Of a stretch of 54,915 bases of DNA, positions 1-54,915 are shown one piece after another. The stretch spans positions 1-54,915 of IMG/VR virus record IMGVR_UViG_3300033485_000015, one strand, 5' to 3'. Position numbers and translations under genes: made by a program. The notes beneath the pieces are model-generated. The model was not told the DNA's origin. It searched no databases and saw nothing but the letters and a program-made list of their open reading frames with translations. The DNA comes from a virus (taxonomy: Duplodnaviria > Caudoviricetes). The first letter of the stretch is position 1. Every line of letters begins with the position of its first letter.

Positions 1-885
1 AACGTGCGTCCTGCTCTGGCGGATCGGCGTGGGTGGTGCTGGTTGATTGGTGTACCTGAGGGTCGGAACCATTATTATGATTTGTGGCAGAAGTACAGCG
101 ACGGGAGTGATCCTGACTGGGATGGGTTCACGTGGAAGAGCATAGATATTGTTGATCCTGCGGAGATTGAGAGTGCGCGGCGTGATCTTGACCCATTGAC
201 CTTTGCGCAGGAGTTTGAGGCATCGTTTATTAACTTTGAGGGTAGGGCGTATTATCCGTTTGAGGAGCGGGTACATTGCGGGTCGTTGAGGTATGACAAG
301 CGGAAGCCGTTGGTGTTCACGTTTGACTTTAACGTGAGTCCTGGTACGGCGGCGGTGATGCAGGAGCAGGTATTGCCTAACGGGATGCAGGGTACGGGTA
401 TTATTGGGGAGGTTTATATCCCGAGGAACAGCACGACACAGGCGGTATGCCGGAAGTTGCTGGCTGATTGGCATATGCACGAAGGAGAAGTGCGCTGTTA
501 TGGGGACGCTACGGGGGGTTCGCAGGGCACGGCGAAGGTGGATGGTTCGGATTGGGATTTGATCCGGCGGGAGTTGACCCCTCGTTTTGGGGAGCGGCTG
601 CGTATTTTGGTTCCTCGATCGAATCCTCGGGAGAAGGTGCGGGTTAACAGTGTGAACACGCGGTTGATGAATACGGCGGGGGACGTGCGTTTGATGGTGG
701 ACAAGAAGAGGGCACCTAATGTTGTGAAGGATTTTGACGGTGTAACATTGCTGAAGGGCGGGTCTGGTGAGATAGACAAGCGGGCTAACGAGGCACTCAC
801 GCACTTGACCGATGGTATAGGTTATTATATTGTTTACGAATTCCCAATAAAAGGCAATAAAGGCGAGGTAAGTTCCTTATGGTAG
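1..885 (+). CDS. terL: Terminase large subunit, C-terminal part (continues from 54481..54915 across the circular junction)
   Basis: Nuclease-domain motifs FDFNVSP, YGDATG, HLTDGIGY; in frame with the N-terminal ATPase half at the window end (...KPEVWGANV|RPALADRRG). Confidence 0.93.
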   Translation, partial: NVRPALADRRGWCWLIGVPEGRNHYYDLWQKYSDGSDPDWDGFTWKSIDIVDPAEIESARRDLDPLTFAQEFEASFINFEGRAYYPFEERVHCGSLRYDKRKPLVFTFDFNVSPGTAAVMQEQVLPNGMQGTGIIGEVYIPRNSTTQAVCRKLLADWHMHEGEVRCYGDATGGSQGTAKVDGSDWDLIRRELTPRFGERLRILVPRSNPREKVRVNSVNTRLMNTAGDVRLMVDKKRAPNVVKDFDGVTLLKGGSGEIDKRANEALTHLTDGIGYYIVYEFPIKGNKGEVSSLW

Positions 886-2351
886 TAGCGCAAGAGAGCA
901 ATGTAGATTATGAATCGTTGGCGTATTCTGAGATGAAGGTACGTCGGGCATTGCCGCGTGTGTTGATGGGAGGAACGCCGACAATCAGGGAGAAGGGTAA
1001 GTTGTACTTACCGCAGCAACCCGCTGAGGATGATAATCATTATGCCACGCGGTTAAAGAATGCGGTATTGCGTAATTATTATCGCCGGACGGTGGAGACT
1101 TTGACGGGCAAGATTTTCAGCAAGCCTATTGTATTTCATGATGTACCTGAGCCTCTGCGGAGATATTTGGCGGATAACGTTGACCTAACGGGTAGGAATC
1201 TGCACAGTTTTGCTCGCAGTGCTTTCCGTGACGCGCTGATTGACGGTATTTCGTACATCTTGGTTGATTTTCCACCAACACAAGAGGAATTGAGTCTTGC
1301 GCAGGAGCGCGAGCAGGGAAAGCGGCCATATTGTGTGCAGTTGGAATCATCGAAGGTTATTGGATGGTTCACTGAGACGGTGGGAGAAGCTGAGGTATTG
1401 GTAGAGGTGCGTATTCGTGAGGTATACCGGAAACGGAGCACGGAGCACGGGTTATACGGTGAGGAAGAGATTACGCGAGTTCGTATTTTGCGTCCTGGGA
1501 CGTGGGAAGTATGGGAGACGAACGGGGAAGCGGGCTGGTCTATGGTGGGGAGCGGTAAATTTTCGCTTAACTTCATCCCATTGATCCCTATTTATACGAG
1601 TAGGACTCGCTTTATGGAAGCGGAGCCGCCTTTAGAGGATTTGGCATATATGAATTTGGAGCATTACCAGATCAGGTCGGATCAGCGCAATGCACTTTCT
1701 GTTGCTTCATGGCCACTGTTTGCCGCTGTGGGTTATGATAAGGAGACAGAAGGGGAGCGGCTTGTTATTGGGCCGAATAAGGCTTTGACGTCCTCTGATC
1801 CGAACACGAAGTTTCACTTTGTGGAGTCGGCGGGTAATCATCTTGCGGCGGGGGATCGCGAGTTGAAGAATCTCGAAGCGGATATGCGCCTATTTGGCTT
1901 GCAGTTCGAGGTGGATAAGGCCACGGCGGAGAGTGCCACGGGTAGGGCGTTAGATAACGCAGAAGGTGTTGCGCCATTGATGGCTTGGGCGTTGAGCCTT
2001 GAGGACTCCTTGAACACTATGCTTGTTTACATGGGGGCATGGATTGGAATTGCGCCGGAGGATGTTGGGACTATTGAGGTTAATAAAGACTTCGGTATGA
2101 GCTTGAAGGATCAGGGCGAGATTGAGGCCTTATTACGTAGTCGTCAGGCGGGTGACATTAGCCAGGAAACCTTCCTGACGGAATTGAAGCGTAGGGGATT
2201 CTTTGGCGATGATTTCAATGTAGAAGTGGAAATGACACGAATTGAAAACGAAGGCCCTGTTGGCGGGGACTTTAGCAACCGTGGGGTACAGGGACAAGGC
2301 TCTTTAGCACCTTTGGTTAATGCGGAGGACGCGGCGAGTGGCAACATTTAA
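879..2351 (+). CDS. Portal protein (DUF4055-like)
   Basis: Follows TerL; 490 aa; YLPQ..E...Y.RL..A and PPLEDLAYMNLEHYQ motifs typical of DUF4055 portals. Confidence 0.88.
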   Translation: MVVAQESNVDYESLAYSEMKVRRALPRVLMGGTPTIREKGKLYLPQQPAEDDNHYATRLKNAVLRNYYRRTVETLTGKIFSKPIVFHDVPEPLRRYLADNVDLTGRNLHSFARSAFRDALIDGISYILVDFPPTQEELSLAQEREQGKRPYCVQLESSKVIGWFTETVGEAEVLVEVRIREVYRKRSTEHGLYGEEEITRVRILRPGTWEVWETNGEAGWSMVGSGKFSLNFIPLIPIYTSRTRFMEAEPPLEDLAYMNLEHYQIRSDQRNALSVASWPLFAAVGYDKETEGERLVIGPNKALTSSDPNTKFHFVESAGNHLAAGDRELKNLEADMRLFGLQFEVDKATAESATGRALDNAEGVAPLMAWALSLEDSLNTMLVYMGAWIGIAPEDVGTIEVNKDFGMSLKDQGEIEALLRSRQAGDISQETFLTELKRRGFFGDDFNVEVEMTRIENEGPVGGDFSNRGVQGQGSLAPLVNAEDAASGNI

Positions 2352-3408
2352 CGAGTCGTTAGTTGATGCGTCGACCGAATACACACTCGATTTGAACCGT
2401 GTGGGAAATACGGTTGCACGTCAAGATATATTGCCCTTACTTTTGCGATTAGAAGAAGACTTAATTGGTAAATTGGCCTCCTCGGGGGTTGCTGGTGGCG
2501 CGGTGGACAAGGTGCGCAGTCTTCTAGCGTGGGTTAAGGATGCTATTAACGAAGTTTACGCGAGGATGGAAGGAATAACGGGCGAAACGTTAGCAGGTAT
2601 TGCTGAAACGGAATCATTATTTTGGAAGAAGGCAATCAATGGTGGCGTTGGTATTGAGATACTGACCAGCCTTCCTACGGTGAAGCAGTTGGAGGTACTC
2701 GCAAGGAAAGTTCTGATTGCTGGCGCGGTTAATGAGGAATGGTGGAATAGGCAGGCGCGAGAATTGAGACAGCGGTTTGAGGATCAATTACGGATGGGAA
2801 TTGCGCTTGGGGAGACGAATGACGATATTATCCGGCGTGTAAGGGGTAGGAGGGAGAATGGCTTCAAAGATGGAATTATGCGTGTATCGCGCAAGGATGC
2901 GGATGCCTTGGTAAGAACAGGCATTCAAACGGTATCTAATAAGGTTCGGACTGAGATATTTGACGCGAATAAGGATATATTCAAAGGGTACAAGCAAGTA
3001 TCTACACTGGATACGCGCACATCCCCTATTTGCATAGCGTATAGTGGTAAGAGGTGGGACGAGCGGTTTAGGCCTATAGGGCATAAGCTTCCGTATAACG
3101 GGGGCACTCCGCGTCATTGGCGTTGCCGTAGCTTTATTGTGCCTATTGTAAAGAGCTGGAAGGAGTTAGGGATCAATTTAGACGAGGCACCAATGGGTAC
3201 TCGATCCTCTATGACAGGGCAGGTTCCGGCAGATACTACCTTTAACGATTTCTTGAAGGGAAGAACCAAGGCGGAACAGGATGAAATTCTAGGTAAGGGT
3301 GTGGCTACGCTTTGGCGGGGGGGTAAGATTGGTTTAGCACAACTTGTTGATTCTTCTGGTACGCGTGCCCTTACACTCGGCGAATTACGCCAAAAACTGG
3401 TTAAGTAG
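2338..3408 (+). CDS. Minor head / head morphogenesis protein (MuF / SPP1 gp7-like)
   Basis: STLDTRTSPIC and PRHWRCRS motifs; GTG start at 2338 preceded by GGAGG. Confidence 0.88.
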   Translation: MATFNESLVDASTEYTLDLNRVGNTVARQDILPLLLRLEEDLIGKLASSGVAGGAVDKVRSLLAWVKDAINEVYARMEGITGETLAGIAETESLFWKKAINGGVGIEILTSLPTVKQLEVLARKVLIAGAVNEEWWNRQARELRQRFEDQLRMGIALGETNDDIIRRVRGRRENGFKDGIMRVSRKDADALVRTGIQTVSNKVRTEIFDANKDIFKGYKQVSTLDTRTSPICIAYSGKRWDERFRPIGHKLPYNGGTPRHWRCRSFIVPIVKSWKELGINLDEAPMGTRSSMTGQVPADTTFNDFLKGRTKAEQDEILGKGVATLWRGGKIGLAQLVDSSGTRALTLGELRQKLVK

Positions 3409-3412
3409 TGGG

Positions 3413-3440
3413 TTGATAAAATTAAGGATGTGTGTATAAT
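3413..3440 (+). promoter_or_regulatory. Possible sigma70-like promoter upstream of the scaffold gene
   Basis: TTGATA-16 bp-TATAAT in the intergenic gap. Confidence 0.4.
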
Positions 3441-3521
3441 TAATTTTAACACAGTGTACGTGATGTCGCGTGTTATGCGTGATGCAACAATGATATTTAG
3501 GCGTGATGCCAAGGAGTAAAT

Positions 3522-4310
3522 ATGGCTGATTTTGATTTTCCCGAAATGACCGAGTCTTTGGACGTTGTACCGGAGGCATACCGTGCGTTTTATAAGCAGA
3601 AAGGTGAAGGCGAGGGTTTCGCTATCGCTGACGGGCTTAAAAGTCTTCTTGATGAAAAGGCAACTTTGCGAAGGACGATAGAAAACGAACGTAAGATGAC
3701 AAAGGCGGAACGCGCGAAGGCGAAGGCATGGGAAGAGCTAGGTAAAGCTCCCGATGAGATTAAAGAGTTACTAACCGAGCGTGAAAAGCGCGAAGCCGAG
3801 AAGGCGGAGAAAGAAGGAAACTGGGAGACTCTGAAAAAACAGATGTTAGACCAGCACCTTAAGGAATTGGAAAAGGAGCGTAAAGAGAAGGATACCCTTC
3901 TTGGTGCTTTGAAACAAAACCTTGTCAATGCCACGGCCGCGAATGCTATTGCCACGGTGGGCGGTATTCCGCAATTACTGATGCCTCATATTGAATCCCA
4001 TGTGAAGGTGGTTCAAGAAGATGGCCAGTATCAAGTGCGGGTATTGGATGCTAAGGGCGAGCCGCGAATTAACGCAAATGGTGACTTCCTGACGATCAAG
4101 GATTTAGTGGAAGAAATGCGAAACGATCAAATTTTTTCGCGCTGTTTCAACGGTTCTGGTATGTCCGGTAGTGGTAGCTCAGGTAACACTGGGGGTGGTT
4201 CGAATAATCAGAAGAAGGCCTTAAAGGATATGAGTGCGGCGGACAAAGCGGCATTCATTAGTGCTAATGGTTTGGAAGCGTGGCAAGAACTGTTACGCCC
4301 AAGGAAATAA
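3522..4310 (+). CDS. Capsid scaffold protein
   Basis: Charged coiled-coil, Gly/Ser linker and short C-terminal helix; directly upstream of the capsid gene. Confidence 0.82.
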   Translation: MADFDFPEMTESLDVVPEAYRAFYKQKGEGEGFAIADGLKSLLDEKATLRRTIENERKMTKAERAKAKAWEELGKAPDEIKELLTEREKREAEKAEKEGNWETLKKQMLDQHLKELEKERKEKDTLLGALKQNLVNATAANAIATVGGIPQLLMPHIESHVKVVQEDGQYQVRVLDAKGEPRINANGDFLTIKDLVEEMRNDQIFSRCFNGSGMSGSGSSGNTGGGSNNQKKALKDMSAADKAAFISANGLEAWQELLRPRK

Positions 4311-4328
4311 TCTTTAAGGAGAATTTAT

Positions 4329-5330
4329 ATGGCTACTGGTAAGGCGAGTGATTTTAAAATTTATAATGAACAGTTTTTCGGTGGTATGACCGAGCAATTG
4401 ACGCAGTTTTCAAATGCAATGAATGCCGCGTCAAATAATGCTCTGCGCGTTATTCCACAAATGCTGAAAGGGGACTATGAATACGAAAGTTTCTTCCAGA
4501 ATATTACCAACTCAGTAACACGTCGTGACACTACCTCTGTAGCAACCGCTACAGACCTTGCTCTGACGCAGGATGAATTGGTTTCTGTGAAACTTAATCG
4601 TAAGATTGGCCCTGTTGCTAACACGATTGACTCATTCCGTAAGATTCAGGAAGCTGCTGGCCCTAACGGTCAGGAGTCTCTTTCATTCTTGCTGGGTGGG
4701 CAGATTGCGAAGGCAATTGAGGTTGACTATCTGAATACTATGTTGACTGCGTTAACTGGTGCCTTGTTGAGTAAATCAGACTTGGTACACCAAAACGTAG
4801 GAAGCAACTTAAGCACTGCGGGTCTTGTGCACGGTCTTTCCAAAATGGGAGATAATGCGGACAAGATTGTTGCTTGGGTGATGCACTCTAAAGCGTACTA
4901 CGACCTTGTACGCGGCCAGATTGCGGCAAATATTGATGGTGTGTCTAACTTCAACGTACAGACTGGAACGGCGGTGACGCTGAACCGTCCAGTTATTATT
5001 ACGGACAGTTCATCACTCATTTATCATCCAGGTGGGTCTGACGATTCCGACGAGTATTTAACTCTCGGTCTGGTACAGAACGCTGCCGTTGTTAAAGAGA
5101 GCGAAGAGCGTGATCTGGTATCTGAGGTTGTTACTGGTAACGAGAACCTCATTGTACGTCTGCAAGGTGAATATGCGTTCAACTTGGGCTTAAAAGGCTT
5201 TAAGTGGGATGTACAGAACGGCGCAGCTAACCCGAACAGCACCGCACTTGGTACTGGTTCTAACTGGGATTCTGTAATGGCTTCCGTTAAGAACCTGGCT
5301 GGTGTAGTGATTCGCAGTACATCTAACTAA
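4329..5330 (+). CDS. Major capsid protein
   Basis: 333 aa; synteny; WVMHSK, GFKWD and NP...L.TGSNW motifs of siphophage coat proteins. Confidence 0.9.
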   Translation: MATGKASDFKIYNEQFFGGMTEQLTQFSNAMNAASNNALRVIPQMLKGDYEYESFFQNITNSVTRRDTTSVATATDLALTQDELVSVKLNRKIGPVANTIDSFRKIQEAAGPNGQESLSFLLGGQIAKAIEVDYLNTMLTALTGALLSKSDLVHQNVGSNLSTAGLVHGLSKMGDNADKIVAWVMHSKAYYDLVRGQIAANIDGVSNFNVQTGTAVTLNRPVIITDSSSLIYHPGGSDDSDEYLTLGLVQNAAVVKESEERDLVSEVVTGNENLIVRLQGEYAFNLGLKGFKWDVQNGAANPNSTALGTGSNWDSVMASVKNLAGVVIRSTSN

Positions 5331-5338
5331 GGTTCTAT

Positions 5339-6211
5339 ATGCTCAGGATTTGCATTTATGGCTTGCCTGGGTATGGTATCGCAGACTATGTAGCTCGAGG
5401 GCTAGAGGTCTGCGATACCTCCGTTAAGGTAACATGGCGGCGTCATGACGTTTTCAGGCCAGATTGTTACGAGAGCGCGTTTGACATTATTGTGACGAAT
5501 GGGTTACGCCGTCCGTATAACGAGATTGTTGAAACGTACCAAAAGCAAGGAAAGATAGCTTTGATCACGGATTTAGGTTTAATCCGCAAAGAACCTGGGT
5601 ATTATCAAATAGGTATTAACAAGCTGGGCGGTATTATGCCCTTCCAAGCTCCCAGTGATCGTTTTGATGCTTTAAATGAACCTATTGCTACGCGTAGGGC
5701 GAAAGGAAAGCATATATTAATCTGCGGTCAGCGTCCTGGTGACGCCGCGCATGGTTTTAATGAGGATCAGCTTAGAGCGTACTATGAAAGTAGTATTCGT
5801 GTTATTCGTGATGTTGTAGGGGATAAATATCCTATTGTCTGGCGGCCTCATCCATCATCTAACTTCCTTGTAAGGGGTGGTGATAGAGTATCTTTAGCAA
5901 AGGATATAATGGAGGATTTAGCCGACGCTTACGCTGTTGTCACTTATAATTCAACAACTGGTTTGTCTGCTTTGTTAAACGGTGTTCCTTTAGTGTGCCA
6001 TTCTGGGGCATATTATGCGGACTTGGCCGAAACGAATTTACGAAATATTGATAATATAAAGGCACCTTCCAAGGCGAAGGTACAGGAATTTTTTAATCGT
6101 GTTGCATACAGTCAATGGACGAAGGAAGAGATCGAGAAGGGTCTGCCTTTTAAATATATCTTTTCTGCTCTCCGAGGAATGAATCCTTTTGAAGGTCTAG
6201 CCAGTGAGTAA
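5339..6211 (+). CDS. Capsule-synthesis family (KpsS/KpsC, GT107-like) glycosyltransferase
   Basis: GQRPGD (QxxxD), VWRPHP (HP) and VVTYNSTTGLSALLNGVP motifs. Confidence 0.72.
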   Translation: MLRICIYGLPGYGIADYVARGLEVCDTSVKVTWRRHDVFRPDCYESAFDIIVTNGLRRPYNEIVETYQKQGKIALITDLGLIRKEPGYYQIGINKLGGIMPFQAPSDRFDALNEPIATRRAKGKHILICGQRPGDAAHGFNEDQLRAYYESSIRVIRDVVGDKYPIVWRPHPSSNFLVRGGDRVSLAKDIMEDLADAYAVVTYNSTTGLSALLNGVPLVCHSGAYYADLAETNLRNIDNIKAPSKAKVQEFFNRVAYSQWTKEEIEKGLPFKYIFSALRGMNPFEGLASE

Positions 6212-6995
6212 TATAAGTGTTGTTACGTCCTTTTCACCAGAAGGATATGAAAAATATGGGAAGCGATGTTTAGAGACGTTTGATCAATACTGGCCTAAAG
6301 GATGCCAGTTAGTAGCTTATGTTGATGAACGCCCTAGGGAAGAATATAGCGCACGTATCCGTTATGAGAACTTGGAGGCAGTAAATCCCATATTGAAACG
6401 ATTCAAAGACAGGCATCTGACCAACAATATAGCGCATGGAAAAAAAGAGGACGGATCATACACATTTTTATATGACGCGGTTAGGTTTTCTCATAAAGTA
6501 TTTGCATATACTCATGCTATCATGAATGCACCAAGCTGGATAGATCGTGTAATATGGCTTGATGCGGATTGCGTTACTCATGCTCCAACTTCGAATGCGG
6601 AGTTATACAGTCTCTTAGCGGACAATGAGTTGTGTGGGTTCTTCGAGCGTGTAAACAATTATCCTGAGACAGGATTTATCATATTTAATACTGCGCATAA
6701 AGAAAAAGAGCGATACGCACGATGGATTCAACAGGTTTACGATAAGGACATGATCTTTACGTTGCCTCGGTGGACAGATTGCCATGTCTATGAATATATT
6801 GTGAAGCAAGCACGACAGCACGGCATGGTATGTAAGAACCTCTCAGGGGAGCATAGCACTGTCAGTCACCCAATTATACATGTGCTAGGCCATTTCCTCG
6901 ATCATTTGAAAGGGGAGCGTAAGATTATAGGGAAGTCGGATATTAAGAAGAAAGATTTGCGTATTGCTCGAACCGAACCATACTGGACGAAGTAA
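6204..6995 (+). CDS. GT-A fold glycosyltransferase
   Basis: IWLDAD (DxD), RFSHKVFA, YPETGF, WTDCHVY, DHLKG motifs. Confidence 0.75.
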   Translation: MSNISVVTSFSPEGYEKYGKRCLETFDQYWPKGCQLVAYVDERPREEYSARIRYENLEAVNPILKRFKDRHLTNNIAHGKKEDGSYTFLYDAVRFSHKVFAYTHAIMNAPSWIDRVIWLDADCVTHAPTSNAELYSLLADNELCGFFERVNNYPETGFIIFNTAHKEKERYARWIQQVYDKDMIFTLPRWTDCHVYEYIVKQARQHGMVCKNLSGEHSTVSHPIIHVLGHFLDHLKGERKIIGKSDIKKKDLRIARTEPYWTK

Positions 6996-7772
6996 ATGCC
7001 TATATATTGTTACATTCTAAAAGAACGCAGAAAGAAAACTGAACGTATACTAGGTAACTTTGCCAAAGGTTGCGATGCGCAGTTAATTTATGATGAGCAT
7101 TTGCGAACCGATGGCCCCGCCGTGTTCTGGGGCCAAATATACGCATCACAACGATTAATGCGTGAATGTATAGAGAAGGGCATAGACTTTTACCAGATAG
7201 ACAATGGTTATTTCCATGCTGCTAGGGGAACATCTATAGGTTATTTCCGCGTTACTAAAAATGCGTTAGCTAAGAATTGGGTTGATGTATGCCCAGACGA
7301 TAGATGGAAAGCCTTGAATATTCCTTTGATGCCTTGGCGTCAATATACCAACACAGGGATCGTTGTCCTGTGTGTTCCTGGGAGGAACTTTGGCGCGTAT
7401 ATGGGAATGGATATGGATAAATGGGCGGCTATTACACAGAAAAAATTGAGCACAATCACATATAGGAAGGTTTATATTAGGCCGAAGCTGAAGGAACCTT
7501 CGCTTTTAGATGTTCTATACTCGACACAATCTCATTGCGTTGTCACACATTCATCTAATGCCGCTGTTGAAGCAGTAATTGCGGGGTTCCCTGTGTTCTG
7601 CCATGACTTATGCGCGGCGCATCCGGTAGCAAATAGTTTGGAATTTGATAGATTGGAAGATCCTTTACTGCCTGACAGACAGGCATGGGTAAATTCGTTA
7701 GCCTACGGGCAATTCACATTAGAGGAATTTTCAAATGGCACGGCGTGGTCAATATTAAGAGGTAATTTATGA
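6996..7772 (+). CDS. Second capsule-synthesis family (GT107-like) glycosyltransferase, paralog of 5339..6211
   Basis: IDNGYF, DRWKAL, VVTHSSNAAVEAVIAGFPV and LAYGQFT.EE motifs parallel DRFDAL / VAYSQWT.EE in the first copy. Confidence 0.68.
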   Translation: MPIYCYILKERRKKTERILGNFAKGCDAQLIYDEHLRTDGPAVFWGQIYASQRLMRECIEKGIDFYQIDNGYFHAARGTSIGYFRVTKNALAKNWVDVCPDDRWKALNIPLMPWRQYTNTGIVVLCVPGRNFGAYMGMDMDKWAAITQKKLSTITYRKVYIRPKLKEPSLLDVLYSTQSHCVVTHSSNAAVEAVIAGFPVFCHDLCAAHPVANSLEFDRLEDPLLPDRQAWVNSLAYGQFTLEEFSNGTAWSILRGNL

Positions 7773-8494
7773 TAAAGAATGAGATTTTTATTGGTTATGA
7801 TGACCGCGAGCGTGTGGCTTATAACGTTTGCGCCTTTTCCATCATGCGGAGAAGCTCGCAACCTATAGACATAACACCCTTGAAATTAGACGCTCTACGA
7901 AAGGAAGGGTTATATACACGGCCACATATTAAGCGTAAACGCGGTTATCTGTGGGATGTGATTTCTGATGCACCAATGGCTACAGAATTTGCAAATTCTC
8001 GGTGGCTGGTTCCTTATCTCGCAGAGAATAAATGGTCGTTATTTATGGACTGCGACATGCTCCTTGTTACTGACATTAACAAGGTGTTTCAGCAAGTAGA
8101 TGATAAATATGCAGTGATGTGTGTGAAACATGATTATCAGCCTAAAGACACGGTAAAGATGGATAATTGCGAACAGACGCAATACAGCCGGAAGAATTGG
8201 TCTAGTTTCATGCTGATCAACAAGCAACATCCGGCGAACAAGCGCTTAACGTTAAAGATGATCAATGAGACCCCCGGGCGTGATTTACACAGGTTTTGTT
8301 GGTTGAATGATGACGAGATCGGTGGGTTAGACGAGGGCTGGAATTGGTTAGAAGGGCATTCTCCAAAAGATACTCTTGATATATACAACATTCATTATAC
8401 ACGTGGGGGACCGTGGTTTGATGAATGGAAAGATGTTGATCTTGCAAATATTTGGGAGGCGGAGTATGCTTTATATAAAAGAGTAAGGAGTTGA
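7769..8494 (+). CDS. GT8-like (CDI-family) glycosyltransferase
   Basis: IFIGYD.RE, LFMDCDML (DxD), RKNWSSFML, WNWLEG, HYTRGGPWF motifs. Confidence 0.85.
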   Translation: MIKNEIFIGYDDRERVAYNVCAFSIMRRSSQPIDITPLKLDALRKEGLYTRPHIKRKRGYLWDVISDAPMATEFANSRWLVPYLAENKWSLFMDCDMLLVTDINKVFQQVDDKYAVMCVKHDYQPKDTVKMDNCEQTQYSRKNWSSFMLINKQHPANKRLTLKMINETPGRDLHRFCWLNDDEIGGLDEGWNWLEGHSPKDTLDIYNIHYTRGGPWFDEWKDVDLANIWEAEYALYKRVRS

Positions 8495-8496
8495 TC

Positions 8497-9006
8497 ATGA
8501 CACTGACAGTCGAGGACGGAACAGGAATTAGCACGGCGGATTCTTATGCTTCTGTAGCGAATACCAATACATACTGGCAGAAGCGAAAAACCCTGACCCT
8601 TTCATCTACTTGGGATGATGCGAGTGACACGCAGAAAGAAAGTGCGTTGCGCATAGCAACTGATTACTTAGACAATACGTTCTGTTGGTTAGGAAACAGA
8701 TCGTCATCAACACAAGCCCTACAGTGGCCGCGTCGCAATGTGTATGATGATCGTGGTGTGGAATTATCGGCGCAGGTTCCAACAGCCGTAAAAGTCGCTT
8801 GCTATGAATTAGCCGCACGTGCTTTAAGCGAGGATATACGCGAGGATATAAGCAATGAGGACGTAGTCGAGCAGGAAAAAGTTGGCCCCATTGAAGTGAA
8901 GTATAGGGCGGGTTCTTCGTCTGTTAAATCATATAGGAAAGTACGTGACTTACTAAAGAATCTAACGTTAAGTAGCGGCGCAAGTTTAGATATGGTGCGG
9001 GCATAA
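8497..9006 (+). CDS. Head-tail adaptor (DnaT-like family)
   Basis: VEDGTG...ADSYAS, QALQWPR, EKVGPIEVKY motifs; AGGAG RBS. Confidence 0.82.
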   Translation: MTLTVEDGTGISTADSYASVANTNTYWQKRKTLTLSSTWDDASDTQKESALRIATDYLDNTFCWLGNRSSSTQALQWPRRNVYDDRGVELSAQVPTAVKVACYELAARALSEDIREDISNEDVVEQEKVGPIEVKYRAGSSSVKSYRKVRDLLKNLTLSSGASLDMVRA

Positions 9007-9007
9007 T

Positions 9008-9388
9008 ATGTCATTCAATTACTCCACTCTTCGGCGTAGTGCGTTGAATCTGATTAACAGATTCGGTCAGAGTATGACGTACACAAGCAAGGCCGCTGCG
9101 GCGTATAGTGTGAGTACAAGCTCCGTTACCTTAACCAATACGGACTACACAGTTAAGGGAGTGGTATTTGATTTTGATACAATGAATACCGGAACCCAGA
9201 TGCTTGATAATTCTTTAATTGAGGCAGGGGATAGGCGCGTCTACATAGCCGCTTCGGGGTTAAACTTCACACCAAAATTAGAGGACACCCTCACAATTAA
9301 TTCTGAGGTATGGCGTGTTGTGCGTATTATTAATGCTATCGATCCAGGTGGTACTATGCTCCTGTATGACCTACAGATAAGAAGGTAA
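9008..9388 (+). CDS. Head closure / head-tail joining protein
   Basis: LINRFG, IEAGDRRV, IDPGG..LLYDLQIRR; synteny. Confidence 0.75.
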   Translation: MSFNYSTLRRSALNLINRFGQSMTYTSKAAAAYSVSTSSVTLTNTDYTVKGVVFDFDTMNTGTQMLDNSLIEAGDRRVYIAASGLNFTPKLEDTLTINSEVWRVVRIINAIDPGGTMLLYDLQIRR

Positions 9389-9391
9389 TTT

Positions 9392-9802
9392 GTGGCGGGA
9401 CGCTTTGCTATTGATATATCACGCTTTATAGATAAGACACAAACAAACCTAAATGTTGTTATAAGAAAGATTGTTTTTGATGTGTTTGTTAGGGTCGTGC
9501 TTAAAACGCCTGTTGATACAGGGAGGCTCGTAGGTAATTGGTTCCCTTCTGTGGGCTCGCCGTCTACTTTATTTAATGAGGGGTCTACTGATCCTGATAA
9601 AACAGCGGCTCAAATACGAATTCGCGATATAACACAGAATATAAAACCCGGAGATACCATCTTTCTTATAAATAATACGCCATATGCCAATTTTATTGAG
9701 TCCGGCGGGTCGAAGATTAAAGCTCCGCAAGGGATGGTTAATATTACGTTGCAAGAATACAGAGGAATAGTAGAACGTGCGGCAAGTGAGGTTAGACGAT
9801 GA
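9392..9802 (+). CDS. HK97 gp10-like tail completion protein
   Basis: TPVDTGRLVGNW, NNTPYA..IE.G.S..APQGMV. Confidence 0.85.
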   Translation: MAGRFAIDISRFIDKTQTNLNVVIRKIVFDVFVRVVLKTPVDTGRLVGNWFPSVGSPSTLFNEGSTDPDKTAAQIRIRDITQNIKPGDTIFLINNTPYANFIESGGSKIKAPQGMVNITLQEYRGIVERAASEVRR

Positions 9803-10197
9803 CTATACGAAAAATACGGATTGCTTTGGAAACAAAACTTGCGGCACTGTCTGGGGTGTGGCCAACAGCCTACGAGAATAGCAGATTCGTCCCTACAACG
9901 GGAACAAATTGGCAACGGGCAACTCTTCTTCCCTCACCTATACAGGACTTCGCTGGGACAACAACAACTCGCAAATACACAGGGCTTTTCCTGATTAATG
10001 TATTCACTGAAGCGAACAAGGGCGTAAAAGCGGCGGAAGATTATGCTCTTTCCTTATTAGAGCACTTTCCTAAAGGCTTGATACTTACGCAGGATTCGGT
10101 TACAGTTAGAATAGAAGGCCCTTATGTAGGCGTTGCTAACTCAGACGAGAAATGGTACAACATCCCTGTATGGGTTCCGTGGTTCACGTATTTTTAA
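9799..10197 (+). CDS. Tail terminator (DUF4128-like)
   Basis: AYEN..F.P, G.F.INVF, HFPKG motifs; synteny. Confidence 0.75.
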   Translation: MTIRKIRIALETKLAALSGVWPTAYENSRFVPTTGTNWQRATLLPSPIQDFAGTTTTRKYTGLFLINVFTEANKGVKAAEDYALSLLEHFPKGLILTQDSVTVRIEGPYVGVANSDEKWYNIPVWVPWFTYF

Positions 10198-10209
10198 TGG
10201 AGTAAATAG

Positions 10210-11412
10210 ATGGTCACTTTCGCAGTTAGCAGCCTTGCAGACTTGGGCTATGTACAAGAGGAAACGTTCGGCGAGGTACCACCTTCTCCGGCATTAACAA
10301 AGATTCGCCGTGTAAGTTCGTCCCTGAATTTGTCAAAGGACACTTATGAATCACAGGAAATTCGCTCCGATAGAATGGTGGCGGATCACAGGCATGGTGT
10401 TCGTCGTGTTAGCGGGGATATTGCCTCAGAACTCTCTGTTGATAGTTTTGATGAGTTCCTGCAAGCAATCATGGGTGGGACATGGACTGCGGGGGTATCT
10501 AAGTCTAATACACAATTTACTAGCGTTACGTCGGATTCATCAACAAGGACTTTCACTTTTGCGGCTGGGAACCCAGTAACGGAAGGCTTCCGCGTGGGTG
10601 ATATTATTCGTTTCACGAACCTTGCGGCTACAGCGAACAACAACACAGATTTCACGATTGTTTCATTCTCTGGAACACAGAACCGCATTATTACAGTGGC
10701 TGAATCTGTTACAACTGATGCAGTGGCGGACACATCGTTCACAGTTGCGGTTGTAGGGTATAAGCTTAATATTGGGAATACATACCGCTCATTCACGATT
10801 GAAATGGGGCATACAGATATTTCGCAATATCGCGTATATAAAGGATGCCGTGTGAACTCCGTTGCGTTTGAATTGCCCCCGACGGACATGGTACGAGCTA
10901 CCTGGGGAATTGTGGGGCAAGATATGTCAACTATCAGTGCGGTTTCCATTGACGCAGCATATTCTGACGCGCCAACAAACTCACCACTCGCCGCTGTTGA
11001 TGCAACCCTCTATGAAGGTAGTACCTTCACTGAACTTGGAAGCGTTACGGGGCTTACCTTCGATATTAATAATAATCTTGATGGCAAACCCGTGGTAGGA
11101 AGTAATACCTTACCTAACCTTCTTTATGGTAATAAACAGGAAGTGACAGGTGAGCTTACTGTATTGTTCCAGAATGCTACAATGTTGAACAAGTTCATCA
11201 ATGAGACAGAAAGCAACATCTTCATCAAATTAAGTGATCCGAATGGTACGGATTTCTTAAAGATTTTCTTCCCACGTGTTAAATATAACGGTGGGGAGAT
11301 TGGGGACGCTGACCCGCAAGGATTGCCTATCACTATGCCTTTCGTTGCATTGGCACCGTCTGCAACGGATGATGACGATTCCGCTGTTGTCTTCCAACGT
11401 TCTAACGCTTAG
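10210..11412 (+). CDS. Major tail tube protein with inserted beta-rich domain
   Basis: E.TFG, S.EIRSDR, SFTIE, FPRVKY; upstream of the chaperone and tape measure genes. Confidence 0.88.
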   Translation: MVTFAVSSLADLGYVQEETFGEVPPSPALTKIRRVSSSLNLSKDTYESQEIRSDRMVADHRHGVRRVSGDIASELSVDSFDEFLQAIMGGTWTAGVSKSNTQFTSVTSDSSTRTFTFAAGNPVTEGFRVGDIIRFTNLAATANNNTDFTIVSFSGTQNRIITVAESVTTDAVADTSFTVAVVGYKLNIGNTYRSFTIEMGHTDISQYRVYKGCRVNSVAFELPPTDMVRATWGIVGQDMSTISAVSIDAAYSDAPTNSPLAAVDATLYEGSTFTELGSVTGLTFDINNNLDGKPVVGSNTLPNLLYGNKQEVTGELTVLFQNATMLNKFINETESNIFIKLSDPNGTDFLKIFFPRVKYNGGEIGDADPQGLPITMPFVALAPSATDDDDSAVVFQRSNA

Positions 11413-11421
11413 GTATAAAAT

Positions 11422-11838
11422 ATGGATATTTCGCAAATTGATTTTGGTAATTCGAATACTGGTATTGATATGGTTCTAACCCACCCTGTAAGTGGGTTAG
11501 AAATTGTAGACAAGGAAACTAACGAGCCTGTAAGCCTTAAAGTAGTAGGTGCGGAGTCCGATGTGTACAAAGAGGCACAACGCCGGATCACCAACCAGAA
11601 ACTATCGAAGGCGAAGGGAAAGAAAGATATTTCCTTCACCGCCGAAGAGTTAGAGTCTTTCCGAATTCAATTAATTGCTGCATGTATTCGTGGATGGTCA
11701 CATATTGGTCTTGGTGAGGCTAAGGAGCTTCCATATTCTGAACAGAACGCAAAGCGTTTACTTGTTACAGCTCCTTGGATTCTTGAGCAAGTCGAGACTT
11801 TTGTGGGTGATCGCGCAAATTTTACGCAGAAGAAGTAG
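11422..11838 (+). CDS. Tail assembly chaperone (gpG-like)
   Basis: Synteny; ends with slippery heptamer A AAT TTT at 11817-11823. Confidence 0.82.
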   Translation: MDISQIDFGNSNTGIDMVLTHPVSGLEIVDKETNEPVSLKVVGAESDVYKEAQRRITNQKLSKAKGKKDISFTAEELESFRIQLIAACIRGWSHIGLGEAKELPYSEQNAKRLLVTAPWILEQVETFVGDRANFTQKK

Positions 11839-12203
11839 AGCAATTACTCTCCTTCGCCACTTCGGAATTTGCCCTTTCTAAAGTAGACGGCCACGGCTAC
11901 AGTGTAAGGGAGCATCTACAGGCCATAGAGGCGCGGACAGGAAAAACGCCTGATGGGTTACAGAATAGCGACCCAGGCGCGTTTGAGTATTTATGGGGGT
12001 ACTTCTGCGAATTATCTCTTGGCAGATCATCTTCAGGTTATAGTCCTAACCCTTTATCATTTACAGAAATTCTTGCGTGGTGTACACTACGTAAAATAAA
12101 CCTGTCTACTTTCGAATTGGATATGATAAAGAGATTAGACACGCAATGGCTAGATTTTAGCCAGAAAGAGGCTCGAAAGGAGAGTAAGAGACATGGTGGC
12201 TGA
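11823..12203 (+). CDS. Tail assembly chaperone -1 frameshift extension (gpT-like; not in the ORF track)
   Basis: Open -1 frame after the slippery site: YAEEVEQLL...YLWGYFCELSLGR...PNPLSFTEILAW...IKRLD, TGA at 12201-12203. Confidence 0.8.
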   Translation, partial: YAEEVEQLLSFATSEFALSKVDGHGYSVREHLQAIEARTGKTPDGLQNSDPGAFEYLWGYFCELSLGRSSSGYSPNPLSFTEILAWCTLRKINLSTFELDMIKRLDTQWLDFSQKEARKESKRHGG

Positions 12204-14376
12204 TATTGCGCAGTTAGGTATTGAAGTAAATACAACAGGCGTCACTAAAGCCACGGCATCGCTATCTGCACTTGGTAAGCAAGCGGAGCAGGTTGAATCA
12301 AAGACGCATAAGCTGTCGAGTTCACAACAAAAGCTTGATAATACCCTAGGTAATCTAGGGCGTACTTTTAATACACTACAAACGGCAGTGCAGGGGTATA
12401 TTGCCCTTCTTGGTATAAATAAGCTTGTAGAATACGCTGACACATGGAAACTTATAAATGCGCGGATTAATCTTGTTACCGATAGCACAGAAGAATTTGC
12501 CGCTGTGCAAGCAGAGCTATTCAGAATTTCACAAGAAACGCGAACAGAACTTAATGCTACGGCTGCTTTATATACACGACTCGGAAGGCTCACGGATGAG
12601 TTGGGACGTTCACAGGCGGACATGCTGCGAGTAACAGAACTTGCGCAGAAGGCAATTAGAGTATCTGGCGCGACCTCGGCGGAGGCTTCTGCCGGGGTGG
12701 TTCAGTTGGGACAGGCATTAGCCTCTGGTAGATTACAGGGGGATGAATTACGCTCGATCCTTGAAAATATGCCCCGCTTAGCAGAGGCTATCGCCGCTGG
12801 GATGGGTGTTACAATCGGGAAGTTGCGAGAATTGGGGAAGGAGGGGTCTTTAACAGCGGGTGTTGTAATTGATGCCTTATTGTCGCAAGGAAAAGTATTA
12901 GATGATGAATTTAGCCAACTGCCTTTAACTGTAGATCAGTCCTTAACACAGATGAAAAACGCATTTATGCGGTGGTTAGGTACGGTGGACGAGTCAACAG
13001 GATTAACGCAAGGTTTATCCTCTGCCATTTCTTTTTTGGCAATGAATTTTGATACGCTAATGAATGTGATTGCTATAGTGGCAACACTGATATTGACTTC
13101 ATTGGTTCCTGCCATTGCTTCTTCTCTTGTTGGTGCCATTGCAACGGCTTATACAGCGGTACAGGGGTTCTTTGCTTTATTATTAGCTAATCCGTTTGTT
13201 CTCTTAGCTACCTTGATAGCGGGCGCAGTTGCTTGGCTTGTTACTTTCGGGGATCAGATGACTGTATTACAAGGCGATACAGCAACTTATTTTGATTATG
13301 TCATTGCGGGATGGCAGGGACTCACTGAGGTCGTGTCTAATGTTGTGACAGGTATACAGGCAGGATGGGAGGCTCTACTCGGTGTTCTTGGTGCTATTGC
13401 TAACGAGATTGTTCGCTTTTTTACGGAAGCGTGGTCAAAAGTAGTTGAGACATTCAATAAAACATTAGACTATCTAAAACAGAAATTTGCGGCCTTCATG
13501 GATTTTATAGGTGTCGAAATGGCAACAGTGGACGCCGCGCTTGCGCCTCTGAAAACGGTTGGCGGGGAAATAGGTAAAGGATTCGACGCTGCGCAAAAGT
13601 CCTTAGAGGATGTAGGACGTGGAGCTTCCGTAGTAGGTGGTGCTATTGCTGATACAGCAACAAACATAGGGAGTAAATGGCGCGATGCGGCAAATGAGAT
13701 TGCCAAAACGAGACACGCGGCATCGGGTAAGACAACAGGGATTGACTTAAGCATTCTTGGGGAAACCCCGCTTGGGGCAACAGGCGTTTCCACAGGTACA
13801 ACGGAGCTTGATAAGGTCAAGACAAAGAGCAATGAGACAAGAAAGTTAGTGGAACAACAGTGGAAACAAACAGGTGATACTCTCTCGGATAGTTTGGGTC
13901 GAGCTATCGGCGATGCTTTCGAGACAGGACGCTTTAGCTTTGATTCATTCTTCGAGAATGTACGGAATGAACTTGCACGGAACGCAGCATCGAATATAGG
14001 TAAATCATTCGGGCAGTTAGGCAATACATTATTTGGTGGAATGGGTGCGAGTACTGGAATGGCTGGCGCGGGTGCTGGCATGTTTGGCTCAGCCATAGGC
14101 GCGGCATTCTCTGGGATGTTTGGCCAAGGTGCTTTTGCCGACGGTGGGAACTTCGTGGGTGGTAAGGCAATGCTTGTAGGCGAAAGAGGCCCCGAGGTTA
14201 TCGTGCCAAGGACTGGCGGAACGGTTATTCCAAACGGCGGTGGTTCTGCCGCGCCTGTAATCAATATGAACATATCTACCCCCGATGTAGCTGGGTTTAG
14301 GCAGTACGCATCAAAAGGTCAGATAGCCGCTGATATGGCTTCATCATTAAGACGTTTAGGAGCGCGTAACTCATGA
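12193..14376 (+). CDS. Tail tape measure protein
   Basis: QLGQALASGRLQGDELRSILEN N-terminal motif; C-terminal FADGG...VGERGPE. Confidence 0.93.
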   Translation: MVADIAQLGIEVNTTGVTKATASLSALGKQAEQVESKTHKLSSSQQKLDNTLGNLGRTFNTLQTAVQGYIALLGINKLVEYADTWKLINARINLVTDSTEEFAAVQAELFRISQETRTELNATAALYTRLGRLTDELGRSQADMLRVTELAQKAIRVSGATSAEASAGVVQLGQALASGRLQGDELRSILENMPRLAEAIAAGMGVTIGKLRELGKEGSLTAGVVIDALLSQGKVLDDEFSQLPLTVDQSLTQMKNAFMRWLGTVDESTGLTQGLSSAISFLAMNFDTLMNVIAIVATLILTSLVPAIASSLVGAIATAYTAVQGFFALLLANPFVLLATLIAGAVAWLVTFGDQMTVLQGDTATYFDYVIAGWQGLTEVVSNVVTGIQAGWEALLGVLGAIANEIVRFFTEAWSKVVETFNKTLDYLKQKFAAFMDFIGVEMATVDAALAPLKTVGGEIGKGFDAAQKSLEDVGRGASVVGGAIADTATNIGSKWRDAANEIAKTRHAASGKTTGIDLSILGETPLGATGVSTGTTELDKVKTKSNETRKLVEQQWKQTGDTLSDSLGRAIGDAFETGRFSFDSFFENVRNELARNAASNIGKSFGQLGNTLFGGMGASTGMAGAGAGMFGSAIGAAFSGMFGQGAFADGGNFVGGKAMLVGERGPEVIVPRTGGTVIPNGGGSAAPVINMNISTPDVAGFRQYASKGQIAADMASSLRRLGARNS

Positions 14377-14987
14377 GTTTTGTAGAGGTGCAATTTCCAA
14401 CAGACATTTCATACGGAGCAACTGGTGGCCCTGAATGGTCAACTGATGTTGTTGAACTCGTTAATGGGTATGAGCGCAGAAATGCAAATTGGTCTTTACC
14501 TCGGTATAGATATAGCGTAGCTCATGCCGTTAAGACACAGCAACAAATGGATGCTTTACTTGCTTTTTTCAATGCGAGAAAAGGGAAGGCTATAGGCTTC
14601 CGGTTTAAAGATTGGTCTGACTTTGAAGGAGCAAATGAATTTCTTGGCTATGGTGATAGTCTTGACGCAACTTTCCAATTAAGGAAGGCGTACACGAGTG
14701 GAGGACAAACCGTATATCGAACTATCCGTAAACCAGTGAGTGGTACGGTTGCTGTTTATGTAAATAGTGTATTACAGACATTAAATACAGATTATACACT
14801 AAACACAACAACAGGCGTAATCACGTTTCTAGGTAGTGCTATTCCTTACTCGGGTGACTCTGTGAACGCCGATTTTGAGTTTGATGTTCCTGTTCGTTTC
14901 GATGTAGATCGTATGCCTGTTAGTATTGATGGTTTCGAAGTTTATAGTTGGGACTCCGCGCAGATTGTGGAGGTCTTGAATGACTAA
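14373..14987 (+). CDS. Distal tail protein (DUF2460, GTA-like)
   Basis: FPTDISYGATGGP, FF.ARKG...GFRFKDWSD, FEFDVPVRFD. Confidence 0.9.
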   Translation: MSFVEVQFPTDISYGATGGPEWSTDVVELVNGYERRNANWSLPRYRYSVAHAVKTQQQMDALLAFFNARKGKAIGFRFKDWSDFEGANEFLGYGDSLDATFQLRKAYTSGGQTVYRTIRKPVSGTVAVYVNSVLQTLNTDYTLNTTTGVITFLGSAIPYSGDSVNADFEFDVPVRFDVDRMPVSIDGFEVYSWDSAQIVEVLND

Positions 14988-15840
14988 GACAATAGGAGCC
15001 AGTTTACTCGCGCACTTCGGAGCAACAACATCATCATTAGCTTATTGCTGGAAGATCACACTGACAAATGGTGACGCGTTGTATTTTACGTCACATGATC
15101 AGGACATAGTATACGCCGGGCATACATACGTTGCGTCTTCTGGATTCGTGCCTACAGATATTGCGCAGAAGGATGACTTCTCTGTGTCGAACATGGATGT
15201 TATAGGCTTTTTCAGTGCGGGGTCTATAACCGAGCCGGACATTGCGGCAGGTCTGTTCGATTATGCTGAGATAGAAATATTCATAGTTAATTACGACAAC
15301 ATTGCGCAAGGTCGAGTCTTACTCAAGAAAGGTTGGGTAGGTGAGTTATCTTACCATAAGAATTCTTTCACCGCGGAGGTTCGGGGTGTTTCCCAGAAGT
15401 TGTCACAGCGGTTGACGCAGATGTACAGCCCTACATGCAGGGCAGACTTTGGTGACACGCGGTGTAAGAAGAACGCCGCATCCTTCACGTCAACAGCATC
15501 CGTTACATCATTCACCGATGCAAGACAATTTAAGGCTTCCTCACTAACGCAAGCAAATTCGTATTTTACAAATGGCGTTGTAACATGGACAACAGGGCCT
15601 AATACGGGTTTAACTATGGAAGTTAGGGACTTTCGGGCAACCGAGGTATGGTTAACCCAATCTATGCCGTATGCTATCGCAGTAGGGCATCAGTTCAGTA
15701 TTGTGGCGGGATGCGACAAAGTGTTCAGTACGTGTAAAGACAAATTCAACAATATAGTAAATTTCCGTGGTGAACCACATGTTCCTGGCATGGATAAGAT
15801 ATTAGAGACAAGCGGAACCTTCACAAATGCGACAAGTTAG
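14980..15840 (+). CDS. Baseplate hub protein (DUF2163/BR0599, GTA-like)
   Basis: FTSHD.D, CRADFGD..C, GCDK.F.TC..KFNN..NFRGEPHVPG. Confidence 0.9.
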   Translation: MTKTIGASLLAHFGATTSSLAYCWKITLTNGDALYFTSHDQDIVYAGHTYVASSGFVPTDIAQKDDFSVSNMDVIGFFSAGSITEPDIAAGLFDYAEIEIFIVNYDNIAQGRVLLKKGWVGELSYHKNSFTAEVRGVSQKLSQRLTQMYSPTCRADFGDTRCKKNAASFTSTASVTSFTDARQFKASSLTQANSYFTNGVVTWTTGPNTGLTMEVRDFRATEVWLTQSMPYAIAVGHQFSIVAGCDKVFSTCKDKFNNIVNFRGEPHVPGMDKILETSGTFTNATS

Positions 15841-16285
15841 GCGGCAGGACATAGAGAGTACAGCTGAGGCATGGGTAGGAACACCTTTCTTGCATCAAGG
15901 GAGGTCACGTTACTTGACAGATACACGGTGCGGCGGTTGTGATTGTATAGGTTTAATTATAGGGGTATCTAAGGATTTGAGCCTTATATCCGCGTTAGGG
16001 AAACCTATAGCGTTTTATGATGACGCAACATACTCCCCGATGCCCTCAGGTAACAGATTGCATAATTTACTTTCTTCTCATATGATAGAGAAGTCCCCAC
16101 AAGAGGCGGACATAGGCGACGTTTTATTATTCAAATTTGTGAAGTATCCGCAGCATGTGGCTTTCTTTACAAGTCAAGATTCTATAATACACAGCCATGC
16201 TCCTTATGGTGTGCGGCGTGAAATACTGAATGATAAGTGGAAGAAAAGACTTGTTGGTTGTTTTAGGTTTACAGAGGTGATTTAG
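15827..16285 (+). CDS. Tail-associated NlpC/P60 peptidase
   Basis: W.GTPF.HQGR, GCDCIGL, GDVLLF, QHVA, IIHS. Confidence 0.9.
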   Translation: MRQVRRQDIESTAEAWVGTPFLHQGRSRYLTDTRCGGCDCIGLIIGVSKDLSLISALGKPIAFYDDATYSPMPSGNRLHNLLSSHMIEKSPQEADIGDVLLFKFVKYPQHVAFFTSQDSIIHSHAPYGVRREILNDKWKKRLVGCFRFTEVI

Positions 16286-16287
16286 TC

Positions 16288-19200
16288 ATGGCAACGGCAG
16301 TATTTTCCACTATTGGCGGACAGATCGGAAGCAGTATAGGGTCCACATACGGCGGCGTTATTGGTGCTCAGATTGGTTCGACCTTGGGGCAAGCCGCAGG
16401 TTATTACGTTGGGGGTCAGGTTGATAATGCGCTATTTGGAAAGACACATACACTTCCTGACGTTATTGGGCCGCGTCTCTCGGAATTAAAGACACAAGTT
16501 TCTACATATGGAAAAGTAATTCCTATTTTGTACGGCAGGAACAGACTGGCGGGTAACGTTATCTGGTGCCCTGGCCTTATTGAGGAGGAGGTATCATCTA
16601 CGGTTAGGCAAGGTGGTGGTAAAGGTGGTGGTGGAAGCAGCGTTCAACAAACGTCCACAACATATAACTACTATGCTACATTAGCCATTGCTATATGTGA
16701 AGGTAGGATCACAAGCATAGACAAAGTATGGGCGGATGCGGAGTTACTAACCGACGAGTTTCTACAAGAAGCGACTGGCTATTATGAGGTGCACTTGGGT
16801 GGGGAGGCGCAGGTAGCTTCTCCTATCATGGAGGAAATAGAAGGTGTTGGTAACGTTCCTGCTTATAGAGGTCTTTCCTACGTTGTTATTAAGCGATTCC
16901 CTCTCGCTAAATACGGCAACAGAATTCCAAATTTTACGTTCGAGGTTCACAGAAAGGAACAGATAGAACCAACTGTGGAGTCTAAGATCAAAGATATAAT
17001 CATGATTCCAGGATCGGGGGAAACCGTTTACAGCCCCACCATACAGAAAAAAATATCATGGAATGACCTAGGCCCCTCTGCGGGCGCATCTGGCGGAGGT
17101 ATATTCGGCGGAATAACAGGGCGTATCATTGTGGAGTTACCCGATACCGTAACCACCAACATGCACAATTACAAAAACCAAGCCAACGTCTTGCAATCTC
17201 TTGATGATTTAGCGCGGGACTGTCCCAATATTGAACGTGTGGGAATCGTTGTAATGTGGTTTGCTACAAGTAAGAACCCCGCCACCGCGCAATGCATTCC
17301 AAAGGTGGAATATAATGCTGTGGACGATATAAATTTACCCGCGATAGAGCGTACCTATAGCGAAACCACCCCCGACGCTTGGGCGGTTGCTGGTTATACA
17401 AGGGAAACAGCACAACGTGTCTTAATCTTTGACGACGGCTCGCTGACTTATGGGGGGACGCCTTCGGATAAGGAAGTGGTTGATCTATGCGTTGAGCTTA
17501 AAAGCAGGGGTTACGAGGTGATGCTGTACCCTTTCCTTGCTGTGGACACAATAGCAGATTCCTTTGAGGATGACAAACCGTGGAGGGGAAGGATCACTCC
17601 CACGTCTGTTGCTGATGTAACTGCGTTCTTTAATGGAACAAATAAGTATAAAGCGTTCATTGAGCATTACGCCACATTAACAGTTAATGGTGTCGCGTTG
17701 AAGGATAACATTGACACTTTTGTTATAGGTTCTGAATTAAAAGGGCTAACGACATATTCAAATACTGCGGGGAATTATCCGGCGGTGACTCGACTAAAGG
17801 AGCTTGCCGCGACAGTAAAGGCGGCTGTAGGCGCGGGAGTAAGTGTGGTATACGCAGCGGATTGGTCAGAATATCATTCCGTTGATGGTTGGTTCCACCT
17901 CGATCCGTTATGGTCGGATAGTAATATTGATAAGGTTGCTATTGATGCTTACTTTCCTCTTACGGACGATCTACCCCAAGCGTCTATTGATTACCAAGCA
18001 ATATACGATGGTTGGACATCAGGTGAGGGTTATGATTACTATTATACTGACCCCGTGGCACGTACAGGACTGACTAATTACTCAGGGCTTACTTATGCGT
18101 GGAAAGCGATGTACAATTGGTGGAACACTACGCATACGAACCCAGACGCCTCTGTGACAGCGTGGACTTCACAAATGAAGCCATTAATCTTAACCGAGTT
18201 TGGCTTCCCTAGCGTGGATGGGTGCAGTAATCAACCCAACGTTTTCTATGATCCCTCTTCCGTGGAGAGCTACTTCCCAAGGGCAAGTAGGGGGAGGGTT
18301 GATTTCTTCGCTCAACGCCTAGCGATAGAAGCGAGTATTGACTTCTTCCAAGATCAGAATGCTTTGAATGCCGATTTTCTACCTGAAACATACCTTTGGA
18401 CATGGGACGCTAGACCATACCCTTATTTCCCCGATAGGCGAGACGTTTGGGCGGATTATCAACTATGGCGCACGGGGCATTGGGTAACAGGGAAGTTTGG
18501 TGGTTCTAACCTTGGCGCGATTGTTGCGGACTTCCTTGATCGGCTGGGTTTCTCTGCTTCTGATTATGATGTGACAGAATTAACAGACTTTGTTGAAGGC
18601 TTCGTGATTTCTTCAGATACGTCTATACGTCAGGCTCTCGAGCAATTACAGCAAATTTATTTCTTCGATATGGTAGAATCTGACGGGGTGTTAAAGTTCC
18701 GTAAGCGGTCAAGAGCGTCTGTATATACAATACCGGAGGATGAATTGGTTAAGACGGGTACTGGGGACGGTCAAACGGCGGTCAGCTTCACACGGATCCA
18801 GGAGCTTGAATTACCGCGCAAGGTCAATATCAGTTATTACAAGCGGGATATTAATTATGGTATCAATGCTCAAATTGCGCAAAGGCAAACAGGGAATGCG
18901 GTCAATGTCGAGACCATAAATACGCCTGTTGTGTTGTCCGATGAATCAGCACGTAAGATTGCAGAGACGCATTTGTACTCACGATGGGAGAATCGGACAG
19001 TATACAATTTTACCTTACCCCCTGATTACATAGATATTGAGCCCACTGACGTGGTTACACTCACCATTAATAATGTGAGCCACACGGTGAGAGTGCTGGC
19101 GCAGAAAATAAAATCATATGGTATTCAGGAGTGCACAGCCATTTCTGACAGCCCGAGCGCATATGACTTCTATATTGAGCCCGGTGTTGGCGAGTTAATA

Positions 19201-20211
19201 ACGCAGGATGTTAAAGTTATTCCTGATATTGTCAGTTATTTCTATGACTTACCAACACTAACTACAGACACATGGAATGAAACCTACTTAAGAGTGGGGG
19301 TTATTGGTGTAACAGGCGACTGGCGTGGTGATGTGATTTACCGTTCAGACGACGGAGGAGAAGCAGGGGGCAATAATTGGTTTGTTATTGGTGGTACGGG
19401 TGAGCAAGCAATACCAGGCCGCGCTCTGACACTTCTTGCAGACGCCGGTGTTGAAACTTGGGATGAGATAAACACTGTAGATATTGCTATATCAAGGGGT
19501 ACATTATCCTCTACAACAGAGCTTGCTGTGTTGAACGGGGCAAATGCAATCTTGATAGGTGACGAATTGATCCAATTTAGAACGGCCACTATGCTGAATA
19601 GTAACCCTCGGCAATGGCGACTGAGTGGCTTATTAAGGGGAAGACAAGGTACGGAGTGGGCTACGTCCACACATGCCGTAGGTGACGGGGTACTTTTCAT
19701 AAATACATCCCTTGCACGTATCACCCTACCCTTAGGATTGCTTAATCAATCACGCTATTACAAAGTGGTTACGGTAGGCTCTTCCCTAGCATTGACCGAT
19801 GAAACCACATTCACGCACACAGGGCGGAGTCTGAAGCCTTGGGCTGTTACGGATTTGACGCATTCATCCACTGCGGAAGATGGCGGCATGATCTTCACAT
19901 GGAAGCGCAGGACTCGTTTGGGCGGCGAGCTAACCGACAACTCAGACGTCCCTGTAAGTGAGGAAACGGAGAGTTATGAAATAGATGTGTTAGACGGTGT
20001 GACCGTTGTTAGAACATTGACGAGCAATGAACAAACAGTGACCTACACACAAGAGCAACAAATAGAAGACTTTACTACCGTCCCTACTTCGTTTAGTATC
20101 AAGGTGTATCAAATGTCCGCTCTCGTTGGTCGTGGTTATGTGACTACGTTATCTGTGACAGGAAGCGGAAGCACTGAGTTTAGCAGTGGGTTTGACCCCG
20201 CGTTTAGTTAA
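16288..20211 (+). CDS. Central tail / megatron protein with GTA TIM-barrel domain
   Basis: 1307 aa; PAYRGL, GNRIPNF.FEV, GGTPSD, YAADWSEY, WTWDARPYP, LSGLLRG..GTE. Confidence 0.92.
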   Translation: MATAVFSTIGGQIGSSIGSTYGGVIGAQIGSTLGQAAGYYVGGQVDNALFGKTHTLPDVIGPRLSELKTQVSTYGKVIPILYGRNRLAGNVIWCPGLIEEEVSSTVRQGGGKGGGGSSVQQTSTTYNYYATLAIAICEGRITSIDKVWADAELLTDEFLQEATGYYEVHLGGEAQVASPIMEEIEGVGNVPAYRGLSYVVIKRFPLAKYGNRIPNFTFEVHRKEQIEPTVESKIKDIIMIPGSGETVYSPTIQKKISWNDLGPSAGASGGGIFGGITGRIIVELPDTVTTNMHNYKNQANVLQSLDDLARDCPNIERVGIVVMWFATSKNPATAQCIPKVEYNAVDDINLPAIERTYSETTPDAWAVAGYTRETAQRVLIFDDGSLTYGGTPSDKEVVDLCVELKSRGYEVMLYPFLAVDTIADSFEDDKPWRGRITPTSVADVTAFFNGTNKYKAFIEHYATLTVNGVALKDNIDTFVIGSELKGLTTYSNTAGNYPAVTRLKELAATVKAAVGAGVSVVYAADWSEYHSVDGWFHLDPLWSDSNIDKVAIDAYFPLTDDLPQASIDYQAIYDGWTSGEGYDYYYTDPVARTGLTNYSGLTYAWKAMYNWWNTTHTNPDASVTAWTSQMKPLILTEFGFPSVDGCSNQPNVFYDPSSVESYFPRASRGRVDFFAQRLAIEASIDFFQDQNALNADFLPETYLWTWDARPYPYFPDRRDVWADYQLWRTGHWVTGKFGGSNLGAIVADFLDRLGFSASDYDVTELTDFVEGFVISSDTSIRQALEQLQQIYFFDMVESDGVLKFRKRSRASVYTIPEDELVKTGTGDGQTAVSFTRIQELELPRKVNISYYKRDINYGINAQIAQRQTGNAVNVETINTPVVLSDESARKIAETHLYSRWENRTVYNFTLPPDYIDIEPTDVVTLTINNVSHTVRVLAQKIKSYGIQECTAISDSPSAYDFYIEPGVGELITQDVKVIPDIVSYFYDLPTLTTDTWNETYLRVGVIGVTGDWRGDVIYRSDDGGEAGGNNWFVIGGTGEQAIPGRALTLLADAGVETWDEINTVDIAISRGTLSSTTELAVLNGANAILIGDELIQFRTATMLNSNPRQWRLSGLLRGRQGTEWATSTHAVGDGVLFINTSLARITLPLGLLNQSRYYKVVTVGSSLALTDETTFTHTGRSLKPWAVTDLTHSSTAEDGGMIFTWKRRTRLGGELTDNSDVPVSEETESYEIDVLDGVTVVRTLTSNEQTVTYTQEQQIEDFTTVPTSFSIKVYQMSALVGRGYVTTLSVTGSGSTEFSSGFDPAFS

Positions 20212-20220
20212 AGGTTATAC

Positions 20221-20769
20221 ATGACGGACACCGTTAAAACATTCGCTCAATTAAAAACACTCTTTGCAGATAATAGTGTTGGTGCTATCTCGGCGCAGGA
20301 TTTGCGGGACTTCGTAGAGACACTAAAGACATTGCATGGGGCTATTCATTTAAGTTCTGAATCTGCAACAGCTATAGGTGCATCGGGTACTTACGTTAAA
20401 GCAGCGGGAACCACGGTAAGAGACAGTGACTCGGCCAGTGAAATAACGATGCCAGCTAATAACAGATTGCAATATTCAGATACGATAGCCCGAAAATTTA
20501 TTGTCATTTGTAATAGTACGTGGGACGTAGCGAGTGGAACTGACATTATTGTCGGTATCAAGTTAGCTATTAATGGCGTAGTAGTTGACACCTCTGAAGT
20601 AAAAACCACGGTTACTAAAGCCACAGGTATTACATATATAGCGACTACACACTTTCTTACGCTCAATAGCGGTGATTACGTGGAGTTATGGGTGGCTAAC
20701 CATACCAACACAACAAACTTAACCCTGAAAGTACTTGATCTAAACTTACTTTCATATTTTGGGGCATAA
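20221..20769 (+). CDS. Putative virion structural protein
   Basis: Beta-rich; L.SGDYVELWV.N C-terminus; lies between tail-tip genes. Confidence 0.55.
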   Translation: MTDTVKTFAQLKTLFADNSVGAISAQDLRDFVETLKTLHGAIHLSSESATAIGASGTYVKAAGTTVRDSDSASEITMPANNRLQYSDTIARKFIVICNSTWDVASGTDIIVGIKLAINGVVVDTSEVKTTVTKATGITYIATTHFLTLNSGDYVELWVANHTNTTNLTLKVLDLNLLSYFGA

Positions 20770-20770
20770 T

Positions 20771-22003
20771 ATGACTGATTCACCTCATTTAGGCCTGACC
20801 CTTCTTGCCGCGTCACAGGCACAAAAAGAAGTAACACTTAATGAAGCCTTAGTGGCTCTTGACGCTATTATAGGTAGTGGTGCCATTGACCGTGATTTAA
20901 ACACACCACCAGGCAGTCCTTCTAATGGTGATTTATATATCATAGGCGCAGTACCAACGGGCACTTGGGCAACAAATGGCAGTGCTTACGACCTCGCGTA
21001 TTATTACAACGGTTGGAAATATATTACACCTTCGGAAGGTTTAACTGTATGGGTGAAGGACGAGGATAAATTTTATACATGGAATGGCTCCGCTTGGGCT
21101 GCGGAGGGTTCTGGCTCTGATACTTTTGATCTCGAGCGGAATTCGAACGATGCTGTAGGCCCGATATTAACATTAAAGAAATCCCGTGGGACACGAGCCG
21201 AGCCTATTAGTGTGGCCGACGAAGATGTTGTTGGCGAAATTGATGTAGAGGCGAATGATGCAGGTTATTATTCTGTCGTGGCTAGGTACAGGTGGTTTGC
21301 TGATGGGAGTTTCCTGTCCGGAGCAGTGCCAACACGCCTAGAATACTACCAGCACACTTCAGAACATATCGTAAAGATTTATGAAATAGCAAATACTGGT
21401 TACACCAGTTATCAGTTCGGTGTAGGTATCGGTGGGGCGACCGCTGATTCCACCAATAAATTGAGCGTGAACTCTCCTGCTGTACTCTTTAACCGTGGTA
21501 CGGACAGCATCAACGTCAAACTCAATAAGGAAGCCGCAGCGAATACAGCGAGCTTCATGTTCCAAACCAACTTTGTTACTAAATTTGAATTTGGCTTGCT
21601 GAGTGATGATAACCTCACCTTTAAGGCAGGTTCAACTGAGGCTCTTACGATTAACCAAACAAATGCAACAGTAACGGTTAAGAAAGCTTTCTCTTTAGGA
21701 GGAGCACAGTCAGTAACTATTGCTTCGGGTGTGATAACCGTTGCCGGGTCAAATTATAAAGTTGATACCCAGGCCGCCGCTGCAAGCGACGATTTAGACA
21801 CTATCAACGGGGGTACGGAGGAAGGGCAATTATTGATCCTACAAGCGGCAAATGACGCAAGAACAGTCGTGGTTAAACATGGCACTGGAAATATTAAACT
21901 CAATGGATCAGCGGACTTTAGCCTTGATGCTTACGGCGATACAATCACCTTATACTGGGATGGGTTTAACTGGCTGCAAATAGCCGCATCAAATAACGGG
22001 TAG
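20771..22003 (+). CDS. Tail fibre / receptor-binding protein (DUF2793)
   Basis: L...QAQKEVT.NEAL..LD, TPP.SP..GD.YI, ATAD.TNKLSV.SPAVLFN. Confidence 0.85.
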   Translation: MTDSPHLGLTLLAASQAQKEVTLNEALVALDAIIGSGAIDRDLNTPPGSPSNGDLYIIGAVPTGTWATNGSAYDLAYYYNGWKYITPSEGLTVWVKDEDKFYTWNGSAWAAEGSGSDTFDLERNSNDAVGPILTLKKSRGTRAEPISVADEDVVGEIDVEANDAGYYSVVARYRWFADGSFLSGAVPTRLEYYQHTSEHIVKIYEIANTGYTSYQFGVGIGGATADSTNKLSVNSPAVLFNRGTDSINVKLNKEAAANTASFMFQTNFVTKFEFGLLSDDNLTFKAGSTEALTINQTNATVTVKKAFSLGGAQSVTIASGVITVAGSNYKVDTQAAAASDDLDTINGGTEEGQLLILQAANDARTVVVKHGTGNIKLNGSADFSLDAYGDTITLYWDGFNWLQIAASNNG

Positions 22004-22008
22004 GCACA

Positions 22009-22230
22009 ATGGAACAGACATTATTGAATGGCCTTATCTCAGATCAAGACATTGTTCGCTTACTTCTGCTATTAGGTATAGTAGCAGTGGCGCGTTTGTA
22101 TATGATGGAGAGAGGCGAACGGCGCGACGCTTGGAATGCCTACAATACGTTGGCTGCTAGTACGAATGAGGTGTTGAATAAACTGGGTTTAACTCTGGAG
22201 GGGCTAAAGGAGAGAATCCGTCATGATTAG
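22009..22230 (+). CDS. Small single-TM protein, holin candidate
   Basis: Hydrophobic IVRLLLLLGIVAVA followed by a coiled C-terminus. Confidence 0.45.
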   Translation: MEQTLLNGLISDQDIVRLLLLLGIVAVARLYMMERGERRDAWNAYNTLAASTNEVLNKLGLTLEGLKERIRHD

Positions 22231-22411
22231 TTATACGAAGAATGATGAGTTAAACATTTGTTTACAACAAAATCTCAGTCGCGTTAACCGGATGCTGTGT
22301 GAAATTATTTCGCAAGTGTCCTCACGAGAGAAGAGTGAAGCAAGTCTAGTTAAAGACACTAAGAAGAGTCCTACCCAGAAAAGAGCACCACGTAAGAAGA
22401 AGGTTCAGTGA
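22223..22411 (+). CDS. Hypothetical protein with basic tail
   Basis: Overlaps the upstream stop; GGAG RBS. Confidence 0.5.
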   Translation: MISYTKNDELNICLQQNLSRVNRMLCEIISQVSSREKSEASLVKDTKKSPTQKRAPRKKKVQ

Positions 22412-22415
22412 TTAT

Positions 22416-22772
22416 ATGGCAACACCTGACACAAACGACATTGTTATTTATAGGGGGGACACAACCTCCCTGGTCTTCACGTATGAGGATGTAAATGGTG
22501 ATCCTATAGACGTAACTGGATATAGTGCAAAGTTTCAGGCAAGAAAAGATACTGACGCAAGCACGGCAGATATTGACCTCAGCTCTGCGGGCGGGACAAT
22601 TACTGTTGGTACCACGAATGGTCTTTTCACGGTGAGTATATCTGCCACGATTACAGCCGCTCTTGATTCGGATGACTACGATTACGACCTACAGGTTACT
22701 GATGGTTCGTCAAATATACGAACGATCAGTAGAGGAACCATAACCTTACTTAAGGATGTAACAAGAACATGA
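22416..22772 (+). CDS. BppU-N-like baseplate/adaptor protein
   Basis: I.RGDT, G.PIDVTGY.AKFQ.R, YDYDLQV...G. Confidence 0.65.
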   Translation: MATPDTNDIVIYRGDTTSLVFTYEDVNGDPIDVTGYSAKFQARKDTDASTADIDLSSAGGTITVGTTNGLFTVSISATITAALDSDDYDYDLQVTDGSSNIRTISRGTITLLKDVTRT

Positions 22773-22966
22773 CGGATTACACTTGCGTCAAAAACCTTGA
22801 TACGTTCACGGCGGTTAAGAACCTCGATACGTTCACGGCGGTTAAGAATCTCGATACCTTTACTTGCGCAGCGGATTTCGTTAGGTCTGTATCTGATTAT
22901 CCCGACGGCGCGTTATGGTTTAATTATGAACAAGCTGGCGGTCACATTGTAACAATAGGAGCTTAA
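22769..22966 (+). CDS. Small protein with a 3x VKNLDTFT(A/C) repeat
   Basis: ATGA overlap with upstream gene; internal repeat. Confidence 0.55.
   Translation: MTDYTCVKNLDTFTAVKNLDTFTAVKNLDTFTCAADFVRSVSDYPDGALWFNYEQAGGHIVTIGA
22787..22867 (+). repeat. 27-bp tandem repeat, 3 copies
   Basis: GTYAARAAYCTYGATACSTTYACN.. repeated three times, in frame. Confidence 0.9.
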
Positions 22967-22969
22967 AAC

Positions 22970-23560
22970 ATGGCCAATAATATAACAGTCAAAGACGCAT
23001 CCGGCGCAAGTGTCGTACTTAAAACAACAGATAATGCTGGTGTAGAGACGCCTCATCATAACGTGGATGCTTTGCCTGGGACAGTCGAATCTGACATAGC
23101 CGCGATAAAAACTGCGGTAGAGCTTCTCGATAACGCTATCTCAGGATCGGAAATGCAGGTGGATGTTGTAACCCAACCCGCCTTAGCGCGTACAACTGAC
23201 GCTGTTGCCGTAGCGACCCAAACAGATGCTATCATGAATGGCGCAACAGCATTAACGCCGAAATTCGCGGTTATTTCAGCATCGTCGAGCGGGGATAATA
23301 CCATAGTTGCGGCTGTTACAAGTAAGAAAATACGTGTACTCGGATATGTTATAGTTGCCGCTGGCACCGTGGGAGTCACTTGGAAAAGTGGTACGGGCGG
23401 CACTGCCTTAAGTGGATTAATGTCTCTGACGGCGAATACAGGTATAGCAGCGGCATATTGTCCAGTGGGATTGCTTGAAACTGGCTCTGGTGTGCTTTTG
23501 AATCTGACCTTGGATGCCGCAGTTGCCGTGACGGGGCACCTTGTTTATATTGAGGTATAG
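22970..23560 (+). CDS. Putative virion/fibre protein
   Basis: Ala/Thr/Val-rich beta protein in the late operon; AGGAG RBS. Confidence 0.55.
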   Translation: MANNITVKDASGASVVLKTTDNAGVETPHHNVDALPGTVESDIAAIKTAVELLDNAISGSEMQVDVVTQPALARTTDAVAVATQTDAIMNGATALTPKFAVISASSSGDNTIVAAVTSKKIRVLGYVIVAAGTVGVTWKSGTGGTALSGLMSLTANTGIAAAYCPVGLLETGSGVLLNLTLDAAVAVTGHLVYIEV

Positions 23561-23563
23561 TTA

Positions 23564-24628
23564 ATGGGTGTTCTTGGTCTACTTGGTGTTGGAGGGTCTA
23601 GCTTCTTCGTGCAATCTGTACAAGAAGTGGAGATCACATTTAGCGCGGGATCGACTACAGGAACAGGAACCATCACTTCTGTTGATACAACGCGCAGCAT
23701 AGTCCTGCTCAATGGGTGGCGGTCGGCAACCAATACTGATCTGACACAGCTTCTTTGTCATCTACAGCTTACCAACGCAACGACGGTCACTGCCACACGA
23801 AATACAGGAACGAGTGCCTCGATTGTCCGCGCTACGGTGATCCAGTTTAAGGCTTCGGCGGTTAGTAGTGTTCAACAAGGAACCATTAGTCTAGGCACTA
23901 CAACGAGTGCTACGGCAACGATTACGTCTGTTGATACTGCGCGATCGGTGGCCATCTTCCTAGGGACGCTTGAGAACCACACAGCGGCTTCAGATAGGGC
24001 GTTCTGCGCTATAACATTAACAAACGCAACGACAGTAACCGCCAACCGTCAGGATGCTTTCACCAACACAGCAACAGTGGGGTATGTCGTTATCGAATTC
24101 GCTTCTGGTATTGTGAGCTCTATTGAACAAGTGAGCATCACTATTGCGGCGGGGGCAACGAGCAATACAGCAACGATCACTTCAGTTGATACTACCCGAA
24201 GTGTTCTGTTCTTTGGCGGGAATACACTCCCCGACGCCCAGAACGCGGCAATAAGCTGCCTGAGTGTGGTATTAACAAATAGTACCACAGTCACTGCTAC
24301 TAGGAACACATCGCACGCCACAACAACGGGAACGCTCAAATGCACAGTAGTTCAATTCGCAGCGGGTCGTATCGCCAGCATACAGCGAGGAACCAGTACA
24401 ATTTCAGCATCCACAGGAAGTACTGATACAACAATAAATAAGGTGACTACATCCAGAGCATGGGCTAATTATCTGGGTTTTACTACTACGTCCACGTCGA
24501 TTTTTGATGAGAATGACGTGTTTCCCACCTTATCGCTGTTGTCGTCCACGAGTCTCCGTATACAAAGAGGTAACACATCAGGGAGTCCGACTATTACTGT
24601 GTCTTATGAAATTGTGGAGTTTAGATAA
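23564..24628 (+). CDS. Thr/Ser-rich virion protein with four ~85-aa repeats
   Basis: Repeats of (V/I)Q..I..G.T..TATITSVDT.RS...LTN.TTVTA.R...V(I/V)(Q/E)F. Confidence 0.7.
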   Translation: MGVLGLLGVGGSSFFVQSVQEVEITFSAGSTTGTGTITSVDTTRSIVLLNGWRSATNTDLTQLLCHLQLTNATTVTATRNTGTSASIVRATVIQFKASAVSSVQQGTISLGTTTSATATITSVDTARSVAIFLGTLENHTAASDRAFCAITLTNATTVTANRQDAFTNTATVGYVVIEFASGIVSSIEQVSITIAAGATSNTATITSVDTTRSVLFFGGNTLPDAQNAAISCLSVVLTNSTTVTATRNTSHATTTGTLKCTVVQFAAGRIASIQRGTSTISASTGSTDTTINKVTTSRAWANYLGFTTTSTSIFDENDVFPTLSLLSSTSLRIQRGNTSGSPTITVSYEIVEFR

Positions 24629-24630
24629 AT

Positions 24631-25074
24631 ATGTTCGGTTTTAATTGGGTGAATGTAGCTATCGGTGCTATCGGTGCTTTCTTCGTGTCTTTTCTTATTG
24701 GAGCTTTGATTCTTCATTTTAAGGAAGCATCATGGGAGCACAAGTATTCCGCATTGCGGAATGATATGATAGAGGAATGCAATAAGAATAAACGGATTAC
24801 AGAGGATAATACCCATGAATACCAAAACGATCTTAATACTCTTGACAATCAATTTGATGATCTTAAGCGGATGTACGAGGGAGAGGCCACTTTGCCAGCT
24901 ACCAGCGAGGCCGCAATCCGCCCTGAAGCACCCGTCCAACAAAAACATGTTATCAGAAATGAGCAAGATACTGTCAGGCTCCTCTCTTACGGAAAAGAAT
25001 GTGAAGAGTACAGATTACAAGTGATATCTTTGCAGAAGTTCATCAACACAGTATGGGAACAGAACAAGAACTAG
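24631..25074 (+). CDS. Inner-membrane spanin (Rz-like)
   Basis: N-terminal TM helix then periplasmic coiled-coil; contains an embedded lipoprotein ORF. Confidence 0.72.
   Translation: MFGFNWVNVAIGAIGAFFVSFLIGALILHFKEASWEHKYSALRNDMIEECNKNKRITEDNTHEYQNDLNTLDNQFDDLKRMYEGEATLPATSEAAIRPEAPVQQKHVIRNEQDTVRLLSYGKECEEYRLQVISLQKFINTVWEQNKN
24815..25024 (+). CDS. Outer-membrane spanin lipoprotein (Rz1-like), embedded in the +1 frame
   Basis: MNTKTILILLTINLMILSG|C lipobox; GAGG upstream; lies wholly inside the Rz-like gene. Confidence 0.72.
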   Translation: MNTKTILILLTINLMILSGCTRERPLCQLPARPQSALKHPSNKNMLSEMSKILSGSSLTEKNVKSTDYK

Positions 25075-25256
25075 TTCTGTTGTATCTGCTTCAACATAAT
25101 ACACATCTTAAATAACGTCCTGACATGCGCAGGAATTCTTTGCCTTTCGTGCAGATAATTGCAGATGGTTTGTTCCGTCTTTCCGAGAAACTTTGCTGTT
25201 GTGATATTATCCCAATTCAGGATTTGCATGTATTCTTTGAATTCGAGTGGTGTCAT
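25071..25256 (-). CDS. Small HTH transcriptional regulator
   Basis: MTPLEFKEY..L.W....AKFLGKTEQTI.NY.....IP pattern. Confidence 0.7.
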   Translation of the reverse strand: MTPLEFKEYMQILNWDNITTAKFLGKTEQTICNYLHERQRIPAHVRTLFKMCIMLKQIQQN

Positions 25257-25280
25257 AATGTACCTATTTATATAAACAGC

Positions 25281-25438
25281 TTATAACCTAGCACAATTTG
25301 CACATATATAGAAGAAATATTTTTTCGTTGTAGACGATTGTAAAAAGTAGTGATGTGTGTGATGGTAGTGATATTGTGTATAATATACAATGGCTTGCAC
25401 CTACCACTACTTTTTCTTCAAGTGATGGGGTGGTAGGT
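25281..25438. repeat. Copy 1 of a duplicated ~160-bp non-coding element
   Basis: Collinear with 53273..53431; 30-bp identical core at 25399-25428. Confidence 0.9.
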
Positions 25439-25468
25439 TTGTGTTAAGAAGATAATGTATTTTTCCTA

Positions 25469-25497
25469 TTGACATAGACACAGCTGCTTAGTATAAA
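25469..25497 (+). promoter_or_regulatory. Sigma70-like promoter for the replication operon
   Basis: TTGACA-17 bp-TATAAA. Confidence 0.7.
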
Positions 25498-25533
25498 TAG
25501 CTTATACTAAACGAAACTAGATTTAGGAAAGAT

Positions 25534-26997
25534 ATGGATTTCTCATTTTTTACAAAACCTTACCCTCACCAAGAGCAGGTGTTCCACCAAACGAAGGAGC
25601 AACCTGTTTTTGCCTTCACGTGGGAGATGGGGTTGGGGAAAACTAAAATTGCGCTAGATACTTTAGCTTATCTTTACGGTACAGGGCGTATTGAGAAAGC
25701 GTTAGTAATCACTCTTAACGGGGTTCATAGGAACTGGGTGAATAAAGAGATTCCGACACATTTGAATCCCGAATTAAAATACAAAGCAAAATATTGGCGA
25801 TCATCCGCTGGGATGAAGGATTTTGTTGATCATGCCAAGCATGAAGGTCTCTTCATTGCAACGATTAATGTGGAGGCACTTAGTACAAAGAAGGGAGAAG
25901 AGTTCCTCTCGGCGTTTGTTGATGATAAGTGTGCTGTTATTGTCGATGAAAGTCATGCTTTCAAGAATCCTAAGGCGCAAAGGACAAAGACGCTTCTGAA
26001 ATTAGCGTCACGGGTACGAATCAAGAGAATTATGACAGGGACTCCTGTTACAAAGAGTCCCCTCGATATTTATTGTCAATATTATTTCTTAGATAAGAAT
26101 ATCTTGAAAGAACCTTCTTATTACGGTTTCCGAAATAAATATGCGCTCCTGCGTGCTCTTCCTTCGAATCCTAGAGTAAAGATTGAGTGTGGATATAGGA
26201 ACCTCGAGGAATTAAAACGCCTGACGGCACCCTATACTTCGCGCCTCACAAAGGAGCAATGCCTTGACTTACCTAAGAAGATATATCGTAGGCAGAGCTT
26301 CCTCATGACGGAGGAGCAGGAGAAAATATACAAAGCAGTTGCTAAACGTATCGTGCTTGAATTATCATCGAAGGACGGTGTAGCCAGTACGATCAGTCCG
26401 CAATTAGCTATTGTACGAATGCTCCGTTTACACCAGATTTCTTGTGGCTTTGTTGTGAGCGAGGGAGCCGACGGAAAGCGCGAGGAACAATATCTTTTCA
26501 CTCCAGAGAAGAATCCTAGAATCATGGCTCTGCTTGATATCTTGGAACAAGTAGAGGGGAGGGTTATTATATGGACAACTTACACAAATTCGCTCCGTGA
26601 GATTGTGTCGCTTCTTGCTTCCATGTATGGAGAAAAGAGTGTGGCGGGTTACTCAGGCGAGACGCCACAAGAGAAACGAATGGATATTGTCACAAGATTT
26701 CAGGATGCCAATTCCGGTTTACGATTCTTCGTTGGGCAACCTAAAGCGGGTGGGACTGGTATCACATTAACGGCGGCGTCGCATGTGGTATACTATTCGA
26801 ATGATTATGATCTTGTGACAAGGTTACAATCCGAGGATAGGGCGCACCGGATAGGGCAAGAAAAACCTGTGGTGTACCACGATATTGAATGCCTAGACAC
26901 GATTGACTCTGTGATTGTGGATGCGCTTGTCAGTAAGCGAGAAATTGCCTCAGTGATCACTGGGGATAAATTAGTAGAATGGATAACTAAGGAGTAA
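25534..26997 (+). CDS. SNF2-family (SF2) helicase
   Basis: EMGLGKT, IVDESH, MTGTP, GITLT, QSEDRAHRIGQ. Confidence 0.93.
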   Translation: MDFSFFTKPYPHQEQVFHQTKEQPVFAFTWEMGLGKTKIALDTLAYLYGTGRIEKALVITLNGVHRNWVNKEIPTHLNPELKYKAKYWRSSAGMKDFVDHAKHEGLFIATINVEALSTKKGEEFLSAFVDDKCAVIVDESHAFKNPKAQRTKTLLKLASRVRIKRIMTGTPVTKSPLDIYCQYYFLDKNILKEPSYYGFRNKYALLRALPSNPRVKIECGYRNLEELKRLTAPYTSRLTKEQCLDLPKKIYRRQSFLMTEEQEKIYKAVAKRIVLELSSKDGVASTISPQLAIVRMLRLHQISCGFVVSEGADGKREEQYLFTPEKNPRIMALLDILEQVEGRVIIWTTYTNSLREIVSLLASMYGEKSVAGYSGETPQEKRMDIVTRFQDANSGLRFFVGQPKAGGTGITLTAASHVVYYSNDYDLVTRLQSEDRAHRIGQEKPVVYHDIECLDTIDSVIVDALVSKREIASVITGDKLVEWITKE

Positions 26998-27000
26998 TAT

Positions 27001-27549
27001 ATGTTTGACTTTGATAAAGACGTAGCTACGGCTGCGAATAATTCGGCACCTATGGCTATAATTGGAACGTTGGTAAAGTTACAGGTTGAACTTGAACAAG
27101 AGGTGGAGGAGGCGGAAGCGCACCTGAAACAATTAAAGGAGCGTTTACGCAATGTGCAAGAACGTGAGCTGCCTGATGCTATGATGTCTTGTAATTGTAC
27201 GTCATTTGCAACGAATACTGGACAGACGGTGACTATAAAGGACGATCTTAGCATTAGTGTCCCGAAGGACGCTGAGAAGAGATCACGCATGATGGGTTGG
27301 TTGCGTGAGCACGGTTACGAGAATGTAATCAAGGCTGATGTGAGAATCCCTTTTGTGAAAGGTGAGCAAGAAAAATTAGAATCTTTGGTGGATTTGTTGA
27401 GTGAGAATGGCTTTCAATATGAACAGGAAGATGTTGTTGCTCCGCAGACACTGAAAAAGATACTCCGCGAGGAGTTAGAGAAGGGGTCAGATATTACACT
27501 ATCTGATTTCGGCGCGTACCAATGGCGTAAAACCATTATTAACCAATAG
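27001..27549 (+). CDS. Conserved phage replication-module protein
   Basis: ELPDAM, WLREHG..NVIK, VAPQTLK pattern seen upstream of SSB-like genes in similar modules. Confidence 0.6.
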   Translation: MFDFDKDVATAANNSAPMAIIGTLVKLQVELEQEVEEAEAHLKQLKERLRNVQERELPDAMMSCNCTSFATNTGQTVTIKDDLSISVPKDAEKRSRMMGWLREHGYENVIKADVRIPFVKGEQEKLESLVDLLSENGFQYEQEDVVAPQTLKKILREELEKGSDITLSDFGAYQWRKTIINQ

Positions 27550-27563
27550 ATAGGAGCAATCTT

Positions 27564-28370
27564 ATGTCAGATAATGAATTGATGACAACTAAAACTAACC
27601 TACCCGCAGTGTTGAGCTTTGAATCTGATACTGCGCTCGATGATACACGTTTCGACCAAGATGATTTGAAGTTACCGTTTCTTTATATCATCCAGTCGAG
27701 TTCACCCCAGTTGAAGGACACCGATCCTAAATACATCCCTGACGCAAAACAGGGGGAAATCTTGAACACGGTCACGAATACCCGTTATAGCCGGAAAGAC
27801 GGTGTCACCGTAATTCCTGTTAAGTACGAACGTTTGTTCGTGGAATGGCGAGACAAAATCCCTGTAGCTACTTACAGCGATAGTGTTTACCATGACACTA
27901 TCCGCACGGTTCGTTCGGCGGATGCGCAGGGAAGATTGCACAATATTATTACAGAGGATAGCCAGCAAGGAACCCCTGGTAATGAGATTGTGGAAACAAG
28001 ACAATTTATCTGTTTGGTTGTGGATAAGGCAACAGGCGATACCACTCCTGCGGTGCTTCCTATGTCATCGACCCAGATTAAATATGCTAAAATCTGGACA
28101 ACTCGTTTGTCCGCTCTACGCGAGACTTTCCCTTCAGGTGTAAGGAAGCAACCCGCTATTTTCCAAACTGTATGGCGTTTAACTACGGTTAGCGAACAGA
28201 ATGAAAAGGGGACATGGTTTAGCTGGAATATTAATTATGAAGGCCCTATTTGGTCTGCACTAACACCAGAGGTTCAAGGAATTGTATATCCTGAGGCTGT
28301 GCGTTTGTGTGAATCCCTTAAGGGAACAAAAGTTAATACCACAGAAACAACTGATGACATGCCATTCTAA
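27564..28370 (+). CDS. Putative ssDNA-binding protein
   Basis: DDLKLPFL..Q..SPQ, NEKGTWF; acidic DDMPF C-terminus. Confidence 0.7.
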   Translation: MSDNELMTTKTNLPAVLSFESDTALDDTRFDQDDLKLPFLYIIQSSSPQLKDTDPKYIPDAKQGEILNTVTNTRYSRKDGVTVIPVKYERLFVEWRDKIPVATYSDSVYHDTIRTVRSADAQGRLHNIITEDSQQGTPGNEIVETRQFICLVVDKATGDTTPAVLPMSSTQIKYAKIWTTRLSALRETFPSGVRKQPAIFQTVWRLTTVSEQNEKGTWFSWNINYEGPIWSALTPEVQGIVYPEAVRLCESLKGTKVNTTETTDDMPF

Positions 28371-29869
28371 TGACAAAATCATTTAGTGATCTTTTCAGGG
28401 GATATTCTGCTAAATATGGTGTATACCATATAAGCAACGACCCCGACTCGGTTAAGCAGAAAGGGAGGGCTATCACAGTAGATGGCCCTCTCACCGAGGA
28501 AATATGGAAACGTCATTTAGACGGAGTCTCCCCAGGAATTGGTATTGTTCCTTTAGATGAAAGTAACACATGCAGTTTTGCCGCGATAGATATTGACGTC
28601 TACAAGGGACTCGATTATCGGAAGATTGAAAATGACTGCAAAAACCTTCCTGTGATTTTATGTAAAAGTAAATCGGGTGGGGTACATATTTACATGTTCT
28701 TCGAAAAACCCGTGAAGGCACAATTAGCCCAAGGGCGAATGAGTGAGATAGCGGCGGCTTTGGGTTTTGGTAAGGCGGAGATATTCCCAAAACAAACTAA
28801 GCGTATTAAGGACGAAGTAGGAAATTGGATCAACCTGCCGTACTTCGGGGCATCAAGGAAAGCTTTTTACCAAGGAAGTGATCTTGATTTGGAGGAATTC
28901 CTTGCTCTTGCTAATCGTAGGTTAGTGACCGAGGAATGGTTGGCTAGTTTCAAGTTAATGCGCGATGGTGCACAGGGCGAAGATTACTTGGACGGCCCTA
29001 TCTGCTTGCAGAATATTGTGACGCGTGGAATACCGGAGGGCACCAGAAATCATGTCGTTTTCACAGCGGGTATTTACTTCAAGCGGAAATACGGATCATT
29101 CAATTTCGAAGAGAAAGTAATAGAATTTAATCAGAAACATTGTGCCGAACCACTACGTAATCAGGAGGTACAAACCATTATATCTTCTGTTAAGAAGAAG
29201 GATTATGGATACGAATGCAATAAGGAACCACTTTGCCAGTTCTGTGATAAATACGCCTGTCGGAAGCGTGAATTTGGAATAGGTAAGAATAACGACGGTG
29301 GTATGAATGTTATATTGTCTAATCTTGTTAAGATAAAGACTGAACCGCCTATGTGGCGCGTTGATTTGTTTAATGGCGTAGACACGTCAACTGTAACACT
29401 GGACACGATTGACGACTTATTGAATTTAAGGAAATTTCGTATTCTGGCATTGGAGCGAACCCATGCGGTTATTCCAATGACAAAACAGAATAAGTGGGAT
29501 GAAACAATCAGTGACTTGATGGGTACTCTGACTGAAGAGGATGCGCCTAGGGATGCGTCCGAGAGAGGACAACTACTTAATCACCTTATGGACTTCATCA
29601 CGGAGAACGAGAATATAGACCCCGATGCTAGGGACTGTGTGATCCGTAATCAGGTGTGGTTGCACGATGGAATGTATTATTTCCGATCCGGTGTGTTCCA
29701 GAACTTCCTACAACAACAAGGGGTCAAGATAAAGCAGCGCAATGTGTGGTCACATCTAAGAGAAATAGGGATGATTAATACACAGTTAGGAGTAGGGAGT
29801 GATAGGACGGTTCGTACGTGGGGTATTTCGAAAACAGAACTATATAGGGTATGGGAAACAGATGAATAG
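28370..29869 (+). CDS. AEP-type primase with PriCT-like domain
   Basis: AAIDID, SKSGGVHIY, EIFPKQ, GNWINLPYF, EGTRN. Confidence 0.85.
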   Translation: MTKSFSDLFRGYSAKYGVYHISNDPDSVKQKGRAITVDGPLTEEIWKRHLDGVSPGIGIVPLDESNTCSFAAIDIDVYKGLDYRKIENDCKNLPVILCKSKSGGVHIYMFFEKPVKAQLAQGRMSEIAAALGFGKAEIFPKQTKRIKDEVGNWINLPYFGASRKAFYQGSDLDLEEFLALANRRLVTEEWLASFKLMRDGAQGEDYLDGPICLQNIVTRGIPEGTRNHVVFTAGIYFKRKYGSFNFEEKVIEFNQKHCAEPLRNQEVQTIISSVKKKDYGYECNKEPLCQFCDKYACRKREFGIGKNNDGGMNVILSNLVKIKTEPPMWRVDLFNGVDTSTVTLDTIDDLLNLRKFRILALERTHAVIPMTKQNKWDETISDLMGTLTEEDAPRDASERGQLLNHLMDFITENENIDPDARDCVIRNQVWLHDGMYYFRSGVFQNFLQQQGVKIKQRNVWSHLREIGMINTQLGVGSDRTVRTWGISKTELYRVWETDE

Positions 29870-31424
29870 AGAAATTATATTAGGTGGCCCTGGGGCTGGG
29901 AAGACTACTGAGCTGGTTAACAGATATAGGGACGCGCTGATTGATGGTGTCCATCCTAATGACATATTGCTTATTACATATACGCGAAAAGCGAGGCACG
30001 AGATACGTCGCAGGATCGCTGAGGAGTTCGGGCTAGAATATTCTGACCTCGATATGATACGTACGTTCCATTCCTTTTTGTGGACTTATGTTTTGCGGTG
30101 GTCTATGGCACTTTCTCTAAAAAAAGAGCATTTAGAGGATTTTGGGAGACAGAATGGGTACACTTTCCGTTTCTGGGACAAGGATGTGAATGCAATGTCT
30201 GTTGATACACTCGGGGGCACACTTTATTACTTACAGTATCTTATGCGCGTATTTAACCTGACTGAGAAAGAAACATGGGACAGGTTTATGTACCCGCGAT
30301 TATGTCCTGTGCGTCCGGTTGCGATAAAGACATTTAGTGAACAATACACCGCATATAAGGAAACTATGGGTCTTAAGGACTACCAAGATTGTATTGAGAA
30401 CGTTATTACGTCAGGACGTTCCCTAGGGTCATTTCATACTATAATGATTGATGAGGCGCAGGATTTGACAGGGACGTTATGGCAACTCCTTCCAAAGATA
30501 GAAGAATCAGCGCAAAACGTTATATTCGCAGGGGATGATGACCAATCTATCTACACATTCGGCGGGGCAGATGTTAAGAGTTTCTTGACGCTGACTGATG
30601 CAGGATATACCAAGACTGTATTGCCTCGATCGCATAGGATGCCTAGGGCGATATACGACTTCAGCCAAGCACTTATTCGTTTATTAGGGGATCGTAGATA
30701 TACGAAGGAATTTGCGCCGAAAGAGGAAGGCGGAAAGATAGGGATTGTCTCCTCTTTGGATAGTATTGATCTTGAGGATAGCCAGAGAACCTTTCTTCTT
30801 CTTGCTCCCACCAATTATTTAGCACAACAGACCTATATCGAGTATCTGCAACAGCGGGGATTGCCCTATATAACGAAGGGCGATTCTTTCAACGAGGCCA
30901 AGGATGTACAGGCTATCGCAGCATATGAAGCACTACAGGAGGGTAAGAATATTGATGGTAAATCCGCAGGGGTGCTTTATTCTCTTCTTCCGTCATCATG
31001 TATTGCTCATGGCTTTAAGAAAACACAGTTCGATCATAAAGGGCATTATGACAAGGACAGCCTGACACGTGACTTTGGTTACAGGGTTACGAATCAAAGG
31101 TGGGAGGACGTACTTATGATAAAGAGTACGCGGATTAATTATTTACTGAAAGTAGGCAAGAGTTATTCATGGTATGTTAAGCCCTGGATAGAAGTTGCTA
31201 CCATTCATGCGGCAAAGGGAGGGGAGGCCGATGTAGTTACATTGATGTGCGATATATCCTCCTCACAGGGGCGTATACACAAGCAAGATAAAGATGTACT
31301 TCGCCGATTATTTTACGTGGCGGCAACGAGGGCAAAGAGTGAATTATGGATGCTCTCCAGAAGAACAAGTCGTTTTTATGATGAATATTTAACTTTAACA
31401 AAGGAGTTTCGCAATGCGTACTAA
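29862..31424 (+). CDS. UvrD/Rep (SF1) helicase
   Basis: GGPGAGKTT, IDEAQD, AGDDDQSIY, TIHAAKGGEAD, FYVAATRAK. Confidence 0.92.
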   Translation: MNREIILGGPGAGKTTELVNRYRDALIDGVHPNDILLITYTRKARHEIRRRIAEEFGLEYSDLDMIRTFHSFLWTYVLRWSMALSLKKEHLEDFGRQNGYTFRFWDKDVNAMSVDTLGGTLYYLQYLMRVFNLTEKETWDRFMYPRLCPVRPVAIKTFSEQYTAYKETMGLKDYQDCIENVITSGRSLGSFHTIMIDEAQDLTGTLWQLLPKIEESAQNVIFAGDDDQSIYTFGGADVKSFLTLTDAGYTKTVLPRSHRMPRAIYDFSQALIRLLGDRRYTKEFAPKEEGGKIGIVSSLDSIDLEDSQRTFLLLAPTNYLAQQTYIEYLQQRGLPYITKGDSFNEAKDVQAIAAYEALQEGKNIDGKSAGVLYSLLPSSCIAHGFKKTQFDHKGHYDKDSLTRDFGYRVTNQRWEDVLMIKSTRINYLLKVGKSYSWYVKPWIEVATIHAAKGGEADVVTLMCDISSSQGRIHKQDKDVLRRLFYVAATRAKSELWMLSRRTSRFYDEYLTLTKEFRNAY

Positions 31425-32448
31425 AAGAGCTTTAATAACAGGGATCACCGGACAGGACGGAGCCTATTTGGCTAAGAACCTCGTACAGAAGGGGTATGAT
31501 GTTTACGGCTGCTTTAGGCGGAATGCCTCGGGGTCTGCATGGCGGCTACATGAATTAGGTATAGCCGATCAAGTAAAGATGTGTGAAATGGAGATGACGG
31601 AGCTATCCTGTATCATCAATGTCATTGACGCGGTGAAACCGGACGAAATCTATAACTTGGCTGCGCAAAGCTTCGTAGCAAGTGCGTTCCTGCAACCCTT
31701 CTATACCTCGAATGTGGATGGATTCGGAGCCGCACGTATTATGGAGGCAGTAAAACTGATGTATCGTGACAAGATTAAGATATATCAGGCGGGAACTTCC
31801 GAAATGTACGGTAAAGTGCAGGCTATCCCACAAACTGAGACAACGCCATTCTATCCACGATCACCTTATGGATGTGCCAAGGTTTACGCCTACTGGATGG
31901 GTATTAATTATCGTGAGTCTTATAATATGTTTATCACGAATGGGATTCTGTTTAATCACGAATCGCCTATCCGTGGCGAGGTATTTGTAACAAGAAAGAT
32001 TACTTCTATTCTGGCGCAAAAGGCCGCTGGGGTCATGAAGGAACCATTAATACTCGGGAATCTTGATGCTAAAAGGGATTGGGGTCATGCTGCGGATTAT
32101 GTGGAAGGTATGTGGTTAATGATGCAACAAGAAACACCAGGTGACTATATACTAGCTACAGGAGAAACGCACACTGTACGCGAATTCGTGAATCTTGCAG
32201 CGGAATTCTTTGGCTATGATTTGGTATGGGAAGGGGAAGGAGTAAACGAGCGTGCTATAGATGCGAGGACAAAAGAGGTTGTTGTATGCGTTAGCCCAGA
32301 GTTTTACCGTCCGGCGGAAGTTGATATTCTGCTCGGTGATCCAAGCAAAGCAGAGAGAGAACTGGGGTGGAAACGAACAGTTACCTTTGAAGAACTGGTT
32401 AGGGTTATGTGTCGCGCAGATCAAGCACGGGTACGGAGGATCGCATGA
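31414..32448 (+). CDS. gmd: GDP-mannose 4,6-dehydratase
   Basis: ALITGITGQDG, YNLAAQS, FYPRSPYGCAK, LFNHESP.RG..FVTRKI, GNLDAKRDWGHA. Confidence 0.96.
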   Translation: MRTKRALITGITGQDGAYLAKNLVQKGYDVYGCFRRNASGSAWRLHELGIADQVKMCEMEMTELSCIINVIDAVKPDEIYNLAAQSFVASAFLQPFYTSNVDGFGAARIMEAVKLMYRDKIKIYQAGTSEMYGKVQAIPQTETTPFYPRSPYGCAKVYAYWMGINYRESYNMFITNGILFNHESPIRGEVFVTRKITSILAQKAAGVMKEPLILGNLDAKRDWGHAADYVEGMWLMMQQETPGDYILATGETHTVREFVNLAAEFFGYDLVWEGEGVNERAIDARTKEVVVCVSPEFYRPAEVDILLGDPSKAERELGWKRTVTFEELVRVMCRADQARVRRIA

Positions 32449-33122
32449 CAAAACCAATTCGTTATTGGGTAAGAAGAACCCCTGAGGGGCGCATCGGATT
32501 TTATGCCGGAGAATTACACCCCACAGCATTGCGTTGGCATACACCGTCACGCAATGTTCTTCTGGTGCCTATACATGATTATTCTGAGTTAACGCATTGC
32601 CCTTTACTAAGCATTGACTACTTGCTTATGATATGTAACCGCTACACGCCGCAAGACCCTGGTTATTATAACCTTGAAAGATTTTCACGTTATGCCATAG
32701 CCAAGAAGGCGGATGAATATATCAGGAAGTTTATGCTGCGCTTTACAATCAATGCGCGGGCTCCAGTGATCAGTGCGTATAGGCTGAAATACGATCCTGA
32801 TATATCTATAGACCCACAGGAGACAATACGCCCTGTTAACCGCTTCACTCGGTTATGGTACACCCTAGAGATGCTTAAACGCGGAACCACTTTGGATGAA
32901 CTAAGATTCCTATCTGGTCAGTCTCGGATTCCGAATTGCCCTCCTATTAAAGGAAAGCGTCTAACAAGGCAGTCAATGGTTGTGTTCCTATACGGGCGTG
33001 TTACTAGGGAACTAGGTTACGGTATAGAGACACGTACCCAGGAAGTTAAAGGCGAGACAGTAAGGACGTACCATTTATTATATCCTGAAGGATATGACGC
33101 GCCAAAATACATTTTCAAATAA
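32445..33122 (+). CDS. Hypothetical protein (possible C-terminal wHTH)
   Basis: ATGA overlap with gmd; GGAGG RBS. Confidence 0.55.
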   Translation: MTKPIRYWVRRTPEGRIGFYAGELHPTALRWHTPSRNVLLVPIHDYSELTHCPLLSIDYLLMICNRYTPQDPGYYNLERFSRYAIAKKADEYIRKFMLRFTINARAPVISAYRLKYDPDISIDPQETIRPVNRFTRLWYTLEMLKRGTTLDELRFLSGQSRIPNCPPIKGKRLTRQSMVVFLYGRVTRELGYGIETRTQEVKGETVRTYHLLYPEGYDAPKYIFK

Positions 33123-33131
33123 GAGCTTCGA

Positions 33132-35183
33132 ATGGAACAATTAGGGTTTTGGAATACCAGTGTATACGTTGGTAAAACAGCTTCGGAAAAGATGAATAAA
33201 TACCGACTGGTAAGCGAACCGGACTGGACGCCGCCCAAGGAGTACAAGTCATTCCGTGATTTACCTCGCATTGGATTGGATATTGAGTCATACGATCCGA
33301 GCCTGAAAAAGAAGGGTTCAGGAGCTTTGACGGATGAAGCATTTATTGTAGGGGTGTCTATTGCGTACGAAGACGGGTCTATTTATTACCCGTTACGTCA
33401 TGAGAGAGGAAGGAATGTTGCTAACCCTGCCGGTTTTATTGCTTGGTTGAAAGAAGAAGCAAAGACATATAGTGGTTCTCTTGTAGGCGCGAATTTGTTG
33501 TATGACTTGTTTTTCCTTGCATCAGAAGGCGTGCATTTCCCACTGGCTAAGATTGACGACGTACAGTACGCCGCCGCATTGATTGATGAGTGCGCGGATA
33601 GCTATTCTTTATCCACGTTAGCGAAAACATATCTGAATGACAGAAAGTACAGCAATGAGTTGGAGGAGATATACGGAAAAGATTACATAAAAAACATGCC
33701 TAGGCTACATGCTGGACATGTACAACTCTATGCTAACCAAGATACGCAGTTGCCTCTGCGTATTATAGACAAGCAATACGAGATCATGAAGGATCAGCAA
33801 TTAATGGATGTCTACAAAGTTGAACAAGGCATTGTCCCATTGATGCTACGAATGAAGGAGCAAGGCGTTAGGATTGATTTGGAGAAGGCGGAGAGAGCCT
33901 ATACCGTATTGCAAGAGCGGGCTGCATCATGCGCGGCGCAAATAAAAGATGTTGTTGGGTTAGAAGTAAATGTCTGGGCGGCGGATTCTATTGCAAAGGC
34001 CTTCGATAAACAGGGTATTCCCTATCCACGCACGAAGACAGGTAAGCCTTCTTTTGTGAAAAGCTGGTTGGAATCCCACCAAGCAAAGGAAGCGCGTCTT
34101 ATTGTGGAGCAGCGGAAGTATGAGAGAATGGCTAACACCTTCGTTAAGGGGTACATCCTCGAGGGAAATATGGGTGGTCGCATACATTGTACATTCAATC
34201 AGTTAAGAAGTGATGAGGATGGTACTGTATCGGGGCGGTTCTCTTCCTCTAATCCGAATTTGCAGAATATTCCAGCGCGTGACCCAGAACTTGGGCCGCT
34301 CTTACGATCTATGTTTATCCCAGAAGAAGGGTATCTCTGGGGGGCTATTGATTGGTCACAAATAGAGTTTCGATTTTTGATCCATATGTGTGCGGCTTTG
34401 CGAATATCGGGTGTTGAACAGGCTCTTAATATGTACCGTGCCGACCCGACAACAGATTTTCACAATATTGCGGCAAGTATCACAGGAACGCCTAGAAGTG
34501 TAGCAAAGAATATTAATTTTGGTGTGGTTTATGGTATGGGTGCGGCAAAGATGGCTGCTAGTTTGGGTACTTCGCAAGGCAAAGCCACGCAGATGCTAGA
34601 AGAATTCCACACAAGACTTCCTTTTCTTAAGGCGGTGTCTCAACATTATGTCCGAATGGCAGAAGAGAAGGGGTATATTGCAACGATTTTGGGTCGCCGT
34701 CGTCGGTTCAACGAATGGGAAGTGACATACCAGAAGGAAGGCACAAGGACGACAGATACATACTACACTTTAAAGAAGAAGCATATCTCAGCTATTCCTG
34801 ACTATTTACCCTCGTTAAAGAAGCTGAAGGAGTATATAGAGGAATTCGACGGGGTGCCTACCTTTGATGATGTGGTTAAGGATGTTCCGCTTAAAGTACG
34901 GATTCAGCGTTCCCAGACATACGCGGCTCTTAATGCGCAATTGCAAGGCTCCGCCGCTGATTTAATGAAGGTTTGCATGCTTAAGATGTGGGATGACGGT
35001 GTCTTTAATACGTTGGTTCCACACCTGACTGTACACGACGAACTAGATATGTCCATACCAAACACAAAGGAAGGTAAGGAAGCCTTCGCGCATGCTCAAT
35101 GGTTGATGGAAAACACTATGAAGTTAAATGTACCGCTTATTGCTGTTGCTAAACTAGGGAATAATTGGTCTGAATGTAAGTAA
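33132..35183 (+). CDS. polA: Family A DNA polymerase with 3'-5' exonuclease
   Basis: LDIES exonuclease motif, SGRFSS.NPNLQNIP, DWSQIEFR, AKNINFGVVYG, VHDELD. Confidence 0.96.
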   Translation: MEQLGFWNTSVYVGKTASEKMNKYRLVSEPDWTPPKEYKSFRDLPRIGLDIESYDPSLKKKGSGALTDEAFIVGVSIAYEDGSIYYPLRHERGRNVANPAGFIAWLKEEAKTYSGSLVGANLLYDLFFLASEGVHFPLAKIDDVQYAAALIDECADSYSLSTLAKTYLNDRKYSNELEEIYGKDYIKNMPRLHAGHVQLYANQDTQLPLRIIDKQYEIMKDQQLMDVYKVEQGIVPLMLRMKEQGVRIDLEKAERAYTVLQERAASCAAQIKDVVGLEVNVWAADSIAKAFDKQGIPYPRTKTGKPSFVKSWLESHQAKEARLIVEQRKYERMANTFVKGYILEGNMGGRIHCTFNQLRSDEDGTVSGRFSSSNPNLQNIPARDPELGPLLRSMFIPEEGYLWGAIDWSQIEFRFLIHMCAALRISGVEQALNMYRADPTTDFHNIAASITGTPRSVAKNINFGVVYGMGAAKMAASLGTSQGKATQMLEEFHTRLPFLKAVSQHYVRMAEEKGYIATILGRRRRFNEWEVTYQKEGTRTTDTYYTLKKKHISAIPDYLPSLKKLKEYIEEFDGVPTFDDVVKDVPLKVRIQRSQTYAALNAQLQGSAADLMKVCMLKMWDDGVFNTLVPHLTVHDELDMSIPNTKEGKEAFAHAQWLMENTMKLNVPLIAVAKLGNNWSECK

Positions 35184-35186
35184 TAA

Positions 35187-35215
35187 TTGACTATAGGTTA
35201 TAAACAGCTTATACT
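35187..35215 (+). promoter_or_regulatory. Sigma70-like promoter for the PMM/NTase genes, with a palindromic operator-like box
   Basis: TTGACT-17 bp-TATACT; contains TATAAACAGCTTATA, also present at 25271-25285. Confidence 0.72.
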
Positions 35216-35241
35216 CTTATTGATTCAATAAAAGGAATTCT

Positions 35242-35994
35242 ATGAAAAAGTGTGTTGTTTTTGATTTTGAGGGAGCTTTATATACTACCAATCAGGCACA
35301 GAAAGAAACTATTTTACGTGCGCTATACAAACTCTGCAAAAAAGAGAATGTAAATGTTGTCGTAAGTGCAGAGTCGTCCCATGACGCTGTTGTAAAATAC
35401 CTTGGTAACGTATCAACAAAGCTGTTGTTAATTTCCAGTAAGTGCGGAACGCTTATAAAGGATAGGGAAGGTTATATTGTATATGACGCACCGCCCCGCG
35501 ACCTTTCGTTCACGCCGGATATGCTTGCGGATATAATGCAACATCACCATGCTAATTGTTACAGATACAAAACGCCTTGGGATGCCAGTGTCAATCTTAG
35601 CTTTTTGCACCCTCTTATTGTGAAATACCGTATCTTGGGGAACCAAGACCAACGAGTTGCGCATTATAAGGCATATGATGAACAATTAATGGATAGATAT
35701 ATGCTGTGCGGACTTCTTACGAAAAAGTATAGCCATATACAAGCTGTAGTCAGTGCGGATGATGGTGTCCTGATAATTCCTAAAGGTATAGGTAAAGGTA
35801 GTATAGCTGAAGTTTTGAGTACTTATTATGGCGCAGAAATGAGTTATTATATCTTTGGTGATAGATTTCATCCTTACCATACCGATGATGCTTTATTCCG
35901 CAAATTCAAAGATTTCTTTTTACCTACAGTACATATACAATGTCATAGTGCTAAGAATACAACCCAGATGATAGAGAGATTATTTCTATGTTGA
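35242..35994 (+). CDS. HAD-family phosphomannomutase-like protein (divergent motif I)
   Basis: VVFDFEGAL (DxDG-like), IIPKGIGK, YIFGDR...D; resembles eukaryotic-type PMM/HAD-IIB. Confidence 0.62.
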   Translation: MKKCVVFDFEGALYTTNQAQKETILRALYKLCKKENVNVVVSAESSHDAVVKYLGNVSTKLLLISSKCGTLIKDREGYIVYDAPPRDLSFTPDMLADIMQHHHANCYRYKTPWDASVNLSFLHPLIVKYRILGNQDQRVAHYKAYDEQLMDRYMLCGLLTKKYSHIQAVVSADDGVLIIPKGIGKGSIAEVLSTYYGAEMSYYIFGDRFHPYHTDDALFRKFKDFFLPTVHIQCHSAKNTTQMIERLFLC

Positions 35995-36845
35995 ATTATG
36001 ACAGTTATCTCCGCCGTTGCTGTAAGATAAGAGAAGTTATAACCACAAAGCGGCTTGATCCTACCTTACCCGCATTCAGCGATGATCTGAATTATATATT
36101 ATTTGGTCTTGGTTTACCTGAGGCTGCTATTGTAGAGGTGGAGCGGTTATTAAATATTGATGATGAAACAACTCGTGGTCGTCCTACAGTAGCGGTCAGT
36201 GGTGGGTTTGACCCGCTACATGGCGGGCATTTAGACATGATCGAAGAGGCGGCTAGTATAGGGGATGTCATTGTGATCCTTAATACTGACGCATGGCTAG
36301 AACGTAAGAAAGGGTTTGTATTTCTTCCTTTCGCAGACAGAGCACGCATCCTTGGCGCGTTGCGCGGTGTGGTTAAGGTGGTTGAGGCGAAGGATCATAA
36401 CAACACTGTGGAAGAAACGCTCGCTGAATTGCGGCCGTCTATTTTCCTTAATGGAGGGGATAGGAAAGAGGATAACACGCCAGAGAACCGTATTTGCGCT
36501 GAGTTAGGAATAGAAATGCGCTTCAACGTAGGAGGCGGAAAAACAAATAGTTCATCGACTATCGCCACACGCCGGAAGGTGCAAAGGAAATGGGGTTCCT
36601 ACACGGTGCTTCACGAAGAACCAAATGTGAAGGTGAAATTGCTGGAGATTGAGCCAGGGAATCAAGGTTCACCACAAACACATAATGCACGTAAAGAAAT
36701 CTGGGTGCCTCTAACTGGCGGGGAAGTGAAAGTTATTGAATGCAACGAATTACACGATCTGCGCAATGATAGTGGGCAGGTTCAACGATTCATCGAAGTG
36801 CAGATAGGAATTGATCCTACAGAAGACGACATAGAACGCCATTAA
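35988..36845 (+). CDS. HIGH-family (cytidylyltransferase-like) nucleotidyltransferase fused to a ManC-type PMI cupin
   Basis: VSGGFDPLHGGH, NGGDR...NTPE, GGGKTNSSS; then RKWGSYTVL...VKVKLL.I.PG...Q.H..R.E.W. Confidence 0.85.
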   Translation: MLNYDSYLRRCCKIREVITTKRLDPTLPAFSDDLNYILFGLGLPEAAIVEVERLLNIDDETTRGRPTVAVSGGFDPLHGGHLDMIEEAASIGDVIVILNTDAWLERKKGFVFLPFADRARILGALRGVVKVVEAKDHNNTVEETLAELRPSIFLNGGDRKEDNTPENRICAELGIEMRFNVGGGKTNSSSTIATRRKVQRKWGSYTVLHEEPNVKVKLLEIEPGNQGSPQTHNARKEIWVPLTGGEVKVIECNELHDLRNDSGQVQRFIEVQIGIDPTEDDIERH

Positions 36846-36923
36846 CCCTTTATTAATCTATATGTTATATATCAGGACATACACAATTCGAATAGTAGGT
36901 TGTCTTATACTGTTGCTGTTCGG

Positions 36924-36948
36924 AGGTGTAGCCACAGTTGCTACACCT
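36924..36948 (+). terminator. Hairpin, possible terminator
   Basis: AGGTGTAGC-7 nt-GCTACACCT followed by an A/T-rich tract. Confidence 0.5.
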
Positions 36949-37000
36949 ATTATTACTTTTTTTGTTGCACTTAAATATCTAATCACAGGAGACGTGTCGA

Positions 37001-37261
37001 ATGGGGCAAGTGATAAGTTTTAACGAAAAAAAGAAAGACAGGGATATGGAGCAATTCGTTAATATCATGGATCGACTAAATAATGCCTTTGAGTCTGGTA
37101 CTATCCAATCGCTAGGCGTTGTATGCGTCATGCGCGAAGAAGGCGAAACAGAGGATGCTGTGTTTACATCCTATGCCATAGGAGCAAATGGTAGTTACTT
37201 TGCCCTGTTGTCGGGTACGTCGATGTTGCAGCAACGTGTTGTGAGCCTATCCAGTGAGTGA
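37001..37261 (+). CDS. Hypothetical protein
   Basis: AGGAG RBS; overlaps the next gene. Confidence 0.65.
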   Translation: MGQVISFNEKKKDRDMEQFVNIMDRLNNAFESGTIQSLGVVCVMREEGETEDAVFTSYAIGANGSYFALLSGTSMLQQRVVSLSSE

Positions 37262-37673
37262 AGCATCCGCCTGGGCAACCCTAAGAAAGAGTATTGCGGA
37301 ATATACACAGGATATTCAGCGATTTGAAGACGTACTAAGTCGAGGAATACCTGACACTAATTTCTGCTACAAAGGAAAAGAAATCTGGTTAGAGGGTAAG
37401 TACGTTAAAGCATTGCCAAAACGCAATACCACACCTTTGAAAGTAGGCTTGCGCCCCGAACAAGAGGCGTGGTTGTCCCGCCGAAGTAAGAGTGGTGGCT
37501 CCTGTTTCGTCTGGGTGCGCATCAATTGTCCTGGGTCGTCGATTAATGGGTGGTACTTGTCACAGGATTTCGCCGCATTGCGGGAGGGTTTCCCCCTATC
37601 AGAAATGACATTCCACATGCAATATTTCAAAACAGCGGGGGAATTAACTTCCCGCCTTATTGAACTGGCCTAG
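37254..37673 (+). CDS. PD-(D/E)xK nuclease (VRR-NUC / RecU-like resolvase)
   Basis: R.E....GIPD......IWLEGK...LRPEQ.AW. Confidence 0.8.
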   Translation: MSEASAWATLRKSIAEYTQDIQRFEDVLSRGIPDTNFCYKGKEIWLEGKYVKALPKRNTTPLKVGLRPEQEAWLSRRSKSGGSCFVWVRINCPGSSINGWYLSQDFAALREGFPLSEMTFHMQYFKTAGELTSRLIELA

Positions 37674-38864
37674 GGTAGAAATTAAATGGTCTGTCATTTC
37701 CACAGTCATGAACGGAGATAACCCCCAGAATAACCCACAACTATGCACCTTATCCGCACCAGCAAGACCTCCTGTATGTACCCTATGTGGTAATTGAAGA
37801 CGGGACGTCGTGAAAACAGGATGTTTAACAAGGTTTCCGGCTATGATAGGACGTGTTTCTATACCATTGCTCTCTAGGAAATTCCGTAAATCGTCTCGTT
37901 GCTCCTCACTATCACATAATACAGGATAGCCGAATAATGCTGGGTCAGCACCCTCTGTATAAGCCATAGGTTTAATACCGAGGTTCAAGTCATACATTTC
38001 CTGTGTAATCATTGAAGCAATGGCTTTTCTCCGCTCGTTCAATGTTGATAAGCGCGTAAGTTGGCGTAATCCGAATGCTGCATTTATTTCTGTAGGTCTG
38101 AGATTATAACCCATAGACAGGAAGAGGAAACGGAGGTCTTTACCACCAAGAGCTTTGATTGTGTCTTGATCCTCTAAATGTCTGCTCCAGCCGTGTGACC
38201 GTGACATACGCAATTGGTCATTATGTATGGCTGTCCTAGAACATACCATGCCCCCCTCAATCGTTGTGATATGATGTGAGAAGAAGAAGGAGAAGGTGGA
38301 GAAATCCCCAAAGGAACCCACATACTTATCTTTATATTTCGCGCCTAAAGATTCGCAACAGTCCTCAATAAGGACAAGTCTATGTTTATCACACAATGCT
38401 ATCAGATGATCCATGTTGCAGGTGTTTCCTAACACATGCACTGCCATAATAGCCACGGTCTTATCAGTGATGGCCTGTTCTACATGGGCAGTATTCATTT
38501 GTAGCGTTAGCGGGTCAGAGTCTACAAATACGGGTTTAAATCCGCACTGAATAATAGGAAATACGCTGGTTGACCAAGTGAGCGCGGGGACAATAACCTC
38601 CAACTCATTATTCATCAGTAGAGCGTCGTTATTGCGTGTATATGACATTTCTACTTGGAGCGCATTAAGGGCGAGCAGGTTAGCAGAGCTTCCGCTATTA
38701 ACGAACGTCGAATGTGGAACCTTGAGATACTGAGAGAATTTCGTTTCGAACTCCTTACAGAGTGACCCCATTGTTACATAACCACCGTCGAGGACTTCCT
38801 TTGCTGCATTGATCTCTGCATCGTCATAGGTAGATACATTCAGAGGTACGATATAATTAGTCAT
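37644..38864 (-). CDS. colD: PLP-dependent GDP-4-keto-6-deoxymannose 3-dehydratase (ColD/WbdK-like, DegT family)
   Basis: VNSGSSANLL, VPALTWST, IEDCCES.GA, FSFFFSHHITTIEGG (His at the catalytic Lys position), HGWSR, GYNLRPTE. Confidence 0.82.
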   Translation of the reverse strand: MTNYIVPLNVSTYDDAEINAAKEVLDGGYVTMGSLCKEFETKFSQYLKVPHSTFVNSGSSANLLALNALQVEMSYTRNNDALLMNNELEVIVPALTWSTSVFPIIQCGFKPVFVDSDPLTLQMNTAHVEQAITDKTVAIMAVHVLGNTCNMDHLIALCDKHRLVLIEDCCESLGAKYKDKYVGSFGDFSTFSFFFSHHITTIEGGMVCSRTAIHNDQLRMSRSHGWSRHLEDQDTIKALGGKDLRFLFLSMGYNLRPTEINAAFGLRQLTRLSTLNERRKAIASMITQEMYDLNLGIKPMAYTEGADPALFGYPVLCDSEEQRDDLRNFLESNGIETRPIIAGNLVKHPVFTTSRLQLPHRVHTGGLAGADKVHSCGLFWGLSPFMTVEMTDHLISTLGQFNKAGS

Positions 38865-38865
38865 G

Positions 38866-39003
38866 TTATTTCTTCTTTTTGTGTTTTGATCTGTTGATAG
38901 CACGTTCTTGCTTTTCTGCTTCTTTCTTTGTCTTATGCTTACCCAAGACTTTCCCTGTTGTTTTAGATACAAGAACGTAACCAGATTTTTGTTTCTTTAT
39001 CAT
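38866..39003 (-). CDS. Small basic protein (45 aa; not in the ORF track)
   Basis: MIKKQKSGYVLVSKTTGKVLGKHKTKKEAEKQERAINRSKHKKKK; ATGA overlap with the upstream gene. Confidence 0.6.
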   Translation of the reverse strand: MIKKQKSGYVLVSKTTGKVLGKHKTKKEAEKQERAINRSKHKKKK

Positions 39004-39260
39004 TGCCAGAACTCCTTTTTATGAATAACTGTCAAAGTGTAGCCTTTCTGTTCAAGCAGGTCTAGCATTTGTATAAGTTTCGGTACAGCCTCGCCATTCT
39101 TCCAGTGGTAATATGTACGTGAAGTTATACCCGCGTCTTTACATATCTTCCTTACGTTGATGTACCCCCGTTTTCGGGTGTAGGTAGGAAAGATAATATC
39201 AAGGAAGTCATGAATCAGTCTCTTGTGGTTGTCGTTTAGCTGATCTTTTGATCTTCGCAT
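39000..39260 (-). CDS. Xre-type HTH protein
   Basis: ICKDAGITSRTYYHWKNGEAVPKL. Confidence 0.75.
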   Translation of the reverse strand: MRRSKDQLNDNHKRLIHDFLDIIFPTYTRKRGYINVRKICKDAGITSRTYYHWKNGEAVPKLIQMLDLLEQKGYTLTVIHKKEFWQ

Positions 39261-39555
39261 AAATTTCCTCTCTCCAGATTGTTACCTTACCATCAGTGTC
39301 CACACCGTATAAGACGCTGTTGTTATACATGTTGAAACGTTCGAACTTTAAATAAACGATATATTCACCGAAATTTAATTGAACCCTCCCGCCTTCTTTG
39401 ACATGAATAATCCGCGAATCATAGCCGCGTTGTGAATCCACAACGTTAATATTAACGCCTTCCTTTCCTAATTGTCTCGTTACGATACAGCCAATAATAT
39501 CCTCACCACGTAAGACATTAATTCGACTGTTTTGATACTGTTTCAGAAATAACAA
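39208..39555 (-). CDS. Double-length CsrA-like RNA-binding protein
   Basis: N-terminal MLFL; C-terminal VLYGVDT...VTIWREEIYAKI resembles CsrA VRIG..AP..V.VHREEIY. Confidence 0.55.
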   Translation of the reverse strand: MLFLKQYQNSRINVLRGEDIIGCIVTRQLGKEGVNINVVDSQRGYDSRIIHVKEGGRVQLNFGEYIVYLKFERFNMYNNSVLYGVDTDGKVTIWREEIYAKIKRSAKRQPQETDS

Positions 39556-39656
39556 CGTAAACCCCGTAAATTAGAAAGGCTATAACAAAAGGCAACCATA
39601 GTTTAGGATATAATAGGCAAGCGTAATAGTACACCCCGGCAGCTATCCATAAGATA

Positions 39657-39905
39657 TTACTCATAATCCACTTCATCTTTGTATACTATAATATAGGATG
39701 TTTCAGTGACACGCCGAATTTCGCTGATCTCTTTACCGAACTGCTTTTCTAGCTCCTTAATGTCACCTAAACCTACAGGTAACGGCGCGGGGTCTTGCTC
39801 GTCGTATTCTGAATAAATCAAGTCGACCTTCTTTGTGCTTATTTCGTCTTGAGAATAAGCCGTGATAGGTAACGTTAGGCATAGTGTAAGTAAAAGTCTA
39901 TTCAT
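39657..39905 (-). CDS. Small exported protein
   Basis: Signal peptide; domain shared with 40865..41323. Confidence 0.7.
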   Translation of the reverse strand: MNRLLLTLCLTLPITAYSQDEISTKKVDLIYSEYDEQDPAPLPVGLGDIKELEKQFGKEISEIRRVTETSYIIVYKDEVDYE

Positions 39906-39939
39906 TTTGGTTCCTCCATTGAATAGGTGTATAAGGGTA

Positions 39940-39968
39940 TATATAATTTATAACAGCTATCACGTCAA
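39940..39968 (-). promoter_or_regulatory. Early sigma70-like promoter
   Basis: TTGACG-17 bp-TATATA, followed by the ATGGAGGAACC leader. Confidence 0.6.
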
Positions 39969-40864
39969 CAACTTTTTGTTTCCATATACGCTTTTATAAA
40001 CTCAGCGGCTACTTGCGGAACGATTGCATCGCCCGCCGCATGGATGATAGCCACTCTTGCGGAATCCCCATCAGCCAACAAGGGAATGCTGGGTTCAATA
40101 AGCCTTTGCTTTCCGTCGGGGCAGTCAATCCATACACCAGACGCCCAAGCTGATCCAATCGCTTGCGACTGCTCCCGTCGGGATTGATGCCCTGTTTGTT
40201 CATGCCCGGGGTGTCCTTCCAGTCCCGGGTGCTCGGGGTAGGCCACATTGCGGGGTTCACTTGTTCGCGTAGATTCGCTGGGGCTGTCCGTCCTTTTCGG
40301 GTCGTTGAAAATTGCCTGTCCATCGCTTCCTTTGATCGACTCGGTAGGGAATCCATCGTGTTCGGCGTGGCCCACAAACCATAGTCGCTCTCGTCTATGG
40401 GGCGCACCGACGGAACAAGCTGGCAGAACAACCGCCCCGATGGCGTAGCCTTCCGATTCCAACCCTTGATAAACATCGTCAAGCCACCCGTGGGTAATCG
40501 CTGACGCAACTTGTTCTCCAAAGAACGTTGCAGGGCGGCACTCTCTAATGAGGCGTAACCATTCAGGCCATAAGTGGCGGTCGTCTCCTTTACCTTTTTG
40601 TCGTCCGGCAGAACTGAAAGGCTGACAGGGGCAACTACCAGTCCAGACGGGTTCATCGTCCGGCCATCCGGCCAGTTGAAGCGCGTAGTCCCACAAGCCG
40701 ATCCCCGCGAAGAAATGGCACCTTGTGAATCCCTGTAAATCATTGGGTGTTACCTCCTGTATAGGTCGATTGTCAATAACGCCCTTGCTGATATGTCCGT
40801 CATCCATCAAGGCTTTCAGCATTGCGCATTTCTTTTTGTCGAATTCGTTATAGTAAGTAAGCAC
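39965..40864 (-). CDS. C5-cytosine DNA methyltransferase, large (alpha) subunit
   Basis: HFFAGIG, TGSCPCQPFS, FFGEQV, GAPHRRERLW, GDAIVPQVA. Confidence 0.9.
   Translation of the reverse strand: MLTYYNEFDKKKCAMLKALMDDGHISKGVIDNRPIQEVTPNDLQGFTRCHFFAGIGLWDYALQLAGWPDDEPVWTGSCPCQPFSSAGRQKGKGDDRHLWPEWLRLIRECRPATFFGEQVASAITHGWLDDVYQGLESEGYAIGAVVLPACSVGAPHRRERLWFVGHAEHDGFPTESIKGSDGQAIFNDPKRTDSPSESTRTSEPRNVAYPEHPGLEGHPGHEQTGHQSRREQSQAIGSAWASGVWIDCPDGKQRLIEPSIPLLADGDSARVAIIHAAGDAIVPQVAAEFIKAYMETKSC
40009..40743 (-). CDS. C5-methyltransferase small (beta) subunit in an alternative frame
   Basis: WATP / WPTP.TRDWKD repeats and motif IX LNPAFPCWLMGIP; EcoHK31I-type arrangement. Confidence 0.8.
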   Translation of the reverse strand: MIYRDSQGAISSRGSACGTTRFNWPDGRTMNPSGLVVAPVSLSVLPDDKKVKETTATYGLNGYASLESAALQRSLENKLRQRLPTGGLTMFIKGWNRKATPSGRLFCQLVPSVRPIDESDYGLWATPNTMDSLPSRSKEAMDRQFSTTRKGRTAPANLREQVNPAMWPTPSTRDWKDTPGMNKQGINPDGSSRKRLDQLGRLVYGLTAPTESKGLLNPAFPCWLMGIPQEWLSSMRRAMQSFRK

Positions 40865-41323
40865 CTAATACTCCTTCCTTACTTCATACAGCGCGATATA
40901 GCGACCGTCGCTGAGTTTCCTTATTTCTAATATATCGCCACCCAGTCGCTTTTCCATCTCTTCGATAGTGCCTATTTGTCTAAACAGATATAGCGACTGT
41001 CTCTCACCTGCTTTGTAAACACGGGTGGAAGAATACAAGGCACCCTGATCCACGATTTCAGCGGCTACTTGTCCCTCCGCCGCACGCGCCGAGAAGGCTA
41101 CAGCAAGAATAACGCTAATTAGGATAACACCTATTAGCAGCAAAATAAGGGATGCTTTCACCTTGCGCACTTCACGTTCAGCTTCCCGAAAGGTATCGCG
41201 TAAAGTAACATCAAGCATAGGTATCGTCTCGTTTTTACCGTTTATCATATTAAGTAAAGCCTCGTCTAAGGGTTCTTCTAATAATTCGTCCATTACATAT
41301 GTACGTTTCTTATTTCGGCGCAT
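40865..41323 (-). CDS. Membrane-anchored protein
   Basis: Internal TM/signal segment; C-terminal domain paralogous to 39657..39905. Confidence 0.65.
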   Translation of the reverse strand: MRRNKKRTYVMDELLEEPLDEALLNMINGKNETIPMLDVTLRDTFREAEREVRKVKASLILLLIGVILISVILAVAFSARAAEGQVAAEIVDQGALYSSTRVYKAGERQSLYLFRQIGTIEEMEKRLGGDILEIRKLSDGRYIALYEVRKEY

Positions 41324-41558
41324 ATAATGTCTCCTTGTTATATTTCGTATAGAGGCATCCAATATGGAAGCCAACATAACCAATAATGGAAGTAAATCCA
41401 AGATGACCCATAGTTAGACGCCAGACAATGAGAAGCCTATCAAGGCTATAATCCCACATCATGAAGGATAGGAACATAGCAAGAACAAAAGAACACATAC
41501 ATAACCCGAGGAAACCATAAAATAACTGTTCCCCTATTCTTATAAAACTGTCTCTCAT
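41310..41558 (-). CDS. Small membrane protein
   Basis: Two hydrophobic segments; overlaps neighbouring genes. Confidence 0.55.
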   Translation of the reverse strand: MRDSFIRIGEQLFYGFLGLCMCSFVLAMFLSFMMWDYSLDRLLIVWRLTMGHLGFTSIIGYVGFHIGCLYTKYNKETLYAPK

Positions 41559-41782
41559 ACCATAAAATCCATAGAATAATATTGATCCAACCACACCGCC
41601 AGATTTTCGCTTCCTATTGCGGAAGCAATAACCGTGTCAGGTACACGTGTCATTCCTTCCTTAGTAATAAAAGAATGAGATGACACATATTCAATGTTTC
41701 CTTTGCGCATTAATCTAAAAGAACACGTCAATTCAACATACGCCTGTTTCGATGCGTCGTAATATTCAAACGGTACATCCAT
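41555..41782 (-). CDS. Hypothetical protein
   Basis: Tightly packed early operon. Confidence 0.55.
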   Translation of the reverse strand: MDVPFEYYDASKQAYVELTCSFRLMRKGNIEYVSSHSFITKEGMTRVPDTVIASAIGSENLAVWLDQYYSMDFMV

Positions 41783-41784
41783 AT

Positions 41785-42018
41785 TTACAACGTCTCCATC
41801 AACAACCGTGTAAGCAACTTCCTATAATGGCGGAATGTACGGACTTTGTGGGTTATGGATATGTTATTCCCCACGGTGAATCTATACTTACGCCAGCCTA
41901 TCCGTTCCCACTGCGCCTTGTCGTTGAAATAGATACTGTACAACGCATTGAGATAGATCGCCGCGTGTCTATCAGATAAGAAATCACCATCAATATATTT
42001 CTTTAAAGTCATCGCCAT
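41785..42018 (-). CDS. Hypothetical protein
   Basis: Tightly packed early operon. Confidence 0.55.
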   Translation of the reverse strand: MAMTLKKYIDGDFLSDRHAAIYLNALYSIYFNDKAQWERIGWRKYRFTVGNNISITHKVRTFRHYRKLLTRLLMETL

Positions 42019-42368
42019 AAACCCCTGAGGCAGAAATGTGCTGCCTCTCTTGAATTGATAAACTGACCGAACGTAACGAACCTAGACGTTTGTATAGGAA
42101 ATATAACCTTCCCGCACCTGTCGTCCTCGCCTACAACATAATTCTCTTGGAGCGACACTCTATCCATAAAAATGAACCCTGTTCTGTCTTCAAATATAGA
42201 ACGTAGAACGGGAGGAGCCTTTGCCTCTATGAGGACTGTGGTCGACATAGTCTGGTATTTCGTGGAATCGAGCGGCACAATGTACGCAATATTGTAAGGA
42301 TCAGAAACAACTTCTTTGTCTAATTCAGAAGACATCTTCTCGACCCAGTCATACGCATTGTCTATCAT
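42009..42368 (-). CDS. Hypothetical protein
   Basis: ATGA overlap; GGAGG RBS. Confidence 0.55.
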   Translation of the reverse strand: MIDNAYDWVEKMSSELDKEVVSDPYNIAYIVPLDSTKYQTMSTTVLIEAKAPPVLRSIFEDRTGFIFMDRVSLQENYVVGEDDRCGKVIFPIQTSRFVTFGQFINSREAAHFCLRGLWR

Positions 42369-42949
42369 ACAAATAACCTCCACATTATCTTTAATAAGCC
42401 TATAGTATTGCTGCAAAGAAAGGCAAATTGATGGCACATAAGCAGCCAGTTCCGTGATTGGTATGCGCTGGCAAACCAACATGATGCGCCGATTATGTAC
42501 ATGCTAAAGAGCAGTGCAAATGGTGCATCCTCTGTATACCAGTTAAGCAATACCGTGGCTGTGATACTGCAAGCGGAACCTACTGCTTGGGTTTTGCGTG
42601 TGCTTAGATAAGTTAGCACTTTATTTTTGCGTATGTGAGGCTTCTCTTTAGGCATCAATTGCGCACTAAATGCCCTGAGTTGCTCCTCAGAGTAATTGAA
42701 AGTCTCCTTTATCTCCTTATATTCACTCAACCCATTTATAATAACACGTGCCGCAATATAACCGTCCGCCCCCACACCGCTTAGGGTATATGTTGATGAC
42801 ACACCGCTAATTATATCTTTACACCTTACATAATCATTCTTTACTATAGATATAGGCACCACAAAGGCACCACAATTTGTTATATACAGTAACCCCTCTT
42901 TCAGGGTGTCGAAAAGAACCCGCTGAGTAACGGTAAGATTTTGGGTCAT
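42365..42949 (-). CDS. Hypothetical protein with C-terminal multi-TM domain
   Basis: GGAGG RBS; three hydrophobic helices at the C-terminus. Confidence 0.6.
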   Translation of the reverse strand: MTQNLTVTQRVLFDTLKEGLLYITNCGAFVVPISIVKNDYVRCKDIISGVSSTYTLSGVGADGYIAARVIINGLSEYKEIKETFNYSEEQLRAFSAQLMPKEKPHIRKNKVLTYLSTRKTQAVGSACSITATVLLNWYTEDAPFALLFSMYIIGASCWFASAYQSRNWLLMCHQFAFLCSNTIGLLKIMWRLFV

Positions 42950-43061
42950 TATAACTTCCTCCACGCCAAAGGATGCGCCGTAACGTGCTCCTTGGTGCGC
43001 CATGCTCTTGCCGACTTGTAGGACATCCATGCCGCTTTTTGTGGGTCTGTGTAGTAGTATT

Positions 43062-43673
43062 TCATTTCCTGTTATCCTCGTTAAACCATTGTGATCTCCG
43101 CAACAACCGCTGTTCAAACTTAGGAACAATGATAAACGCATCATAGGATTCTTTTATCTGTGGGAGCCTAATTTCCACTTCTTGATGCAAGTTCGTGTCA
43201 AAATAAGAGAATGTGTAACCATCAAAATAAGAAAGCCGTATATCGTAAGGACTACGAAGAAGCACCCAGTCCCCTTCCTTCGGGTCTAACATATTGATAG
43301 GTCGCCAAGTGCTGGAAGCACGGCGTTCACGATAAGCCGTTACTAAGCCCATTAAGCGACTCCTTCGCCATAACAAGTCACTTATCCTTATGGCTTGCTT
43401 TCGAATCGTTTCGCGCTGTCCTAATAGTGTCGGTATAAGCACTCGACGGGTGTAATCAACGACCTCGTTAAGCTCGCCAACAAGACCAACTATGTTTTGT
43501 TGTTGTGAGCATCCACACACATCTGAATTTGAACTATGTGAAAATATGTCACTTACCGTTGGTAGCTTTATATACTGGTAATGTATACCAACTTCTTGCA
43601 CCATTTTACAACGCTCGGATAGTTCCAATAACTCCAGCGCGTATATTCTCATGTTTTCTTTACTTTTAGTCAT
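43062..43673 (-). CDS. Hypothetical protein (DUF551-like C-terminus)
   Basis: WRPI...PKEG..VLL; preceded by the repeated leader. Confidence 0.6.
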   Translation of the reverse strand: MTKSKENMRIYALELLELSERCKMVQEVGIHYQYIKLPTVSDIFSHSSNSDVCGCSQQQNIVGLVGELNEVVDYTRRVLIPTLLGQRETIRKQAIRISDLLWRRSRLMGLVTAYRERRASSTWRPINMLDPKEGDWVLLRSPYDIRLSYFDGYTFSYFDTNLHQEVEIRLPQIKESYDAFIIVPKFEQRLLRRSQWFNEDNRK

Positions 43674-43734
43674 TTGGTTCCTCCATATTTGACTTGGTAT
43701 AACTCATTTATACCTATCCGACTAACTATGTCAA
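43673..43734 (-). promoter_or_regulatory. Early promoter plus 33-bp repeated leader/RBS
   Basis: TTGACA-16 bp-TATAAA; leader GAGTTATACYAAGTCAAATATGGAGGAACCAAA shared with 51238-51270. Confidence 0.7.
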
Positions 43735-44106
43735 GATACATTTTCCATTAGAAGAAATAATATGGTAGTACAGAAGAAGGTCTAAAGCTTCCTTTAGGGA
43801 AAAACAAACCTTTCGTACTATTGTTCCATATTCGGTATAGGATAGCCGTAGGGATGTATAATTAGTATATTCTATCCCCATAAACATAGGTCTATAACTA
43901 ACAAACGCGTTCACAAACGATTCTATACCTAACTGCTTAGTAAACCAATCTGGGGGCGTCTGCTCAATAGCAAGGTGCAATTCCTCCTGAGTATATTCTC
44001 TATGCCTTGCTATGTGAAAAGTAATACCTTCATCAGAACACGTAGTCCAAGGTAAATCTTTATGGTTATCAAAGAACTCTTGTAATTTACTGTCATAATA
44101 CGTCAT
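43726..44106 (-). CDS. Hypothetical protein
   Basis: ATGA overlap with upstream gene. Confidence 0.55.
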   Translation of the reverse strand: MTYYDSKLQEFFDNHKDLPWTTCSDEGITFHIARHREYTQEELHLAIEQTPPDWFTKQLGIESFVNAFVSYRPMFMGIEYTNYTSLRLSYTEYGTIVRKVCFSLKEALDLLLYYHIISSNGKCILT

Positions 44107-44408
44107 TGGTTTTTCTCCTTTGCTTCTACCCAAGCATTATGCGCCTTTTCAACTGCATTAGGATCATCCCATACCGAATCATGCGGAAAGTAGCGTACCA
44201 AATCATTATCGTTTATGGTTTCATACCCCTCAGGATCATCGTCATGCTCTGAAATATAACCTAATACACCATCATGATCCGCTACATACATCAGGAATTT
44301 CAGTAAGTGCAGGACGTCGCAATTACCCCATCCCCAAGCTTGTCTTGTAAAGCAACCCGCCGATATTACCTTATTTTTATGGTCTACTAGATAATAAAAT
44401 GTACTCAT
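44103..44408 (-). CDS. Hypothetical protein
   Basis: Early operon ORF. Confidence 0.6.
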   Translation of the reverse strand: MSTFYYLVDHKNKVISAGCFTRQAWGWGNCDVLHLLKFLMYVADHDGVLGYISEHDDDPEGYETINDNDLVRYFPHDSVWDDPNAVEKAHNAWVEAKEKNQ

Positions 44409-44474
44409 TGTTCCACCAATTCCTTTATGTAATTATATTGCTTCTCAAAGAGAACAGAGAATTCTTCTATGTCA

Positions 44475-44657
44475 CTACTCATCGCCTGTACCCTCATCAC
44501 CTAAACAGCTCTCCTTGCTGTAAGGCACAAATACCGCTGGGATGCCGTTGCCGGATTCCTTAAATAAACATCCCCCAGGGACTCGAAATATAAAAAACCC
44601 CCCTTGATATAGCTGATCAAACAACTTCATTTTAAATATTTCTGTGGTGTTATTCAT
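44475..44657 (-). CDS. Hypothetical protein
   Basis: Ends DEGTGDE, duplicating the end of the upstream gene. Confidence 0.55.
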   Translation of the reverse strand: MNNTTEIFKMKLFDQLYQGGFFIFRVPGGCLFKESGNGIPAVFVPYSKESCLGDEGTGDE

Positions 44658-45000
44658 CGCCTACACCCTCATCAATAGATATACATTGAATTGACTTACC
44701 CATTATCTTCGACTTACCGGGTCTTTGCTTCAGTTCAGATAATATACGTTTATATTTCTCGTTCTCACGCTGTAAGGCTGAAGCCAGCAAAAGAGTGGAA
44801 TTATGCCTAAAAGCCAAATCCTGCTTTGCATCATTTACCTCGCGGAACCTTTCCCATAGCTCATCAATCTTTGCCCCCATATCAATTATCAAATCTTCCA
44901 TATCAAACACAACGGGATAAGCAGACAAGTCCTCTATGCCATCCTTGATGTGCAATAACTCAATAGATCGTGTGCGTAGCTCTTCTATGGTTTTACTCAT
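44650..45000 (-). CDS. Hypothetical coiled-coil protein
   Basis: AGGAG RBS; ends DEGVGDE. Confidence 0.6.
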   Translation of the reverse strand: MSKTIEELRTRSIELLHIKDGIEDLSAYPVVFDMEDLIIDMGAKIDELWERFREVNDAKQDLAFRHNSTLLLASALQRENEKYKRILSELKQRPGKSKIMGKSIQCISIDEGVGDE

Positions 45001-45229
45001 GGCATTGCTCCTTAACTATTTTCACCAAATCAGGATATGTGTATGCGTCATTTACGTTTGCAGTAAACACATCATCAAAATCCGAGTACATGTTAATAGA
45101 AATAAAAGTTTCACCTTTCCTAGTCACTCCGACTAACTTTAGATGGGCACAATTAAGCAGTATTTTGTTTCCATTATCTAACTGAAGCGCAACAAAGGCA
45201 GTTAATAAGAGTGCAATTGTTCTAGTCAT
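44993..45229 (-). CDS. Hypothetical protein with hydrophobic N-terminus
   Basis: AGGAG RBS. Confidence 0.6.
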   Translation of the reverse strand: MTRTIALLLTAFVALQLDNGNKILLNCAHLKLVGVTRKGETFISINMYSDFDDVFTANVNDAYTYPDLVKIVKEQCHE

Positions 45230-45243
45230 TGTTTTTCTCCTTA

Positions 45244-45549
45244 TTAAATTGTTGGTAAATTTGCCCTGCGCCGCACCATTTCACAAAACATGGTGCAATA
45301 TGCCCTAACCTCTGCGGTGAATTGTGCAGTCGTGAAGGCGTTTACCCACGTATCAATATTCAGGCGATCCTTTGTGTCATGGTATAGATAGAGAGCATCA
45401 TGTTGTTTTCCCAATGCTCCCATAGTATTCTTAGTATTTGCGTAGATACGATAATGCCCCGTCTCTACCACCAACACCATGTCATACTTCTTAACGAGGT
45501 CTTCCCATTTTTGTAGGCGCATTTCTTTTTCCAAAGATACTTTAGTCAT
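45244..45549 (-). CDS. Hypothetical protein
   Basis: Early operon ORF. Confidence 0.55.
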   Translation of the reverse strand: MTKVSLEKEMRLQKWEDLVKKYDMVLVVETGHYRIYANTKNTMGALGKQHDALYLYHDTKDRLNIDTWVNAFTTAQFTAEVRAYCTMFCEMVRRRANLPTI

Positions 45550-45840
45550 CGTCTTGCATCTCTATTAACGCAACATCCCCTTCTTTAGTCATCACCCCGA
45601 CCAACACTTCAGACTTCAGCATTTCCGCCGCCTGTTGTGCTACTTCCACCAAGCTATCCCCTACGACAGCCATAATTCTCTGGCACTGATCGTGGTTTAA
45701 TTGCAGCTTGATTTCGTGCTTGGCGACATAACCTCAAGACACCCTGTTATTTCGTTACTGTAAGTGTTACGTCGTAACGATAAATTATTGAAAATCATTT
45801 GCTTATCACTCATGTCCATCAAACTCCTTTGCCTATCACA

Positions 45841-46017
45841 ATGCGGTTAATCTGGTTTTCTACAAAAATCACAGGTATTGCATTCCCAAAAGCCAGACTC
45901 TTCGTCAAGGGTGATCGAACCCCCGCAATCGCACTGGTAGCCTTCTTGTTTATTTTCTGGTATTTCATCAAAACTCATTTCATTTACTCCGTTGTCTATG
46001 CGGTTAATCTGGTTTTC
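45841..46017. repeat. 20-bp direct repeat ATGCGGTTAATCTGGTTTTC (45841-45860 and 45998-46017)
   Basis: Exact match read in the sequence. Confidence 0.9.
45847..45978 (-). CDS. 43-aa zinc-ribbon-like protein (not in the ORF track)
   Basis: MSFDEIPENKQEGYQCDCGGSITLDEESGFWECNTCDFCRKPD; GGAG RBS; associated with 20-bp direct repeats. Confidence 0.6.
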   Translation of the reverse strand: MSFDEIPENKQEGYQCDCGGSITLDEESGFWECNTCDFCRKPD

Positions 46018-46313
46018 AACATGTACACTCCACGTTTCCCTCTCACAGATTCAATCGGGGGGTTATCAGAAATAGATAGGTTGTAAAGCTTCACCATAAT
46101 CTGCTTGCGAGTCTTTATCCGTCCTGCCTTCTTTCTGCGTTTCAGTAGCCTGTAATAAGCTACTGTGACCTCATCAATGGACAACTCCCGTCCTACCAGT
46201 TCAAAGATTTTTAGAAGAGACGAGCCGAAGCCATCACGCTTCCCTAGGACACGTAACCCCTTCTTAATCTCCTGTGGAATATCCGATAAATCTGAAATGT
46301 CAAAAATATCCAT
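45996..46313 (-). CDS. Hypothetical wHTH-like protein
   Basis: LSDIP.E...L, LSIDEV.V..YR, IESV.GKRGVY; AGGA RBS. Confidence 0.6.
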   Translation of the reverse strand: MDIFDISDLSDIPQEIKKGLRVLGKRDGFGSSLLKIFELVGRELSIDEVTVAYYRLLKRRKKAGRIKTRKQIMVKLYNLSISDNPPIESVRGKRGVYMLKTRLTA

Positions 46314-46405
46314 TTCCTTTACTCCTTAAATTGCGGCGAATTCGCCCTAATTAAAACCTCGCTATTTACCCACTTTCTCAAAACGTGGGTAAAATTCGCT
46401 GAATC

Positions 46406-46660
46406 TTACCTCATCCTTCCAGCGGCGATACCCATCGCTAAACCAGCACCTAAACCAGCACCTACGCCAGCATTTCGCGAATTACGCTCGGCGCGCTTTG
46501 CCGTTATAAGGGCTTCGCAGGTGTATTTAGTCTCCCCGCTAGCTAAGCATTCCTTTTCTAAAGCGACCATAGATTCCTGAAATTTCTTTACGTCTCTAAA
46601 AGTCATTACAAAAGAAAATACCAAAACACTCAATACGGCTACGATTACTAAACGATACAT
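46406..46660 (-). CDS. Small membrane protein with a Gly-zipper tail
   Basis: AGGAG RBS; N-terminal TM; AGVGAGLGAGLAMG. Confidence 0.65.
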   Translation of the reverse strand: MYRLVIVAVLSVLVFSFVMTFRDVKKFQESMVALEKECLASGETKYTCEALITAKRAERNSRNAGVGAGLGAGLAMGIAAGRMR

Positions 46661-46713
46661 TCTTCTTACTCCTATAATGTTGGTACGCCCGGCGGGAATC
46701 GTACATATCTCCG

Positions 46714-46824
46714 CGGAAGATGCGGCGGAATCGAACCGCTGCACGCCAGTGCTCTATAGCAAGAATCGAACTCGCTTGACACCCAGAGGGCACCCAAGGA
46801 AACCATTCCTCGTTCACATCTTCC
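46714..46824 (-). ncRNA. tRNA-Sec-shaped mimic RNA lacking an anticodon arm
   Basis: GGAAGATG/CATCTTCC-G acceptor; long D-stem with UGGU loop; two TTCGATT T-loops. Confidence 0.65.
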
Positions 46825-46960
46825 ACGCCGTCTTTCCGGCTGTCACCTACGATTTCCTTCCCGAAGAAAGGCGTTATCTCGATGGGGCATGGTTACCATC
46901 GCCGGGCTTTCATCCTCACCGTTGCGCCTTAACCCGATGCGCTTTCGTTATGTGAGGTAT
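46825..46960 (-). ncRNA. Multi-hairpin structured element
   Basis: CCTCAC/GTGAGG, CGATGG/CCATCG, CCTTTC-TTCG-GGAAGG and GCCG-GAAA-GACGGC hairpins. Confidence 0.5.
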
Positions 46961-46970
46961 TCTTATAATC

Positions 46971-47014
46971 TGGTACGCCCGGCGGGATTTGAACCCGCGA
47001 TCTCCTCACGAAAA
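46971..47014 (-). pseudogene. 3' half of a tRNA (T-arm, acceptor 3' strand and CCA)
   Basis: GCGGG-TTCAAAT-CCCGC CGGGCGT ACCA; no matching 5' acceptor strand upstream. Confidence 0.7.
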
Positions 47015-47094
47015 TGGTTTATTCAGATAGGTTCAGTTCACTTCAACATTGAACCTATCGACCATTCCGAGCGGTTCCTCGATATGGTTTATTC

Positions 47095-47175
47095 TGGTGG
47101 CGGTGGCAGGGGTTGAACCTGCGATATTGACCAGTTCATGAAGTTGGCCGCGTCCATCACTCACGCCGCACCGCC
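47095..47175 (-). tRNA. Atypical tRNA-like gene (possible CAU anticodon in an extended, mismatched arm)
   Basis: GGCGGTG/CACCGCC-ACCA acceptor; GCGT/ACGC D-stem; GCAGG-TTCAACC-CCTGC T-arm. Confidence 0.62.
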
Positions 47176-47182
47176 ATAAAAC

Positions 47183-47719
47183 CTAACTTACTTGCGCTAA
47201 CTGCGCTTGTATCTTGTTCAGTTGCCTTTCCAGTTCCCTCTTCTTCTCTTCTAAGCGGAACTGGCCTGACTTTACTAGGGCGTCCTGATACCACTTATAC
47301 AAAGCTTCCATAAATGCCCCGATATGCGCGTCTTCTATGTAAAATGTACAATTAAGAGTATCGAAAAAGAAAATGGTGACGTCCTTTAGATATTCATCTA
47401 AGCCAAACTTCTCGTGCAAGTCGTAAAGGCTTATGGTGTTTATGTATACCCTGAATAAGTAAGTATTATATGTCTTACCCTCTAAGTAGTTCGTTATTTC
47501 GCAGCCCTTACTCCTAGTGGACGAGAAATAATCCCGCCAAATCCCCCATCGCATAGGCATATCCTTGTAATAATCTCCAAAGTTCTTAGAGTTCATTGTC
47601 TCCGTATACTTCTCCTTGAGTATCTTCTCTGCAAAAACGGGAATCTTAGCTGCAAACGCTTCAGCTTGTTCCATGCGTTGTTTCAACTTTTCCAATTCTT
47701 CGATATATTCCTTTCTCAT
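47183..47719 (-). CDS. Hypothetical protein
   Basis: GGAG RBS; lies downstream of a tRNA-mimic remnant. Confidence 0.7.
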   Translation of the reverse strand: MRKEYIEELEKLKQRMEQAEAFAAKIPVFAEKILKEKYTETMNSKNFGDYYKDMPMRWGIWRDYFSSTRSKGCEITNYLEGKTYNTYLFRVYINTISLYDLHEKFGLDEYLKDVTIFFFDTLNCTFYIEDAHIGAFMEALYKWYQDALVKSGQFRLEEKKRELERQLNKIQAQLAQVS

Positions 47720-47730
47720 AAGTGCTCCAT

Positions 47731-47808
47731 TTTAATTGTTATATAGTGGGAAGTGGCAGGATATTATACCTTTGCCTCGTCCGGCAATTGCGCGCCCAAT
47801 AAATATAT
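47731..47808 (-). pseudogene. Internally deleted remnant of the 49.2-kb tRNA-mimic locus
   Basis: Shares TTTAATTGTTAT..GGGAAGTGGCAGG and CGCGCC.AATAAATAT with 49145-49331. Confidence 0.65.
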
Positions 47809-47818
47809 CCCTTGGTTA

Positions 47819-48373
47819 TTATTCATTGGCTTGCTCCTTTACCTCTGGTAAAATCTCAAAACATTCACTAGGGAACCAGTAATTATCGTCCTCTATCTCA
47901 AAGAAATCACCCTTACTGCCTCCTCTCCGTAAATAGCTCTTTATATTAATTTCGATGACGCCATTATTTCTTGCAATCTTATTTACTAATTGGCAGAAAG
48001 ACGGCGATACGTTTATCTCATGAATAGGGTCTTGCCCTACAACTTCGCCCCATATATCTAACCAATCTTCTTTTAGCTTCCCAACCATAGACACTGTAAC
48101 TAATTTTCTATCATTCATAGGTTCATAAGTTGCTTCGAAAACATCTCGCTTGCAGGGATGGAACTGACCGTTAAGCCCTTTAACTATATAACCTCGGGGA
48201 GGTACGATTTTTACACCTTCATTGGTATGTATTGTTAAATACGTCCGTTTAAAGTCAACGTCATGCGCCTCACACACCAAAGGGCAAAACTCCTGGATAC
48301 GCGGAACATCCTCCCACGTGCCGTCCCATTGTAGAGCGTCAATAATTATGGATCGCGTTTTATACTTCATCAC
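47819..48373 (-). CDS. Phage protein (PGDYG-like N-terminal domain)
   Basis: ALQWDG, I.T.EG......YIVKG..GQFHPCK.DVFEATYE. Confidence 0.7.
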   Translation of the reverse strand: MMKYKTRSIIIDALQWDGTWEDVPRIQEFCPLVCEAHDVDFKRTYLTIHTNEGVKIVPPRGYIVKGLNGQFHPCKRDVFEATYEPMNDRKLVTVSMVGKLKEDWLDIWGEVVGQDPIHEINVSPSFCQLVNKIARNNGVIEINIKSYLRRGGSKGDFFEIEDDNYWFPSECFEILPEVKEQANE

Positions 48374-48603
48374 TTAAACTCCTCGCTCGGATTAAACCAG
48401 TCCTCTTCGAATATACGCCCAATAGCGTACACCCTAGTATCATCCGCCAATACACGAATACACCGACCTTCCATATCATTCTGTGGGATCGTAATCTGAC
48501 AGTTTACTGTATATATCTTCATAACTACCTCATTCTTTACAGCGTATCACTTTCACATGCGCATTCATTTCTCTTGCAAAACTTAAAGCATGTTCGTAAT
48601 TAC

Positions 48604-49131
48604 CTAAAAGGCTCCCTTCATAATAAATTCAGCCACTTTCTTGGCGTTTTCATTACCAATCTCTCGCGATTTTCTCTCTATTAATTGCTCAATTTCATAT
48701 TCGGAGATTTTCATGCGCTTAACTACGGCGTCTGTGATTCTCTTTTCGATTTCAGTCTTTTTTGATTCTAATATCTCTTCCGCTCTCCTTCTAATGTATT
48801 CCCCAATAGTACAAGTTTCTTTAGGTTCACCCCATTTATTTGTGATGATTGCTGTTCCTGATAGAAACTCTGTAAAGACCTCCCCGATTTTCTCATCGAC
48901 CAGAGCCATATCTGTTAGGCGTTTCTCCTTTGCATCACGAACTGCGCTCTCGTAGAGTTCCTTAGCCTCTTTGACTTCTTTATCAAAATCAATCAGCTTA
49001 ATTCCTTCTTTGGCTAATATACCGGCTAATTGTTCTGCTATATGACGTGACACATCTTTTCTTAAGGAATCTTCATAGAATCCTTCGTTATCCATGTAGT
49101 CTGACATATCTAACTCGACAGTGAACTTCAT
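48604..49131 (-). CDS. Hypothetical coiled-coil protein
   Basis: AGGAG RBS directly downstream of a tRNA-mimic 3' end. Confidence 0.7.
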   Translation of the reverse strand: MKFTVELDMSDYMDNEGFYEDSLRKDVSRHIAEQLAGILAKEGIKLIDFDKEVKEAKELYESAVRDAKEKRLTDMALVDEKIGEVFTEFLSGTAIITNKWGEPKETCTIGEYIRRRAEEILESKKTEIEKRITDAVVKRMKISEYEIEQLIERKSREIGNENAKKVAEFIMKGAF

Positions 49132-49157
49132 ATCATTACTCCTGTTTAATTGTTATC

Positions 49158-49301
49158 TGGCGGGAAGTGGCAGGGCGTTACTCCTGCTCTGGCATCTTCA
49201 AGCGAGAAGGACTATTGGGCGTTTACCACAACTTACAAGGCTCTCTATCGCACCAGACGGCTCCTTGTTCCTGCGTGTCTACTTTCCACGCCGCACTTCC
49301 C
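49158..49301 (-). ncRNA. 144-nt tRNA-mimic with an 8-bp acceptor and CCA
   Basis: GGGAAGTG/CACTTCCC-GCCA; GCGTG/CACGC D-stem; GCAGG-AGTAACGC-CCTGC T-arm; long internal insert. Confidence 0.65.
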
Positions 49302-49308
49302 ATAAAAT

Positions 49309-49531
49309 CCGCCCCCGCGCCAAATAAATATTTACCACTTCTATAAAATGCGGGGGCGGTCGGCTACTGTGGGAATCTCACCCGTTCGCCTAACCCTTGC
49401 GGGTATTCTTTTTACATGTGTATGGCGTTTCGGAGTTTCACCGAAAGGTAGGTTTCTTAAATTGTCCCACTCCTACCGTGGAAGGAATCCAGCCGCCTAA
49501 AGGCTATTTAAAAGGCTAACCCCATACACAT
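49309..49531 (-). ncRNA. Structured non-coding region
   Basis: 10-bp inverted repeats 49309-18/49350-59 and 49416-25/49522-31; GCAA tetraloop and T-loop-like hairpins. Confidence 0.5.
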
Positions 49532-49541
49532 ATACGCTTGG

Positions 49542-49934
49542 TTATATTGCGCATTCACCAAGCTGACCCTTGCGGGTGTTCTGCTTAATAAACGCAAGCA
49601 CCTCGTCAGACTGTAAATCCCACTCAGCATTAGCTATCACCATAGCCTCGGCCTCCTCTTGCGTCATGAAACTATACTCTAAATAATCCCTCCCGAAGGC
49701 ATATAATCGCTTATCATAGTCCACTTGATCAATAGGCTTGCCATCCTTACCCACGCAATCACCAAACTCGCCAACAAACGCGTCACACCCCGAGCAGGAG
49801 CCATAACTACCAGTTACCCAGCCAGTCTTGCCTTCATACGTCACCAACGCCCCCCAGGAGCCTCGCCAATCACCGAAAGCCTTCATCACATGGACAGTAG
49901 CTCCTGCCTCTACTAAAGCCATTCTATAAGACAT
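49542..49934 (-). CDS. Phage hypothetical protein with YGSCSGCD motif
   Basis: GDWRG and YGSCSGCD motifs. Confidence 0.65.
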   Translation of the reverse strand: MSYRMALVEAGATVHVMKAFGDWRGSWGALVTYEGKTGWVTGSYGSCSGCDAFVGEFGDCVGKDGKPIDQVDYDKRLYAFGRDYLEYSFMTQEEAEAMVIANAEWDLQSDEVLAFIKQNTRKGQLGECAI

Positions 49935-50193
49935 GCCCAGAACCTCGCTGTGTTTCCCGCTTGGCCTCCTGTATAGAGTCATACAGCTCTTTACACTTGA
50001 TCATAGCTAAGGAACTACTGGTTATGTTAAAAGGTAGCCACTTACCATTCCCGCCATTTACCAAGATTTCAAAATTACCAGTACGGTTACTGATACAGCC
50101 GACTTCCTTATCATTTTCGTCAAAAACACGACCCCAGATATAAGGTTGGTAGGGTACGCGTACTAAGCTTAACGGCATGAGCATTCCTCCCAT
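49924..50193 (-). CDS. Hypothetical protein
   Basis: Early operon ORF. Confidence 0.55.
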   Translation of the reverse strand: MGGMLMPLSLVRVPYQPYIWGRVFDENDKEVGCISNRTGNFEILVNGGNGKWLPFNITSSSLAMIKCKELYDSIQEAKRETQRGSGHVL

Positions 50194-50378
50194 TCATAAT
50201 AATCCGCTCTCCTGGCGTGAACATGCGGTGTGATGTTGTATTGATCAGCAACAAAAGTTTCCGCGTCCTCTAATTTATGAAAATAGGCGATATGGATATA
50301 CTCCACGTCATCCTGCTTTCGAAGAACTTGGTAAATATCCTTATCACCATAATTCCCCTTGATTGTAATTAATTGCAT
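50169..50378 (-). CDS. Hypothetical protein
   Basis: AGGAG RBS. Confidence 0.6.
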   Translation of the reverse strand: MQLITIKGNYGDKDIYQVLRKQDDVEYIHIAYFHKLEDAETFVADQYNITPHVHARRADYYEWEECSCR

Positions 50379-50401
50379 AGTTAAACTCCTTTCTTAAAAG
50401 C

Positions 50402-50442
50402 TGCCCCTAACTATTTGGTTCCGGTTAGGTTAGTTAGGGGCA
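50402..50442. other. 12-bp stem hairpin (processing site or terminator)
   Basis: TGCCCCTAACTA...TAGTTAGGGGCA. Confidence 0.55.
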
Positions 50443-50482
50443 ACCACTCGCGGGTAACGGCAACAATACCAGCAAGTATTCG

Positions 50483-50722
50483 TTAAGCAATAACCCAGTA
50501 GTCCTCAGATTCTGCCTTCTCCATCAACACCCTCGCTAAAGCCTTAGCAACAGGCGTATAGAACCCTACTGGCTGCCTATCGCGGATCATTGCAAGAATA
50601 TGGTCAATGTCGTAAATACCATACTCGTCAGCCATGATCTCGCGAAGTAATTCAACAGGAAGTTCCACATTAACAACCTGTTCCGGCAAGATTACAGTTT
50701 GTTGTTTCAAATTTACCTTCAT
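50483..50722 (-). CDS. Hypothetical protein
   Basis: ATGA overlap; GGAGG RBS. Confidence 0.6.
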   Translation of the reverse strand: MKVNLKQQTVILPEQVVNVELPVELLREIMADEYGIYDIDHILAMIRDRQPVGFYTPVAKALARVLMEKAESEDYWVIA

Positions 50723-51069
50723 ATACCCTCCTTTACCGCTGCACGAACTAAATCAACAATACGTTCCTTAAAAGCAGACGATTTTAACTTACTGAATTGA
50801 TCTCCTAACTCAAGGCTAAGTCGTGGCCGCCGGATAATCTTATGAGATACGCCAAACATTTCAGAAATGTGTACCCCATAAATCTCAGCGAGTTGGTATA
50901 GCCTCCCCGCGCTCACCCGATTAGTGCCCTTCTCGTACTTACTCATTTGTTGATGCGTAATACCTAATAACGTACCAACTTCCTCACGCGAGAAGCCTAA
51001 TTCGTGGCGTAACGCGGTGATCTTATCCGCAATTTGCTTATCCATTGCGCTCGTTGTCTTACTACTCAT
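50719..51069 (-). CDS. Xre-family HTH regulator (alphaproteobacterial type)
   Basis: D..I...I..LR...G.S...LGITHQQMSKYEKGTNRVSAGRL. Confidence 0.88.
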   Translation of the reverse strand: MSSKTTSAMDKQIADKITALRHELGFSREEVGTLLGITHQQMSKYEKGTNRVSAGRLYQLAEIYGVHISEMFGVSHKIIRRPRLSLELGDQFSKLKSSAFKERIVDLVRAAVKEGI

Positions 51070-51236
51070 CGGCTTAGTACCTCCTGGCAATATCCTACAT
51101 CGTGACCCAGCGCAACACAGTTAGCCACATCACGTCCGTTGTTATACCCAATAACAAATAGCAAAGCTGAAATCACCACGATTCCCGCTAACGCCATTTT
51201 CCACGCATAATTGTCTTGTTTGTATTTTAAAGTCAT
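51066..51236 (-). CDS. Small membrane protein
   Basis: ATG follows the repeated leader; single TM segment. Confidence 0.6.
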   Translation of the reverse strand: MTLKYKQDNYAWKMALAGIVVISALLFVIGYNNGRDVANCVALGHDVGYCQEVLSR

Positions 51237-51237
51237 G

Positions 51238-51300
51238 TTTGGTTCCTCCATATTTGACTTAGTATAACTCCCTTATACTACCCTATTTTTGGCACGTCAA
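51238..51300 (-). promoter_or_regulatory. Early promoter plus 33-bp repeated leader/RBS
   Basis: TTGACG-17 bp-TATAAG; leader 32/33 identical to 43673-43705. Confidence 0.7.
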
Positions 51301-51309
51301 GAATTATTT

Positions 51310-51603
51310 TCAGTGTACGGTAGAATTTTTTGATTCTTTTTGTAACACGTCAAAAAGACTTGATGCAACCATCGGTTCAACGGCAGGCATTAAACGGTCT
51401 AACGTCTTGTCCATCACGCCGCGAACATGCGCAACATCCGTGCCCGTGGCTATCGCCGCCGTAGCAATAGACAGTGCCGTAACGGTGGTTACGTCTTCCA
51501 GTAACCGCTGAGGATCACCTGAAGGGTTAGACTTCCATAATGCCTCAGCAACAGGTTGTATGCGACGAATCACATCAAGAAGGGATATTTCATTTTTGGT
51601 CAT
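51310..51603 (-). CDS. Hypothetical protein
   Basis: Early operon ORF. Confidence 0.55.
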   Translation of the reverse strand: MTKNEISLLDVIRRIQPVAEALWKSNPSGDPQRLLEDVTTVTALSIATAAIATGTDVAHVRGVMDKTLDRLMPAVEPMVASSLFDVLQKESKNSTVH

Positions 51604-51829
51604 AAGTATCCCGTAATTGCCGCAGATACCAATCTGCTTTTGTTAACTCAAGGATAGGAGCGTCCTTCTTCCCCAGCCTAGCCAGATATTTCATGATTGT
51701 AAACTTCAGCGCACCGCGAAGCTCTACCTTGTTATGCAATAACGCCGCAATGTGGTCTATAGTATCCTCGCCAGATTCCGTCCGGTAGTGCACCGCATTG
51801 CCCTGATCGTCGTATCGCTTATCGTCCAT
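51590..51829 (-). CDS. DUF3310 (T7 gp1.7-like) protein
   Basis: HY....E.TID, MKYLARLGKKD....L.KADWYL. Confidence 0.75.
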   Translation of the reverse strand: MDDKRYDDQGNAVHYRTESGEDTIDHIAALLHNKVELRGALKFTIMKYLARLGKKDAPILELTKADWYLRQLRDTYDQK

Positions 51830-52256
51830 TGATAACCTCCGGTAACTCTTTGCGCAATGCCGAAACGGCCAAGGATAACGTAGCGGAAGGATCAGAAGCG
51901 CGTACCATCCCTAGCCGATACCCAGACGCCTCACACCCCGACGCGCCATCACGACGCAATACAAAATCACACTCCTTGCCCGTCAAACCAACACAGGAGG
52001 TCACATAATGCAGAATATACTGGATTTCCGCCTCTTCCACACCCAGCAACGCAAAAGAAGGGCTGATATACGGCAGGAGGACGTCATACCCGTGGTATTG
52101 ATCCAACGGGTTAATGTCCGCACGCACCAGCACAAAAGGAACATGCCGCAACGACCCCGAAAGTACCTTGCATACCAAAGCAACCCGATCCCCACTCCGC
52201 GACCCACGCACAGAAAATAACGTAGCATGTCGCTTTAACTCTAACCAATGTGTCAT
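51819..52256 (-). CDS. Hypothetical protein
   Basis: GGAGG RBS; TAATG overlap with the upstream gene. Confidence 0.55.
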   Translation of the reverse strand: MTHWLELKRHATLFSVRGSRSGDRVALVCKVLSGSLRHVPFVLVRADINPLDQYHGYDVLLPYISPSFALLGVEEAEIQYILHYVTSCVGLTGKECDFVLRRDGASGCEASGYRLGMVRASDPSATLSLAVSALRKELPEVINGR

Positions 52257-52666
52257 TACTTAACCTCCATAATATAACCAAACGACCGCCGCACCATGCG
52301 ACGATCATAAAAACGTAACGCCTCCGTGTTATCCACACGGCAATCTAAAATAACAGCACAGCAACCCGCCGCTAACGCATAAGACGCAAGATGGTCAAGC
52401 ATCGCCGCCCCATGCCCGCCGCCCGATTCCGCCGCAGCCAAAGAGTCAATGAATACAACAGAACCAGAATGTAACCGATCCGTAACCTGATACAATGCCG
52501 CTACCTTAAAGTCCTTCTCATACGCCAAACGCCACCCGCCATCATCAAAGATGTTAGTTAGCCTCTTAAACAGGACTTCCTCCGGTTGGTTGTATATACG
52601 CGTGAATAGTGCCGCCGCAGAACGCAGCAACGACCCGTGGTAACATGTCAGATGCCTTATTTCCAT
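52256..52666 (-). CDS. GNAT acetyltransferase
   Basis: FIDSLA....GGGHGAAMLDHL...A...GC..V.LD....N.EALRFY. Confidence 0.8.
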   Translation of the reverse strand: MEIRHLTCYHGSLLRSAAALFTRIYNQPEEVLFKRLTNIFDDGGWRLAYEKDFKVAALYQVTDRLHSGSVVFIDSLAAAESGGGHGAAMLDHLASYALAAGCCAVILDCRVDNTEALRFYDRRMVRRSFGYIMEVK

Positions 52667-52668
52667 AC

Positions 52669-53196
52669 CTACTCCTTCCATAGATTCGTTGTGTATTGAG
52701 GCTGTACATAGCCCAAAGATTCATAAAAGGAACGTAACGCAAAGTATATCTTCCGCCGCTGACGTAACCCCATGCCGCAACACCAGTAAAGCTCCTGGGG
52801 AGTCGCCCGCCGAACCTCGCCCACCGTCCGGAAACCCGCAAACATCAACCGCCGAGTCACCGCTACAGGCAAACCCAAGGAAGGGGTATAATGCGCATCC
52901 GCCCCCTTACCCGTCATCGTGCCCAAGGTTAAGCCCTGATCCAGCAAGCCCCGATGTATCAATGCTATTTTAGCCTCGCCTATGCCAGGAATGTATGAAA
53001 GCTCCAGAGGGTGCATCCCACACAACGTACCTAGATGAGATACACCATAGACCATCAGTGCCCGCCGAATTGCTGGGGATAACCATGTACAGTTTTTTAT
53101 CAAAGTGTCATACACACCACCAGTTAGACGGGTGATTGTGTACATACGAGGTTTAATGTCACGTGGACGGTGCCTTGTGGCTATAGGATCAAGCAT
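52669..53196 (-). CDS. Protein with two tandem RNA polymerase alpha-CTD-like domains
   Basis: LS....RAL..YGV..LG.L....P.EL..IPGIG......I...L...GL.LG repeated twice. Confidence 0.7.
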   Translation of the reverse strand: MLDPIATRHRPRDIKPRMYTITRLTGGVYDTLIKNCTWLSPAIRRALMVYGVSHLGTLCGMHPLELSYIPGIGEAKIALIHRGLLDQGLTLGTMTGKGADAHYTPSLGLPVAVTRRLMFAGFRTVGEVRRATPQELYWCCGMGLRQRRKIYFALRSFYESLGYVQPQYTTNLWKE

Positions 53197-53226
53197 ACGG
53201 TTCCTCCATTAAAAATGCTCTTTGAG

Positions 53227-53255
53227 AAGATAACAGTCGACCGCTGGGTTGTCAA
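53227..53255 (-). promoter_or_regulatory. First early promoter
   Basis: TTGACA-17 bp-TATCTT; ATGGAGGAACC leader. Confidence 0.65.
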
Positions 53256-53272
53256 CGCGTTTTATAATCCCG

Positions 53273-53431
53273 TTATAACCTAGCAGTACTTGCATATATA
53301 TAGCAAAAAAAAAAAAAAAAAAAAAAATTTGAGAAAAAGTAGTGACAAGTGACAGGTTTTGAACATTCTTCTTATATATCAATGAATAAAACCTACCACT
53401 ACTTTTTCTTCAAGTGATGGTAGTGGTAGGT
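53273..53431. repeat. Copy 2 of the duplicated ~160-bp element, containing an A23 run (53305-53327)
   Basis: Collinear with 25281..25438. Confidence 0.9.
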
Positions 53432-53619
53432 AAGTATAAGTATATTAATAGATAGTATATATTAATAGTTGAGTAGTATTATTTGTAGACGACTGAAAAT
53501 ATTTTTATTAAATATATAATAAAATCGTTTTTCCTATATAAAGGATGCTCGGGATGAATAGATTAACCATTTACGGATAAAGAAGAGCAGATCAATTCTG
53601 GGGGATCGTTGGGAAATGG

Positions 53620-53990
53620 GGCTTGATTGTGGGCACCTTATCACCTACCCACAAAAACACTCACCTTTCGGCCGCCGTGAAAAGGGAATCGGGCATAGGT
53701 AGGCGACCGATGGTAGCGGGTAGATGGGCGGCACCCATTGCCCGCCTATTGCTGACCATTATGGGACACTAGGCGACCAAGGACACGCATTAAGCGATAG
53801 CTTAACACCATAACCTTAAGCGAAGCACACCTATAAGAGGTACTCTATCTTTAACCCTTGACCGCCGACCGTCGGTTATGTAATGATGACAACTAGGGGG
53901 AGGGCGCAGGACGATGACCGCTTCCCGATGACTACCCCCTAGGGGGTTAATAGGCCGCTGGCCGCGCCCCTCCCACGAAAAATTTACGCC
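53620..53990. other. Hairpin-rich non-coding region upstream of terS; candidate packaging/terminus region
   Basis: Multiple inverted repeats, palindrome CCCCCTAGGGGG (53935-53946), GC-rich box followed by AAAAATTT. Confidence 0.45.
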
Positions 53991-54032
53991 GGGCATATTT
54001 CGACCCCTAAACTAAAGGTTAATAGGTAATAA

Positions 54033-54497
54033 ATGAGCGAGAAGAAAGGAGTAATGAACATCCCTATCAGTGGAGGTTCTGGTTTATACAAGAAGATGCT
54101 GACGGAGAGTGAGCGGGCATTATATGCTGTAACGCAGATTGGCAGGTTAGATGACGAGATTCGTCTGGTAAGGGTGTTATTGAACACGGCGTTGGAGTTG
54201 CGGGCGAAGATGGAAGCGCACGTGGAGAGCGGCGGGAGGGAAGAAGAAGGCCCTGGGTATAGTTTGATTGAGGTGCGCGAGAAGGAAGAGGAGGGGATTC
54301 CTGCGGAGCGTGTATTTATTAGGAAGAAGGTTGATATTGATGCAAAGATTGACCTGTATTTGAACCGTCTGGCGCGATTAGAGGCGGAGCATATGGCATT
54401 GGCTTCGCATGGTGGGGAAGACCCTCGACAATTTGCGTCGAAATTATTGGAAGTAATGCAAGAGATTAGGCAATCGGACAATGTTGCTGACGCCTAG
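54033..54497 (+). CDS. terS: Terminase small subunit
   Basis: Overlaps the TerL start; GLY and LDDEIRLVR motifs. Confidence 0.72.
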   Translation: MSEKKGVMNIPISGGSGLYKKMLTESERALYAVTQIGRLDDEIRLVRVLLNTALELRAKMEAHVESGGREEEGPGYSLIEVREKEEEGIPAERVFIRKKVDIDAKIDLYLNRLARLEAEHMALASHGGEDPRQFASKLLEVMQEIRQSDNVADA

Positions 54498-54915
54498 ATG
54501 GACGCCGTTAAAGCCGCATCCTGAACAGATTCGTTTAATGACGAGTAACAAGCGATTTCGCTTAGTTCCTGCGGGTCGTCGTTCGGGTAAGACGGAGCGG
54601 GCGAAGAGGTATCTGGTGAAGTCGGCGTTGGAGGAGGCTATTGCGGGTCAGTGGCCGGATTATCGGTATTTCGCGGCGGCACCTACGCGAGATCAGGCGA
54701 AGGCTATTTACTGGAATGATTTGAAGGCGATGTTTCCTGGGTGGTTATTGGATGGCACGCCTCGGGAGTCGGAATTGTGTATCCGGTTGAAGACTGGGAC
54801 GGAGATTTGGGTCTTGGGGATGGACAAGCCGCAGCGGATTGAGGGACGGCCGTGGAATGGCGGGATATTGGATGAATATGCGGATATGAAACCTGAGGTA
54901 TGGGGGGCTAACGTG
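54481..54915 (+). CDS. terL: Terminase large subunit, N-terminal ATPase part (not in the ORF track)
   Basis: My translation gives PHPEQ, Walker A AGRRSGKT, APTRDQAK and Walker B ILDEYAD, running open to the window end. Confidence 0.93.
   Translation, partial: MLLTPRWTPLKPHPEQIRLMTSNKRFRLVPAGRRSGKTERAKRYLVKSALEEAIAGQWPDYRYFAAAPTRDQAKAIYWNDLKAMFPGWLLDGTPRESELCIRLKTGTEIWVLGMDKPQRIEGRPWNGGILDEYADMKPEVWGANV

Follow-up and report, generated by a model that had tools for sequence, protein, structure and literature searches.

Results

Four glycosyltransferase-like genes separate the capsid and adaptor genes of a siphophage

The window examined here, a stretch of 54,915 nucleotides, is the closed 54.9-kb genome of a siphophage with a Gram-negative-type host. 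Between its major capsid protein (MCP) gene and the gene for the head-tail adaptor Ad1 lies a cassette of four translationally coupled open reading frames (nucleotides 5339 to 8494), encoded on the same strand as the head genes (Table 1). ORF1 begins 8 nt after the MCP stop codon, ORF2 starts with GTG and overlaps ORF1 by 8 nt, ORF2 and ORF3 meet at TAAATG, and ORF3 and ORF4 overlap at ATGA. For Ad1, the ATG at position 8497, which is preceded by GGAG, is a likelier start than position 8491. A preliminary description of this locus, which had reported four tightly coupled genes at the capsid-adaptor junction, agrees with these coordinates, overlaps, and junctions.

The same description had seen no evident terminator. 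Between positions 3400 and 12,200, terminator-like sites are near the level found in shuffled sequences (9 versus 6.8), promoter-like sites number 18 versus 18.1 in shuffles, and no site of either kind lies in an intergenic gap of this region because the gaps themselves are absent. In Tunturi_4, the closest relative that lacks the cassette, Ad1 directly follows the MCP gene, as anticipated for a junction that is normally contiguous. The GC content of the cassette (42.5%) is lower than that of the head genes (47.9%), which fits acquisition en bloc. The MCP encoded directly upstream is a candidate acceptor for the enzymes described below.

Table 1. Features of the cassette, its flanks, and the sugar-nucleotide genes of the window
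Feature	Coordinates	Strand	Supporting matches or features
Major capsid protein (MCP, SPP1 Gp13-like)	4329..5330	+	PF20036 8.5e-87; phrog_247 1.1e-42
ORF1, 290 aa, KpsC/WbbB-like (GT107/GT99-type) predicted retaining ulosonic-acid (beta-Kdo-type) transferase	5339..6211	+	PF05159 5.2e-05
ORF2, 263 aa, GT-A fold DxD glycosyltransferase (D120-A-D122)	6204..6995	+	Predicted fold nearest retaining GT8/GT6 enzymes
ORF3, 258 aa, ORF1 paralog	6996..7772	+	P/S + K/R subfamily
ORF4, 241 aa, GT8-like GT-A glycosyltransferase (DxD is D94-C-D96)	7769..8494	+	phrog_28018 9.8e-51
Head-tail adaptor Ad1	8491/8497..9006	+	phrog_477 1e-49; PF20557 7.7e-45
GDP-mannose 4,6-dehydratase (Gmd)	31414..32448	+	TIGR01472 1.3e-133, 445.5 bits (cut-off 415); PF16363 1.2e-129
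HAD-IIB (Cof-type) hydrolase, possible sugar-phosphate step (weak assignment)	35242..35994	+	PF08282 2.6e-4; TIGR00099 2.8e-5 (under cut-off)
Nucleotidyltransferase (HldE domain II-like) fused to mannose-6-P-isomerase-type cupin (NT-cupin)	35988..36845	+	PF01467 8.3e-10; PF01050 7.7e-13
ColD/E1-type PMP-dependent NDP-4-keto-6-deoxyhexose 3-dehydratase	37644..38972	-	ColD 2gms 2.9e-61; E1 3bcx 1.1e-59

ORF1 and ORF3 are a divergent pair of KpsC-like proteins

The structural model of ORF1 (pLDDT 88.6) adopts a GT-B-like fold of the KpsC/WbbB type. The Foldseek matches in the PDB listed to rank 16 (excluding rank 15) are exclusively KpsC or WbbB, with E values from 3.3e-9 to 8.6e-7 and TM scores by query of 0.44 to 0.56, and a profile built from 13 homologs matches KpsC (6mgc) at 1.6e-4 and WbbB at 1.3e-3. 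Both the QxxxD motif (Q131, D135) and the HP motif (H171, P172) are at least 90% conserved at each position among these homologs. D135 of ORF1 aligns with KpsC D160, the position mutated in chain 8fuw (D160N), and thus with the catalytic Asp nucleophile; the HP of KpsC aligns with H171 and P172. Together with the PF05159 match, these results uphold the assignment of the first gene as KpsS/KpsC-like with intact motifs. ORF1 therefore shares its fold, its QxxxD and HP motifs, and its nucleophile position with KpsC/KpsS (GT107) and WbbB (GT99), but it is a single 290-aa domain with 12 to 17% identity to them in structural alignments.

ORF3 is a paralog of ORF1 (BLASTP 1e-11, 26% identity) that, unlike these enzymes, has neither QxxxD nor HP; in the alignment to ORF1, P occupies the Q position and K-L the HP position. 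This is the more divergent second KpsS/KpsC-like gene that had been described. Among 187 ORF1/ORF3-like sequences, the position of Q131 holds Q in 85 and P or S in 101, and that of H171 holds H in 84 and K or R in 101; 186 sequences retain R169, S205, and G215. Because about 100 of these phage homologs have the same altered positions, ORF3 represents a distinct subfamily and not a decayed gene.

ORF2 and ORF4 are GT-A enzymes with invariant DxD motifs

ORF2 matches no Pfam model and has no CAZy family. Its structural model (pLDDT 95.7) nevertheless has a GT-A fold, with the best structure matches being LARGE1, XXYLT1, and the ABO transferases GTA and GTB (E about 1e-8, TM 0.42 to 0.51), and D120 and D122 are invariant among 38 sequences. 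Structure comparison, which the preliminary description had proposed as a check of the families, thus yields KpsC/WbbB for ORF1 and, for ORF2, the fold of the one DxD GT-A enzyme it had named. At least 584 ORF2-type loci are present in IMG/VR.

The last gene had been assigned to a GT8-like family. ORF4 matches no Pfam model up to an E value of 10, the GT8 model PF01501 included, though structure matches to GT8-bearing Atlas clusters reach a TM score of 0.91, and D94 and D96 are invariant among 14 sequences. The nearest Atlas clusters are viral glycosyltransferases in which 12 to 43% of members carry PF01501. These data are consistent with the proposed kinship. The plant enzyme Cdi, a putative relative of ORF4, is listed in a review as a putative GT8 enzyme with GDP-L-galactose as substrate. 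ORF4 has at least 7999 relatives, some of them named ‘lipopolysaccharide biosynthesis glycosyltransferase’ by their sources; a tblastn search found 19 phage records, and IMG/VR holds at least 599 ORF4-type loci.

Sugar-nucleotide genes lie in the replication region

Four further genes of the window, located among replication genes (Gmd itself is in the replication module), encode likely or, for the HAD-IIB hydrolase, possible sugar-nucleotide functions (Table 1). The product of 37644 to 38972 has the active-site sequence FSHHIT, in which His replaces the aminotransferase Lys as it does in the ColD/E1 3-dehydratases; the wild-type ColD sequence is S-H-H, and this His is N or K in deposited ColD mutant chains. 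An assignment as perosamine synthase was rejected, because that match (1.5e-40) is poorer than those to ColD and E1. The combination of Gmd and a ColD-type enzyme points to a putative route to a GDP-3,6-dideoxyhexose. 3,6-Dideoxyhexoses are typical O-antigen sugars. The NT-cupin fusion also matches TIGR02199 (1.5e-16, under the cut-off), and its homologs lie in or beside the cassette in many other phages (24 of 82 loci).

The module recurs within the head-to-neck genes of unrelated phages

A survey of capsid-glycosyltransferase linkage had been suggested, and it reveals homologs of the cassette at differing points of the head-neck arrays of siphophages and podophages whose capsid and portal proteins belong to unrelated families. 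The loci annotated were picked by hand and are not a random sample. In the relative L025, which has direct terminal repeats and whose TerL and MCP are 61% and 60% identical to those of the window phage, the same MCP/Ad1 junction holds ORF1, ORF2, an FkbM methyltransferase, NT and cupin genes, ORF3, and ORF4. Elsewhere, ORF4, ORF2, and a methyltransferase gene separate the portal gene from those for scaffold and MCP (L028, L040); Maf-like, ORF4, NT, ORF2, FkbM, and ORF3 genes lie between an MCP of family phrog_29 and the neck and tail genes (L046, L079); and ORF4, ORF2, and ORF3 follow MCP (phrog_10), Maf-like, and adaptor genes and precede Hc1 and Neck1 (L083). The cassette is also found after Ad1 (L049), between Hc1 and Neck1 (L031), before the Neck1, terminator, and tube genes (L043), and, in a Mesorhizobium-MAG prophage, between the connector gene and the gp10-like and gp17 genes. 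A podovirus-labelled genome carries genes for a TPR protein, FkbM, and an ORF4 homolog at some distance between its MCP and stabilization protein genes, and MW202713 has the module upstream of its terminase and portal genes. Structural flanks are only partial in L143, L149, L163, and L175.

Siphophage structural flanks are present at 9 of 80 ORF4-anchored loci, one of which is the L040 contig again. In all classifiable sipho- and podo-type carriers the module is located within the head-to-neck genes or adjacent to them, with an insertion point that varies by lineage. In three carriers that are IMG/VR proviruses, the cassette is part of the late structural array, which is a poor site for lysogenic conversion. 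Module composition differs widely from phage to phage. A Maf/Cst-II-like gene adjoins ORF4 in nine loci, an assignment that is weak (PF01973 33.5 bits versus a cut-off of 34.6; Cst-II E 0.009); like the FkbM methyltransferase gene, it occurs in other cassettes and is absent from the window phage. As a mobile module, the cassette is widespread.

In T4-like phages a late-promoter-like motif precedes the module

T4-like aquatic myoviruses form the largest group of carriers (54 of the 80 ORF4-anchored loci and 12 of 19 in another annotated set). In them the module fills an island between the recombination gene uvsY and a helicase gene, not adjacent to the structural genes. Of 64 distinct regions upstream of the first cassette gene, an NT-cupin homolog, 34 contain the sequence NATAAATA, which we take to be a T4-type late promoter motif, within 100 nt of that gene. 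The corresponding counts for UvsX, UvsY, and the helicase are 0 of 45, 0 of 60, and 0 of 64. Because only 2 to 5 nt separate the end of the motif from the first in-frame ATG, there is uncertainty about the true start and with it about the spacing.

These islands correspond to the ‘LPS / cell-wall’ islands of T4-like cyanophages and pelagiphages such as P-SSM2, S-SCSM1, S-SCSM2R, and Mosig, which have homologous ORF4-, ORF2-, and ORF1/ORF3-type genes and likewise contain NT-cupin, methyltransferase, sulfotransferase, and Gmd genes. They differ from the window in that the module occupies the UvsY-helicase island and has been read as host-surface auxiliary metabolic genes, whereas here it lies in a siphophage head operon. 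Two cyanophage papers class homologous clusters as cell-wall synthesis and modification (PMC12801897, PMC9602691).

Some bacterial homologs reside in a flagellar locus

Among 50 bacterial loci, two related Rhodospirillales-type MAGs carry ORF4, ORF2, and ORF3 homologs together with ManC, Gmd, sulfotransferases, and a TPR-GT41 (OGT-like) protein, which we liken to the FlmG-type TPR glycosyltransferases. The homologs adjoin flbT and fliK. In the one MAG whose contig was covered further upstream (not L130), a flagellin gene of 591 aa is located at a distance of a few kb, which places the homologs there between flagellin and flbT/fliK. Bacterial flagellin glycosylation islands of the Maf/DUF115 and TPR types are approached by the TPR-GT41 gene beside the bacterial homologs and by the Maf/Cst-II-like gene of nine loci, whereas the window phage has neither a Maf-like nor a TPR gene. 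About 25 Rhizobium genomes carry an ORF2 homolog alone, flanked by transporter genes at the one locus annotated (L092).

Discussion

Comparison with other phages leads us to favor, at slightly below an even chance, a function of the cassette in late-expressed glycosylation of virion proteins. The cassette would be a horizontally acquired module, and its enzymes, soluble and cytoplasmic, would assemble a short glycan on subunits of the capsid, neck, or tail as particles form. ORF1 would transfer Kdo, or an ulosonic acid like it, with a CMP-sugar that a Gram-negative host already makes as donor, and ORF2 and ORF4 may contribute hexoses or deoxyhexoses, one of them perhaps from a phage-made GDP-3,6-dideoxyhexose of the colitose type. 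ORF3 could be a second KpsC-like enzyme or a partner with altered chemistry.

The presence of the module in the head-neck arrays of unrelated lineages provides comparative support for a role in virion morphogenesis. The late-promoter-like motif of the T4-like islands and the absence of the usual DNA-modification precursor genes likewise favor action with morphogenesis, and the homologs in a flagellar locus support a kinship with protein glycosylation. Several observations count against virion glycosylation. The relatives of ORF1 with solved structures are all enzymes of glycolipid acceptors; those of KpsC/KpsS, WbbB, and KrkA are lipid-linked (lyso-phosphatidylglycerol-linked) or are polysaccharide or O-antigen. 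The most numerous carriers, the T4-like phages, do not have the module beside structural genes, the sugar-nucleotide genes of the window lie in the replication module and dideoxyhexoses are typical of O-antigens, and an ORF2 homolog stands alone in Rhizobium genomes, near transporter genes at the locus annotated. Moreover, a Ser/Thr-rich MCP extension specific to cassette carriers was looked for and not found. Of the earlier proposal that late co-expression with the capsid leads to an oligosaccharide on the virion, the link to morphogenesis is therefore strengthened by comparison, whereas the acceptor, the donors, and a benefit in camouflage or stability are speculation.

The enzymes could instead act at the cytoplasmic face of the inner membrane on lipid-linked glycans, such as O-antigen or capsule intermediates or the LPS core, and so remodel the host envelope. 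Chains capped or altered with Kdo and a dideoxyhexose might then exclude other phages, reduce sticking of progeny to debris, or alter grazing. Cyanophage papers interpret such clusters in this way by default (PMC12801897, PMC9602691), and the view suits the KpsC and WbbB structures nearest to ORF1, the names given to some ORF4 relatives, the Gmd/ColD-type pathway, and the position of the T4-like islands away from structural genes. We consider it unlikely but by no means negligible, because ORF1 to ORF4 lack hydrophobic stretches of transmembrane strength (maximum 19-residue hydropathy at most 1.49), and Pfam and PHROG scans of window ORFs of at least 90 aa found no flippase, ligase, polymerase, or Gtr-type membrane component (neither Gtr nor Wzx/Wzy type). 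In addition, the module sits in late structural operons, those of three proviruses among them, where lysogens would not express it; the T4-like islands are headed by a late-promoter-like motif, whereas phage exclusion functions are typically early; and the insertion point varies, yet is always in or beside head-to-neck genes in the classifiable sipho- and podo-type carriers.

Far less probable is the addition of sugars to modified bases of the genome as a defense against restriction. Other phage GT-A and GT-B enzymes glycosylate modified DNA bases. Pyle et al. (bioRxiv 10.1101/2023.12.21.572611) report that phage glycosyltransferases related to LPS enzymes act on 5hmC and that such clusters occur near structural proteins. 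A C5-cytosine methylase gene (39965 to 40864), the sugar-nucleotide genes among replication genes, and the location of the T4-like islands between recombination and helicase genes are compatible with this function. Against it, the enzymes that supply 5hmC or 5hmU (5mYOX/TET and the thymidylate-synthase family) and TGT gave no match (Tet_JBP PF12851, PF00303, TGT) in the window and four other cassette-bearing records, two of which are rated 100% complete. ThyX occurs in one record, which is not the window; the ORF adjoining the methylase gives no dioxygenase signal; and the fold of ORF1 resembles KpsC rather than the T4 beta-GT. Many small ORFs of the window have no assignment and may include a novel precursor pathway. 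Improbable too, if somewhat less so, is a different acceptor, be it a small molecule, a phage non-structural protein, or a host protein at the surface such as flagellin or pilin; so is the view that the module is a selfish, mostly neutral passenger. The flagellar-locus homologs make a flagellin-like acceptor possible in principle, and the highly variable composition of the module suits either version, but conservation of catalytic residues in the ORF1, ORF2, and ORF4 families argues against decay, and a host-protein target leaves the recurrent placement in morphogenesis operons unexplained.

Virion glycosylation, the reading we favor, may extend to the ‘LPS / cell-wall’ islands of aquatic and soil phages generally. 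We propose tentatively, and with less confidence than for the window itself, that these islands, the T4-like UvsY-helicase islands included, are late virion-glycosylation systems evolutionarily tied to flagellin-glycosylation islands rather than host-surface auxiliary genes, such that many phages of Gram-negative bacteria would release sugar-coated particles bearing Kdo-like and deoxyhexose residues. The window siphophage, with its module wedged between capsid and adaptor, is the clearest genomic pointer in this direction. If the module does glycosylate particles, virion glycosylation would reach into phages with Gram-negative hosts, by way of another set of enzymes; genes that are very abundant in marine and freshwater phages would be reinterpreted as a class; and the result would bear on particle stickiness, grazing, immune recognition, and adsorption. 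Cultured carriers exist among Caulobacter phages (Bertelyvirus-type phages; CcrColossus, CcrSC, C1, and C2) and in Pelagibacter phage Mosig, which makes the idea directly testable.

Within the literature searched, phage virion glycosylation has been demonstrated only for actinobacteriophages, for which Freeman et al. 2023 is reportedly the primary study. The window phage resembles mycobacteriophages of the Che8, Corndog, and Myrna type in encoding tandem glycosyltransferases, but their hosts are Actinobacteria, whereas its own host is of Gram-negative type and its glycosylation is predicted; it also has beta-Kdo-transferase-like enzymes and a putative GDP-dideoxyhexose route, a distinction drawn from enzyme types. 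Giant viruses that glycosylate capsids or fibrils (chlorovirus PBCV-1 and the mimiviruses) likewise combine virus-encoded glycosyltransferases with sugar pathways derived from GDP-mannose, as is the case in PBCV-1, but these are viruses of eukaryotes. In the mycobacteriophages, the tandem glycosyltransferases, often accompanied by an O-methyltransferase, modify capsid and tail-tube subunits, according to papers that cite this work (PMC11600133, PMC12619734, PMC13313380, PMC10877033). Four ORF1-like proteins of Tetraselmis virus 1 are among the best BFVD matches.

A cassette of four glycosyltransferase-like genes in the head operon

The window, 54,915 b long, comprises an entire IMG/VR virus record. 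The large terminase of L025, a relative that carries the cassette at the same junction, aligns without a break over the record ends (residues 24–165 at 54487–54915 and residues 164–456 at 1–879), and the terminase gene of the window itself is in frame across them. This continuity indicates that the window is a closed, circularly permuted genome, though the record is classed as linear and its CheckV estimate is 72%. The plus strand bears a classical siphophage late region, including a GTA-like baseplate set that points to a host of alphaproteobacterial type. A megablast search of GenBank phages with positions 4329–9006 of the window returned zero matches.

Features of the window, with the coordinates and strand of each
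Feature	Coordinates	Strand	Description
Large terminase	54481–54915 + 1–885		spans the record ends
Portal	879–2351	+	
MuF-like	2320–3408	+	
Scaffold	3522–4310	+	
Major capsid protein (MCP)	4329–5330	+	Gp13-like
ORF1 to ORF4	5339–8494	+	cassette
Ad1 (head-tail adaptor), Hc1, Neck1, tail terminator		+	in this order after ORF4
Tube protein, chaperone, tape measure		+	downstream of tail terminator; tube protein 400 aa
Baseplate/distal-tail set	14373–20211		GTA-like: DUF2460, Gp84_N/BR0599, NlpC/P60, GTA_TIM with GH113-like stretch
Gmd	31414–32448		above TIGR01472 cut-off
237-aa ORF	32409–33122		beside gmd; without family
DegT-family protein	37644–38972	−	ColD/E1-like
C5-cytosine DNA methylase	39965–40864	−	
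178-aa ORF	40865–41401	−	after the methylase; weak membrane-protein-like signals only

ORF1 begins 8 nt after the MCP stop and overlaps ORF2 by 8 nt, the ORF2/ORF3 and ORF3/ORF4 junctions read TAAATG and ATGA, respectively, and the ORF4 stop overlaps or abuts the start of Ad1. These junctions match exactly the coordinates and tight coupling given in the preliminary description, which also saw no evident terminator; promoter-like and terminator-like sites around the cassette occur at chance level. Its premise that MCP and adaptor genes are normally contiguous holds in Tunturi_4, a relative without the cassette, in which Ad1 directly follows the MCP; this MCP is the nearest in GenBank to that of the window (42% identical). 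The GC content of the cassette is 42.5% versus 47.9% for the head genes, and no cassette-specific extension was found in the MCP alignment. Tunturi_4 (L086), an acidobacterial Tunturiibacter phage, has an annotated glycosyltransferase gene at 1567–2565, between its terminase and portal genes. A protein 98% identical to ORF4 (P0218) is encoded on another contig, of 24.8 kb; a different assembly thus contains a phage very closely related to that of the window.

Family assignment of the four proteins

Single-sequence searches of the PDB with ORF1 to ORF4 gave no significant match, and assignments were drawn from profiles and models. ORF1 matches PF05159 weakly, and a profile built from 13 homologs matches KpsC (1.6e-4) and WbbB (1.3e-3). 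Among the structure matches listed for its AlphaFold model (pLDDT 88.6), only KpsC and WbbB appear down to rank 16, with KrkA next. Residues Q131, D135, H171, and P172 are conserved, and in the profile alignment D135 pairs with the KpsC position at which the D160N chain has N. The ten best BFVD structure matches to the ORF1 model include four ORF1-like proteins of the giant algal virus Tetraselmis virus 1, two of which bear the name capsule polysaccharide biosynthesis protein.

ORF3 is a paralog of ORF1 (1e-11) that lacks the QxxxD and HP motifs. The 187 ORF1/ORF3-like proteins drawn from related loci fall into two clean classes, Q...HP (Q in 85, H in 84) and P/S...K/R (101 each), and R169, S205, and G215 are retained in 186 of them. 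ORF3 is thus a member of a conserved subfamily, the P/S...K/R class, and not an ORF1 copy in decay.

No Pfam family or PDB sequence was matched by ORF2 (128 relatives; the PDB sequences were searched with its profile). Its model (pLDDT 95.7) adopts a GT-A fold closest to retaining GT8 and GT6 enzymes, and D120 and D122 are invariant. ORF4 corresponds to phrog_28018, has an invariant D94-x-D96, and groups with viral GT8-like clusters. Thus, the families originally proposed are borne out for ORF1 (KpsC/WbbB-like fold and motifs), ORF2 (GT-A with DxD), and ORF4 (GT8-like), as is the view that one KpsS/KpsC-like protein is motif-intact and the other divergent.

A mobile module that recurs in structural arrays and T4-like islands

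When ORF1 and ORF2 were each used as a single query against IMG/VR, no relatives were confirmed, but alignment-based scans did find them. Profile searches returned at least 584 loci for ORF2 and at least 599 for ORF4, of which 80 per profile were retained. When the 80 ORF2-anchored loci and two GenBank phages were surveyed by tblastn with window proteins, matches were found for ORF1-type (76/82) and ORF3-type proteins (78/82; the two counts overlap because the paralogs cross-match), ORF4 (61/82), a nucleotidyltransferase/PMI-type cupin fusion (NT-cupin; 24/82), Gmd (10/82), DegT-type proteins (7/82), and the window MCP (3/82). Two genes that the window lacks also recur: that for an FkbM methyltransferase in 61 loci, and a Maf/Cst-II-like gene in 9. 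An apparent Maf-ORF4 fusion in locus L079 was discarded on its coordinates, which put the Maf-like match and the long ORF in different frames. The cassette is a mobile module.

A synteny survey of capsid-glycosyltransferase linkage, as suggested in the preliminary description, upheld that linkage for part of the loci. Among 27 IMG/VR loci that we chose for flank annotation, nine carry the module within the head-neck-tail array (L025, L028, L040, L046, L079, L083, L049, L043, and L031), at five or more distinct junctions and with several portal and MCP PHROG families. Another twelve form T4-like islands with UvsX/UvsY and/or a phrog_16 helicase at their flanks, and the rest are unclear. By a local panel, the 80 ORF4-anchored loci divide into 9 with siphophage structural flanks, 54 T4-like islands, and 17 unclassified. 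Several further genomes fit the structural siting: a Mesorhizobium-MAG prophage in which a gp6-like connector and gp10/gp17-like neck genes enclose the module; a podovirus-labeled genome in which the MCP and "stabilization protein" genes flank FkbM, a TPR protein, and an ORF4 homolog; another in which ORF2- and ORF1-type genes immediately precede those for terminase and portal; and Caulobacter phage C2, wherein a tail gene is directly followed by the cassette (gp163–166), with one Maf-like gene, one ORF4-like gene, and two ORF3-like genes. Carriers in culture include the Caulobacter phages CcrColossus, CcrSC, C1, and C2 (host C. vibrioides CB15) and Pelagibacter phage Mosig. In a non-phage setting, Pseudovibrio and Rhizobium populisoli (L121:9752-12496 and L103:9952-12660) encode ~900-aa proteins with KpsC-like (PF05159) and GT29 sialyltransferase-like domains, directly after ORF4 and ORF2 homologs.

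Three of the carriers are proviruses, and in each the module sits within the late array. The T4-like island (L004–L083 and L139–L218) is strongly conserved as UvsX-UvsY-[NT-cupin, ORF4, ORF3..., ORF2...]-helicase. There, NATAAATA, a motif of T4-type late promoters, lies upstream of the first cassette gene (NT-cupin) in 34 of 64 distinct upstream regions, and it was absent from the upstream regions of UvsX (0/45), UvsY (0/60), and the helicase (0/64). In those 34 regions the motif ends 2–5 nt before the first in-frame NT-cupin ATG, and so constant a distance suggests that the gene truly starts elsewhere than annotated. An all-gene count gave only a mild excess of late-promoter-like sites within cassette spans (15/256 versus 6/215); the gene-specific count is the informative one.

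Possible acceptors of the glycan

The best reading of these data, which we hold tentatively on grounds of comparative genomics, is that the cassette glycosylates virion proteins, as first proposed. In the literature searched on virion and capsid glycosylation, demonstrated cases come only from actinobacteriophages, archaeal viruses, and eukaryotic viruses. The enzyme set, which the preliminary description did not recognize as described, is likewise not reported there in a phage head operon.

The acceptors of KpsC and WbbB are glycolipids, with which remodeling of the host envelope by the cassette enzymes would agree. Such remodeling is also the default interpretation of cyanophage clusters in the literature (PMC12801897, PMC9602691). 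We regard it as less likely than virion glycosylation, since it is hard to square with an absent export component, late-operon placement, and soluble enzymes; a membrane-spanning stretch was found in none of the four proteins. Far less probable still is that the sugars are placed on modified bases of the phage genome, which would require a reactive base. Phage DNA glycosylation clusters normally adjoin base-modifying enzymes of this kind (Pyle et al., bioRxiv 10.1101/2023.12.21.572611), and Tet_JBP, thymidylate-synthase-family, and TGT domains are found neither in the window nor in four other carriers. ThyX occurs in one record only, and the C5-cytosine DNA methylase of the window has no dioxygenase partner.

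As to protein acceptors such as virion glycosylation would use, two Rhodospirillales-type MAGs encode homologs of ORF4, ORF2, and ORF3 with ManC, Gmd, TPR-GT41, and sulfotransferases beside flbT and fliK. This locus looks like a flagellin glycosylation island, which suggests protein-linked glycans as the product of the enzyme set. A flagellin gene (591 aa) a few kb upstream is shown for one MAG only (L127/G006); for L130, the contig inspected (G005:C16) is not the one that carries the locus. The island at L127/L220 (G006:C1 ~2714000-2739000) and L130 runs flagellin, ManC, Gmd, TPR-GT41, sulfotransferase, ORF4 homolog, TPR protein, ORF2 homolog, ORF3 homolog, sulfotransferase, FlbT, FliK, and is a candidate sulfated flagellin-glycan locus.

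Sugar supply

The window encodes a true Gmd. A perosamine pathway formed by Gmd and the DegT-family protein is ruled out, as the latter is closer to ColD (2.9e-61) and E1 (1.1e-59) than to perosamine synthase (1.5e-40) and has His where aminotransferases have Lys. Together, Gmd and this ColD/E1-type 3-dehydratase would likely yield a colitose-type GDP-4-keto-3,6-dideoxyhexose. A ColC-type reductase was not found in the window, which also encodes an NT-cupin, a HAD hydrolase, and a GNAT protein.
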